A stretch of 50,167 nucleotides of DNA from assembly GCA_964019335.1 (NCBI GenBank), contig OZ025765.1, positions 1 through 50,167 of the forward strand, written 5' to 3'. Below, in pieces: positions 1-50,167 of this stretch. The notes beneath the pieces were generated by a model, which was not told where the DNA came from, searched no databases, and was given only the letters and a program-made list of their open reading frames with translations. The DNA is from Diplonema japonicum (taxonomy: Eukaryota > Protista > Euglenozoa: Diplonemea). How positions within the stretch are numbered: the stretch's first letter is position 1; the number at the start of each line of letters is the position of its first letter. The translations under genes were made by a program, and so were the position numbers.

Positions 1-227
1 GTTTGCGGGTTTGCGGGTTTGCGGGTTTGCGGGTTTGCGGGTTTGCGGGTTTGCGGGTTTGCGGGTTTGCGGGTTTGCGGGTTTGCGGGTTTGCGGTTTG
101 CGGGTTTGCGGGTTTGCGGGTTTGCGGGTTTGCGGGTTTGCGGGTTTGCGGGTTTGCGGGTTTGCGGGTTTGCGGGTTTGCGGGTTTGCGGGTTTGCGGG
201 TTTGCGGGTTTGCGGGTTTGCGGGTTT
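1..227 (+). repeat. Telomere-like 8-bp tandem array (GGGTTTGC)n, ~28 units, running off the window edge
   Basis: Directly visible. Units are perfect apart from one missing a G near 92-98. The G-rich strand is the + strand. Confidence 0.97.
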
Positions 228-301
228 CAGGGAAAAAAAAAAAAGTTTCACATCTTCCTATGGCGGGGGGGGGGAGAACAGCCCCCCACACCCCCGCTGG
301 C

Positions 302-3300
302 CTATCTGGCCAGCGAGCCTTTGGACCTCTTCTTGTGGGGTATGGGCCCCACCCGTGCCCTCCCCGACTCGAGCTGCAGCCAAGCCACCGCACTGTTCAC
401 CGGGGCCCAGTTCTCCTTGTTGCGCACCTTGACCGTGTCCCGCACCAGGTCGTCGCTCCCCAGCTCTTCCATCAACCTGTGCTCCGCCAAGAATTTGAAC
501 TGGGGCCCGGTCATCCCCTTGAGCTCACCCCTGCATATGTTGGCTTCGACCACGGTGCCATCCGCCCCCGTACCCTTCAGATAGATGTAGCCACCCTCCA
601 CACAATCCGAGTCAGTACTGGCCGATCGGGCCCGGGCCCGCTTCTTGTCCTTCTTGCTCCACTTCAGCTCTTCCAGGGTGGGGAGGTCCGTGGCAACCAC
701 CTCAGGCCGCCTCTCCCTGTCTTCCTCCTTCTTCCGGGCCAACAGCCCAAGGTACCTCTCAAAGGAGACGTCCTCGAACAACCCCGGGACCGTCACCACC
801 GCTGACTGCAGGTCGACCTCTTCAACACCCATCTTCCGCAGATGGTCCTGGACAGTGCGCCTCGTCTCCTTCTCGCAGGGCCCCCTCCCCTCGTAGACGT
901 CGAGGGTGACCTTCCTTCCATCCCTCACCCACGCCTTCACTTTGATCAGGTCCTTGACCTTTCCCACTGGGGCCCTTATCCTTGCGTCGCACCTCTCCAA
1001 GAACTCACGTAGTGTCACCTTGGTAGCGCCGGCTCCCGCCGCAATGCCCACTACCCCTTCCTTCCCCGGTGTCGGGTGGTGTCTGCACCCCCGGGTCTGC
1101 AACTTGACCACCCTCCATGCCGTTTCCAGAGTCCCCTTGAGCACGCCACCCTTGAAACGAACAGGTTGCACCGCCGAACACCCACACGCGTACGTGATCT
1201 GGAAATCCTGGACCGTCCTCGGGAACTCGAACTCGCGGTATGTTTCCGACTTCTGCACCTCACAACCCACAATGCGGCTGCGGCGCTCTCCGTCCGACCC
1301 ACCTTCCAAGCTTGCGAAGTACTGCTTTACCATCATGTATCCAAGTCCAGCGATACCAATCTGGCCAGCCATAGCCACCTCCAGTGGAACACCCAGCGAC
1401 TCGGCCTTCGCAAGAAGCATCTCCTCAGTCCTCTCCCTTCCAGGGTCCGTTCCTTCTTCAAGGATGATCTCCACCCGGCCCTCGAACTGGATGATGAACT
1501 TGAGCAGTCGGTCCCCCGGCCTCGCCCTCAGTGGCACCATCGCTCTCGGAATTGGGATGCCCATCACCACATCAATCGGGTCAAGCTGAACGAAGTCTCC
1601 CCCTACTTCCACCTGCTGTTCCCTTTCCGGTGCCCCGACTCCCATCAGCTGATCTCCCTCCGGCGTCTGGATCCCACCCCTAGGTGTGTCAGGCCCCGAC
1701 TGGCTGCCTCCGCTCGGTGCGTTCCCGCCCTCTTTGGTCCCTTCGGGGGCGTCATCCGCCTGCGGCTTCAGAGTCCTCCCACCGCCCTGTCTCTTCGCAG
1801 CTTGTTCCCTACAGAATTCGCTCACGGTCATCTTCCTCGTAGCAGTTGTCGCACTCTGGTCCCCCTTGTTCGAGTCCCTCTGGGCCTCCGTATCCCCCTT
1901 AGGACACTCGTCCAAGGTCTGGTTCACCGCAGCGTCAGTCGCCCCTTGTCTCTTCCCATCTTCCTGGGCCTTCGGGTCAAGCCCCCCTCCCTGCCCAGCC
2001 CTCTCGCTGGATCCTGTTCCGGCCATCTCCGTGTCTTCTCCTCCCGGCGAGGCTGCTTCGAGTCCTGCTCCCGCTTTCCCTTGTGTTCCACCCTCCACCG
2101 GTTCCGCCTTTCGCTGCTGCTGCATTCGGGCGTCCAGGTCCTTCTTCGTCTGCTCCAGAAGGGCATCCAGCTGGTGGGCCACCGTGATTGGGGGTCCGCC
2201 TCCCTGTCCCTTCACTTCCCTCTCGGACGACTCCTCAGCTTCGGTGGTTTTTTCATTGCCGAAGGAGTCCTCTGTGAGGTCAGTGTTGGATTCAGTGTTG
2301 GGTTCGTTGTTCGCTTCCACGTTGTCCTTTTTTTCCTCTTCGCCGTCCGGTACCGGGGGCCCTGGATCCAACTGTACAGGCCCTTTGACTAACAGCGCCC
2401 CTGCTATCGATCTCATCATGGCCGTTGACACCTCTTGGACCACACGCCTGTGTATCGAGACTCTGTCCCCGTGAGCCCGCGCAGCTATGCTCCTGGACAG
2501 TTTCTTCGTGAGGTAGACTGCTGCCTCCCCGAACCCCCCAAAGGTCTCCATCGCGAAAGGTACAAAGGCCACGCGTGTCTTGGCGAGCTCCGCCTCATAC
2601 TTCTGGCGCTTGTAGTGTTCCGCCTTCGCCGCTGCGTACCCCGCAGTCTTCGCCGCCTGGTTGACACAAGACTCGTTCCTCGGGTGCACGATGACCGCGT
2701 CCATAGCCATTGGGCGGGAACCCCCCACCCCACCTGGGAAGAACACGTCCGCCGGGCGCTGGGACGACCCCGGGATCAGCCCCGTCTTCTCCATCGTTGC
2801 GCTCACCCCGGCCCACTGACAGTGTCTGTGGATGGTCTCCTTCACCCGGTCGTGCCTCGCAATCCTGGCGTTGCCGCATCCCTGGGCATGGTCACCCCAT
2901 ACGTCCATCCCCTCAGTCTTGCACCTCGGGTCGTGGCAGCTCTCACCCTGCTTGTAGACCGGAGCCCCCAACCACCACTTGATCAGAGCCCCAAACTCGT
3001 TGTCCGACAGCTGGTTGTAGAAGTCAGGCGTCGCCGTCAACCACGCCCCCGCATAGTGCATTGACTCCGACATCAACCTCGCTCTCGAGCGTGCATCTGC
3101 TTTCGCCAAGAGGTCCTCCAGCGCCTTCTCATCAAGCACCCTAGAGAGCCACCTCTGGCTGCAGATGTGGGGGGCCTTGGCCACCATGTCGGGTGTAATC
3201 TGCATGCCGCCTTTCGTCCTGTTGAACCACTCGAGCCAGCTCCCCCATACACCCCCTTCCAGCCCATGTTCGTATTTGGGATCCAGCTCCTTGCACAGCT

Positions 3301-6300
3301 TCATCGTCGACGCCCTCGAAGCCATGTTGGCCGCGCGCAGGTGCTCCTGGCAGCTCCTCATCCCAAGCCCACCGACTTTTACGGACAGTTTCGCCTGCTG
3401 CCATTCTTTCGACCCGCTCTCGAACTGCATGCCGCACACCTTCGACATCGTCTTCCGCACCATCTCGTCGAACCTGTGCATGACCCCTCCCACATGCGAG
3501 TCTGGGACCACTCTCATGTAAAACACCAGTTTGCTGTATGAGCTGCAATACCGGAGAAGTGTGTACCCTGTCTGCCTCCCCACCTTGGTCAGCATGTCGA
3601 AGTTCTCTTCCAGCGCGTCCAAGCGTTTGTTCAGAAAGGCTTGCGTGTACTCCGGCGATCCTATCGGCGCCCCCAGGAGCATGAAGTTCCTCTCTTTGTG
3701 GAAATTCTCTTCTGTCAGGCCATCGAAGCCTGTGTCCTCCACTGTCTGGGGGAGGTCGCCACTAACCCATATGAGCTCGCACTTCTGGGGTTTCACTTTC
3801 AGCCCTATCATTCCGCTCAGCTCACACAAGATGTTGTACGCCTTTCTCACTTCATCCACATTCCCCACAAGGACGCCATCGTCCAGGTAGAACTGGAGGA
3901 TGTCCAGGTTGCAGTCTTCACTTATCTTGTTCACCAGGGGTTGGATGGCCAGAGAGAACAGCAGTGGTCCCATCGGGTCCCCCTGTTGCACCCCTTCCTG
4001 GGACTTAATCACCTTTCCGTTGTAGTATAATTGGGAGGGCACCCTGTAGCACCAATCGGCCCACGCATACAGCCCCGACGCTTGCTCATAGGCCTGTGAG
4101 CACAGCTGTCTCCGACAAACACTGTTGAAGGCGTTGGCGTAGTCGATCTTGAGGATCACCTTGTTTTCCTGCTTGTTGCCCCGTTCCCTGTCCACATACT
4201 GCCTGATGGTGTGTATAGCCGCCTCCATTCCAGCAGGGACCGATACCCCCACCTGGCCGCCTTTCTTCAGGTACGAAGAGGCCACTTCCGGAGCGATCTT
4301 CTTCACAAGGGATTTCCCCACCAGCCGACGCAGCACATCCCCAACGGCTATGGGCCGCACGTCCCTGTCGTTCTTCTTGAGGGCCACAAGGTTCGCCCCT
4401 GCCATCAGCGGAGCCACCTCCCTAGGGGCCGTGCCTCTAGCTAATGCGTTGACTGCCCTCGTCACCGACATCAAACAGCCTTGAGACTCAAAAGCTCCGT
4501 CCACCGCGTCCTTGATGTGCTGGGCTCTCAGACCAGTCGGTCCCGCAGCAGTCCCCCTCGGGAAGTCCCTGATTGCGTCCAGCACTTCTTCCGGCAAGAC
4601 TTCTACCGCTTCCTTCGTCTTCGCCGGGTTGTCCCATTGGGGGTGTAGTGGCTCTGGATGTTTGCTCTGCAGCGCTCTCCAACAATCCTCATTGTCTTCC
4701 GCCAGCCCCTGGGCTACAAGCGCCGCGTTTCCTGCCGAGAACCTCCCTTTGCTGCACAGTTCCGTGGCCCTGGCGACCTTAGAGACCTCGTCGTTCTTAG
4801 GTTCCCCCTTCTCACCTGATTCCAGCTTATTCCAGAGGGCCATGTAATTTCCCTTCTCCCACTCCTCCAATCTGGCCTGGACACTCAGCTCCGTCTCCTT
4901 GTCCCGCTTCTTCCCTCCCCTCTTCTTCCACAGGCAGGCTTTGGGGAGCATCGCCACCAGCAGCCAAGCCTCCTCTGTGTTGTCCTTCACCGCCCGGCCC
5001 AGAGTGTGCTTAAGGGTAAGCCCCCACAGTCTTTGAAGGCTCGTCAGGATCGACCCCATGGTCGTGACGTTCATGGCGGCTATGGCTTCCAGGCTGGGTA
5101 ACTCGGTCCTCGTCGGGGCCGGCGGGGGGGTCGTGTATTCCCCTTCCCTTCGCACCGCCTTTTTGCACTCGTCGTGGCACCCCTGACCCTTCCACACACA
5201 GCCCCTGCACACCAGGCACCTCTTGAGGTCCAGTCTCCTCAGAACACTCTCCAGGATCTCATCACTCTCCAGGTGCCCATCCAGGTGACACTTCCATACC
5301 CTTGTCGAGTTGAACGGGGTCGTGCTTTTGCACTTCGACCTAGCGCAGTTCGCCACCGGACAGTACAGGAATTGCTGGTTCCTTGCCCCCATCTGGTCCA
5401 ACACCCCTGCCTTCCCGTATCCAGGGATTGCACGGTCTATTATGTCCCACTCCCCGATGTCCTCACCCGGGGCCTCGGAGGGTTGCTTACCTGCCTTTTG
5501 TAGAGCAACCGATTGGGACTCATCAAGGAGCATCATCATCGACTCCTCCTCTCCGACTGCATACTCGTAGTGGTTGCCGTTGTACGCCAGCACCACCACC
5601 TTCTCATGGTCGGAGTTGTACTCCCCTATCATCAGGACTGGGTTGTTCCCCCCAGCAACCACGAGTATCGTGCGGCCAAACGCTTGTGCTGCGGCTGCCA
5701 GGCACAAGTGGTTCCACGTCGCCGCTGTGCCCATCCCTTCCAAGTACCGGTCCCAACCCTCGCTGCAAAACGGGGCATAGTGCTCCTCCCGGTGTTTCAT
5801 CCATTCTACAACCTCGCTCCTGATGTGGGTGTGGTCCCCGTAGGCTTCCCCGAGCGAACCAGCCAGGGTGTGGAACATGCAGTTCCCGTCCTTCTCTGTC
5901 AATCTCCTTGTCAGCTTGAAGCTCTTCATGATCTCGTCCACTGACTTGCCAGCCCTGGGTTGTTTGTTGGGGTTCCACAGATTCCGCTGCCTGTGTAGTG
6001 CACAGTGCATCTGGTTCAACGAGCACACCACAGCACACGTTCCACAGAGGTTCACCTTCATGTTCCTCGCCTGCTCTTGTTTCACAAAATGATGGTGGAC
6101 CGCATTGAGGTGTTTAACTAGACAGCTTGCCACACTGGTGTGGAAAGAGCAGCCTTCCATCCGGCATTGATGTTTGTCTGTTCCTTCTTTTTCCCCCTCC
6201 TTCTGCGCCTCCGTGTGCTCATCATCCAAATCCATGGGGGGAGTGTCACCACCTCCTTGCAACGCGTCCCCTGCCAGCGTCAAGTCCGCAAAGGGGTCCA

Positions 6301-6565
6301 GGTGTTCGGCCTGAAAGAGCTTATCCTCCGTCTCAGCTCGTTCCTTCGCTGCTTGCTTGGCGTCCTCCTTCTTTTTTCTGCGTCTTGAGCTTCTAGGCGG
6401 GCCCAAGTACACCGGCAGGTAGTGACCTCTCGATCCGCATCTTGTCTTCCTCAGCTTTACCGGTCCGAATCTCTGGGTCAGGTCAGCACCAGCTTTCCCC
6501 ACCATCACTTCCAACATGGCCCAGAGCGACATCAGCCCCCCTATCCAAACTGAAGTGCTTCCCAC
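302..6565 (-). CDS. Retrotransposon polyprotein: C2H2-like Zn fingers, OTU cysteine protease, reverse transcriptase, CCHC plus restriction-like endonuclease, long C-terminal extension
   Basis: OTU: DGNCMF...YNGNHYE (~5560-5910). RT: GPTGLR, RPIAVG, KIDYANAFN, GVQQGDPMGP, YLDD (3878-3889), GGLG. RLE: CHDPRC..DHAQGC, RHD, RPADV, KRQKY, PFAMETFGG. These are CRE-clade-type motifs. The listed start is a GTG; the true start is probably upstream. Confidence 0.93.
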   Translation of the reverse strand: MGSTSVWIGGLMSLWAMLEVMVGKAGADLTQRFGPVKLRKTRCGSRGHYLPVYLGPPRSSRRRKKKEDAKQAAKERAETEDKLFQAEHLDPFADLTLAGDALQGGGDTPPMDLDDEHTEAQKEGEKEGTDKHQCRMEGCSFHTSVASCLVKHLNAVHHHFVKQEQARNMKVNLCGTCAVVCSLNQMHCALHRQRNLWNPNKQPRAGKSVDEIMKSFKLTRRLTEKDGNCMFHTLAGSLGEAYGDHTHIRSEVVEWMKHREEHYAPFCSEGWDRYLEGMGTAATWNHLCLAAAAQAFGRTILVVAGGNNPVLMIGEYNSDHEKVVVLAYNGNHYEYAVGEEESMMMLLDESQSVALQKAGKQPSEAPGEDIGEWDIIDRAIPGYGKAGVLDQMGARNQQFLYCPVANCARSKCKSTTPFNSTRVWKCHLDGHLESDEILESVLRRLDLKRCLVCRGCVWKGQGCHDECKKAVRREGEYTTPPPAPTRTELPSLEAIAAMNVTTMGSILTSLQRLWGLTLKHTLGRAVKDNTEEAWLLVAMLPKACLWKKRGGKKRDKETELSVQARLEEWEKGNYMALWNKLESGEKGEPKNDEVSKVARATELCSKGRFSAGNAALVAQGLAEDNEDCWRALQSKHPEPLHPQWDNPAKTKEAVEVLPEEVLDAIRDFPRGTAAGPTGLRAQHIKDAVDGAFESQGCLMSVTRAVNALARGTAPREVAPLMAGANLVALKKNDRDVRPIAVGDVLRRLVGKSLVKKIAPEVASSYLKKGGQVGVSVPAGMEAAIHTIRQYVDRERGNKQENKVILKIDYANAFNSVCRRQLCSQAYEQASGLYAWADWCYRVPSQLYYNGKVIKSQEGVQQGDPMGPLLFSLAIQPLVNKISEDCNLDILQFYLDDGVLVGNVDEVRKAYNILCELSGMIGLKVKPQKCELIWVSGDLPQTVEDTGFDGLTEENFHKERNFMLLGAPIGSPEYTQAFLNKRLDALEENFDMLTKVGRQTGYTLLRYCSSYSKLVFYMRVVPDSHVGGVMHRFDEMVRKTMSKVCGMQFESGSKEWQQAKLSVKVGGLGMRSCQEHLRAANMASRASTMKLCKELDPKYEHGLEGGVWGSWLEWFNRTKGGMQITPDMVAKAPHICSQRWLSRVLDEKALEDLLAKADARSRARLMSESMHYAGAWLTATPDFYNQLSDNEFGALIKWWLGAPVYKQGESCHDPRCKTEGMDVWGDHAQGCGNARIARHDRVKETIHRHCQWAGVSATMEKTGLIPGSSQRPADVFFPGGVGGSRPMAMDAVIVHPRNESCVNQAAKTAGYAAAKAEHYKRQKYEAELAKTRVAFVPFAMETFGGFGEAAVYLTKKLSRSIAARAHGDRVSIHRRVVQEVSTAMMRSIAGALLVKGPVQLDPGPPVPDGEEEKKDNVEANNEPNTESNTDLTEDSFGNEKTTEAEESSEREVKGQGGGPPITVAHQLDALLEQTKKDLDARMQQQRKAEPVEGGTQGKAGAGLEAASPGGEDTEMAGTGSSERAGQGGGLDPKAQEDGKRQGATDAAVNQTLDECPKGDTEAQRDSNKGDQSATTATRKMTVSEFCREQAAKRQGGGRTLKPQADDAPEGTKEGGNAPSGGSQSGPDTPRGGIQTPEGDQLMGVGAPEREQQVEVGGDFVQLDPIDVVMGIPIPRAMVPLRARPGDRLLKFIIQFEGRVEIILEEGTDPGRERTEEMLLAKAESLGVPLEVAMAGQIGIAGLGYMMVKQYFASLEGGSDGERRSRIVGCEVQKSETYREFEFPRTVQDFQITYACGCSAVQPVRFKGGVLKGTLETAWRVVKLQTRGCRHHPTPGKEGVVGIAAGAGATKVTLREFLERCDARIRAPVGKVKDLIKVKAWVRDGRKVTLDVYEGRGPCEKETRRTVQDHLRKMGVEEVDLQSAVVTVPGLFEDVSFERYLGLLARKKEEDRERRPEVVATDLPTLEELKWSKKDKKRARARSASTDSDCVEGGYIYLKGTGADGTVVEANICRGELKGMTGPQFKFLAEHRLMEELGSDDLVRDTVKVRNKENWAPVNSAVAWLQLESGRARVGPIPHKKRSKGSLAR

Positions 6566-6619
6566 CAGAGTGCCCCCTACTGCTAGCCAAGCGAGCTCCC
6601 CAGCGGACCATTCATCCCC

Positions 6620-7171
6620 TCAGGGCCCCACCTGTACCCTTGACCTGCAGGTGGTCCTCCTGTTGCTCCCCAGCCTCTTCCACAACACTGCCACATGCAG
6701 GAAGGAGGGGGCCATCCCAATGCCCGCCCCCAGCACCTGCCTCACCCCTGGGATCAGCAAGAGGGAGACCAGGGCGACCCAGGCCCACACCCCCAGGTGC
6801 TCCCATCTCACCCCTTCCTTGCTGTGTCCCGTCCGTCTGCGGTGCCTCCTTGTGCCAGTTGCAGCCCCAGGTGCCAGGATTCTGGGTGCCAGGGGTTGGG
6901 CTCCAGGCGTTCCCACCTCAGTCCACTTCAGCCCCATTGCAGGGTCATCTGGCTTCTGTTCCAGGGCGGCCTCGTGTTCCTCTCTGCGGGCCCTCCTCCT
7001 CCCTTCTTTCCTCGCACGACAGTGCCTTTTCTTCTCCTGTCTGGCAGCCTCCCTCGCCCCCTCCCTCGCCTTGGTCCTCTTCTCCCAACGCCTCTGAAGG
7101 GCCGTTTCGCTCCTGTGCCTCCTCCTGTTCTTCTTCCGCTTGGGCACTGGCTTAGGTTCCCTGCCACCCAT
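6620..7171 (-). pseudogene. Probable N-terminal part of the RT ORF (basic region plus hydrophobic segment), cut off by one in-frame TGA
   Basis: The ATG at 7171 is in frame with 302..6565. The only interruption is TGA at 6620-6622 (CCC TGA GGG); codons from 6619 down to 6566 are open. Confidence 0.6.
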
Positions 7172-7395
7172 GGCAATCCAGGGGGCTCTTTTCTGTCTTC
7201 TCACAAGGGTGTGCAGTGGTGCTCTCACATCGCTCACAGCCTCCACCCCAACCACACCTTGGCGGGCGGTGGGGGTGGGTGCTGGGTCCCCCTGGTTGTT
7301 TGAAAAGAAAAAAGGTTCCTCCTTGTTTGTTTTTTTTTTTTCTTTCCCTTCCACCCTCAAAAAAAGCCCCTGGCCCTTGGGGACCAGGGTGTACA

Positions 7396-7690
7396 CCTCC
7401 GTAGAGGGTCCAGAAAAAATGGGGGGCAGAGAGGGAGGGGCACTACCTTCTCTCGGGTGTGCTGTCTCTCCCTCTGCCTTTTTTTCCTCCAAAGAGGGTC
7501 TGTTTTTCACCTCCGTGGAGGGTCCCTCTGGAGAGGGCTCTATAAAAGAAAAAGGGGGGGACGAATGGGGGGGAGGAACACTACCCTCTCTCGGGAGTGC
7601 CACCTCTTCCCCTTTCTCTCTATTTTCCTCCGAAGAGGGTTCTAAAAAAAAAAGGGGGCAGGTGGGGCACTATCCTCTCTTGGGAGTGCC
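7396..7690 (-). repeat. Inter-ORF array of repeated RNA hairpins (5 x CCUC-NNNN-GAGG; 3 x GCAC..GAGA..GUGY)
   Basis: Small hairpins at 7396-7407, 7486-7497, 7510-7521, 7525-7536, 7627-7638. Larger ones at 7440-7462, 7577-7601, 7666-7690. Confidence 0.75.
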
Positions 7691-8694
7691 ACCCCCCCTT
7701 GCCCACAAAAAAGGGGATCTAAAAAAGGGGGTTCGTCTGTTAACCCAGGGGATGGGTCTTCCTGGGGTGTGCAGGTGAGCTTGGGGCCTACCACACACAG
7801 GGTGATCGACACCCTGACACCAGTGGACATCCCGGACGGGATGTGGTGCGTCCACTGGTGTCTTGCTTCACCTTCCAACAATGCCCATGAGAAGGGGGGC
7901 ACCAGGTATTTCGCCACCCTGTCCCCCCTCCTCATGACCATTGTGGTCTCGGCTCCGTACGAGAGGACTAGGACAATCGGTCCCAGCCTTGCGTCGTCCT
8001 TGTGGGCGGCAATCCCACAACCAGACTTGTACTTGTTGACAAGTACCTGGTTGGGGACCACCTCAAGCCCTGCGGCGGCGGCCACCTCCCTCACCCACCC
8101 CTCCGCCCCCCCTGGGATCCCTGTGGTGGGGCGCACCTTGGCGTTCGTCCCCTCCCACCAGTACCCGTATTGGAGGGTCTCCCTCCCTGAGTTCTCAGAC
8201 AGGGCCTCCCACTTTCCTGAAAGCAGGGCTTTCAGGAAGGCAGGGGCCAGGCCCGTCCTCAACCCAGGAGGGTGTTCACCATACACCAGTACCCACCCCT
8301 TTTTTTCTCCCTCTTTTCTTCCCTCTTCAACAATAGCAGGGTCAGCTGCAGGGGTCGTGGTTGCGGTGGTCGTGGCTGTGGCAGGGGCAGCTGCAGCGGT
8401 CTCAGTTGCAGTGATCAGGGTGGCAGGGTCGGCTGCGGCGTTCAGGGCGGCTGGGGCGGCTGTGGCTGTAGCAGTGGTGGTCAAAACCGCAGTCTCTGCT
8501 AGTGATTTTTTTATTTTATTATTTTTTTTTTCTAAAGGGGGGTGGGGGGATCTAGGGGGTGGGGATTCATACTGCCCAACCAGATTGCCTGGTTGGGTGG
8601 GTCTCGGCGCCGTGTGCTGTGGGCTGCAGGCTTGCTCCTGCAGGCTGCAGCTGCAGCTGTGGTCACCTCCTCCTGCAAGTCGTCTTGGATCCAT
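7642..8694 (-). CDS. AlkB-family 2-oxoglutarate/Fe(II) dioxygenase with Ala/Thr-rich N-terminus (retroelement ORF1)
   Basis: PNQVLVNKY..GIAAHKD (HxD at 7996-8004), LVLSYG, LLEGEARHQWTHHI, RVSITL(C). The ATG at 8694 follows an A-run ~170 nt downstream of the SL. Confidence 0.85.
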   Translation of the reverse strand: MDPRRLAGGGDHSCSCSLQEQACSPQHTAPRPTQPGNLVGQYESPPPRSPHPPLEKKNNKIKKSLAETAVLTTTATATAAPAALNAAADPATLITATETAAAAPATATTTATTTPAADPAIVEEGRKEGEKKGWVLVYGEHPPGLRTGLAPAFLKALLSGKWEALSENSGRETLQYGYWWEGTNAKVRPTTGIPGGAEGWVREVAAAAGLEVVPNQVLVNKYKSGCGIAAHKDDARLGPIVLVLSYGAETTMVMRRGDRVAKYLVPPFSWALLEGEARHQWTHHIPSGMSTGVRVSITLCVVGPKLTCTPQEDPSPGLTDEPPFLDPLFCGQGGVALPREDSAPPAPFFF

Positions 8695-8865
8695 TTTTTT
8701 TTTTTTTTTTGTTTTATAGTGTGTGTTGGGGGGGAGGGGATCCTTTTGTTGAGTGGCAGGCAGGCCGACAGGCAAAACAACCCCCCCAGACGACAGCGAC
8801 AACGGACAACAGACGCAGCAGCAAACCCAGGCAGAGGCAGCAGGCACCAGCAGAACACAAACAAC

Positions 8866-8903
8866 CAATAAAGTACAGAAACTGTAGCTTTAGAATCATT
8901 GGT
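8866..8903 (-). other. Spliced-leader (mini-exon) sequence, diplonemid type, in a retroposed context
   Basis: The minus strand reads ACCAATGATTCTAAAGCTACAGTTTCTGTACTTTATTG. Its 3' half is the conserved kinetoplastid/diplonemid SL end CAGTTTCTGTACTTTATTG. It is followed by GTTGTTTG rather than a recognisable SL intron. Confidence 0.92.
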
Positions 8904-8950
8904 GTGGGTTTGCAGGTTTGCAGGTTTGCGGGTTTGCGGGTTTGCAGGTT
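8904..8950 (+). repeat. Short decayed (GCGGGTTT)n array, ~6 units
   Basis: GTGGGTTT GCAGGTTT GCAGGTTT GCGGGTTT GCGGGTTT GCAGGTT. All variants are CpG to TpG/CpA changes. Confidence 0.9.
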
Positions 8951-9936
8951 AACAACCAATAAAGTAGTGGCTGTTCAGAATTCCATTTTCAGGACCAACT
9001 TGGGTGTTCAAAAAAAAAAATTTTTTTTACCCTCCCAGTGTTGTTATGAGAATGAGTTACCCCCCTGAAATTTTTGGATTTTTACTTACTTTTTACTTCA
9101 GAATATAGTTTAGAGATGTGTATTCCACCTAAACACCTTTCTGAACTTTTTGGTTTGCAGAAATGGGTTTATTAGGTGTTTTTAATATAAATTTCATGAT
9201 TTCTGGCTTTTTCCAGAAAAAAAATTTTAGGGTCAAAAATGGCTAAAGTGACCCCAAGTTTGGGGTCCCCTGGGAAAAAAAAATTTTTTTTTTGGCCAAA
9301 AATTTCCAAAAAAGTCTGTTTTGAGGGTGCTATAGGAGTGAGGGTCCCTAGAAAAAAAAATTTTTTTTTGCCCCCCCACCCCCCCACCCCCAGGTTTTTT
9401 CCTGTAACAACACTGAGCAGGTCTCTGGATGTGGAACTCTGAAAGTGTTTCAGCTTTTCCTGCAGCTCCTTCACCTTAAGCTGTGCAAGCCTCAGCTTTG
9501 CTTCCGTCTCAGAAAGGTGATTGGGGTTGGTTGAGGTAACTTCTACAAGGTTGTACACTTGTTCATCCACAGTTTTGGGAGGGAAGTGGAAAATGATTCC
9601 AGGCTCCTACTAACATACACAAGCAGCTGCAACCCTAGGAATGACACCAACAATCATACCATCCCAAGCCACTGCCTTGTCAGTTGCAGTTGGTATCGTG
9701 TTTTTACCACCAGTAGTTCTTCAATTTTAGTAGTGGCACATGGCTTTGAGGAGGAAGATGAAGACAAACAGGAACCAGTACTGTTACTCCTTTTTCTTTT
9801 CTTCTTGTTGTTGTTGTTGTTGTTGTTGTTGTCATCTCTCAGTACCTGTATAACATCTTTTCTTGTAGACATCTGTTTATACGTTTGAACTCCACAGCAA
9901 AAAAAAAGGGGGGATGTGGTGTTGTGGTTGTATCTT

Positions 9937-10037
9937 GTCCAGTCCAGTTCAGTCTGGTCTGCTCTGGTCCAGTCCAGTCCAGTCCGGTCTGGTCCAGTCT
10001 GGTCTGGTCCAGTCCAGTCCAGTCCAGTCAGTCCAGT
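9937..10037. repeat. 5-bp microsatellite of CCAGT/CTGGT/CCGGT units
   Basis: Visible mixture of units, best explained as a decayed (CCGGT)n. A shorter tract lies at ~10842-10868. Confidence 0.85.
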
Positions 10038-10845
10038 GTTGGTCAGTCATCCCATCCCCTAAAACAGAATACAGGCCTGGATGGGACTCACAGGACTCCA
10101 CAGGACAGGACTCAACAGGACTCATGGGACTCTCCCCAACACTGTCATTATTTTTGATAGTTTTGCAACTTTTTTTTTTTTTTTTTTCTCTTTTTTTCCC
10201 TTTGGAAAAAAAAAAAAAAAAAAAATGGGGAAAAAAAAAAAGAGAAAAATCCTTGATTGACATACATGATGTGTTTACCTTTTTTTTTTCTCCTTCTTTT
10301 TTTCTTGTCTTCTCACATTTTTTTGCACACCTAAGCCAAGCTGTTGTTTCTGCTTTCCACATCAAATGTTGTATTTGGATGTAATAGAAAAGGGGAAATA
10401 ATAAATAATATGTATAAGAGGAGGGTGTGTATGTTTATACAACCTGTGTAAACAGATTGGTTCCTTGCTTTCAGCACCATGCCCCTAAATGCATGCAATG
10501 TACAGCTCAACTCCTGCATCACACTGCCTGTTTGTTGCACATATTTTCATGTTCTTGTATCCCCCCCCCCCCCCCCCCCACCTGAAAATAATATATAGGA
10601 GATAAATATATGAGTTATAGGAGGCTGGTGTTGGCAGCACCCTGTACAAGAACTGTCTACTTATTACGGGGGTATACTGCAGCTGAGTTGTAGCTTCTTC
10701 TGCATTCTGCATTGTTTCCTTAATCACCACGGCCAGGATGTAGCTTCTTCTGCGTTCTACATCATGCCCTTAATCACTGCAGCCAGGTTGTAACTCCTGT
10801 CCCTTGGAGTCCCCTGAGTCCCTCAAGGGTCTGGACCAACACTGG
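10033..10845. mobile_element. Possible MITE or non-autonomous DNA transposon
   Basis: Inverted 12-mer CCAGTGTTGGTC (10033-10044) / GACCAACACTGG (10834-10845), plus inverted GGGACTC-rich subterminal motifs (~10083-10130 vs ~10795-10822). Confidence 0.45.
10484..10790 (-). repeat. CpG-decayed copies of a dispersed non-coding repeat also found at ~40957-41000 and 47021-47545
   Basis: 10612-10725 aligns by eye to the reverse complement of ~47435-47545, and 10484-10515 to ~47408-47440. Confidence 0.8.
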
Positions 10846-11598
10846 TCTGGTCCAGTCTGGTCTAGTCCTAATTAGGATTCACCCATCACTGATGTCAGCT
10901 TTGGGCAGCTTCTGGAGTACTTCTTCTCTATATGTCCTCTGCTCATCCTTCTTTTTCTTCTTTATGCCTTGCCCTTCTATTCCAACATCCAGTTGCACCA
11001 GCAGACTCCACTCCCATGGGGGAAAGGGTGATGAGTTGTGAAGAGGTGCTCTTTTGTACTTATTCAATTTGTTCTCATTGATTGCCCTGCTCCTTGCCTT
11101 AAAGAGCCAGGTTCCTCTTGCTGTCCCTGCCCCCATTGCTGCAGTGTGCCCACTTGTCCCCTCCATCCTTACAAGCTTCTCATACATGGATGACGTCTCG
11201 TATTTTATCATCTCCCATACCGGCCATAGCCTTGTGATTTTCAGGAGGTCTTGGATAGGTGTTGTAGGAAGGCAGCCTGTTATGATGCGTGTTCATCCAG
11301 GTGGGATAGTGAATCCCCCACTTGGCCAACAAGTAACAAAAAAAGAAAGTGCATTCACACAAAATTTAAAAAGAGAGAGAGCACAAGAAATTAAAAAAAA
11401 AAAAAAAAGAGAACAAGTGTATGAATAGAAGAATGCTATGGAAGAAAAGAGAAATAAAAAGTTTGTGAGCAGCAACCTTATCTATCCCTGTTTACCCCCC
11501 CCCCAATTTTTCAATACACTTACCTGTAAAAAAACGTAACCCAAAAGCAAGCTAGGGCTTACCTCTCCTCAACACAATTTAAGAAGAATGTCTTTTTA

Positions 11599-13206
11599 AT
11601 GGGATTTTTGAATATGGTCACGAAGAGGAAAGCACCATCTGTGAGCCTGCAGGTTGTGTTCCCAGGATCAAGAACCATCAGCATCGAGGCAGAGGCCAAT
11701 GAACAGATGAAAACAGTGAAGGAAATGGTGGCGAAAGCAGCAGATCTTTCTGCAGATAACTTTTCTCTCACCTTCGAAGGGGAGGAGGTAGGCAGTGAAG
11801 ATGACACAAGGCTCGTCTCGGATCTGCCTTTCGAGGATCAGAGCGTTCTTCAGGTGGTTGTCAGTGAGAAGTACAAGAAGCAAGAAGCCTTGAAGAAGCT
11901 TTCTGTTCTGGGGTGGGAAGGATCGACACCTGAAGATGTTAAAGCAAAAATGGAGCGTGTAAAGTACCTTCGGGTGAGACATCGAGCTCCTGCAATATGC
12001 GAGGATAAGAAGTACTGGTATGTTTTTGCTGCGATGGTAGATGCAGGACTCTGTGAAGACAAGGATACGTTGGGGGACCTGTTGGTTTATTTTGCTGAGA
12101 ACAACTTTGTTCGTTGCATAGAGCTATTCATAACACGTACCAACGTTGACGCAACAGGGCGGTTCGGTTTGAATGCTCTGCAAACTGCTTCGAGATACGG
12201 TTTTGCAGACGCTGTGTCCCTTCTCCTGGCAGCACATGCAGATGTGCTTGTAACAACAAGAGAGAACATGACCCTTCTCCACTTAGCAACAGGCGAGGCT
12301 GTTGTGCGCCTCCTCCTCACAACACCCATTGATGTCAATGCAAAGGATGCTTCAGGACGTACTCGGCTATGCCTTGCATCGCTTAACGGAGAAATAGGTG
12401 TGATTACCCTCCTCCTTGAATCGTCTGCCGATGTTAACAAGAAGGACAGTAGTGGCAACTCACCACTTCACCTTGCACAAAACGGGGATGTTGTTGCTTG
12501 CCTGCTTCAAGCCAAGGCGATCGACGTGAACGCCAGGAACGTATTCAGTCGGACTCCGCTCCACTTCACCGTGAATGCAAAGTGCGTCAATGCTTGTTCT
12601 TGTCTCCTTGCATCGTCTGGCGATGTGCATGTGAAAGACAAGTATGGCAACACGCCTCTTCACTATGCTGCAGCACGCAGCCTTAGTAGCATCTCGTCCC
12701 TCCTCCTTACTTGGTCCGCCAATGTGAATGCAAAGGACAACAAAGGGGGAACACCGCTGCATTTGGCAAGGAATAAGAACATGGCTGCCTTACTGCTTCG
12801 TCACGGGGCCGACGTTGATGTAAGGAACTGCAATGGAGAAACCCCTCTGCATGTTGCTTCTCTGCACTGCCGTGCAGATGTGGTGTTGGCCCTGCTTGCA
12901 GCGTCTGCTGATGTGAACACACTAGACCACGATGGGAAGACAGCGCTTTTCTTGGCACCAAAAAGGCACATTGCGGCACAGCTCCTACTGCACAAGGCCG
13001 ACGTGAACACCAAAGCGAGAAACGGTGTGACCCCTCTGCACCAGGCTGTCTGCCATGGGGACCACAGCATTGTGTCCCTCCTCCTCGCATCAGGTGCCGA
13101 TGTGAGCACAGAGGACGCCCATGGCAACACAGCTTTGCATCTTGCAAGAGGTGAAAAAATCGTCTCAGCTCTTAAAAAATCGTCACAGTCCTCTCGGATG
13201 TTGTGA
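11599..13206 (+). CDS. Ubiquitin-like domain plus long ankyrin-repeat protein
   Basis: UBL-like N-terminus (LQVVFPGSRTISIE..VKEMVA..LTFEGEE..LQVVV) and about ten G-x-TPLHxA ankyrin motifs. Confidence 0.9.
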   Translation: MGFLNMVTKRKAPSVSLQVVFPGSRTISIEAEANEQMKTVKEMVAKAADLSADNFSLTFEGEEVGSEDDTRLVSDLPFEDQSVLQVVVSEKYKKQEALKKLSVLGWEGSTPEDVKAKMERVKYLRVRHRAPAICEDKKYWYVFAAMVDAGLCEDKDTLGDLLVYFAENNFVRCIELFITRTNVDATGRFGLNALQTASRYGFADAVSLLLAAHADVLVTTRENMTLLHLATGEAVVRLLLTTPIDVNAKDASGRTRLCLASLNGEIGVITLLLESSADVNKKDSSGNSPLHLAQNGDVVACLLQAKAIDVNARNVFSRTPLHFTVNAKCVNACSCLLASSGDVHVKDKYGNTPLHYAAARSLSSISSLLLTWSANVNAKDNKGGTPLHLARNKNMAALLLRHGADVDVRNCNGETPLHVASLHCRADVVLALLAASADVNTLDHDGKTALFLAPKRHIAAQLLLHKADVNTKARNGVTPLHQAVCHGDHSIVSLLLASGADVSTEDAHGNTALHLARGEKIVSALKKSSQSSRML

Positions 13207-13350
13207 TGATGGGAAAAATAAACCTGGTTGTATTTTTGCAGACCATACAGACTTTGCAACCTCAAAATTCCCCCCCCCCCTTTTTTTTGAGGGAGATTTT
13301 AGGATTGGGTTTATAAGGTACAATACCAAAGTGCAGGGCTTCTGTAGTAA

Positions 13351-15564
<2,214 letters not shown>

Positions 15565-15889
15565 AAAGCCAGTGTAACGTATTAAGTCGAGAATTAAAGA
15601 AGAAGAAAAAATATCCAGCTAGCCTTCCAACACAACACAAGAGTCAAACGAGTTCAGCCATTGCAGCCATTGTTTTGAAAAATAGCAATTTTCTGTGTCC
15701 TTCTTCGAACACAAGGGTGAGGGGATGCTAAACAGGTTTTAGAGATATGAGACTATAACTTTCAAAAAAAGAAAAGAAAATTGTTATAACCTTTTTTTGC
15801 CATGCAACTTTTTTAAAAACACCTTCTCTTCCCTGTCATTAGATAAAAAGCCGTTAAAAAAAGGTTCAGAAACGAAAAAAAAAACAAAA

Positions 15890-15900
15890 GTACTTTATTG
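15890..15900 (+). other. Possible SL relic (3' 11 nt of the spliced leader)
   Basis: GTACTTTATTG lies 20 nt upstream of the ATG at 15921, in sense orientation. Confidence 0.5.
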
Positions 15901-15920
15901 GCAGAAAAAAAAAAAAAAAA

Positions 15921-18068
15921 ATGAACAAAGACTGGACCCAGTTGCATAGTCTGCTGTCAGCACAGCCCTGCAGGTCCTGCAAAGGTGACACGGTGATGGT
16001 GCTGGGGTACATGGGGTGCGGGAAGACAGTGACAGTGCACTGCCTGGCGGGGTCGGACCTGTCTCTCAATCACTTCGAGGAGGTGGACATCTTGCACTGC
16101 GGCAAAGGGGCGCGTGACCTGGTGGTGGGGAACAAGTCAAGCAGTGTGTACCAGGTTGCAACAGCCGAAGATGGACTGCAGCTTGTCGACACGCCTGGCT
16201 GCGCAGGGTGAGCGAGGCAGCCCGCAGCCTTCAGCACGAGCTTCTGAAGAAGTGCGTCGAGGGTTGTAGGCAGCTGCGGTTCTTGGTGCTGCTCAACGTG
16301 CACCTTAACAGCAACAGGATGGATGCACTAAAACGTACGGCTGCTGACTGCGACAGGCTCTTCACCTCCTTCGGCTTGGAGTGCGCCCTGCAGGCCACAA
16401 CCTTCGCATTTACCTTCGGGGACAGCGACACATATTATAAAGACAAACCACTGCACTCGATCAACAAGGTTTTGGAGGACGCCCCACCTACCCGTCGTGC
16501 CGTCTACCGCGAGATGCAGCGTCAGGTACAGCAGCAAGGCACCCTGCTCATCAATATCTCCGATGTCACCACCACGAAAACCCGCCTGCTGCAGGCAAAC
16601 ACAACACCCGTCAGCTGCCCGCATGCGAAGCTCGACAGCAAGACGGAGATCTTCCTTGCAGGGCAAGTGGACACCCTGTATGCCAACATGCGGCGGGAGC
16701 TGTTTGGTGACATCCGCTCACAGTGGAGCTTTCTTGAGGACTTGAACAGCACCCTCTCTTGCAAGGAGACAACAAATCTGCTCCGGCAGTGGGAGAAGGA
16801 GGTGCATAGTTACAAAAGCAGCTCGAGGGCATCAAGGCTAGTTTGGAGCTGTACTTTGTCCCATGCACAAGCTCCCCTGCAGGCACTGTGCTGAGCGGGC
16901 ACGGATCCTTCGAGAGGCTCCGCGAGGCCTTTGGTAAACGGTGCCTTGGGCTGCCTTGGGATGCGGCAGATGCAGAGAAGCACTTCGCCGACAGCTGTTC
17001 AAAGCCAGCCCTGCTGCCCGTTTGTAACGATGTGAAGGACCTGTCACACGCGTGTTTCCAGCTCCTGCACAATGCGGAAGACAAGTTCATGAGGGAGTTC
17101 GACAAGATGCTGCGCCGCGCTGCCGGACAAGAGGGCTGCGATGTTGATTGCGAAGACACTCGACACACACAGAGGCGCCCTACACGACAACATGCGTAAG
17201 AAGCTACATGACATGCTGAAGGATGTGCTCGAAAAACCATGAAGTCGTTCACCACCGTGCACATCAGGCCTGTCGCCTACAGGGTGGACTTCCTACTGTC
17301 GGGGGCTGCTGGCCCGCTCTCCAGACACATTGACACTGCACTTGTGGACGACATCGAAGTCATGAAGAAACGGCTGGAGAGTGCTGTGTGTGAGGTGTTC
17401 GACTCCGTCCACCGAAAGGACGGGAGTACTGACAGAGATAGAGTTGAGTTCTGGCTGCAGGAGGTGCCAAAGATGCGGCACGAGTCACTGCAAGGGCTGA
17501 GGTGCCGTGTGGGTGTTCTGAAGGTGCGTTTGGAGATACTGTGGGGACCCTTGGCCGATGAGGCAGCGGAAATATTCTCGAAGCAGACACCCAACAGAGT
17601 CAAGCACGTTGTGGAGAGGCTTGCACTGCGCCGCAACGAGCCATGCGCCGACAAGGAGTTAGATGAACTGGACCAGAGACTGCTGAAAATGTGCACCATT
17701 CCGCTGTCCGTCCCCTTCATGCGCACCTTCGTCGATGAGGCACACTGCCCTGACCTGTTGCAAGACACCCATAGGGAATGCACCATGAAGCTCGAGGAAG
17801 TGAGAGGCTGGGGGTGCCAGCAGAGAAGGTGGTGAAGATGCTCAGCGAAAGGACACTGTCGCCTGAGATCGAGCAGGAGCTGATCTGGGAGGGGTACACG
17901 TCCTTCGAGATCTACTACGAGATCCACAAGCGGGCGGTGTTCATTAAGAAGCGTGACGAGGCGCTTAAGAAGCGGGGCATAAAGCGTATCAAGTACTGCA
18001 CACTGTGTTTGCGTATCGATTGCAATGTCAGTCCCGTTTCCTTCGATGTGGAGGTGGACTTGCCATAG
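15921..18068 (+). pseudogene. Fragmented gene with an N-terminal P-loop GTPase-like domain
   Basis: GYMGCGKT (Walker A) and LVDTPG (G3-like). Coding-like GC-rich sequence continues through five ORFs in changing frames (15921, 16208, 16843, 17239, 17778). Confidence 0.7.
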
Positions 18069-18569
18069 CTTTCGAATGCAAATCAAAATTGCAGCTTCCT
18101 TCTTCTTTTTTCAGAGGAGGTACTCCGTGCCATCTAGCCACAATGGCACTTGTGGTTCCGCAGGGTTCTCTTTACTAGTGTTATTGTTAATGGGTTAAAG
18201 CATTTTTTCAAAATGACCCTCCATTCTTATTTTCGTTCTCTTTGCTTGCAACAAGGGGAATCCAACCTGGTTACTCGCTTTTTACTTTTCTAAGACAACG
18301 TTCACATGCAGCGCTGTTTAACAGAGTTTTAAACTGAGGACTTTGCACTGTACATCTTTTTTTTTATATTTTGCATGAACAGGGAAAACAATATATTGTC
18401 AATGAATTGTTAGTGCTAGAAAGAGTAGTGGTGGCATAGTTGGGCTTATCCTTCTACAGGTTAACCCCCGGCTGTGCACAAACAACACTGCTGAGCGCCT
18501 TTGGACTTTTATCACCTTGACGTTAAAAGATCGATTTTTTATTATGCCTTTCATCTCAACCCCTTTGAC

Positions 18570-18978
18570 CATGAACTCACAGATCTTATGTCATGTCGAT
18601 CAACGGGTCGAGCGCTCTGCTGTAGTGCTGAAGGAGGTCTTGGGGCAAGCTTTCGCAGGATTTGAAATAAGAGCTGCAGGAGATGGACGTTCTCGTGGAG
18701 AGAACGCTCAAACACTTCCTCCTCGAATGCCCAGCATCCCAAAGGCAAGGATTAAACCCTTCAACACTCTGACGCTGAAACACATCCTTGTGGACGACCC
18801 CCAAAAGGCAATCCTGTTTCTTGAAGAGACCGAAAACAGCACAGCAGCAGACCAATCTGACGAGATTAGATAGTGCAAAAGAAAACAAAGCCCCTTTCCC
18901 CCCACTCCAACAACGTCAACACCTCCTCCCTTTTCTAGGGGCATTCGGATCTCGCACAGAGTTTGCATGACATCGAAG

Positions 18979-19017
<39 letters not shown>
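18570..19017 (+). mobile_element. Decayed 3' fragment of a LINE (I/Ingi-like C-terminus) with poly(A)
   Basis: An alternative frame at ~18698-18736 reads ERTLKHFLLECPA (LINE C-terminal zinc-knuckle type), followed by LVDDPQKAILFLEE and an A-run at 18979-19017. The tail motif recurs at ~47180-47235. Confidence 0.5.
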
Positions 19018-19018
<1 letters not shown>

Positions 19019-19512
19019 ATGAGTGTCACAGTGTTCGTAAAGAAAAAAGCGGAGATTGGTGTGCTCGTTTGTGTAGATGGAAGTTCAAACTGCTTTGGGA
19101 GGAGAAGATTCTCAGCAGGTTCGGGATAGAGAGGTCCAGGGGACTGCTGCCTCACTACTGCTTCTGAGGCGTCCCTCCAGGCCCACCTTGCCACCGCATT
19201 CTCCTCACCACCCTTCCAGCTCCATGCTGTGGCCGCGAGCCAAGGCATGTGGTTTGTTTTTTCAGTGCGCTTATGCGCATTTGCTTCCCCCCCCCCCCCC
19301 CCCCCATTTCTTCCAGCCTCTTTGTTCGAGCAGAAAACTCCCTGCCGATGGCCCCATCTCTACCTTCTCTGTGGGGATATACACTTTCCTTGTGATAGTA
19401 CTTAATCAAAGAGTAGTAGCTCCCTTTATATTTCCTTTCCTCGAGCCCATGTCAAAAAAGATCCACACACACACAGGTTACTTTAAAAAAAAAAAAAGAA
19501 GAAAAAAAAAGG

Positions 19513-22500
19513 ATGACGCTGGCTGCCGTGCTGGCGCTCGCCATGGCTGGGCTTCCCACCATGGAGCACTACAAGTACTCGCTGAGCGCGGGGGGCGACA
19601 TCCAGCTTCCGTTGGAGGGGGAGGAGGAGGAGCAGTTCTCGCGGGCTGCAGCGACGTTGGGGGCCACGCCGTTCACGTCGACGCAGCTGCTGTGGCCGAA
19701 CGGACACGCTCACTACTATGTGGAGACGGCGAAGACGAACGCGGGGAACCCTGCTGACCACTTCCTGCAGAGTGGGGACAGCAGGATCACGGCGGCTGTC
19801 GCACACTGGGAGACGCACACCTGCATCAGGTTCACGAAGTGCAGGTCGTATGCAAGCTGCCCGAAGCCCTTCATGTACTTCGTTTCCGACAAAAGTCAGT
19901 GCAACTCGTTCGTCGGGGTGCACTACACGAAGGTGAACCAGATCAACCTGCAGAAAGGCTGCTCCGTTGGCGCGACCATCCACGAGATCGGGCACGCCCT
20001 CGGCCTCGCCCACGAGCAGTCCCGAAACGACCGAGACCAGTACGTTTATGTGGACTTCAACCAGATCAAGTCGACCCCACCCTCAGACTTCAGGTCGAAC
20101 TTCTACAAATCGGGTACGAACGGGCGCGACATCGGCAGCTACGACTACAGGAGCATCATGCACTACGGGCCGACAGGCTTCGCCAAAGGATCGCTCCCGA
20201 CGATCGTCTCCCCGCAACCGATCGGGCAGAGGTCGGCCCTGTCTGAGGGAGACATCGCAACGATCCACTTCATGTACAACCGTTGCAAGAGACGGTTCCC
20301 GAAGCCGACCTGCACCTCGTCCCTTGGCAGCACCGCGACCCGGCGCGTGATCCCCTACTCCAAGCCCTTCACGGTGGAGTTCAATGCACTCTACGGATCG
20401 GGCATGACCGTGAGCTACGGTGGCGCGATGGCACCCCCTGGGCCCAGGATGTCGTACAGCAAGTCGTCTGGGTCTAGCCTCGGGAAGGTGGGGAACACGA
20501 AAGTGACCTTCACGCCTTTGAGGTGGCAGAGGGGAAGGGACTACACGATGCGAGCGACCTTCACTGGGAGCGACGGCAAGGCGGAGACGTGCAGCGTGGA
20601 CGTCACTGTGGCGGACTCCGACACGGTTTGCTTCGGGGTGGCCTCGACAGATCCGAAGGTCTGCTCGGGGAGGGGGACCTGCGGGACGGACCTCCTCGCC
20701 CCCTGCACCTGCGACGGGGCGTACGGTGGGCTTCAGTGCTTCGGCTACGCGAACTGCCCTGACAACCAGCTCCTCTCCTTCGATGAAGATGTTGGCAGTG
20801 TGAACAACTTTGGGGACATCGGGGTCGAGGTTGGCTTCGCAGCGAAGGGTGGCGGCTCCCTGCGTGTCGGCACTGTCGGAGACCCTTCTGCCAACGGGCA
20901 GGGTTCGCTCACCCTCACCAAGAACTCTAAACCCGAGCGCATCACCTTCTACATGTCGAAGTTCGCCGACCCCACGTCCTCACCCTCGATCTACTTCCAA
21001 GACAGGACTACCGGGTCGATCTGCTTCGTAACAGGGATCAACAACGGGGCGTGGCACCTCAACTTCGCCTCCATCAGTGCCGCCACCACCCCGAAGACCT
21101 TCTTCTTCTTCGACATCCAAGTTGACTGGGCGGCTTCGAAGGTTAGCGTTTCCGTTGACGGGAAGCAGGAGGTGAAGGACAGGTCGTTTGTTCATTCCTG
21201 TGACTCTGGGATGAACTACGTGGCTATGTTCAAGGGAGGGTACTACGATGAGTTCCACTTGTGGTGCACGAGCTACCTGCAGACGAGTGGCTCCCTCATC
21301 GAAGGGATCACGCAGGAGGGTCTCCGGGCAGGGGGTGCGACACTGACCCTGACGCTCGTTGGTGACCACGACGAGTGGGTGAACACCGCGGCCACGAAGC
21401 AGAAGGTTGTGGCGTCGATGGAGGCGAGCTTCCCGAACGCTGCTGGGTGGAACGCGCTCGAGTCGACGATGCTGGACACCTCTCTGGTCTCTGTCTCCGG
21501 AGCGGTGCTGACGATCGGTCCCCTGCGCCCCGCCCCGACCTTCTCCATCGAGGGGTCTGAGACGGTGTCCATCGGGTTCACGGCTGACATGTTCACGAGC
21601 GGCACCCCTCCTGCATACTCCAGGGATGAGGCTTCTTTCCTCATCCCTGGCGACTGCACCTCGGGTGTCTTCCTCCCCTTCGACAGCCTCTCTGACGAGA
21701 GCTCCAGGGTGGTTGAGGTCAGCAAGTCAGTGAAGAAAGAGGGAGCCGGGTCCCTCACTTGGACAGACTACCGTTACGTGTACGACATCCCGGTCGGTGG
21801 CATCCGCCCCCCCACCGCAAGCTTCTATGGAAGGGTCGGTAGTTCAGCATCCAGACTGACCTTCACGATGAAGGATTCTACTGGCCAGCAGCTTTCCATG
21901 ATCTTTAACAACAATGGGAAAATCGTCTTCAACACCGGGACTTGGAACTTCCTCTCAGTCACCATCAACCCCAACAAGTGGTACCTCGTGAAATTCGAGT
22001 TCAATTGGGCAACGAACAAGGTAAAGGTGAAGGTTGGTGGGCGACAGAAGTTCTCGGGCTCCTTCCCGAGCACTTTCAAGAACATTGCCACGCTGCGCCT
22101 GAGTTCCACCACCTCCTCCACCGGGGTGTACATCGACTCCATCCGCTTCACCTGTCCTGTGAGGGAGCCCCTCTTCGACGTGTCCCCCTCCTGCCCTGTC
22201 CCTGGGGAGGACGCGCCAGTCTTCCACATCTACCAGGCCTCCGACGCGCTGTCTCCCTCTGACCACCTTGCCATCGTGCCCGCGACCGCCACGGACTGCT
22301 CCTCTGCTGATGTGCAGTGCTCTGCCCTCGACGCCTGCTCGAGCTCTGTCGGGTCGCTTGTGCAGGTGGGTGGTGGTGCCACCGAGTGGAGCCCTGGAAC
22401 CCTCCCCTCCCTGAGCCCTCAGACAGAGTACAAGATGTGCTACTACCCTTCCAGCCACGGGAGCTACATCATGCTCGACAGTACTTTCACGACCTGTGGG

Positions 22501-24675
22501 TCTGCTGAGCCGACTTCTGCTCCTGACACAGATGCTCCTGACACGGATGCTCCTGACACTGATGCTCCTGACACTGATGCTCCTGACACCGATGCTCCCG
22601 ACACTGATGCTCCTGACACGGATGCTCCTGACACCGATGCTCCTTACACTGATGCTCCCGACACGGATGCTCCTGACACTGATGCTCCTGACACTGATGC
22701 TCCTGACACCGATGCTCCTGACACCGATGCTCCCGACACTGATGCTCCCGACACGGATGCTCCTGACACCGATGCTCCCGACACGGATGCTCCTGACACG
22801 GATGCTCCCGACACAGACACTCCTGATACCGATGCTCCCGACACGGATGCTCCAGACACAAAAGCACCTGACACTAATGCTCCTGACACGGATGCTCCAG
22901 ACACTGATGCTCCTAGCACAGAAGCTCCTGACACCGATGCTCCCGACACAGATGCTCCTGACACCGCCGAGCCAACTTCTGCGCCTGACACGGATGCTCC
23001 CGACACCGCCGAGCCAACTTCCGCTCCCGACACAGATGCTCCCGACACCGCCGAGCCAACTTCTGCGCCTGACACAGATGCTCCTGACACCGGTGCTCCC
23101 GACACGGATGCTCCTGACACAGATGCTCCAGACACCGATGCTCCTGACACAAAAGCACCTGACACTGATGCTCCTGACACCGCCGAGCCAACTTCCGCAC
23201 CTGACACACCTGCACCGAAGACACCCGCTCCGGACACGCCAGTGCCGATGGAGCCAGCAGCCCCAGTTGAGGTAGGGTGCTTCAGGGTGAGGTCCGGTGT
23301 GTTGAGCAAGGCGGTGTACAGGGGAGGGGGCAACACGGTGGACAAGTGTGCGACGCTCTGCAAGTTCCACGGGTACCGCTTCGCGGGCCTGAGGGGCAGC
23401 GAGTGCAAGTGCGGGGACAGCGTGGAGGCGGCGGAGAGGACGAAGACCTCTACTTGCGGGTGGAGGTGCAGCGGGAACAGCGGGGAGCGGTGTGGGGCGA
23501 CGAACTTCCAGACTGTGTACCTGACGGACGGGTCGGTGTACGAGGCACCGAAGGCGACGTACGCGGGGTGCTACAAGGACGGGGCTGCGAGGGTGTTCCC
23601 TGTGCGAGCCTACTCCAGCAGTCTGAACACGGTGGCGGAGTGCACGTCGGTGTGCTTCCACAACGGGTACGCGGTTGCGGGGCTGCAGTACGGGAAGGAG
23701 TGCTGGTGCGGGAGGGAGCTGTCGAGTATGAAGAGGGTGCTCGACGAGGACTGCGATGTGCCCTGCACGGGGGAGGCAGGGGAGGCTTGCGGGGGGATCT
23801 ACCGCAACACCGTCTTCACGAGGGACCCGGACCTGGGGTGCTACATGGTGGACAAGGCGGCGAGGGTGCTGGACACGAGGGTTGCTGCGTGGTCGCCGTC
23901 GTCGCCGTCGTCGTCGTGTCCCGAGGAGTGCGCGACGCGCAACTTCAAGTACTCAGGAGAGGAGGAGAATGGGTCGGAGTGCTGGTGCGGAAACGGTCCG
24001 ATCGACAAAATGCCGAGGGTGGAATCCTGTACAGGGAGGGCAGCAGCAGCTGTAAGCCACACGGAAGGGGAGCTGCACAGGAAGATCGAGGCCTCGTTCC
24101 TGGGGTGCTTCAAGGACAAGGCTGGAGACAGGATGTTCCCCCTCCGCGCCTACGGGAGCAACTCGAACACGATCGAGGCGTGCACCGCTGTGTGCTTCCA
24201 CAACGGGTACAGGATGGCAGCCATGCAGAACGGGAAGGAGTGCTGGTGCGGACAGGAGGTCCCGTCGAGTGCTCAGATGGTGCGGGCGGACGACTGCTGG
24301 AGCAAGCGGTGCACGGGGGACGTGTCGCAGTCCTGCGGTGATGCCTTCAGGAACAAGGTGTACGTGCAGAAGGGGAGGGAACCGGCGCCCGCCGCCTTCA
24401 CCTACGAAGGCTGCTACCGCGACGGCAGCGGCTCCAACAGGGCGCTCCCTGTGCGGGCCTACTCGAGCTGGGTCAACACGGTCGAGATGTGCACCGCAGT
24501 CTGCTTCCACAACGGCTACACGGTCGCAGGGCTCCAGTACAGGAAGGAGTGCTGGTGCGGCCACGCCATCTCTTCGGAGAAGATCTCAGACAGGCACTGC
24601 AAGTCCTCCTGCACCGGGAACTCCTCCCAGAAGTGCGGCTACGCCTACAGGCACTCCGTTTACAGGAAGGCGTGA
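19513..24675 (+). CDS. Secreted astacin (M12A) metalloprotease with EGF-like domain, PDTDA mucin-like stalk and five WSC domains (copy 1)
   Basis: Signal-like N-terminus, HEIGHALGLAHEQSRNDRD, SIMHY Met-turn, CSGRGTC..CTC..GLQC, and five GC(F/Y)..C..C..(A)G....EC(W/K)CG units. Confidence 0.93.
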   Translation: MTLAAVLALAMAGLPTMEHYKYSLSAGGDIQLPLEGEEEEQFSRAAATLGATPFTSTQLLWPNGHAHYYVETAKTNAGNPADHFLQSGDSRITAAVAHWETHTCIRFTKCRSYASCPKPFMYFVSDKSQCNSFVGVHYTKVNQINLQKGCSVGATIHEIGHALGLAHEQSRNDRDQYVYVDFNQIKSTPPSDFRSNFYKSGTNGRDIGSYDYRSIMHYGPTGFAKGSLPTIVSPQPIGQRSALSEGDIATIHFMYNRCKRRFPKPTCTSSLGSTATRRVIPYSKPFTVEFNALYGSGMTVSYGGAMAPPGPRMSYSKSSGSSLGKVGNTKVTFTPLRWQRGRDYTMRATFTGSDGKAETCSVDVTVADSDTVCFGVASTDPKVCSGRGTCGTDLLAPCTCDGAYGGLQCFGYANCPDNQLLSFDEDVGSVNNFGDIGVEVGFAAKGGGSLRVGTVGDPSANGQGSLTLTKNSKPERITFYMSKFADPTSSPSIYFQDRTTGSICFVTGINNGAWHLNFASISAATTPKTFFFFDIQVDWAASKVSVSVDGKQEVKDRSFVHSCDSGMNYVAMFKGGYYDEFHLWCTSYLQTSGSLIEGITQEGLRAGGATLTLTLVGDHDEWVNTAATKQKVVASMEASFPNAAGWNALESTMLDTSLVSVSGAVLTIGPLRPAPTFSIEGSETVSIGFTADMFTSGTPPAYSRDEASFLIPGDCTSGVFLPFDSLSDESSRVVEVSKSVKKEGAGSLTWTDYRYVYDIPVGGIRPPTASFYGRVGSSASRLTFTMKDSTGQQLSMIFNNNGKIVFNTGTWNFLSVTINPNKWYLVKFEFNWATNKVKVKVGGRQKFSGSFPSTFKNIATLRLSSTTSSTGVYIDSIRFTCPVREPLFDVSPSCPVPGEDAPVFHIYQASDALSPSDHLAIVPATATDCSSADVQCSALDACSSSVGSLVQVGGGATEWSPGTLPSLSPQTEYKMCYYPSSHGSYIMLDSTFTTCGSAEPTSAPDTDAPDTDAPDTDAPDTDAPDTDAPDTDAPDTDAPDTDAPYTDAPDTDAPDTDAPDTDAPDTDAPDTDAPDTDAPDTDAPDTDAPDTDAPDTDAPDTDTPDTDAPDTDAPDTKAPDTNAPDTDAPDTDAPSTEAPDTDAPDTDAPDTAEPTSAPDTDAPDTAEPTSAPDTDAPDTAEPTSAPDTDAPDTGAPDTDAPDTDAPDTDAPDTKAPDTDAPDTAEPTSAPDTPAPKTPAPDTPVPMEPAAPVEVGCFRVRSGVLSKAVYRGGGNTVDKCATLCKFHGYRFAGLRGSECKCGDSVEAAERTKTSTCGWRCSGNSGERCGATNFQTVYLTDGSVYEAPKATYAGCYKDGAARVFPVRAYSSSLNTVAECTSVCFHNGYAVAGLQYGKECWCGRELSSMKRVLDEDCDVPCTGEAGEACGGIYRNTVFTRDPDLGCYMVDKAARVLDTRVAAWSPSSPSSSCPEECATRNFKYSGEEENGSECWCGNGPIDKMPRVESCTGRAAAAVSHTEGELHRKIEASFLGCFKDKAGDRMFPLRAYGSNSNTIEACTAVCFHNGYRMAAMQNGKECWCGQEVPSSAQMVRADDCWSKRCTGDVSQSCGDAFRNKVYVQKGREPAPAAFTYEGCYRDGSGSNRALPVRAYSSWVNTVEMCTAVCFHNGYTVAGLQYRKECWCGHAISSEKISDRHCKSSCTGNSSQKCGYAYRHSVYRKA
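22505..23240 (+). repeat. Coding minisatellite: 15-bp PDTDA units plus a few 42-bp units
   Basis: Tandem cctgacacNgatgct units are directly visible. Confidence 0.95.
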
Positions 24676-25357
24676 AAAAGAACAAAGAAACGTTAACTTT
24701 GTAGAGTCAAGGTGTGTTTGACAGACTTTTGAAGCATTATTTTACTAAGGGTGGTCCTCATGTTGGATATACTCTAAAACATCACCTTTTATTTCTCCCT
24801 CTCTCTTCTCTCTCTCGATTTTTTTTCTCTTTTTCATATAACAACGGGAAAAATGGAAACAAAAAAGAGAAAAACTCCTTTATGTTATCCCTGTTGTTTT
24901 GTCATTTTTACCTTTTCTATTAACGAGCCCAAGCGGCGGGTTGCTCTAACAACCTAATACTTTTAAACAAATTGTAGTTTCTTTCTTTTTTTCTTTTCTT
25001 TCTTTCTTTTTTTTTTTTTTTTTTACTGTAAAAGGAAAACGTACCGAAAGGAAAAATACCCTGCTGAACCATCCATTTTTCGGGGAGCTTTGCAACACGA
25101 GGGACGTTGCCCTGTGATTGCCCTCTTGCTTGCCAATACAATAATGAAAAGCTTACAAGGACACTGAAGACTGAAGATTTTGGTTCTTGAAAGTAAGCTC
25201 TGTTCGATCCGGGTTTAATTTTCTCTTTTTTTTTTTTTTTTTTTTTTTGGCAAAACGCCCCCCGAAAGGAAAATCATCCAGTCCGCCAAGGCTTCCGGAC
25301 ATTTTTTTTTCCTTTTTACGGTATTTTACTTAAATTTTTCAATATAAACCTGGAGGG

Positions 25358-25395
<38 letters not shown>

Positions 25396-26642
25396 CTTGA
25401 AAAATTGACAAACGAGGGGGAATATGGTTATGTTTCCTTGTGTAACGTGACTCCTATTCTTCTGTGTCTTGTCTTCTCTCTGTGATTATTACCTCGAGAT
25501 GACATAGGTTTATGACACTATGATACAGTGGGCCCTGGAGCAAGGTTGACCCTCCCCTCATTCGATTTTCTGTCCCCCCCCAGGTTTTGTTCCCCCCCCC
25601 CCCCTTTTTTTTGCGAGCACCTTTTTCTTCATCCTCTCCTTGCCTTTTCTACATTATGGTAGTCAAGGTTGTTTTCATGATATTTTTTATTCTTTGACGG
25701 GGGGGGGGGGGGGGGATTGTAATTGTCATATTTGTCAGTTGTACCCCCCCCCTTTTTTTAAACATCCGATGAGACAGAGTCAAGGGAGGAGGTTCTTTTT
25801 TTTTTTTTTTTTTTTGCTTTTTGACCAAACATATTCCTCCTGCAAGATAAAAAAATAGCCCCCTTCTTTTTTCCTTCCTTTTTTTACAACCTTTCGTCAT
25901 TGATGCTAAACAGTATTCGAGAAAACTGGTTAAGGGCTACCTAATCCACCTAAAAGTTGATTGCCTTTTTTTTTTTGTTCTTCTTCTTCTTTTTTTTTTT
26001 TTTTTTTTTTTTTCGAGTAGTACTAAGTCATAAAATCAGTGAAAGTGAGTGAACAAAAGGACGAAAGTGTTGGAAAAAAAAGAAATTGAAAAAAAAAGGA
26101 AAAAAAAAAAGAAACCAATTGTCAAAATCGCCTTTGGCTAAGAAGATTTAAAAAAAAGATGAAAAAAGAAAAATGTTTCTGGTCGTGTTTCAACGTTAAA
26201 GTTAGACCTTTCAGTTTGTGCATTTCTCCCTTCTTCTTTTTCTTCTTACCCCCCCCCCCCCATCAAATCTTTTCACACCTCTCTAATTCAATACATGTGT
26301 TCAATAAAAAAGAACAAAAGCAACTCTTCGCCTTTCTACCCCCCGGCATCTCTTGGCTGTCGATCTCTTGAAGCGCAGGGATCCCTGAAAAATACTGGAT
26401 GATCTGGGCCAAAAACTGGATGGTTTTTTTTTTTTTTTTTTTGAATTCTCCCGTGCATGCAGTATTTATCCTGTGATCTTAACTGTGTGGACCAGCAAAT
26501 GCGGCTCTTTTTTCGCCCCCACTGAATTTTCCCCCATTAATCCCCCCTCCTTCCTCCTAATTCCTTTAACCTTTCAGCAACAAAATAAATTGCTATGACA
26601 CCCCCCTTTTTTTTGGTAAATGCACCATGAAAAAGGTAGGTG

Positions 26643-26687
<45 letters not shown>

Positions 26688-26776
26688 CCTCTCTTCTTAC
26701 TTCCGTTCTCTTTTTTTTTTCCCTCCCCCTTCTTCCTCCCCCAAAGAAAGCATCCCTCCAGGAACCTCTTCACGAG

Positions 26777-27361
26777 ATGTCGGTCTGCCTACATGTAGTG
26801 CTGCCCTCCGGTACCTCAGTTGATATTGAGGCGCAGCCGTGTGACAATGTGGTGTTGCTGAAGGAGAAGGTGGCGACCGTGTCAGGCTACGATGTAAAGT
26901 TTGTGGGGCTGTCCTTTGACGAGGAGGTGCTGCGCGACGAAGAGGTAGTTGGGACCTTACCCTTTGAAGACCAGAGCGTGCTTCACGTGTTCTTAAACGC
27001 AAGGGAGCCACTGGAGGTCCTTCTGGAGGAGTACCCCAAGTGGGCAGACAGTGAAAGCACCCCTCTCATAGCCGCCATAGTGGCGGGCAACTCCTGCCTA
27101 GTGCAGCGCATGCTGGCAGAGTGTTCCGTTGATGTGAACGAACGAGACGCCTCTGCCAGCACGCCCCTTCACTGGGCTGCAAAATTGGGTTACTTTGTGA
27201 TTGTTAGGCAGCTCCTGAACCACGGGGCGGACCCCTTCCTCGAAGACGCCCAGGGGGCCACCCCTCTGGTCTGCTCACAGGGCAACGCCTTTGCTTACAA
27301 CGTGACCGAGATGCTGACCATGAGGATGGCTGCTTTTAAGAAACGTGGTCACTCCACCTAG
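26777..27361 (+). CDS. Short ubiquitin-like plus ankyrin-repeat protein
   Basis: MSVCLHVVLPSG..LPFEDQSVLHV shares LPFEDQSVL with the 11599 gene. TPLIAA, TPLHWAA and GATPL are ankyrin motifs. The upstream poly-K part of the listed ORF is a translated A-tract. Confidence 0.85.
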   Translation: MSVCLHVVLPSGTSVDIEAQPCDNVVLLKEKVATVSGYDVKFVGLSFDEEVLRDEEVVGTLPFEDQSVLHVFLNAREPLEVLLEEYPKWADSESTPLIAAIVAGNSCLVQRMLAECSVDVNERDASASTPLHWAAKLGYFVIVRQLLNHGADPFLEDAQGATPLVCSQGNAFAYNVTEMLTMRMAAFKKRGHST

Positions 27362-27444
27362 AGCTTCGGGCAACATTTTATTTTATTTTGTAGGGGGTTC
27401 ATCCGCACCCCGGTCCCAAGCGCAAGACAGGTCCGAAGCCGGCT

Positions 27445-28620
27445 GTGATGAGGGGAACGCGTGATGCGGAGAGAGCCGCGGGTGCGAGACCAAGGACGGG
27501 TGCAAAGACGGGTGTTAAGAGGAACAGAAGCCCACCGCCCACATTACCGAAGAACGAGCCTCTCGTCATCACCTCCCTGAACGTCGCGTCCTTCAACAAC
27601 AGGATGGGGGAATGCAAAGGACTGGATCCCGATGTGTTCTGTGTACAGGAGACGGCACTGACGGCGACGGTACAGCGGGAGATTGAACTCTCTCTCGGGC
27701 GAGATGCGTGGGGGAGGGCCTACGAAAGACACTGGGGGAAACCACAACCAGGCCGGGTGGGCGGTGGAGTGGTGTCACTTACAGTCGCACAAAGGGGCGG
27801 GGTCGCGACCTTCGTGAAAAGGCCCCGAGCCTCTCTGAGGTGCAGCGCAGGAGACGAGCTGGAAGCGTACAAGAGCCGCTGCGTGCACACGAAGGTATCA
27901 TTGGACGGCAGCAAGCGATGGCTTCATGTGCTGAACGTCTACTGTCCTGCTGGCAATGAGGCAGTGCAAGCCAGGGAACGGGAGCAACTTCTGCATCACA
28001 TTCTGGTCAGGAAGCGAATAGAGCTGGGAGACGTGCCGATCGTGGTGATCGGGGACCTCAACTGCGAGGAGGATCGGTCGCCGACCTTAGAAAAGGCTTT
28101 GGCCTCGGACTGGGTTGATGCGGCGGCTGCATGTGCGGCGTTGAGCGGTGCGACACCCGAATCGACTTTGAAGAGGACCAACTCCCATTCTCGGATCGAT
28201 AGGGCGCTTCTGAACCCCCTTGCTGCACAGTTTCTGATACGCTGTTGGGTGCATGATGGCGTGGAAGGCTCAGACCACAGGTGCTTGTCGCTGGAGTTGG
28301 GGACAACGAGAATCCGGCGGGCAGTGCTGCAGTACTCGATCCCGAGGGAGATACCGGAGGTAGCGATGACAGAAGAAGACCCCGAGCCGTCGCTGGCGGA
28401 TTCCATCTTTGAGCGGTGCATTCAGGATAGGCAGGTGGACGAGGCCCACAGGGAATGGGCCAGACTCGCAGAACAGCATTTGATGCGGGGTTTCGCAGGG
28501 ACCACGGCGGGGGCTTACCTTGGCAGGGGTGAGACGAGGTTGCCGAAGCTGAGGGAACTGTGTCCACCTGCTACGGAAGAGATTGTCGGTGCGGTGTGCG
28601 ACCGACAAAGGAAGCTGTGA
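27445..28620 (+). CDS. LINE apurinic-like endonuclease (APE/EEP) domain
   Basis: SLNV, VQET, GGVA, NVYCP, GDLN, SRID, SDH motifs. Confidence 0.9.
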   Translation: MMRGTRDAERAAGARPRTGAKTGVKRNRSPPPTLPKNEPLVITSLNVASFNNRMGECKGLDPDVFCVQETALTATVQREIELSLGRDAWGRAYERHWGKPQPGRVGGGVVSLTVAQRGGVATFVKRPRASLRCSAGDELEAYKSRCVHTKVSLDGSKRWLHVLNVYCPAGNEAVQAREREQLLHHILVRKRIELGDVPIVVIGDLNCEEDRSPTLEKALASDWVDAAAACAALSGATPESTLKRTNSHSRIDRALLNPLAAQFLIRCWVHDGVEGSDHRCLSLELGTTRIRRAVLQYSIPREIPEVAMTEEDPEPSLADSIFERCIQDRQVDEAHREWARLAEQHLMRGFAGTTAGAYLGRGETRLPKLRELCPPATEEIVGAVCDRQRKL

Positions 28621-31600
28621 AGCTGAAACGGTGCGTAGAGGCTGCCCAGCGACAGATTGAGGACCACCTTCGGAGGGGGCACGTAGGACAGCTTCCGCAG
28701 GTGACCCACAATACCCTGAAGAACGCCAATGCAAGGTGCGTGAAGCTAGGTATTGACTGCGCCGTACCCATGCACGGCTCCTTGGAGAGCACAGAGGAAG
28801 CTATCGCTGAAGTGCGTGACGTGGCGGGGAGACAGATTGCCGCGCTCTGCACGGAACAGAAGTGTAGCCGGGCTGAGGCCTACGAGAGAACGATTGTCTC
28901 GAACCTGGACGAGGGTAGGAGGCACCTCACGGCGCTGCTGCGGGGAACGCAATGCGAGAGGTCTGTGGCGGTGGACGCTGGGGACGGTGTGACGGCGGAC
29001 CCACAAGAAATGGACGAGGTGTTCAGGGAGGCGTGGAAAGGGATCTTCTGCTCGGAAAGACGAGAACCGCATTTCTCCGATTTCAGGAAAAAGTACGAGG
29101 AACACATACAGCACCAGGAAATGCCGAGGTCAGAGATTACGGGGAGGCTGCTCCAGGAGGTGCTGAGCCGCAAGCGTCCTAGGGGCGCGTGTGGGGTCGA
29201 CGGATGGCGCAACGCAGAGCTGAAGAGGCTGCCCAGGTGGGTATTGGACGGACTGGCAGACCTGTTTAACCTGATCGAGAGGGAGGGGAGGTGGCCGGAA
29301 GCCATGTGTACGGCCCTGGTGTCGCTAATACCGAAGGGGGCAGGCCTCGGCCCCTTGGACCACAGGCCGATTACTGTCACCAGCGCGGTGTATCGACTGT
29401 GGGCATGCGCCAGGCTGAGGACGGTTCTCCCGTGGCAAGAACGGTGGATCTGCGAGAGACAGCACAGCTTTCGGAAGGGGCGGGGCACGGAGACGGCACT
29501 ACTGGACCTCCTAGCTCAGTATGAAGAGGCGATGTTAGAGGGTAAGGAGCTGGTGGGCGCGGCTCTGGATTTTGCGAAATGCTTCGACCTGGTACCGCAG
29601 CGGCTCACCTTCGAGCTAATGCGGAGCCTTGGGCTCGAGCCGGGAATTGCGTGCGCAATGGAGGGCATGTACTCACAGATCACGCGGCGGTTCAAGTACC
29701 CCTTTGGGGTGGGCGAAACCTTCAGAGTGACCAATGGGATCCTGCAAGGGTGTCCGCTGTCCGTGATCATGATCAATGCGCTCATTGCGGTCATGCTTAA
29801 GGCGCTGGAAGCCGGTGGAGACCTCGTGACGATAGCCTATGCGGACGACGCCTACATGCTGGCTAAGTTGCGGGAGGCACTACAAGCGGCGACGGACGGT
29901 GTCATGGAGTTCTGTACGGTAACGGGCATGGAGTTGAATTTTCGGAAGACGGTGGTCATCGGAAAGTGTATCATCCACGTCGGTAGTGAGGTGGACGGAA
30001 GAAGAAGGAAGGTAAGGCTCAACAAGGTCGACAAACATAAGGCTTTGGGAACTAGGCTGAACACGACAGCATGCGGCACGAGCTGGAACGACGCCGCGGT
30101 TACTGCAAGACAGAAGGTGGAAAGGCTGGCTTCGACCCAGCTCTCTTTTCAGAGGAAGGAGAGTCTCATCAGAACTCATATTATGCCGGGACTGCTATAC
30201 AGCTCGAGCTTCTCTCCGCCGAGTGACTGGAGTCTCAGTCAGCTTAAAGGCTCGATCGTGAAATGCCTGTGGGGCCCCCACTACAGAGGAAGATCTCCAG
30301 ACGTGGTACTGTCAATCCTGGCGCGAGCGCACCGGGTGGACCCGCTGTGTGCCGTAGTATACAGTGCTTTGATGATGCTGAGGAGGTGCTGGCTGAGGCA
30401 GGACGGGGCAATGGCAGCATGGACGCAGTTGGCACAGGCGTACGAAACTTCTGGGCAGGTGAGGCCGAGGGGGGTCGTGGGAAATGTGCTCCTGAGGTGG
30501 CTTCCGGCGATCGGATGGAAGTGGGAAAGGCTGGCAAGCTGGCACAGAGGAGAGAATCCTGGGCACGACCTCAGGGAGGCTCTGCGGAGGATGAGGACAT
30601 CGGGTATTGTGAAGGCGCGAAGCACGATGGCCGGGCTTGGGATGGGCGCGGCCCCTGCAACGAACGCTTACTGGATGAAGTGCAGCGCACGCAGACCGCT
30701 CGAAGCGTGGCGGGTGAGGAGGATAATCGCCGGGGCGGTGCCGTACCTCAGCCCGTATTCGAAACAAGTTTTACTCTCCCCTCCTGAAGAACCTGATGAG
30801 GAGGGAGGTGAGGGGAGCGAGGAAGAAGCCGACCACCTGGATAGGGGGAGGACGGACAAAGCAGCGGGAACGCTCAATTGCGATGTCTGTGATGCTGCGA
30901 AGGGCAGCACAGTTAGGTTGCTGCGACACCAGCTTTGGGAGTGCGAGGTCGCATTGGAGGTGCAGAAGAAGGAGGTATATAACGGTCTGGTCAGGAGCGA
31001 AAGGTGGCCGGTCTGTTTGGAGCTGCACGGGATTCTCCCGAGGAAGGTCGTGTTCCGCGGTTTGGAGAGGCTGCAGAGGTATTTGGCAGAGGTGGTGAGG
31101 CGCAGGGACGATGCTCTGGCGGTGAAGCGGTTCGCGGTTGAGAAGGAACCGCCGTGGGTGGTGACGACTCAAGGAAGGCGTTTCGAGGCGCCAAAGGTTG
31201 TGGAACTGTACAAGCTCAAGCTGACCCCGCAGCTCAGGGAGTATGGTGATCAGGTGCTGAGATGGCTGGCTGCGCTGCGGTGGGCGGAGGAGGGAACGTC
31301 CGTGTCGGCGATCGAGCTGGCGATTGACTTCGAGTGCTACACGAAGAAGACGCTGGGGGTTAACATCAACACGACGATTGACATCGACAAGAAGGCGGTG
31401 AGGATCAAGCGGATCCTGGATACGCTGCAAGCGACATGGATGAGGGAGAAGAGGAGACGCGCTTTTCCGGCGCAGTCATGCAAGAACGTGAGATCACTAC
31501 GATCCATTGGCCGCGACCACGTCGTTGGCTTTGATAGGAGGGCCCTGTTGGCATCGGGGCTGACGGCGACCAAGCTGAAAGGACTGAGAGAAGATTACCG

Positions 31601-31688
31601 GAAAGAAAGGATTGGAAGATATAAACGACAGCTAGGCACTACGGTGGGTAGCAGGGAACGACCCCAAAAGGGGAGCATCATAAGGTAG
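28560..31688 (+). CDS. LINE reverse transcriptase with C-terminal Zn knuckle (frameshifted continuation of the APE ORF)
   Basis: GVDG, LIPK, RPITV, LDFAKCFD, GILQGCPLS, YADD, and CDVC..HQLWEC. Confidence 0.9.
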   Translation: MSTCYGRDCRCGVRPTKEAVKLKRCVEAAQRQIEDHLRRGHVGQLPQVTHNTLKNANARCVKLGIDCAVPMHGSLESTEEAIAEVRDVAGRQIAALCTEQKCSRAEAYERTIVSNLDEGRRHLTALLRGTQCERSVAVDAGDGVTADPQEMDEVFREAWKGIFCSERREPHFSDFRKKYEEHIQHQEMPRSEITGRLLQEVLSRKRPRGACGVDGWRNAELKRLPRWVLDGLADLFNLIEREGRWPEAMCTALVSLIPKGAGLGPLDHRPITVTSAVYRLWACARLRTVLPWQERWICERQHSFRKGRGTETALLDLLAQYEEAMLEGKELVGAALDFAKCFDLVPQRLTFELMRSLGLEPGIACAMEGMYSQITRRFKYPFGVGETFRVTNGILQGCPLSVIMINALIAVMLKALEAGGDLVTIAYADDAYMLAKLREALQAATDGVMEFCTVTGMELNFRKTVVIGKCIIHVGSEVDGRRRKVRLNKVDKHKALGTRLNTTACGTSWNDAAVTARQKVERLASTQLSFQRKESLIRTHIMPGLLYSSSFSPPSDWSLSQLKGSIVKCLWGPHYRGRSPDVVLSILARAHRVDPLCAVVYSALMMLRRCWLRQDGAMAAWTQLAQAYETSGQVRPRGVVGNVLLRWLPAIGWKWERLASWHRGENPGHDLREALRRMRTSGIVKARSTMAGLGMGAAPATNAYWMKCSARRPLEAWRVRRIIAGAVPYLSPYSKQVLLSPPEEPDEEGGEGSEEEADHLDRGRTDKAAGTLNCDVCDAAKGSTVRLLRHQLWECEVALEVQKKEVYNGLVRSERWPVCLELHGILPRKVVFRGLERLQRYLAEVVRRRDDALAVKRFAVEKEPPWVVTTQGRRFEAPKVVELYKLKLTPQLREYGDQVLRWLAALRWAEEGTSVSAIELAIDFECYTKKTLGVNINTTIDIDKKAVRIKRILDTLQATWMREKRRRAFPAQSCKNVRSLRSIGRDHVVGFDRRALLASGLTATKLKGLREDYRKERIGRYKRQLGTTVGSRERPQKGSIIR

Positions 31689-31794
31689 GCACGCCACCGC
31701 GGCGGGCCGTTGCTAACCACTTCGTTCCTATCATAGTGAATTTGTATTTTTAGGGGTAAGTTTTCCTTTTACAACAAAAGAAAAAAAAAATAGC

Positions 31795-31984
31795 AAGAAA
31801 CAACAATTTTTGTCTAAAGTATTGGGTTGTTAGAGCAACCCTTGCCGCTTGGGCTCAAGGGGTGGGGTGGGGTGGGGTGGGGGTGTTTTGTAGTTAACGT
31901 TTCTTTGTTCTTTTTCACGCCTTCCTGTAAACGGAGTGCCTGTAGGCATAGCCGCACTTCTGGGAGGAGTTCCCGGTGTAGGAG
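31795..31984 (-). repeat. Inverted partial copy of the 3' end and 3' flank of astacin copy 1
   Basis: 31892-31984 is the reverse complement of 24606-24698, and 31795-31856 approximates the reverse complement of 24925-24983. Confidence 0.9.
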
Positions 31985-32037
31985 TTATCCACGTTTGTCA
32001 CACGCTCGCCTACGAGCTGATGGAAAAAAAGAAGAAG

Positions 32038-32068
<31 letters not shown>

Positions 32069-32208
32069 AAAGAGTAGAGCTCAGGTCTACTCAACCGACT
32101 CTGCCCATTCCCCCCTTTTTTTTCTTTTTCAGTTCTTTGGTCTCCACTAATTTCTTTTGTTATCAGGGGGTTTTATTTCTTCTATAAAAAGAAGTATCCA
32201 AGAAGACC

Positions 32209-32898
32209 ATGTCGGTCACCCTTCACGCAAGGTTGCCCAACGGCAGAATGCTGAGCCAGGATGCGTGTGCCAACGAGACGGTGGGCGAAGTGAAAGTTCG
32301 GATTGCATCGTGTGCCGATCTCGATCCCGGCAGCTTCAGCTTGTCCCTCGAAGGGGAGGAGCTGGACGACGGTGGCAAGGTGACCGCACAGCCTTTGCGA
32401 GACGGGAGCGAGGTGGTGGTGGTTCTGCACAAGAAAGCCGCGGCCTTGGCAGACCTGACCAGGATGGGCTGGGGTGGGAAAACCATCAAAGATTTGCTAG
32501 CACAGATCACACATCCAGGCACAGACCTGACAGCAAAGGACAATGAGTACGCTGTGGTTCTTGCGGCCATGGAGGCAGCGGGACTGCTGACGTGCGAGGG
32601 AGTGGAGGCCTCTCTTATGCCTTTTTTGCTGCTAGCTTCTGCAAACGGGTTTGTGAAGACCGTATCTGTTCTGCTCGCAAAGCAGCTTGTTGACGTAAAC
32701 CACCAGCTTGAAGCAGGGAGCAAGCGCACAGCTCTGCACATGGCCGCCGCCGCAGGAAGGGACAACATCGCGAAGCTTCTACTGCAGCACAACGCCGACC
32801 CTTCCCTGCGAAACATCTTCGGTGAGACCGCTCTCGACTTCGCGAAAGCCAAGGGCCATGCCGCAATTGTTCGCTTGCTTGAAAACCACTCCCCATGA
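32209..32898 (+). CDS. Short ubiquitin-like plus ankyrin-repeat protein
   Basis: MSVTLHARLPNG..VKVRIA..LSLEGEEL UBL-like domain, a linker similar to the 11599 gene (LAAMEAAGL vs FAAMVDAGL), and TALHMAA / GETALDFA. Confidence 0.88.
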   Translation: MSVTLHARLPNGRMLSQDACANETVGEVKVRIASCADLDPGSFSLSLEGEELDDGGKVTAQPLRDGSEVVVVLHKKAAALADLTRMGWGGKTIKDLLAQITHPGTDLTAKDNEYAVVLAAMEAAGLLTCEGVEASLMPFLLLASANGFVKTVSVLLAKQLVDVNHQLEAGSKRTALHMAAAAGRDNIAKLLLQHNADPSLRNIFGETALDFAKAKGHAAIVRLLENHSP

Positions 32899-33435
32899 TG
32901 GGGGGGGGGGGGGGTGGAATGTACTTTCTTCTATGTCCTCTTCGTTTTCCTTTTATTTTTTCTCCCCCCTCACTTCACTAACAGGTTCACGAAATGAATC
33001 CTTCTGGCGGAGCTTACTTCTCCATCCTCCAACATCTGCACCGAGGGGAATCTTAGAAAGAAAACTGCACTGTGAAGGAGACAGGCAGGAGGGCTTCGAA
33101 GCCCTGCAGCAAGCGCAACACAGCTTCGAGCCCTTCCTGATTGCGACAAGCTGCCGTTCTTGACTAATTTGCTCCTCCACCATCTTCCTGTGTTTTATGT
33201 GAAGAGTATGCCCAGCAGAATGTGGGGTTTTCTTTTCTCGTTCTTAGCATTAAAAAGCTCTTGTGATTACACCAGCCCCTTTCGGACGGCTGGCTTTATT
33301 TGTTAGGGTGGTCCTCAAGTGGAATTTGCCCTTAAACATCGCCTTTGTTTTCCACTTTATTTTCTGTCCTTTATTTCCCATCGAAAGTCATATAAACAGG
33401 TTTTACCTTTCTCTCCTCAACAAGAAGAGAAAAAG

Positions 33436-36400
33436 ATGACGCTGGCTGCCGTGCTGGCGCTCGCCGTGGCTGGGCTTCCCACCATGGAGCACTACAAGTA
33501 CTCGCTGAGCGCGGGGGGCGACATCCAGCTTCCGTTGGAGGGGGAGGAGGAGCAGTTCTCGCGGGCTGCAGCGACGTTGGGGGCCACGCCGTTCACGTCG
33601 ACGCAGCTGCTGTGGCCGAACGGACACGCTCACTACTATGTGGAGACAGCGAAGACGAACGCGGGGAACGCTGCTGACTACTTCCTGCAGAGTGGGGACA
33701 GCAGGATCACGGCGGCTGTCGCACACTGGGAGACGCACACCTGCATCAGGTTCACGAAGTGCAGGTCGTATGCAAGCTGCCCGAAGCCCTTCATGTACTT
33801 CATCTCCGACAAAAGTCAGTGCAACTCGTTCGTCGGGGTGCACTACACGCAGGTGAACCAGATCAACCTGCAGAAAGGCTGCTCCGTTGGTTCGACCATC
33901 CACGAGATCGGGCACGCCCTCGGCCTCGCCCACGAGCAGTCCCGAAACGACCGAGACCAGTACGTTTATGTGGACTTCAACCAGATCAAGTCGACCCCCT
34001 TCGACTTCAGGCCGAACTTCTACAAATCGGGTACGAACGGGCGCGACATCGGCAGCTACGACTACAGGAGCATCATGCACTACGGGCCGACAGGCTTCGC
34101 CAAGGAATCGCTCCCGACGATCGTCTCCCCGCAACCGATCGGGCAGAGGTCGGCCCTGTCTGAGGGAGACATCGCGATGATCCACTTCATGTACAACCGT
34201 TGCAAGAGCACCTTCTCGAAGCCGATCTGCTCCGTGTCCCTTGGCACCGCGACCCGCCACGTCATCCCACACTCCAAACCCTTCACGGTGGAGTTCAATG
34301 CGCTCTACGGATCGGGCATGACCGTGAGCTACGGTGGCGCGATGGCACCCCCTGCAAACAAGCTGTCGTACAGCAAGTCGTCTGGGTCTAGCCTCGGGAA
34401 GGTGGGGAACACGAAAGTGACCTTCACGCCTGCCCAAGCACAGCAGGGACAGGACTACACGATGCGAGCGACCTTCACTGGGAGCGACGGCAAGGCGGAG
34501 ACGTGCAGCGTGGACGTCACTGTGGCGGACTCCGACACGGTTTGCTTCGGGGTGGCCTCGACAGATCCGAAGGTCTGCTCGGGGAGGGGGACCTGCGGGA
34601 CGGACCTCCTCGCCCCCTGCACCTGCGACGGGGCGTACGGTGGGCTTCAGTGCTTCGGCTACGCGAACTGCCCTGACAACCAGCTCCTCTCCTTCGATGA
34701 AGATGTTGGCAGTGTGAACAACTTTGGGGACATCGGGGTCGAGGTTGGCTTCGCAGCGAAGGGTGGCGGCTCCCTGCGCGTCGGTGTCGTCGGAGACCTT
34801 TCTGCCAACGGGCAGGGGCAGCTCACCCTCACCAAGAGCGCTAAACCTGAACGCATCACCTTCTACATGTCGAAGTTCGCCGACCCCACGTCCTCACCCT
34901 CGATCTACTTTCGAGACAAGGCGTCTGGGTCGATCTGCTTCTTCACAGGGATCAACAACGGGGCGTGGCACCTCAACTTCGCCTCCATCAGTGCCGCCAC
35001 CACCCCGAAGACCTTCTTCTTCTTCGACATCCAAGTTGACTGGGCGGCTTCGAAGGTTAGCGTTTCCGTTGACGGGAAGCAGGAGGTGAAGGACAAGTCC
35101 TTTTACCACACTTGCGACACTGGGCTGGACTACATCCTCATGTTCAAGGGAGGGTACTACGATGAGTTCCACTTGTGGTGCACGAGCTACCTGCAGACGA
35201 GTGGTTCCCTCATCGAAGGGATCACGCAGGAGGGTCTCCGGGCAGGGGGTGCGACACTGACCCTGACGCTCGTTGGTGACCACGACGAGTGGGTGAACAC
35301 CGCGGCCACGAAGCAGAAGGTTGTGGCGTCGATGGAGGCGAGCTTCCCGAACGCTGCTGGGTGGAACGCGCTCGAGTCGACGATGCTGGACACCTCTCTG
35401 GTCTCTGTCTCCGGAGCGGTGCTGACGATCGGTCCCCTGCGCCCCGCCCCGACCTTCTCCATCGAGGGGTCTGAGACGGTGTCCATCGGGTTCACGGCTG
35501 ACATGTTCACGAGCGGCACCCCTCCTGCATACTCCAGGGATGAGGCTTCTTTCCTCATCCCTGGCGACTGCACCTCGGGTGTCTTCCTCCCCTTCGACAG
35601 CCTCTCTGACGAGTCTTCCTCGGTCGTTGAGGTCAGCACGTCAGTGAAGAAAGAGGGAGCCGGGTCCCTCACTTGGACAGACTACCGTTACGTGTACGAC
35701 ATCCCGGTCGGTGGCATCCGCCCCCCCACCGCAAGCTTCTATGGAAGGGTTGGTAGTTCAGCATCCAGACTGTACTTCACGATGAAAGATTCTTCCGGAC
35801 AGGAACTTTCCATGATCTTCAACAACAACGGGCAAATCGTCTTCAACACCGGGACTTGGAACTTCCTCTCAGTCACCATCAACCCCAGCAACTGGTACCT
35901 CGTGGAGTTCGAGTTCAATTGGGCAACGAACAAGGTAAAGGTGAAGGTTGGTGGGCAGCAGAAGTTCTCGGGCTCCTTCCCGAGCACTTTCAAGAACATT
36001 GCCACGCTGCGCCTGAGTTCCACCACCTCCTCCACCGGGGTGTACATCGACTCCATCCGCTTCACCTGTCCTGTGAGGGAGCCCCTCTTCGACGTGTCCC
36101 CCTCCTGCCCTGTCCCTGGGGAGGACGCGCCAGTCTTCCACATCTACCAGGCCTCCGACGCGCTGTCCCCCTCTGACCACCTTGCCATCGTGCCCGCGAC
36201 CGCCACGGACTGCTCCTCTGCTGATGTGCAGTGCTCTGCCCTCGACGCCTGCTCGAGCTCTGTCGGGTCGCTTGTGCAGGTGGGTGGTGGTGCCACCGAG
36301 TGGAGCCCTGGAACCCTCCCCTCCCTGAGCCCTCAGACAGAGTACAAGATGTGCTACTACCCTTCCAGCCACGGGAGCTACATCATGCTCGACAGTACTT

Positions 36401-39400
36401 TCACGACCTGTGGGTCTGCTGAGCCGACTTCTGCTCCTGACACAGATGCTCCTGACACAGATGCTCCCGACACAGATGCTCCTGACACGGATGCTCCTGA
36501 CACTGATGCTCCTGACACTGATGCTCCTGACACCGATGCTCCTGACACTGATGCTCCCGACACGGATGCTCCTGACACTGATGCTCCTGACACTGATGCT
36601 CCTGACACTGATGCTCCCGACACGGATGCTCCTGACACTGATGCTCCTGACACCGATGCTCCTGACACCGCCGAGCCAACTTCTGCGCCTGACACGGATG
36701 CTCCCGACACCGCCGAGCCAACTTCCGCTCCCGACACGGATGCTCCTGACACCGCCGAGCCAACTTCTGCGCCTGACACCGATGCTCCCGACACCGCCGA
36801 GCCAACTTCCGCTCCCGACACAGATGCTCCCGACACCGCCGAGCCAACTTCTGCGCCTGACACCGATGCTCCCGACACCGCCGAGCCAACTTCTGCGCCT
36901 GACACCGATGCTCCCGACACCGCCGAGCCAACTTCCGCTCCCGACACAGATGCTCCTGACACCGCCGAGCCAACTTCTGCGCCTGACACGGATGCTCCCG
37001 ACACCGCCGAGCCAACTTCCGCTCCCGACACGGATGCTCCTGACACCGCCGAGCCAACTTCTGCGCCTGACACCGATGCTCCCGACACCGCCGAGCCAAC
37101 TTCCGCTCCCGACACAGATGCTCCCGACACCGCCGAGCCAACTTCTGCGCCTGACACCGATGCTCCTGACACCGCCGAGCCAACTTCTGCGCCTGACACG
37201 GATGCTCCCGACACCGCCGAGCCAACTTCTGCGCCTGACACCGATGCTCCCGACACCGCCGAGCCAACTTCCGCTCCCGACACGGATGCTCCTGACACCG
37301 CCGAGCCAACTTCTGCGCCTGACACCGATGCTCCTGACACCGCCGAGCCAACTTCCGCTCCCGACACAGATGCTCCCGACACCGCCGAGCCAACTTCTGC
37401 GCCTGACACCGATGCTCCTGACACCGCCGAGCCAACTTCTGCGCCTGACACGGATGCTCCCGACACCGCCGAGCCAACTTCTGCGCCTGACACCGATGCT
37501 CCCGACACCGCCGAGCCAACTTCCGCTCCCGACACGGATGCTCCTGACACCGCCGAGCCAACTTCTGCGCCTGACACCGATGCTCCCGACACCGCCGAGC
37601 CAACTTCCGCTCCCGACACAGATGCTCCCGACACCGCCGAGCCAACTTCTGCGCCTGACACCGATGCTCCCGACACCGCCGAGCCAACTTCCGCTCCCGA
37701 CACAGATGCTCCTGACACCGCCGAGCCAACTTCTGCGCCTGACACAGATGCTCCTGACACCGCCGAGCCAACTTCCGCTCCCGACACAGATGCTCCCGAC
37801 ACCGCCGAGCCAACTTCTGCGCCTGACACCGATGCTCCCGACACCGCCGAGCCAACTTCCGCTCCCGACACAGATGCTCCTGACACCGCCGAGCCAACTT
37901 CTGCGCCTGACACGGATGCTCCCGACACCGCCGAGCCAACTTCCGCTCCCGACACAGATGCTCCCGACACCGCCGAGCCAACTTCTGCGCCTGACACGGA
38001 TGCTCCCGACACCGCCGAGCCAACTTCCGCTCCCGACACAGATGCTCCTGACACCGCCGAGCCAACTTCTGCGCCTGACACAGATGCTCCCGACACCGCC
38101 GAGCCAACTTCCGCTCCCGACACAGATGCTCCCGACACCGCCGAGCCAACTTCTGCGCCTGACACGGATGCTCCTGACACCGGTGCTCCCGACACGGATG
38201 CTCCTGACACAGATGCTCCAGACACCGATGCTCCTGACACAAAAGCACCTGACACTGATGCTCCTGACACCGCCGAGCCAACTTCCGCACCTGACACACC
38301 TGCACCGAAGACACCCGCTCCGGACACGCCAGTGCCGATGGAGCCAGCAGCCCCAGTTGAGGTAGGGTGCTTCAGGGTGAGGTCCGGTGTGTTGAGCAAG
38401 GCGGTGTACAGGGGAGGGGGCAACACGGTGGACAAGTGTGCGACGCTCTGCAAGTTCCACGGGTACCGCTTCGCGGGCCTGAGGGGCAGCGAGTGCAAGT
38501 GCGGGGACAGCGTGGAGGCGGCGGAGAGGACGAAGACCTCTACTTGCGGGTGGAGGTGCAGCGGGAACAGCGGGGAGCGGTGTGGGGCGACGAACTTCCA
38601 GACTGTGTACCTGACGGACGGGTCGGTGTACGAGGCACCGAAGGCGACGTACGCGGGGTGCTACAAGGACGGGGCTGCGAGGGTGTTCCCTGTGCGAGCC
38701 TACTCCAGCAGTCTGAACACGGTGGCGGAGTGCACGTCGGTGTGCTTCCACAACGGGTACGCGGTTGCGGGGCTGCAGTACGGGAAGGAGTGCTGGTGCG
38801 GGAGGGAGCTGTCGAGTATGAAGAGGGTGCTCGACGAGGACTGCGATGTGCCCTGCACGGGGGAGGCAGGGGAGGCTTGCGGGGGGATCTACCGCAACAC
38901 CGTCTTCACGAGGGACCCGGACCTGGGGTGCTACATGGTGGACAAGGCGGCGAGGGTGCTGGACACGAGGGTTGCTGCGTGGTCGCCGTCGTCGCCGTCG
39001 TCGTCGTGTCCCGAGGAGTGCGCGACGCGCAACTTCAAGTACTCAGGAGAGGAGGAGAATGGGTCGGAGTGCTGGTGCGGAAACGGTCCGATCGACAAAA
39101 TGCCGAGGGTGGAATCCTGTACAGGGAGGGCAGCAGCAGCTGTAAGCCACACGGAAGGGGAGCTGCACAGGAAGATCGAGGCCTCGTTCCTGGGGTGCTT
39201 CAAGGACAAGGCTGGAGACAGGATGTTCCCCCTCCGCGCCTACGGGAGCAACTCGAACACGATCGAGGCGTGCACCGCTGTGTGCTTCCACAACGGGTAC
39301 AGGATGGCAGCCATGCAGAACGGGAAGGAGTGCTGGTGCGGACAGGAGGTCCCGTCGAGTGCTCAGATGGTGCGGGCGGACGACTGCTGGAGCAAGCGGT

Positions 39401-39765
39401 GCACGGGGGACGTGTCGCAGTCCTGCGGTGATGCCTTCAGGAACAAGGTGTACGTGCAGAAGGGGAGGGAACCGGCGCCCGCCGCCTTCACCTACGAAGG
39501 CTGCTACCGCGACGGCAGCGGCTCCAACAGGGCGCTCCCTGTGCGGGCCTACTCGAGCTGGGTCAACACGGTCGAGATGTGCACCGCAGTCTGCTTCCAC
39601 AACGGCTACACGGTCGCAGGGCTCCAGTACAGGAAGGAGTGCTGGTGCGGCCACGCCATCTCTTCGGAGAAGATCTCAGACAGGCACTGCAAGTCCTCCT
39701 GCACCGGGAACTCCTCCCAGAAGTGCGGCTACGCCTACAGGCACTCCGTTTACAGGAAGGCGTGA
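33436..39765 (+). CDS. Secreted astacin-EGF-mucin stalk-5xWSC protein (copy 2, expanded stalk)
   Basis: Near-identical to 19513..24675. The start was set at the ATG (33436) equivalent to copy 1. Confidence 0.93.
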   Translation: MTLAAVLALAVAGLPTMEHYKYSLSAGGDIQLPLEGEEEQFSRAAATLGATPFTSTQLLWPNGHAHYYVETAKTNAGNAADYFLQSGDSRITAAVAHWETHTCIRFTKCRSYASCPKPFMYFISDKSQCNSFVGVHYTQVNQINLQKGCSVGSTIHEIGHALGLAHEQSRNDRDQYVYVDFNQIKSTPFDFRPNFYKSGTNGRDIGSYDYRSIMHYGPTGFAKESLPTIVSPQPIGQRSALSEGDIAMIHFMYNRCKSTFSKPICSVSLGTATRHVIPHSKPFTVEFNALYGSGMTVSYGGAMAPPANKLSYSKSSGSSLGKVGNTKVTFTPAQAQQGQDYTMRATFTGSDGKAETCSVDVTVADSDTVCFGVASTDPKVCSGRGTCGTDLLAPCTCDGAYGGLQCFGYANCPDNQLLSFDEDVGSVNNFGDIGVEVGFAAKGGGSLRVGVVGDLSANGQGQLTLTKSAKPERITFYMSKFADPTSSPSIYFRDKASGSICFFTGINNGAWHLNFASISAATTPKTFFFFDIQVDWAASKVSVSVDGKQEVKDKSFYHTCDTGLDYILMFKGGYYDEFHLWCTSYLQTSGSLIEGITQEGLRAGGATLTLTLVGDHDEWVNTAATKQKVVASMEASFPNAAGWNALESTMLDTSLVSVSGAVLTIGPLRPAPTFSIEGSETVSIGFTADMFTSGTPPAYSRDEASFLIPGDCTSGVFLPFDSLSDESSSVVEVSTSVKKEGAGSLTWTDYRYVYDIPVGGIRPPTASFYGRVGSSASRLYFTMKDSSGQELSMIFNNNGQIVFNTGTWNFLSVTINPSNWYLVEFEFNWATNKVKVKVGGQQKFSGSFPSTFKNIATLRLSSTTSSTGVYIDSIRFTCPVREPLFDVSPSCPVPGEDAPVFHIYQASDALSPSDHLAIVPATATDCSSADVQCSALDACSSSVGSLVQVGGGATEWSPGTLPSLSPQTEYKMCYYPSSHGSYIMLDSTFTTCGSAEPTSAPDTDAPDTDAPDTDAPDTDAPDTDAPDTDAPDTDAPDTDAPDTDAPDTDAPDTDAPDTDAPDTDAPDTDAPDTDAPDTAEPTSAPDTDAPDTAEPTSAPDTDAPDTAEPTSAPDTDAPDTAEPTSAPDTDAPDTAEPTSAPDTDAPDTAEPTSAPDTDAPDTAEPTSAPDTDAPDTAEPTSAPDTDAPDTAEPTSAPDTDAPDTAEPTSAPDTDAPDTAEPTSAPDTDAPDTAEPTSAPDTDAPDTAEPTSAPDTDAPDTAEPTSAPDTDAPDTAEPTSAPDTDAPDTAEPTSAPDTDAPDTAEPTSAPDTDAPDTAEPTSAPDTDAPDTAEPTSAPDTDAPDTAEPTSAPDTDAPDTAEPTSAPDTDAPDTAEPTSAPDTDAPDTAEPTSAPDTDAPDTAEPTSAPDTDAPDTAEPTSAPDTDAPDTAEPTSAPDTDAPDTAEPTSAPDTDAPDTAEPTSAPDTDAPDTAEPTSAPDTDAPDTAEPTSAPDTDAPDTAEPTSAPDTDAPDTAEPTSAPDTDAPDTAEPTSAPDTDAPDTAEPTSAPDTDAPDTAEPTSAPDTDAPDTAEPTSAPDTDAPDTGAPDTDAPDTDAPDTDAPDTKAPDTDAPDTAEPTSAPDTPAPKTPAPDTPVPMEPAAPVEVGCFRVRSGVLSKAVYRGGGNTVDKCATLCKFHGYRFAGLRGSECKCGDSVEAAERTKTSTCGWRCSGNSGERCGATNFQTVYLTDGSVYEAPKATYAGCYKDGAARVFPVRAYSSSLNTVAECTSVCFHNGYAVAGLQYGKECWCGRELSSMKRVLDEDCDVPCTGEAGEACGGIYRNTVFTRDPDLGCYMVDKAARVLDTRVAAWSPSSPSSSCPEECATRNFKYSGEEENGSECWCGNGPIDKMPRVESCTGRAAAAVSHTEGELHRKIEASFLGCFKDKAGDRMFPLRAYGSNSNTIEACTAVCFHNGYRMAAMQNGKECWCGQEVPSSAQMVRADDCWSKRCTGDVSQSCGDAFRNKVYVQKGREPAPAAFTYEGCYRDGSGSNRALPVRAYSSWVNTVEMCTAVCFHNGYTVAGLQYRKECWCGHAISSEKISDRHCKSSCTGNSSQKCGYAYRHSVYRKA
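36418..38330 (+). repeat. Coding minisatellite: ~15 x 15-bp PDTDA, then ~36 x 42-bp PDTDAPDTAEPTSA
   Basis: Directly visible; unit counts are estimated from coordinates. Confidence 0.95.
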
Positions 39766-41054
39766 AAAAGAAAAAGTATTTCTGGTGTAAAATGGACGTG
39801 AAAATAATATTTTACATTGAATTATTGTGTTGTTCTTCCTCTCTACTTCCCTTTCACTTTCTCTCTCTTTTTCTTTTTTTCTATGTGCTTTTTGGAGGTA
39901 AACGGAAACATTTCTATTTAAAAAAAAAAAAAAATTCTTTTACCTACCCTAAAAGTTGTTGTTCTCTCGTTTAATTTTTATTTTGTACTTTTTATTTCAC
40001 CTCTATGTCATTTTTTTTTTTTTTTTTTCAAAACTCTCAGAGAGGAAGGGAAAAAAAAAAAAAAAAAAAAAAAAAAAAAGCCTTTAGAAATTCTAAAAAA
40101 AGAAGAAAGAGAAAAGAAAATTGCGAAGAGTGTGGCTTGACGTCGGTACCACCAGTGGGTGAATAAAGGGAAATCTCTACCCTACTGGCAGGTCTGGCTA
40201 TAGAAGGGAGAATATCTGGTCACTTGCAAGAAAGAAAAGCTTGAGGTGCGCTTATTGTGCCGGCAAGTAATAAGAATGTTGATCAGATGGGTTGCAAAAT
40301 TTGTGGCTAAATAAATTGATAAAACTGTCACAATTTTTCTTCAACCCGGCTGATCTAAGAAAGCAAAGTTTGACCCCCTTCCCCCCCCGCAAACTCTTTT
40401 ATGCAATTTTTCTTCTTCTTCTTCTTTTTTTTTTTTTTAAATGTCAAGGTCTTTTTATTACATCTTACTTCTCCCCTTCCTCTCTGCTGAGACAAAACAG
40501 AACAAAAAAAAACACCTATTTATTCAAACCCCCCCCCATTTTTTTTTAATGAAAGCAATCTGGCAACTTATAGGTTGCCATTATTCCCCCATTTTCTGCG
40601 ACTACTGTGTGTTATCAAAACACCCCTCCCCCCTTTTTTTTATTGAAAGATTTCTTTTTTGTTTATTTTTTACGGTATTTATCCAGGATTTTATACCGTG
40701 TGCAAACTGCTACTGACTCTATTTTTGTACCTTGTGAAGCCTTTTCTCGTCCCTTCTTGATACTTTTTTTTTTTTTTTTTTTTTTTTAAACACGCCTCAG
40801 ATTTCTCATATGAAGCCTTTTACCTTCCTTATAGGTACTTTTGTTCTTGGATAGAATCAACTTTTGTATTGTGCTAAAAAAAAAATAAGAAAGGTTCTCG
40901 TGCAGCAAAAGGGAGAGAATTTGGAGGCTTTTTTTTTTTTTTTTTTTTTCCCCCATCTAGTAGACAGTTCTTGTGCCGCCAACACCGGCCTCCTTTAGCT
41001 CTTAAGTAAATAAATTAATATTTTTTTTTTCCCGTCACGATTTCCCGGTGAAAC

Positions 41055-41119
<65 letters not shown>

Positions 41120-41223
41120 GAGGAAATGGCTCAAATAAGAAATCCGAGTAAAGAAAAAAAAAAAAAAAAAAGAGGAAAAAAAGAAGAATTCTTTCTTCCT
41201 TTCCTTAAAAAAATCAAGAAGGC

Positions 41224-41256
<33 letters not shown>

Positions 41257-41646
41257 TCCCCCCCCCCCCCCCACCTCCTCCCTCCTCTCACACAGATATT
41301 TCCCCCTCAAAATCGATTAAAAACTGACAACAAAAAAAAAAAGAAAAGAAAAAAGAATTGCAGAAGAAAGAACCAACAAGAAAAAAAAAAGGGAAAAGGA
41401 AAAAAAAAAAGAAAAAAAAGAAAAAAAAAAAAAAAAAGGAAAGAAAGAGTAATTGGTAGCATTGTTGGGGGGTTTTTTTTTTTTGTTCCTTCTATTCATT
41501 CTACAGAGGTGAACCCCCCTGCACAAACAACAATCAAAAACTGGCTCTTTTTTCCCTTTTTTTTTTTTTTTTCTTTTTTTTTTTTCCTTCTTCTTCGTTT
41601 TGCACGTCTTTTCTTATTTTAACAAAAAAAAGAAAAAAAGAAAAAG

Positions 41647-41682
<36 letters not shown>

Positions 41683-42044
41683 AACTCTTATTATGGGTCC
41701 TTAAGTGGCTCCGTGGTTCAATATTCCTTGTTATTTTTTTTTCCCCCCAGGTGGGATAACAGTTGGCCATCACCGGTGGCACCCGAGTGGAAGAACGCAT
41801 TACAGATGCTCAGGGTGTCGTACAGTGGCCTCCTTTATCTCTCTCTATATATATATATATTTTTTTTTTTTCTTTCTTTTTAATCTTAAAGCCTCTCTCA
41901 GCCCTCTTTTTTTAAAATCCTTATTACATGTGTTGTTACAACATAGCGAAACACCCCCCCTTTTTTTTTCCCTCCCTTTCATTTTTTCATTGTCTTTCGC
42001 CCTTTTTGCTAAGGGGGAAAATGGGAAGAATGTCATAAATCTCC

Positions 42045-42076
<32 letters not shown>

Positions 42077-42738
42077 AAAAAATTTTTTTTTTCCTTTATG
42101 AACAAAAACATAATGTTATTGTAGTTCAAAAAAAAAAAAAAAAAAAAAAAAAAGAAAGAAAGAAAGAAAAAAAAAGAATTGTTGAGCTGTGTAATGTGTT
42201 GCGAAAATAATCTCTTTACTAGGGAAGATGTCGGTAACCGTTCTGCGCAAATAAAGGATAACTTGCCCATGCACACTGAAACTTTATCGAATTTCTTTTT
42301 CATTTTTTAAACTGAATGTGCGAATTTTCTTTTTTCCTTTTTTTAAAGGGACACAACAGCTTCCCTCGAAAAAAGAAAAGATAGTAGAAGTAGCTCGGGG
42401 CCACCAGCCCACCGGAAGAAAAGAAAAAAAAAAAGAAGAGAAAAGAAAAAAAAAACAAAAGAAGGGGGAAAATCTTTTTTTTTTCTAAGCTAACCCCCTT
42501 TTTTTTTCTTCTTTACTCGAAAAAAGAAAAATGAGAAACCGACCACATACATTTTTTTCGTAACCCCCCCCCCCCCCCCCCCCCCCCTCGGGTTGATTCT
42601 ACCGTGCAACCCATAAAATGAAACTTTTCTCTTTCTCCCTCAACTCCCTCTTCTTTTTTTTTTTTTTTTAAAGGATTTTTTCAACCGACAATAAAAAAAA
42701 AAAAAAGACACCACAAGAAAAAAAAAAAAAAAAAAAAA

Positions 42739-43503
42739 ATGCTGTCTATCATTGCCGCGTCCATGTCGGTAGCATTGCTGCCGCTCCCGAACAGTGGGGG
42801 GACTCTCCCGACACTCCCGACTCTCCCGACCACAGGGGGCGGCGGGGGCAGGCCCGGGCCTCCCAACAAGGGAACGGTCGAGTGGGTGGGCCCCGTGCAG
42901 AGGAGCATCACTGTTGTCGAAGTCGATCAGAAATCTGTGGTTGAGGACCAAGTCTCCAAGCAGAAGTGGACAGCCATCCCCGACTGGCTGCATTACTCCA
43001 CCGCCCACCTTCTTGCTGCCGGAGTGGCGGGTATGGAACTGAAACTGTCGTGCCCCCTGGACAATGGGGACAACATCCCATGCACCTTCTATGTGGTTCT
43101 GTACAACTGCATCCCTTGCAGCACCGCCGGGAACGGTGGTCTGCCCAGCGAGCTTCTTGCCAAGGATTTCGTGACAGGTGGCTGCGGCCCTAGGTACCAC
43201 CCTGTGTTCCCCTTCGAACCCTCCAAGGAGAGAGAGTACCAGACTGCTATTTACAAGATGGAGGTGGCTGCCGGGGACAGTGTGACTGTTCCCTTGGTGA
43301 GGGAGCTCACCCATGCTGCTATCTTTGAGTTGTCTGTCGGGCAGCAGTGTAGCCTGGCTACCTCGTTGACATGTGCTTCCAAGGCTGGCTGTGTCTTAGA
43401 CAATGCTTCCATGAAATGTGTCGACGCACCTATGTGCCCGATGAAGTTCAAGGGACCTGTGCAGGGAGAGACCAAGAAGTGTGCTTGCTTCACGGCACCA
43501 TAG
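42739..43503 (+). CDS. Hypothetical secreted cysteine-rich protein
   Basis: ATG after a long A-run, hydrophobic signal-like N-terminus, coding-like composition within AT-rich flanks, and multiple Cys. No family recognised. Confidence 0.8.
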   Translation: MLSIIAASMSVALLPLPNSGGTLPTLPTLPTTGGGGGRPGPPNKGTVEWVGPVQRSITVVEVDQKSVVEDQVSKQKWTAIPDWLHYSTAHLLAAGVAGMELKLSCPLDNGDNIPCTFYVVLYNCIPCSTAGNGGLPSELLAKDFVTGGCGPRYHPVFPFEPSKEREYQTAIYKMEVAAGDSVTVPLVRELTHAAIFELSVGQQCSLATSLTCASKAGCVLDNASMKCVDAPMCPMKFKGPVQGETKKCACFTAP

Positions 43504-43816
43504 GTTGGGGAAGAAGTGGGAATAATAAATAAATAATAATAATAAAAAAAAATTCCTCCTGTGTGCGAAAAAAAAAAAAAAAAAAAAAAAAAAACGGTTA
43601 AGCATGAAGGGGATAAATAAAAAAAAATCACCTTTTTTTTGCGCCTGTTTCTCCCCCCCCCGCATTTCCCCCCCCATTTTTTATTTTATGCTGTTTCACC
43701 CCCCCCCCAAAAAAATGATGTAAAAGGATAGAGAAAAAAAAATATGAAAAGAGGGAGAAGGGGCGGGGGGAGGGTGAAGGAAGAGGGAGGGCCCTTTATC
43801 TTTTTATTTTCTTCCT

Positions 43817-43850
<34 letters not shown>

Positions 43851-44383
43851 CCTCCTCTTTTTGTTATTTTTTCTTTCCCCCATCTCCTTTTTTCTTTTTT
43901 CTTTTCTTCTTTCCCCCCCTTTTTTTTCTTTTAGTTGTCCTTTTCATCATTTGTTCCCCCCTCCCCGCCCGCCCCTGCCTTTTTTCTTTTTTTCTTTTGT
44001 TTCCCCCACCACATACAATATATTTCTTTTTCTTTCTTTCTTTCTTTCCTTTTACTTTCTCCCTTCTTCATTTTTCTTTATTTAAACTACTGGATGTGCA
44101 CTTAATAGGGAACGAAAGAAAATATTTGAAACGGAAAAAGGAGAAAAAAAAAAATGCTTGAAAAGCGAAAACCTGGAACTTTCCCCCGGTATTTGTTATC
44201 TTAGCTTCTTAAGCACCGGGCTACAGAGGTCCCGGATATATCTTTTTTCTTTTGGGACTTTTTGCAAGAACGAGTCTTTGGCTTGTCTAACCAAAAGGGA
44301 AACGTTGGTAACGTGTTTCAGATTGACAAGCTTCTCCAGGTTTTACCCGGACCGTACAAAACAACGGTGCTTTTTTTTTTTCC

Positions 44384-44440
44384 CGACCCCCAAAAAGGGG
44401 AGCATCGTGACGCCACCGCGGTGGGCCGTTGTTAAACCAC
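44384..44440 (+). mobile_element. Solo 3'-tail fragment of the LINE at 27395-31740
   Basis: CGACCCC..AAAAGGGGAGCATC..ACGCCACCGCGG.GGGCCGTTG..AACCAC matches 31659-31720. Confidence 0.8.
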
Positions 44441-44486
44441 ACGAAATTTAAAAAAAAAAAAAAAAAAAGGGGAAAAAAAAAAAAAA

Positions 44487-46679
44487 ATGCCAGTGTGTTC
44501 TGGGCTCCAGAAAGCCATAGGGCGCCTTGTCAACAGGGAAGGCGAGAGCTTAGCAGAAAGGAACAAGAAACACACATTGGTCGCGATCCTGCTTACGATG
44601 CTGGTTTGCGGCATGACGCTGATGATTCTTGTCGAGAAGACCGCATGGCTCCTCATCCCTTACGTACTGGGTTTCATCTGCTCCTCCACAATGCTGGGCA
44701 GAATAATATTCCTGAAAGAGCTGCGCATGAACGAGTTTCTCCTCCTATGCCTTGCCTACTACGTTTCTGTGGCCATCCTGGACATCTATCACACTGTCGA
44801 AGGAAGCGAATTTTCCTGGACATTTTTCATCATAGTACTGGACCTGCAGCTTACACTGGACGTTCCAAAAGAACATACCTACACCCTCCTAGTAGCTATA
44901 ATAATCTGGTTTAGTACAATGCAGGCTGAGAAAGCGTACCGATTCGGGCTACTGGATCTACCAGGCCTTCCGGGTGATGAAGTAAGACGGGCGAAGACAG
45001 ACTGCGAGAACCCGCCTTGCAAGCACTTTGGGGGTTCGCTGTTCCTCCAGCTTCTTGTTTTTCTAACAGATTTTTACATAACAAGACGCTTTGCAACCCG
45101 CCTTCGTAAAGAACGAGACAGAATGCAGAAATCAATTGTTACAACCAATCAAATCGCGTCAGCACTGTCGCAGTACGACCTCGAAGAAGCAGAAGCATAC
45201 CTTATAAAGGCAGCACATGAGATTCCGCCTGAAATCCACGTAGCACTGGACACATTATTGTCAAACTTAAAAGCGTACCGACCTTATCTTCCAGACGCGT
45301 TGTTTGAAGGGATGACGGTCCCTCCTGAGTACATCGGTGACATCGCTCCTGGTTTGAAAAACAACACCGCTGCCATAGCGTTCACAGACATCCAAGGGTC
45401 GACATCCACATGGGAAGCTTGCCCTACTGGAATGCGTGAGGCGTTAAAAGTTCACGACGATGTCCTCCGACAATGCATCAGCACGTTCAAAGGGTACGAG
45501 GTGAAGACAATCGGTGACTCATTCATGGCAGCGTTCACAGATGCATGCGACGCTGTTGGTTTCGGGCTTGCCGTTCAAGTAAAACTCGCATACTCAGCAT
45601 GGCCGGACGAGCTCACGGAAATCGGATATTACAAATGGGACGAAACCGGACCATGGTGCGGGCTCCGTGTGAGAATCGGCGTTCACTTCGGCACCACCAC
45701 CGTCGAGCTGAACCCTGTAACCTCCAGATACGACTACTTTGGAACAACCGTTAACATGGCATCACGGCTGGAATCAGCTTGTATAGGAGGCTCAGTTGCT
45801 GTAACGGCAGATGTGTTGTCTACACTGCCCGGCGAAATGAAAGAATCACTGGTAATAGTACAGGGGGGCAAGGTCGCCTTGAAGGGTATTACCGAAATGG
45901 TGAGCTTGGTGGTTCTGTTTCCGGACAGTTTGTACGGGCGGCGCTTCTACGCAGAACAGGAGCTTCAGAAGCCCCGTGAGCAACGGGTAGCTAAACTGAC
46001 GCAAGACCTCGAACCAATAGACACGATGAGCTCCGTCTCGAGCACGATGCTGCACGGGAAGTCTGATGTATTAACAAGGCTGCCTAGTATTTCCACCGCC
46101 GTCGTGATTTTAACCCCTTCCGGTGGGCTGGACAGTGAGCGGAATTTAACGGACGGGTACAATTCAGGTGTTGCAAAGGTTGTAACGTGTTCCGAGCGGT
46201 CCGACGGCACCATCGCTACCATGCAGGGTAGCAGCATAGCAGTTACATGGAATGCTGTTAAGCGGTGTCCTTCCCATTTATCGGCATCGTTCCGTTTTGT
46301 GGATCATTTGTTGAGACTGATGCCGCCTGTTAGTTGTAATGGTGATCTTAATATGTTTGCGAACACTGGGCTCTCGAATGGGCCCACCGTGCACGGGACA
46401 GTGTGTGGTGGCCCGCGGCAGCGGTTCATCACGCAGGTGGGGAAGTGTTCGCATCTTGCTTCGTACCTCAGCAGTTGTGCGTTTGAGCATAAGGAGTTTT
46501 GCCTTTATGCTGGGTTCCATGACAAAGTGTCGAGCCTGTCTCCTGTGCCCCCTTCGGTCATATTTGTTGTAAGGTTTCTAGATGGTGTGGAGCTTGACGT
46601 GACGAACCCCTTGGAGAATGGGGAGTCAGTAGTAACCGCCTTGGAGAGAGTCGTGCCTGTCAGAAGTTTGAATGTTTAA
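44487..46679 (+). CDS. Multi-pass membrane class III adenylate cyclase
   Basis: About six hydrophobic helices, then AFTDIQGST, VKTIGDSFM, RIGVHFG and DYFGTTVNMASRLES. A degenerate cyclase-like C-terminal region follows. Confidence 0.92.
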   Translation: MPVCSGLQKAIGRLVNREGESLAERNKKHTLVAILLTMLVCGMTLMILVEKTAWLLIPYVLGFICSSTMLGRIIFLKELRMNEFLLLCLAYYVSVAILDIYHTVEGSEFSWTFFIIVLDLQLTLDVPKEHTYTLLVAIIIWFSTMQAEKAYRFGLLDLPGLPGDEVRRAKTDCENPPCKHFGGSLFLQLLVFLTDFYITRRFATRLRKERDRMQKSIVTTNQIASALSQYDLEEAEAYLIKAAHEIPPEIHVALDTLLSNLKAYRPYLPDALFEGMTVPPEYIGDIAPGLKNNTAAIAFTDIQGSTSTWEACPTGMREALKVHDDVLRQCISTFKGYEVKTIGDSFMAAFTDACDAVGFGLAVQVKLAYSAWPDELTEIGYYKWDETGPWCGLRVRIGVHFGTTTVELNPVTSRYDYFGTTVNMASRLESACIGGSVAVTADVLSTLPGEMKESLVIVQGGKVALKGITEMVSLVVLFPDSLYGRRFYAEQELQKPREQRVAKLTQDLEPIDTMSSVSSTMLHGKSDVLTRLPSISTAVVILTPSGGLDSERNLTDGYNSGVAKVVTCSERSDGTIATMQGSSIAVTWNAVKRCPSHLSASFRFVDHLLRLMPPVSCNGDLNMFANTGLSNGPTVHGTVCGGPRQRFITQVGKCSHLASYLSSCAFEHKEFCLYAGFHDKVSSLSPVPPSVIFVVRFLDGVELDVTNPLENGESVVTALERVVPVRSLNV

Positions 46680-46738
46680 AACGCCCTCATCGTAAAAATA
46701 GGCAGAATCAAGGCCCTCATCGTAAAAATAAACGCAGC

Positions 46739-46936
46739 ATGCGGGCACGGAAGAAGCGAGCAGAAAAGAGTGAAGCCCCTCATCGCCATTGGAGGTACAG
46801 GACCCACCCCACGCACGACAAGCTGATGGAATTGAAAGCCGCCCACAAGCGGGACCGCATCACACGGCACCGCAAGACGCTCACAGCCTCGACCGGGATG
46901 AAAGCAATGCTCCAGAAGGGGAGTATTAACAGATAG
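46739..46936 (+). mobile_element. 3' fragment of a LINE related to the 27395-31740 element
   Basis: THDKLMELKAAHKRDRITRHRKTL..G....QKGSINR* aligns with the LINE C-terminus TATKLKGLREDYRKERIGRYKRQL..G....QKGSIIR*. Confidence 0.7.
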
Positions 46937-47020
46937 AGGGCTTGTCCTGTACTTTGAGTTTCTTTTGGTGGCTTTCCAGCTCTCACGTTTTTTTTCTTTC
47001 TTTTTTCTACTCTTTTTTTC

Positions 47021-47545
47021 CGCACGCATTAAGGACACGACGCGGAACGCAGAAGAAGCTACTGCTCGGCCGAGGAGCGCCCCCTGTAATCAAGTAGGTA
47101 GTTCGTGCTTCATTGCACGCTTAACACCACCTAGTGTTGCAATCAAAGCCCCATTTTTTCCCTAGTACTGACCATACCCCCTCCCCTTCTTCTAGGGGCC
47201 TGCGGCTTACGCGCGGAGTTTGCATGTGACATCATCTCTCTCTTTTTTTTTTTTCTTTTTCCAAGGTGGTGGGGATAACATGGAAATATAAAGAAGTACA
47301 TCAGATGTGTTGTTCGCTGTTGACCTCCTCGTCGGTCATGCTCAGGGTGACGAACAGGCAGCAAACTGCACGAGCACCGAATCTTGGTTACCCGGGACGC
47401 CCCGGCTGGGGTTGAGCTGCACACCGCATGCATTAAGGACACGACGCGGAACGCAGAAGAAGCTAACTCGGCCGCAGTTGCGTAACCAGTGATCAAGTAG
47501 ACAGTTCTTTGTGCAGGGCGCCGCCAACACCGGCCTCCTTAACTC
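47021..47545 (+). repeat. Two CpG-intact copies of a dispersed non-coding repeat
   Basis: GCATTAAGGACACGACGCGGAACGCAGAAGAAGCTA occurs at ~47026 and ~47430. Confidence 0.85.
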
Positions 47546-48456
47546 TAATATTTTTTTCTCCACTCATCGATTTCAACTTTGGACCCCCCCCCCCCCCCGT
47601 AATTTGTGACAATCATTTTTTTTTTTTTTACCCGTGGGTAAACAAAATTTTTCGATACGCATGATTAAATTCTCAAAGAAGATTTTCAGGAAAGTAAAAA
47701 AAAAAAAAAGGGGGAAAAAATGGCTCTCCAAGCAGTGGGAAATGGGGCATCCCCGCCACTGCTTTTGTGAGGATCAATATTTTTCGTCGTCTGAAAACAT
47801 TGTTGTTGGTTGTTATTACCCCCCTTTTTTTTTTGTCCCTCTTCTCATTTTTTTTTTTGAAAGGGTATAAAGATACCCCCTTCACGCGTTGAAAATAAGA
47901 ATTGTAAATTGCTATTTTTTTTTTTTAAATGAGAAAGAACTTGCTTTATCCTTGTTCCCGAGCAAAAAGAATAGATTGTAAAAAGGGGGGGGGGGGGGGG
48001 GGGATAATATCCATCCAAAATAATGTGTTTTTTTTTCCAAAATAATTCTTTTTTTTTTCCCCCGGGTATTTTCCCGCTCCAAATTTTTTTAGGGGCAATG
48101 AAATTAAAATCTTTTTGATTCGCCAGATAACCTAGCGCTTTGTCCTTTAATACTTTTGCTCGAGTGAAAAAAATAAAAAAACAACAGCAACAAATTCAAA
48201 ACTGTCCCCCCCCCCCCCCCCCTTCTCTCTTCTTCTTCTTCTTCTTTTTTTCTAAATTGAAAAAGCCTTCCTTCCTTATAGGGTTCGCGTCACTTTACAG
48301 CTAACGCAGCCCCCCCCCCCCCCCCCCCCCCCCGTCCTTCTTTTATAATTGAACAACAGAAAAAAAAAAACGAAAGAAAGAAAGAAAGAAAGAAAAAAAA
48401 AACAATTTTTTTGTACCGTACCTAGGACTTAATATGGAACGAAACATATTTGGTTA

Positions 48457-50009
48457 CTGTAAAACAAAAATCCACCGGAAGATAAAATATCCGGACCGCC
48501 GAAACATCCGGTGATTTTTTCTTCCGGACATTCTTTTGGGCACTTTTCTAAGGGGGTACCTAGCCTGCCCTACGCACTGCCCCCTCTGTCTAAACTTATA
48601 TTTCTGTTGCAAGAGTCTTAAGAACGGCAAAAATAAAATTCAAATTAACAGACGAAAGCTGCATGCTCTAAAAAGGGAAGGACATATCTCGCGACCCCTC
48701 CAGGTGCTGACCTCTTCAGGTGACTGAAATGATATTGCAAGTGGGAATATCTTCAGGTGAGAGGCACCCTTCAATGGCTGCGTCCCAGCAGGTTGGAGAG
48801 TACTTTTCCCGACAATAGAACTAAAAAAGGGGGCGAGGAAAGGGCAGCATCTTACCTGTCCGCACGTCTGGCCGTCTTGTTTGCTGCCTCCGCAGCCTTG
48901 GCAGTGCGCCTGGCCTCGGCCTTAATGGCACAAATAGGTGAGGTCTGGGGGGACAAACGCTAAGTGAACGTTTGTTTCCGAAAACAAGTTCACAAAAGCC
49001 TGCGTAGTGTGGACATTGTAGTCATCAATGATGAGTAGGATGGGCTCGGTGGGTGCTCAGCCCGATGACTCGATGAGGTTGTAGCAAAGGGGAGAAACAA
49101 ATCTTTTACCCAGAGACGAAGCGTTTCCTGGGTGGCCCAGTGAGATTTCGAAGCTGTTAAACTCCAGCCTTTTGGGGGGTGTGCAACACGAGGGAAGGAC
49201 CCGAGGTATTTCCTGCCGCGAGCTGGTTCTGTTTTTCCCGTGTAAATTAACTGCGGGTGCAGTTTGCCACCAGTCAGGGAAACGCAAAACTGTCCGGTGA
49301 CGGCGCGCTTGTCCCAAATCCCTAACCTTGACAACCTTGGGACCCCTTTTCGTCTTCTTCCCAGCGGCAGCAGCTGGTCCATGTTCCAGGTCAACCGGCC
49401 TGATCTTTGTGAACCACCTCGCTGCTTGGGTGTCTTTGGGGCTGCTAGACTTCCCTATTGTTGGGCGGCGGCTTGTGATGCCATGCTTGGGGCACAGCTG
49501 GTTGGCCCTCTGCATACAGGCAGATGTCCGACGCTGCTACCGGCACCCCCCTTCCGTTCTGCATCTGGATCCAAACAAAGAGCCTTGTTGTTTCTTCCTA
49601 GTTCAGAAGAGGCTTGCGACCCGCAGTAACGGGTGCGGCAGGGGGATCGACCTTGGAGCTACCAAAGCGGTGCTTCCAGTCTGATATACTGGACATTGGC
49701 TCCATGACGCAAACCCGCAAAAAATAAGAACAATCCTAAAGCAAGCTCAAGAAGTGGTTCGGTTCAACAAGCTTGTGGTAGAAGCAAACAATCAGGATCT
49801 GAGGTGTCTTTTAGTTCTTGGAAAAGTCCGTAATTCAATTCTCTGATTGTTGTTTGATTTTCTCTTACTATAGAAACTAGTTTCATCTGTTTTCGGGTCC
49901 AGCCCTTTAATAAAAGGGGGGTCCCAGGAAAAAAAATGTCCGGAAGAAAAAATATCCGGACCGCCAGAGCTTCCGGACATTTTATCTTCCGGTGATTTTT
50001 GTTTTACAG
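48457..50009 (-). mobile_element. Decayed pogo/Tigger-like (Tc1/mariner superfamily) DNA transposon
   Basis: Terminal inverted repeats CTGTAAAACAAAAATC(C)ACCGGAAGATAAAAT.TCCGGA with TA on both flanks (48455-48456, 50010-50011). Broken DDE transposase: WNMDQ, DKRAVT, QLIYTGKT, SHWA, and LIIDDYNVH in another frame. Confidence 0.88.
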
Positions 50010-50167
50010 TATTTAATTTTAATTCTTTTTTTTTTTTTTTTGGCTCTTTTGGCACCGGGCTTCAGGGGTCCCAAGAACAAAGAAAAAAAAAAAAAAAAAA
50101 AAAAAAAATCATGGTGGGTTAGCCCGGCGAAGGGAACCTGAACACCACAACACCGCGGAGCCAAATT

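Follow-up and report, generated by a model that had tools for sequence, protein, structure and literature searches.

The first 8966 nt of Diplonema japonicum contig OZ025765.1 raise the question of what kind of retrotransposon is headed by a spliced-leader (SL) exon and how it came to lie between arrays of an 8-bp repeat. In the window (the whole stretch analysed, 50 167 nt), the minus strand reads, in order, about 5.5 decayed AAACCCGC units, SL nt 2–39, an AlkB open reading frame, a hairpin spacer, a ZnF–OTU–ZnF–RT–RLE open reading frame, a tail of 74 nt that lacks poly(A), and then 28.5 pure AAACCCGC units. ORF, repeat, domain and motif analysis of the sequence bears out the component order and coordinates of the original prediction. 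The favoured reading, which we consider fairly probable, is a multi-copy non-LTR element with a restriction-like endonuclease (RLE), a likely member of the CRE/SLACS group with AlkB and OTU domains and a hard-wired SL, whose SL-led RNA is likely reverse transcribed from 3' ends of a G-rich (GGGTTTGC)n strand, probably telomeric or derived from a telomere.

All features described here are on the minus strand. ORF2 (302–6532; 2076 aa) comprises a ZnF, an OTU domain, a second ZnF, a reverse transcriptase (RT), a CCHC-RLE region and a C-terminal extension. The RT core (3767–4378; QQGDP at 3988, YLDD at 3889) matches PF00078 above the curated cut-off (E-value 1.8 × 10−16) and is followed by a zinc knuckle and a PD-(D/E)xK-like endonuclease (2500–2940), as in RLE-type non-LTR elements. 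The motif C-x4-C-x10-H-x3-C-x6-RHD-x19-E-x10-RPAD-x15-D spans nt 2938–2700 (RHD at 2857, RPAD at 2758), with a knuckle spacing slightly outside the SLACS/CRE/MoTeR consensus given in PMC12857005. C2H2-like motifs at nt 6166 and 5362 represent zinc fingers ahead of the RT, a CRE-clade trait. The OTU deubiquitinase-like domain (5576–5890) matches PF02338 with 35.2 bits (cut-off 23.3; E-value 2 × 10−8), and its catalytic Cys (GNC) and His (NHY) are present and align with those of relatives; deubiquitinase activity is predicted. Insertion rows in the read alignments show that other copies have 3 nt more at 5712/5713 than this one. The C-terminal extension (∼700 aa) has no recognised fold, and for the final 413 aa of ORF2 the single-sequence structure model was poor (pLDDT 41.7), fold comparison gave nothing above Z 4.2, and phmmer found no match among the proteins collected.

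In a quick tree of 51 rows the RT groups with five SLACS-annotated D. papillatum RTs (SH-aLRT 98), and assignment to RLE non-LTR retrotransposons related to SLACS-annotated elements is supported. SLACS, CRE1/2, CZAR, Cnl1 and MoTeR were missing among the 120 listed of 354 matches and are therefore not in this tree; the CRE type originally proposed thus stands as a relationship to SLACS-annotated elements, its placement within CRE having been made without reference sequences. SLACS-annotated D. papillatum proteins such as KAJ9442719.1, KAJ9464152.1, KAJ9446222.1 and KAJ9461710.1 are 36–40% identical over RT–RLE (39% for KAJ9461710.1) and fall in one RT clade; orthogroup OG0000024 has 745 D. papillatum members in the PMC10161547 supplement. 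Two of the models, KAJ9442719.1 and KAJ9464152.1, carry AlkB, OTU and RT in the order found here, and in some models the full order of AlkB, basic/hydrophobic stretch, ZnF, OTU, RT and RLE equals that of the present element, although these are automated protein models, which may join neighbouring ORFs. Some models also have a C-terminal UCH domain, none of which was detected in the window element, and AlkB is carried by only six of the 259 examined proteins, all with one identical domain. The expected linkage of AlkB to RT elsewhere has thus held up, the two occurring together with OTU in a second diplonemid, and the shared domain order and RT grouping define a diplonemid lineage of elements. 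As to whether the combination is absent from described families, no publication was found that reports it, but public D. papillatum gene models already contain this architecture. In the literature searched, neither AlkB nor the pair AlkB plus OTU was reported from any RLE element, the diplonemid AlkB–OTU–RT lineage had no name, and the D. papillatum elements came without a described family, target site or SL cap; the supplementary repeat section of PMC10161547 lay outside this search and may bear on novelty.

ORF1 (8694–7642; 350 aa) contains an AlkB-type 2OG-Fe(II) dioxygenase domain at about 8193–7825, identified by a profile search with PF13532 (E-value 2.6 × 10−12, above the curated cut-off) and by a match to ALKBH8 (3thp; E-value 4.7 × 10−9); a word-based search with ORF1 gave no match. 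The iron ligands HxD...H are present as HKD...H. The 2-oxoglutarate motif RxxxxxR reads RVSITLC in this copy, with a Cys at the last conserved Arg, whereas RxSxTxR is kept in 46 of 47 relatives and in the D. papillatum element. The suggestion that the element carries its own modifying enzymes is not established: AlkB and OTU activities are predicted from sequence, and the AlkB of the present copy has this substitution. The AlkB tree is poorly supported and does not join the window AlkB with that of D. papillatum.

The spacer (7380–7720) folds better than 100 of 100 shuffled sequences (z = −3.43) and contains three GCAC...GAGA...GTAGTG stems and five CCUC-N4-GAGG stems, two of them with UNCG loops. 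Rfam searches produced nothing at gathering score in the window and nothing credible at E-values up to 5 for 6500–9600, and hence no known ribozyme in the spacer. Further on, a 183-aa ORF (7171–6620), basic and then hydrophobic, lies upstream of ORF2 and in frame with it, one TGA apart. This TGA has probably arisen from a CGA by decay. In D. papillatum models, too, the OTU is preceded by a basic and hydrophobic stretch of similar kind; the read-variant rows listed include no variant at 6622.

By-eye comparison shows that 35 of the 38 letters at 8903–8866 are those of nt 2–39 of the 'Euglenozoa 14' SL exon (PMC3795323), and a 5' UTR beginning with GTTGTT (8695–8865) follows immediately. The 3' part of the SL has a single occurrence in the window (8866–8886; 0 expected by chance), and SL-bearing contigs of other sequences accumulate at 8866–8903 in runs X7 and X8. 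The description of the element as SL-capped therefore applies to nt 2–39, nt 1 being missing, and at the predicted 5' junction (8903/8904) the A at 8903 is assignable either to the SL or to the adjoining repeat unit. SL nt 2 is the end point in three junctions, namely window position 8903 and two X1 contigs. A 16-nt piece between the inner array and the flank (8951–8966), immediately beyond the stretch originally described, is an exact copy of SL nt 30–39 plus the first six element bases, found in the window only at 8860 and 8951, and is likely an abortive cDNA.

The further proposal that the element is matured by host trans-splicing could not be established, since an SL-gene origin, or a master copy transcribed from an SL promoter, fits equally. 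Transcription of SLACS begins at SL +1. Because a hard-wired SL offers no AG at its join, the same RNA cannot be regenerated from such a copy by trans-splicing. This counts in favour of a master copy that lies, or once lay, in an SL-RNA gene, where the SL promoter would drive an RNA beginning with the exon and seeding the repeat arrays, an explanation that we regard as possible but doubtful. A GT follows the exon directly, as expected of such an origin, but would do so by chance in one case in 16; a loose end in X12 at 8864 also retains SL plus GT, and another behind 8903 restores the first A, as an SL gene would, although the two possibly stem from separate contigs. Trypanosomatid CRE elements do insert in SL genes, according to PMC12278014 and PMC5994713. 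In the present copy, however, both flanks consist of the 8-bp repeat, with no SL-gene flank at either end and no duplicated SL segment at the 3' end; SL sequence on both sides, as in SLACS, CRE1 and CZAR, was not found, the window having one SL match.

Runs X7 and X8, with their large number of SL-bearing contigs, look RNA-like, and their coverage of the element is piecemeal; no listed run is recorded as RNA. They were not counted as expression evidence, as their contigs carry no strand, start or level. SL joints to 7343–7350 in the same two runs, at depths above that of the element itself, were considered as an ORF2 trans-splice site and rejected, the matched side being 20–25 nt long and A-rich. 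An AG at 7349–7348 and an SL joint of single-copy depth in X2 and X3 provide a lead only.

The 3' UTR (228–301) shows no special fold (z = −0.42 against shuffles) and ends in U12 and CCCUG, directly followed by repeats, with no poly(A) tail of the SLACS, CRE1 and CZAR kind. The pure array beyond it (1–227; period 8, 28.5 copies, 99% matches) has a depth far above single-copy in X1, X2, X3 and X5, and GCAAACCC occurs 31 times in the window against 3.5 expected. The inner array is short (8904–8950, with the tandem period called at 8907–8950) and holds about 5.5 CpG-decayed AAACCCGC units. Since CAGGG at 228–232 is an in-register variant unit, the 3' junction may be placed at 228/227 or at 233/232. 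The order and position of the two junctions are thus as originally described, while their common register involves an ambiguous 3' junction at one locus, where the coincidence has a chance probability of about one in eight or higher. Precise in-register targeting is not established from this one locus, and most other listed junctions fall at scattered internal element positions with 0–3 nt of microhomology.

Junctions of a full-length copy are known from this locus alone, other joints being taken from read contigs. In X1 and X5, runs of unrecorded kind, 13 of the 15 joints listed (of 128) lead from G-rich repeat into antisense element and none switches strand; six of these 13 are common to both runs, and in 12 the shorter side measures only 20–26 letters, a range often arising from repeats. 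No repeat–element joint is among the 15 listed of 121 in X2, X3, X7 and X8. The sense strand carries the C-rich side of the repeat, a polarity seen at this locus and at each of the 13 listed repeat joints; the proposed 8-bp target is accordingly supported in that other copies are joined to this repeat in that orientation, but not as a precise site. The 10 insert-free junctions share 13 nt of microhomology in total, against 6.9 by chance (P = 0.043). Three of 15 junctions lie in GATC/GANTC/CTNAG sites (background 4.9%), so some may be ligation chimeras. Signatures of template jumping are SL nt 19–2 inserted between repeat and element position 8084, an SL end joined to element position 486 via an 8-nt duplicate of 489–496, and the 16-nt piece at 8951–8966. 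The junctions ending at SL nt 2, together with the repeat joints, are consistent with an SL-led RNA being reverse transcribed from a G-rich-strand primer.

The 8-mer is probably the host telomeric repeat or a derivative of it. No TTAGGG pair occurs in the window, and no paper was found on the 8-mer or on any diplonemid telomere repeat; the main text of the D. japonicum genome note has no telomere statement, though the search index counts one mention. Metagenome contigs contain the 8-mer at 22 loci in short tracts, none with tblastn similarity to ORF1 or ORF2, and none was found in viral contigs. On the plus strand, the G-rich repeat points away from the start of the window, which is not the arrangement of a canonical telomere. 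Position 1 could instead be a true chromosome end of reversed polarity, with the A/C-rich strand running 5' to 3' endward and elements placed with their 3' end outward, eroding from the 3' side and being re-capped with repeats, but this seems improbable to us. In its favour, the first bases of the window lie within a short pure array, the inner array has decayed and is likewise short, and decay has affected the inner half of the element whereas its outer 5.2 kb agrees with other copies, as after break-induced replication. The truncated-and-capped junctions listed (15 of 3' type, two of 5' type) mirror those of MoTeR, but priming at G-strand ends with 3'-truncated RNA accounts for the same junctions. 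Depth in X2 increases from ∼2000 at 1.2–2 kb to 2700–2900 at 7–8.8 kb, whereas the slope in X3 is the opposite (1020 to 680–890). To our knowledge, the G-rich strand forms the 3' end in all telomeres. The same placement is given in PMC10088271. It is likewise improbable that the chromosome ends of this diplonemid are generally built backwards, with (AAACCCGC)n running 5' to 3' endward, and are maintained by an SL-led element with predicted RNA-repair and deubiquitinating enzymes and refreshed by RT-primed and recombinational events.

Contig depth, a rough guide to copy number, is 1967–2923 for single long element contigs in X2 against 66.6 for a neighbouring single-copy gene (30–44×) and 679–1020 against 14 in X3 (48–73×), which suggests some 30–70 near-identical copies in the host. 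To the left of ∼5230 this copy differs from the others at 13 positions in 5255 nt, to the right at 57 in 2600 nt, and 36 of the 57 listed differences restore a CpG. The 5' half of this copy is thus CpG-decayed, and the inner array and SL bear the same kind of decay; CpG observed/expected is 0.36–0.41 at 6–9 kb and 0.07–0.10 at 9–11 kb. The flank at 9000–11400 is a patchwork of repeats. Read depth indicates mostly full-length copies with no steep 5'-truncation gradient. This, the near-identity of the copies and the sharp divergence step at ∼5200 would also be expected if the repeat were an ordinary satellite or read-through tail and the element spread mainly by array recombination, without sequence-specific RLE cleavage. 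In one X1/X5 joint (8944 to 1285) the short inner array follows immediately after a 3'-truncated copy, and the array may therefore travel with the element. We nevertheless judge this account unlikely: the RT and RLE motifs are intact, non-templated and SL-derived junction inserts point to RT action, and the array bin is, on a rough estimate, far deeper than expected from a single short tail on each copy. An assembly chimera at 8950–8968, in which a normal telomeric element had been attached backwards, is very unlikely. None of the contigs listed bridges this join, and the patchwork flank would favour misassembly, but CpG decay grades continuously through the join, the inner array and SL share one decay type, and the 16-nt SL-derived piece resembles a biological scar.

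The favoured reading, reverse transcription on the G-rich strand, builds on the domains, SL nt 2–39, the repeat on both sides with a C-rich sense strand and the many near-identical copies. The template RNA would start with a capped SL, and the RT would stop at the nucleotide next to the cap, one base before the end. RLE biology suggests the G-rich strand as primer, made available by an RLE nick or at a free end; endonuclease-independent insertion of L1 at telomeres is reportedly a precedent for priming on telomeric ends. The junctions suggest that priming may often take place at internal RNA positions on such 0–3 nt microhomologies, and template jumping by the RT could yield 3'-truncated copies and short SL-derived inserts. 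The putative AlkB might repair or demethylate the element RNA, and the OTU might strip ubiquitin from element or repair proteins. This locus would be an internalised or inverted tract, the 3' half of which may have been refreshed recently by recombination or a new insertion.

If correct, this would be the first CRE-type element described from a euglenozoan to have exchanged SL-RNA genes for a simple, probably telomeric repeat as its target, linking the SL-gene and telomere branches of the CRE group in one sequence. It would also add RLE retrotransposons to the elements with a captured AlkB, the lineage being present in two diplonemids, and provide a candidate telomere repeat for diplonemids, for which none was found stated in the literature searched. 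The polarity of the locus would mark either an internalised telomere or an end of reversed polarity, which would be unprecedented; the canonical case predicts (CCCGCAAA)n at scaffold left ends, with this locus internalised, and the reversed case (GTTTGCGG)n at most scaffold left ends.

Each part of the element has precedent in other mobile elements. According to PMC7367193 and PMC12857005, MoTeR1 of Magnaporthe oryzae combines RT and RLE with short G/C-skewed repeats on both sides and a C-rich sense strand, FoTeR of Fusarium oxysporum has the same layout and polarity, its 3' end being followed by C-strand repeats, and both families have no clear TSD and known internalised relics. The proposed G-strand priming would have the polarity of MoTeR. 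In those accounts, however, MoTeR and FoTeR lie with the 5' end outward in TTAGGG telomeres and their truncated copies keep the 3' end, whereas here the 5' end faces the gene-bearing flank, the listed truncations are mostly 3', and the repeat is an 8-mer accompanied by an SL exon and AlkB and OTU domains. SLACS, CZAR, CRE1 and CRE2, as described in PMC12278014 and PMC5994713, share a euglenozoan host, a ZnF–RT–RLE protein, an internal repeat region and a 5'-side SL exon; they insert in SL-RNA genes with a poly(A) end and TSDs, whereas this copy lies in a simple repeat without poly(A) or a 3' SL segment. Transposons of different element classes are known to have captured an RNA demethylase or a ubiquitin/SUMO protease, with AlkB in orchid Ty3/Gypsy (PMC9289625), OTU in Ginger1 and Helitrons (PMC2836005) and a Ulp1-like protease in NeSL and Utopia (PMC4640811). 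The available accounts of SL-tagged dinoflagellate retrogenes likewise describe a 5' SL exon fixed in DNA as the mark of a reverse-transcribed mature RNA; those are host retrogenes, whereas here the SL heads an autonomous element.

Read on the minus strand, the element at 1–8950 presents the order that had been described for it. An inner array of about 5.5 AAACCCGC units (8950–8904), in which every unit variant is a CpG transition, is followed by the spliced leader (SL) exon (8903–8866, by sequence match), a 171 nt 5' UTR, ORF1 (8694–7642; Pfam AlkB-type 2OG-Fe(II) domain above the cut-off), a hairpin spacer, ORF2 (6532–302; 2076 residues), a 74 nt 3' tail with the terminus U12-CCCUG and an outer array of 28.5 pure units reaching position 1. 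ORF2 contains OTU and RT domains, both above the Pfam cut-off, and two zinc fingers and a CCHC–RLE motif are visible; a basic ORF of 183 residues (7171–6620) is in frame with it. The spacer fold beats 100 of 100 shuffles, and an Rfam search of the spacer gave no match. The segment 7315–7380 (minus strand), upstream of the 7171 ATG, holds a U-tract and an AG at 7349–7348; judged from sequence, this AG could serve ORF2 as a trans-splice acceptor of its own.

Among named proteins, the closest are Diplonema papillatum models that bear the annotation 'SLACS 132 kDa protein' (39% identity over RT–RLE), so a further diplonemid is the most probable host. A quick IQ-TREE analysis of 51 RT sequences joins the window RT to five D. 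papillatum sequences (SH-aLRT 98). Because this tree holds no reference sequence of SLACS, CRE, CZAR, Cnl1 or MoTeR, CRE-clade membership, though likely, is indirect. The linkage of AlkB to RT extends beyond the window: KAJ9442719.1, one of 259 proteins examined, carries AlkB, OTU, RT and RLE in the same order. AlkB occurs in six of the 259, all from D. papillatum and with one identical domain (four also with OTU, two with RT), these proteins being automated models in which adjacent ORFs may be fused. An OTU-like domain is found in 66 of the 259 with a profile built partly from the same proteins. When the AlkB domain served as an unbiased query (1232 matches), D. papillatum models were among the 150 matches listed. 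An AlkB tree of 149 sequences neither supports nor excludes a common origin of the window and D. papillatum domains. Related RLE elements (proteins P0178, P0179, P0004, P0182, P0183 and P0202) carry other ubiquitin-type or cysteine proteases, namely UCH, a second OTU-like domain and a weak papain-like match; protease capture therefore recurs in the group.

Contigs of the element are 30–44 times (run X2) and 48–73 times (run X3) deeper than that of a neighbouring gene in these runs, which behave like DNA runs, although this is a rough guide and not a count. The collapse of its copies into long contigs indicates a young or homogenised family. In the 14 records listed, the window copy differs from others at 13 of 5255 nt to the left of ∼5230, compared with 57 of 2600 nt to its right. 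Of 57 differences listed inside the element, 36 restore CpG and six run in the opposite direction (tallied from 40 of 161 and 40 of 254 rows, with those outside the element dropped). The window copy lacks 3 nt of OTU present in other copies, has Cys for the last AlkB Arg (RxSxTxR in 46 of 47 relatives) and has a TGA separating the basic ORF from ORF2; the last two changes would fit single CpG transitions. At the strand switch between element and gene cluster lies a patchwork of dispersed repeats (9000–11400) with A8T8 palindromes and a CpG o/e of 0.07–0.10, a depletion that points to strong local cytosine methylation.

The 3' part of the SL occurs once in the window, with zero occurrences expected by chance. 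The exon used for comparison is presumably that of Diplonema. The 38 nt of the element match, by eye, 35 of 38 letters of nt 2–39 of this euglenozoan SL exon, listed in PMC3795323. The SL could stem from trans-splicing of a master copy that has an acceptor, although once the SL is hard-wired, a copy can no longer yield the same RNA by this route. A master copy within an SL gene, the arrangement of SLACS and CRE1, is an equally good fit; GT directly follows the exon in the element, and loose ends in run X12 suggest that it does so in the SL gene too.

Insertion in register with the repeat had been proposed, and both joins indeed fall at the same repeat phase; at this one locus the claim is weak because two placements of the 3' join are possible (228/227 and 233/232), SL and repeat have the A at 8903 in common and the chance of register is about one in eight. 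Targeting of the repeat is supported insofar as other copies are also joined to AAACCCGC, but the joins listed are mostly at internal element positions. In 13 of 15 joints listed of 128 (runs X1 and X5, of unrecorded kind; short side of only 20–26 letters in 12 of the 13), G-rich repeat passes into antisense element at such positions, and these are 3'-truncated copies followed by AAACCCGC. Six of the 13 occur in both runs and none involves a strand change. The 12 insert rows listed, of 416, add two joints of the same type, two 5'-truncated joints (at 3303 and 3328), one joint that links an SL end to position 486 via a duplicate of 489–496, and SL nt 19–2 inserted between repeat and position 8084. 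Across the ten insert-free junctions, microhomology amounts to 13 nt, where 6.9 would be expected (P 0.043). Three of 15 junctions lie in common restriction sites (background 4.9%), which counts against the junction data. The remaining four runs show no repeat–element joint among the 15 of 121 rows listed, which were taken up by SL-bearing contigs.

These features are probably, though by no means certainly, explained by reverse transcription of an SL-led RNA, primed by a 3'-OH of the G-rich strand that RLE would create or that a free end would expose. Three junctions, including that in the window, end at SL nt 2, where RT may halt at the cap-adjacent base. RT could also start inside the RNA or jump between templates, and the 16 nt SL-derived piece at 8951–8966 may be an abortive cDNA of such priming. 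AlkB might repair or demethylate RNA, and OTU might deubiquitinate. 

The element turns its 5' end towards the genes, and the G-rich strand points away from position 1. Units of the outer array are pure and the outer half of the element is fresh, whereas the inner array is decayed; truncations among the joints listed are mostly 3'. The locus may be an internalised or inverted tract, comparable to the MoTeR relics that have repeats at either end. Position 1, reached by pure repeats, is unlikely to be a chromosome end of reversed polarity, which, if true, would be a far more surprising telomere result. Somewhat less doubtful is that AAACCCGC is a satellite which recombination has spread together with the element. 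A misassembled join at 8950–8968 is very improbable.

The remaining features are on the plus strand. A ubiquitin-like and ankyrin-repeat gene (11599–13206) is preceded by a likely trans-splice site at 11555–11557, where contigs of runs X7 and X8 begin beside an AG. A domain search finds RCC1 repeats, a weak F-box-like match and an ARF GTPase in one ORF (13360–15564). A second LINE, of the APE type (27448–31688; endonuclease ORF 27448–28620 and RT ORF 28770–31688, each in its own frame), separates two tandem paralogous genes (19513–24675 and 33436–39765) for astacin-protease and WSC domains, with long PDTDA-type mucin-like repeats of unequal length (15, 42 and 84 bp periods). A membrane adenylate/guanylate cyclase gene occupies 44487–46679.

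In the portions of the literature covered, orchid Gypsy elements carry AlkB (PMC9289625), Ginger1 and Helitrons carry OTU (PMC2836005), and NeSL and Utopia have Ulp1-like proteases (PMC4640811). The literature search (Repbase and Dfam being outside its scope) found no RLE element with AlkB or AlkB and OTU, and no description of the 8-mer AAACCCGC or of the telomere repeat of any diplonemid. In the text and seven supplement files covered, PMC10161547 on D. papillatum mentions only SLACS-like RT gene models. SLACS, CRE1 and CZAR combine SL-gene insertion with poly(A), both of which this copy lacks (PMC12278014 and PMC5994713, in part). By analogy, the element appears to work like a MoTeR-type repeat-targeted RLE element without two features of that group: in the accounts covered, MoTeR and FoTeR share its orientation relative to the repeat, but their 5' end points outward and truncated copies retain the 3' end, whereas here the 5' end faces the genes and the truncations listed are mostly 3'.

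Follow-up and report, generated by a model that had tools for sequence, protein, structure and literature searches.

Retrotransposons of the CRE clade (SLACS, CZAR, CRE1 and CRE2) encode a reverse transcriptase (RT) followed by a CCHC motif and a restriction-like endonuclease, occupy a fixed site in spliced-leader (SL) RNA genes and end in poly(A). The RNA of SLACS reportedly begins at SL +1, and when a CRE element in an SL gene duplicates its target site, a complete exon is retained at its 5′ end. Both the targeting of SL genes and the duplications are described in published accounts of these elements (PMC12278014; PMC3636483); the latter, a 2013 review, says that its authors knew of no experimental data on CRE and NeSL transcription. 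NeSL-1 of nematodes, which belongs to another clade, is likewise a restriction-like-endonuclease element tied to SL genes, bearing a cysteine protease of Ulp1-like type at the N-terminus (PMC4640811), and is reported to make target deletions, not duplications (PMC3636483). The fungal telomere-targeted CRE/SLACS relatives MoTeR1, Cnl1 and FoTeR are depicted in PMC12857005 with C-rich sense-strand repeats at both ends, short and degenerate at the 5′ end and longer and clean at the 3′ end, and without poly(A); the 3′ ends of MoTeR and FoTeR run into telomere repeats (PMC12857005). In dinoflagellates, retrogenes carry genomic SL copies, often shortened at the 5′ end, that start a retroposed RNA and stem from trans-splicing of host mRNAs (PMC5585692).

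We analyzed a window of 50,167 nt from Diplonema japonicum (contig OZ025765.1, positions 1 to 50,167) that contains an 8.7-kb, SL-headed element of CRE/SLACS type on the minus strand, set between repeats of the 8-mer AAACCCGC. Its 171-nt 5′ UTR (8695..8865) lacks A in the first 111 nt and has its first AG at 8744-8743; together, SL and 5′ UTR fold less well than shuffled sequences (z +1.86). ORF1 (7642..8694, minus strand; 350 aa counted from the first Met) combines an Ala/Thr-rich N-terminal part with an AlkB-like 2OG-Fe(II) dioxygenase domain (PF13532, E 3e-12; ALKBH8 3thp, E 4e-09). In this domain (7780-8301, minus strand), the NxY, HxD, H and R motifs are all present and the catalytic motifs intact; ALKBH8 is the nearest solved relative, and look-alikes in the Atlas fall mainly in viral clusters. 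A weak search for the AlkB domain inside a longer protein returned 0 hits at E≤1e-8 among 1,698 candidates. Orchid Gypsy elements also bear an extra ORF with an AlkB-type 2OG dioxygenase, but they are of LTR type and their m6A demethylase activity is described as shown (PMC9289625), whereas the domain here is predicted.

A 349-aa frame without a Pfam match (6620..7669, minus strand) lies in register with ORF2 and is split off from it by a single TGA in a CpG-type context. ORF2 (302..6619, minus strand; 2105 aa) shows, by Pfam and motif searches, an OTU protease in place of the Ulp1-like protease of NeSL-1, an RT (RVT_1, E 1.9e-16), a CCHC plus restriction-like endonuclease and a long C-terminal extension. 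Its residues 1228-1307 read C-x4-C-x10-H-x3-C-x6-RHD...E...RPAD...D; the endonuclease residues match the motif RHD...E...R/KPxD...D/E, defined as following the CCHC in PMC12857005, but the CCHC spacing falls outside the ranges given there. The closest named relative is the D. papillatum 'Retrotransposable element SLACS 132 kDa protein' P0136 (38% over 1144 aa), the 'SLACS' names of D. papillatum proteins being annotations by similarity; some of these proteins have an OTU-like domain ahead of the RT. No named trypanosomatid CRE reference was returned among the protein matches. The 3′ UTR (228..301, minus strand) ends in a T run and CCCTG, without poly(A), and abuts a AAACCCGC array of 28.5 near-perfect units (1..227, minus strand) that continues past the window edge. 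At the 5′ end, the 8-mer returns in the same orientation as about 5.5 units (8904..8950, minus strand), whose variants are all CpG-type changes. This copy resembles the fungal relatives in its C-rich sense-strand repeats, short and degenerate 5′ and longer and clean 3′, and in lacking poly(A), and departs from them in having an SL head, which the account in PMC12857005 does not give them, a 5′ end that faces genes and an 8-mer that is only a candidate telomeric repeat.

Read on the minus strand from 8903 to 8866, the head of the element corresponds to SL nt 2-39, the +1 A being absent by comparison with full-length SLs. By hand count, this 38-nt segment agrees at 35/38 positions with the 'Euglenozoa 14' SL consensus, which we take to be diplonemid. 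That consensus is a row of Table 1 in PMC3795323, and the SL exon of D. papillatum is given as 39 nt (PMC10161547). Internal full-length SLs in two metagenome loci (L040 and L089), both with one extra leading A, are 37/38 identical to the segment, and the sole mismatch, T for C at SL nt 7, is a CpG-to-TpG change like the remaining changes in this copy. The 19-nt 3′ part of the SL has a single match in the window, where shuffled sequence predicts 0.01; Rfam gave no match within the window. On these sequence comparisons, we regard it as confirmed that 8866..8903 is a diplonemid-type host SL exon, nt 2-39, heading a retrotransposon. The first-pass annotation had proposed a host SL joined straight to the element's 5′ UTR with a satellite right upstream, and all of this was borne out: the match to full SLs from metagenome contigs, the UTR preceding ORF1 and about 5.5 decayed 8-mer units at 8907-8950 agree with it. 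Tandem SL pieces stand at the ends of six other metagenome contigs (L008, L029, L044, L060, L066 and L080) and are either assembly artefacts or an SL next to a relict SL.

To place the head in its family context, we compared the window with contigs of seven public sequencing runs (X1, X2, X3, X4, X6, X8 and X11), of which X1, X2 and X11 come from three studies; X2 and X3 appear DNA-like and X8 RNA-like. A record was taken to bridge a junction with at least 31 letters on each side, and statements on loose-end sequences refer to those listed for the seven runs, nearly complete in X2 and X3 (16 entries each, against 15 and 16 partly matching contigs); 172 and 39 further rows of the two comparisons fell outside these lists. 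At 8863, two bases into the element, the CpG-intact base makes up 382,734 of a depth of 395,341 in X1, 82,128 of 83,070 in X4, 1,742 of 1,850 in X2 and 6,945 of 7,028 in X3. The SL-element junction is bridged by an X1 record (8812-8897) and an X4 record (8805-8902), and several further records cross it with 14-28 letters. This junction is the normal state of the retrotransposon family, for which single-record depths (707 versus 17 in X2; 2,802 versus 84-121 in X3) give a rough copy number of 25-40. The annotation's question of whether copies begin with the SL is addressed by the CpG-intact junction, which accounts for nearly all depth at 8863 in X1-X4. In X8, 1,355 contigs matched, 1,174 of them at 99+ identity and nearly all on the SL, with a 5′ UTR depth of 201; we did not accept this run as proof of an SL-element transcript, as its two crossing records hold just 23-26 letters on the SL side, below 31. 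In a single X1 contig, the SL end is linked to a position 119 nt inside the 5′ UTR (8746->8866), a joint that we rejected as splicing because no AG precedes it. A candidate intron from the GT at 8865 to the first AG at 8744 had no supporting joint in a comparison that covered just 13 letters beyond that AG.

The contigs of X1, X2 and X11 also reveal what else adjoins the exon. The best-supported alternative sequence after it begins GT-ACCC, and the best-supported alternative before it ends in GGTT plus the +1 A; these are likely the intron and upstream flank of the SL gene. After the exon, the element reads GT and then (C/T)GTT where the likely intron reads GT and then ACCC, so that both keep exon and GT (8864..8865, minus strand) and diverge at the next base, with loose ends before 8864 in 26 contigs of X1, 4 of X2 and 1 of X11. 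Of an SL RNA gene, with its 39-nt exon, upstream flank and intron, 8866..8903 holds nt 2-39 alone, followed by GT alone. Because the likely flank and intron are both absent, this is not an SL gene hit by an insertion, in keeping with the first reading of this locus, which found no SL-gene context and named the species' SL intron behind the exon as the sign of a real SL gene; the sequence instead leaves the likely intron directly after GT. Had an unrelated insertion struck a genuine SL gene, or a stray SL pseudogene, immediately after GT, the GT behind the exon would be explained, but the missing flank, the missing +1 and an identical junction in tens of copies make that hardly credible, and the family-wide junction already contradicts it.

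The position at which the SL begins varies among copies. Within the window it starts at nt 2 and, in a second partial copy, at nt 30; elsewhere, it starts at nt 26 on an 11.5-12.0-kb contig (X2, X3 and X4), at nt 6 in an X3 contig of 7,255 nt, which has just 21 nt of the 5′ UTR in common, and at nt 3 in an X4 contig of 528 nt with 374 other letters. The DNA adjoining the starts at nt 3, 6, 26 and 30 differs from the likely SL-gene flank, and long flanks unlike those of an SL gene occur at two or more other loci. Ragged starts fit incomplete reverse transcription of an SL-bearing RNA; a plain target remnant would always keep the SL-gene flank upstream. With five different breakpoints inside the SL, the transposition RNA most likely includes it. 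We consider it likely that the SL is carried on the mobile unit, as the first-pass annotation had suggested in placing it on a transposition intermediate.

This copy is CpG-deaminated. Compared with the public contigs, all 24 of the A>G/T>C differences listed within the element restore CpG, against a background of 0.25-0.31, and none of the 4 listed in the neighbouring repeat does so; the count rests on 28 A>G/T>C rows among the 40 of 64 differences listed and leaves aside rows of other types (4 in the element and 8 in the neighbouring repeat). Between 6500 and 11000, CpG observed/expected ratios are 0.0-0.43, versus 0.87-0.93 in several genes and another retroelement of the window. The depletion likely reflects 5mC silencing centred on the 5′ half of the element and the neighbouring repeat. 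The latter is a high-copy, CpG-free repeat (8968..9400, unstranded; CpG o/e 0.0), delimited by depth and by a loose end at 8968, that hosts the whole structure.

Upstream of the head, the junction between repeat and SL reads ...AAACCCAC|ACCAA, in which at most one A could be shared with the next repeat unit. Microhomology between AACC and AAACC, put forward earlier as an aid to 5′ joining, is not borne out, because such annealing would leave two or three A's and only one is present. At 8905-8915, X2 has a depth of 0, X3 one of 142, equivalent to about one copy, and X1 one of 1,181-2,573 (a few contigs), compared with hundreds to hundreds of thousands over the 5′ UTR; the satellite-SL junction thus looks near single-copy, and a repeat followed by the SL in this register is a trait of the present locus that is not demonstrable for the family as a whole. 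Depth over the 8-mer exceeds that over the element by a factor of thousands (25,000 versus 2-6 in X6; over 300,000 versus 6-25 in X11), so the repeat forms a large array of its own. AAACCCGC is a candidate telomere or centromere repeat; no diplonemid telomere motif was found in the literature searched. Another sequence joins the 8-mer array in 24 contigs of X1 and 15 of X4.

The second partial SL lies in an exact 16-nt direct repeat: 8951..8966 (minus strand), comprising SL nt 30-39 and the first 6 nt of the element, equals 8860-8875, with 3e-5 such repeats expected in the window, and recurs letter for letter in X4 record 22. The two 16-mers bracket only the 8-mer repeats and SL nt 2-29 (75 nt), and the 3′ flank of the element is repeat to the window edge. 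The arrangement may reflect a tiny earlier insertion of head plus repeat, slippage as the 5′ end was joined, or duplication of a 16-bp target. The joints 8610/8614->8919 and 8945->8390 resembled truncated copies attached to the repeat, but we set them aside, since they have a 21-letter side at 80% likeness or an unspecified side and since 8611-8640 is itself GC-repeat-like.

Elsewhere in the window, a second retroelement (27394-31688, plus strand), with an APE endonuclease and an RT in two frames, is not CpG-depleted. An exact 11-nt SL 3′ end lies at 15890-15900 (plus strand), 21 nt ahead of an ATG, where 0/100 shuffles gave any match; behind it, a frameshifted P-loop GTPase-like gene (15922-17900) is possibly a retroposed trans-spliced mRNA. 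Two paralogous astacin protease genes (19420-24675 and 33307-39765, plus strand) have five WSC domains and coding repeats of 15, 42 and 84 nt, and an 80-93-nt inverted copy of the end of each occurs at 31892-31984.

How the SL comes to be on the element RNA is the weaker step of our explanation. Our preferred reading, to which we give about an even chance, is that exon and GT are encoded in cis in the source copy, so that the SL is read from element RNA and is not trans-spliced in each round. A source copy in, or derived from, an SL gene would be transcribed from the SL start; the RT-endonuclease would nick the target and copy the RNA 3′ to 5′, mostly halting within the leader (at nt 2 here and at nt 3, 6, 26 and 30 elsewhere); the cDNA end would be joined with little or no homology; and this copy would have landed in the AAACCCGC array and later been silenced and CpG-deaminated. 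We favor such a source over trans-splicing, which we think unlikely, in which an acceptor-bearing source copy would be co-transcribed and trans-spliced and the SL-capped RNA reverse-transcribed almost to the cap. The evidence for an SL on the mobile RNA fits that scheme equally well. SL exons are joined near nt 39 to unrelated sequence in 5 contigs of X2 and 4 of X3 (at 8865-8867), and since both runs are DNA-like, trans-spliced RNAs have probably been copied into this genome; the SL end ahead of the broken GTPase-like gene suggests another case, and the dinoflagellate retrogenes with SL relicts offer a described precedent (PMC5585692). The GT shared with the likely SL intron is weak evidence for a cis source, because SL plus GT is common at ordinary transcript-like contig ends: a metagenome scan for SL, GT and a non-A base gave 114 loci, in 101 of which the SL stands at a contig end in transcript-like fashion, and 0/114 had a tblastn match to ORF1 or ORF2. 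Against trans-splicing, the junction sits at exon plus GT, as in the SL gene, and since the junction of SL-headed daughters lacks an AG, their continued production would require an acceptor-bearing source; among the loose ends listed for the seven runs there is neither an acceptor-bearing 5′ UTR nor a non-SL sequence upstream of the 5′ UTR. Of the trans-spliced mRNA intermediate proposed in the first-pass annotation, the SL on the RNA is likely to stand, but a splice-acceptor source is absent from the listed rows and the GT is kept; the accompanying premise, that SLACS-type elements carry no whole exon at their start, is weak in view of CRE target-site duplications in SL genes. Against the cis reading, no source copy was seen in an SL gene; contigs break inside the SL, so that no record spans flank, SL and element. 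Nor do the listed loose ends include an element 3′ end joined to a partial SL exon, as expected from copies resident in SL genes. Viral sequences gave 0 matches to the SL-element junction.

Two further explanations bear on the same observations. Permanent capture of the SL, with an internal promoter in the A-free 5′ UTR driving each copy's own SL-headed RNA and with no link to SL genes any longer, would account for the uniform SL-GT head with no other upstream sequence among the listed rows, for the unusual 111-nt A-free stretch behind the SL and for the varied sequences that lie 5′ of the SL in X2, X3 and X4 (agreement 0.5-0.57); it is nevertheless very unlikely, as the promoter is purely hypothetical, contigs cannot reveal transcript starts, and copies cut within the SL would lose their start site. 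Somewhat less remote, and still improbable, is a target duplication by a family that targets the SL and whose RNA ends in AAACCCGC repeats and read-through SL, which would give the full SL here a two-step origin: first an older copy starting at SL nt 30, then a 75-nt, 5′-truncated insert of repeats and SL nt 2-29 that entered this SL remnant and duplicated 16 bp. The exact 16-nt direct repeat around the insert, the same-orientation repeats at the element's 3′ end without poly(A), and the described habit of CRE elements of targeting the SL with target-site duplications (PMC12278014; PMC3636483) all speak for it. Yet repeat-SL junctions would have to exist in source arrays, and depth at 8905-8915 is nil in X2 and about one copy in X3, although repeat-SL junctions in another register would merge into mixed loose-end rows; moreover, the 3′ array contains no SL over its 28 units, and the 8-mer is far deeper than a tail would make it. 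Even under target duplication, the start of the older copy would lie within the SL.

With exon and GT encoded in cis, the element would by analogy behave as a SLACS/CRE element with an SL at the start of its RNA, sharing with that clade its domain order, its tie to the SL exon and its nearest named relatives, the D. papillatum 'SLACS 132 kDa' proteins. It departs from the clade in two features, residence in the SL gene, since this copy lies outside one, and 3′ poly(A), replaced here by a T run, CCCTG and the 8-mer array; variable-length SL pieces at dispersed loci and the AlkB-like ORF1 are further differences. From the dinoflagellate retrogenes as described in PMC5585692 it differs in that the SL heads an autonomous element. 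The literature searched, in which subscription journals are thinly covered, showed no account of diplonemid CRE copies that bear an SL head and lie outside SL genes.

Cap modifications at SL +1 are known from kinetoplastids. A bolder, and quite improbable, extension is that a CRE-type element left the SL array with the SL exon as its own head, that the AlkB-like ORF1 product strips base methylations from the SL-capped RNA so that the RT reaches nt 2 and stops solely at the modified +1 A, and that copies land both elsewhere and in the abundant 8-mer, possibly the telomere or centromere repeat of this lineage. Both CRE elements linked to the SL and retrocopies tagged with it are already known, and this is not a new kind of system. 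Its dispersed copies with variable SL heads are a genomic record of the 5′ end of the transposition RNA, and the family would show how a parasite of SL genes loosens its target yet gains a cap and a translation signal in an organism where all mRNAs need the SL.
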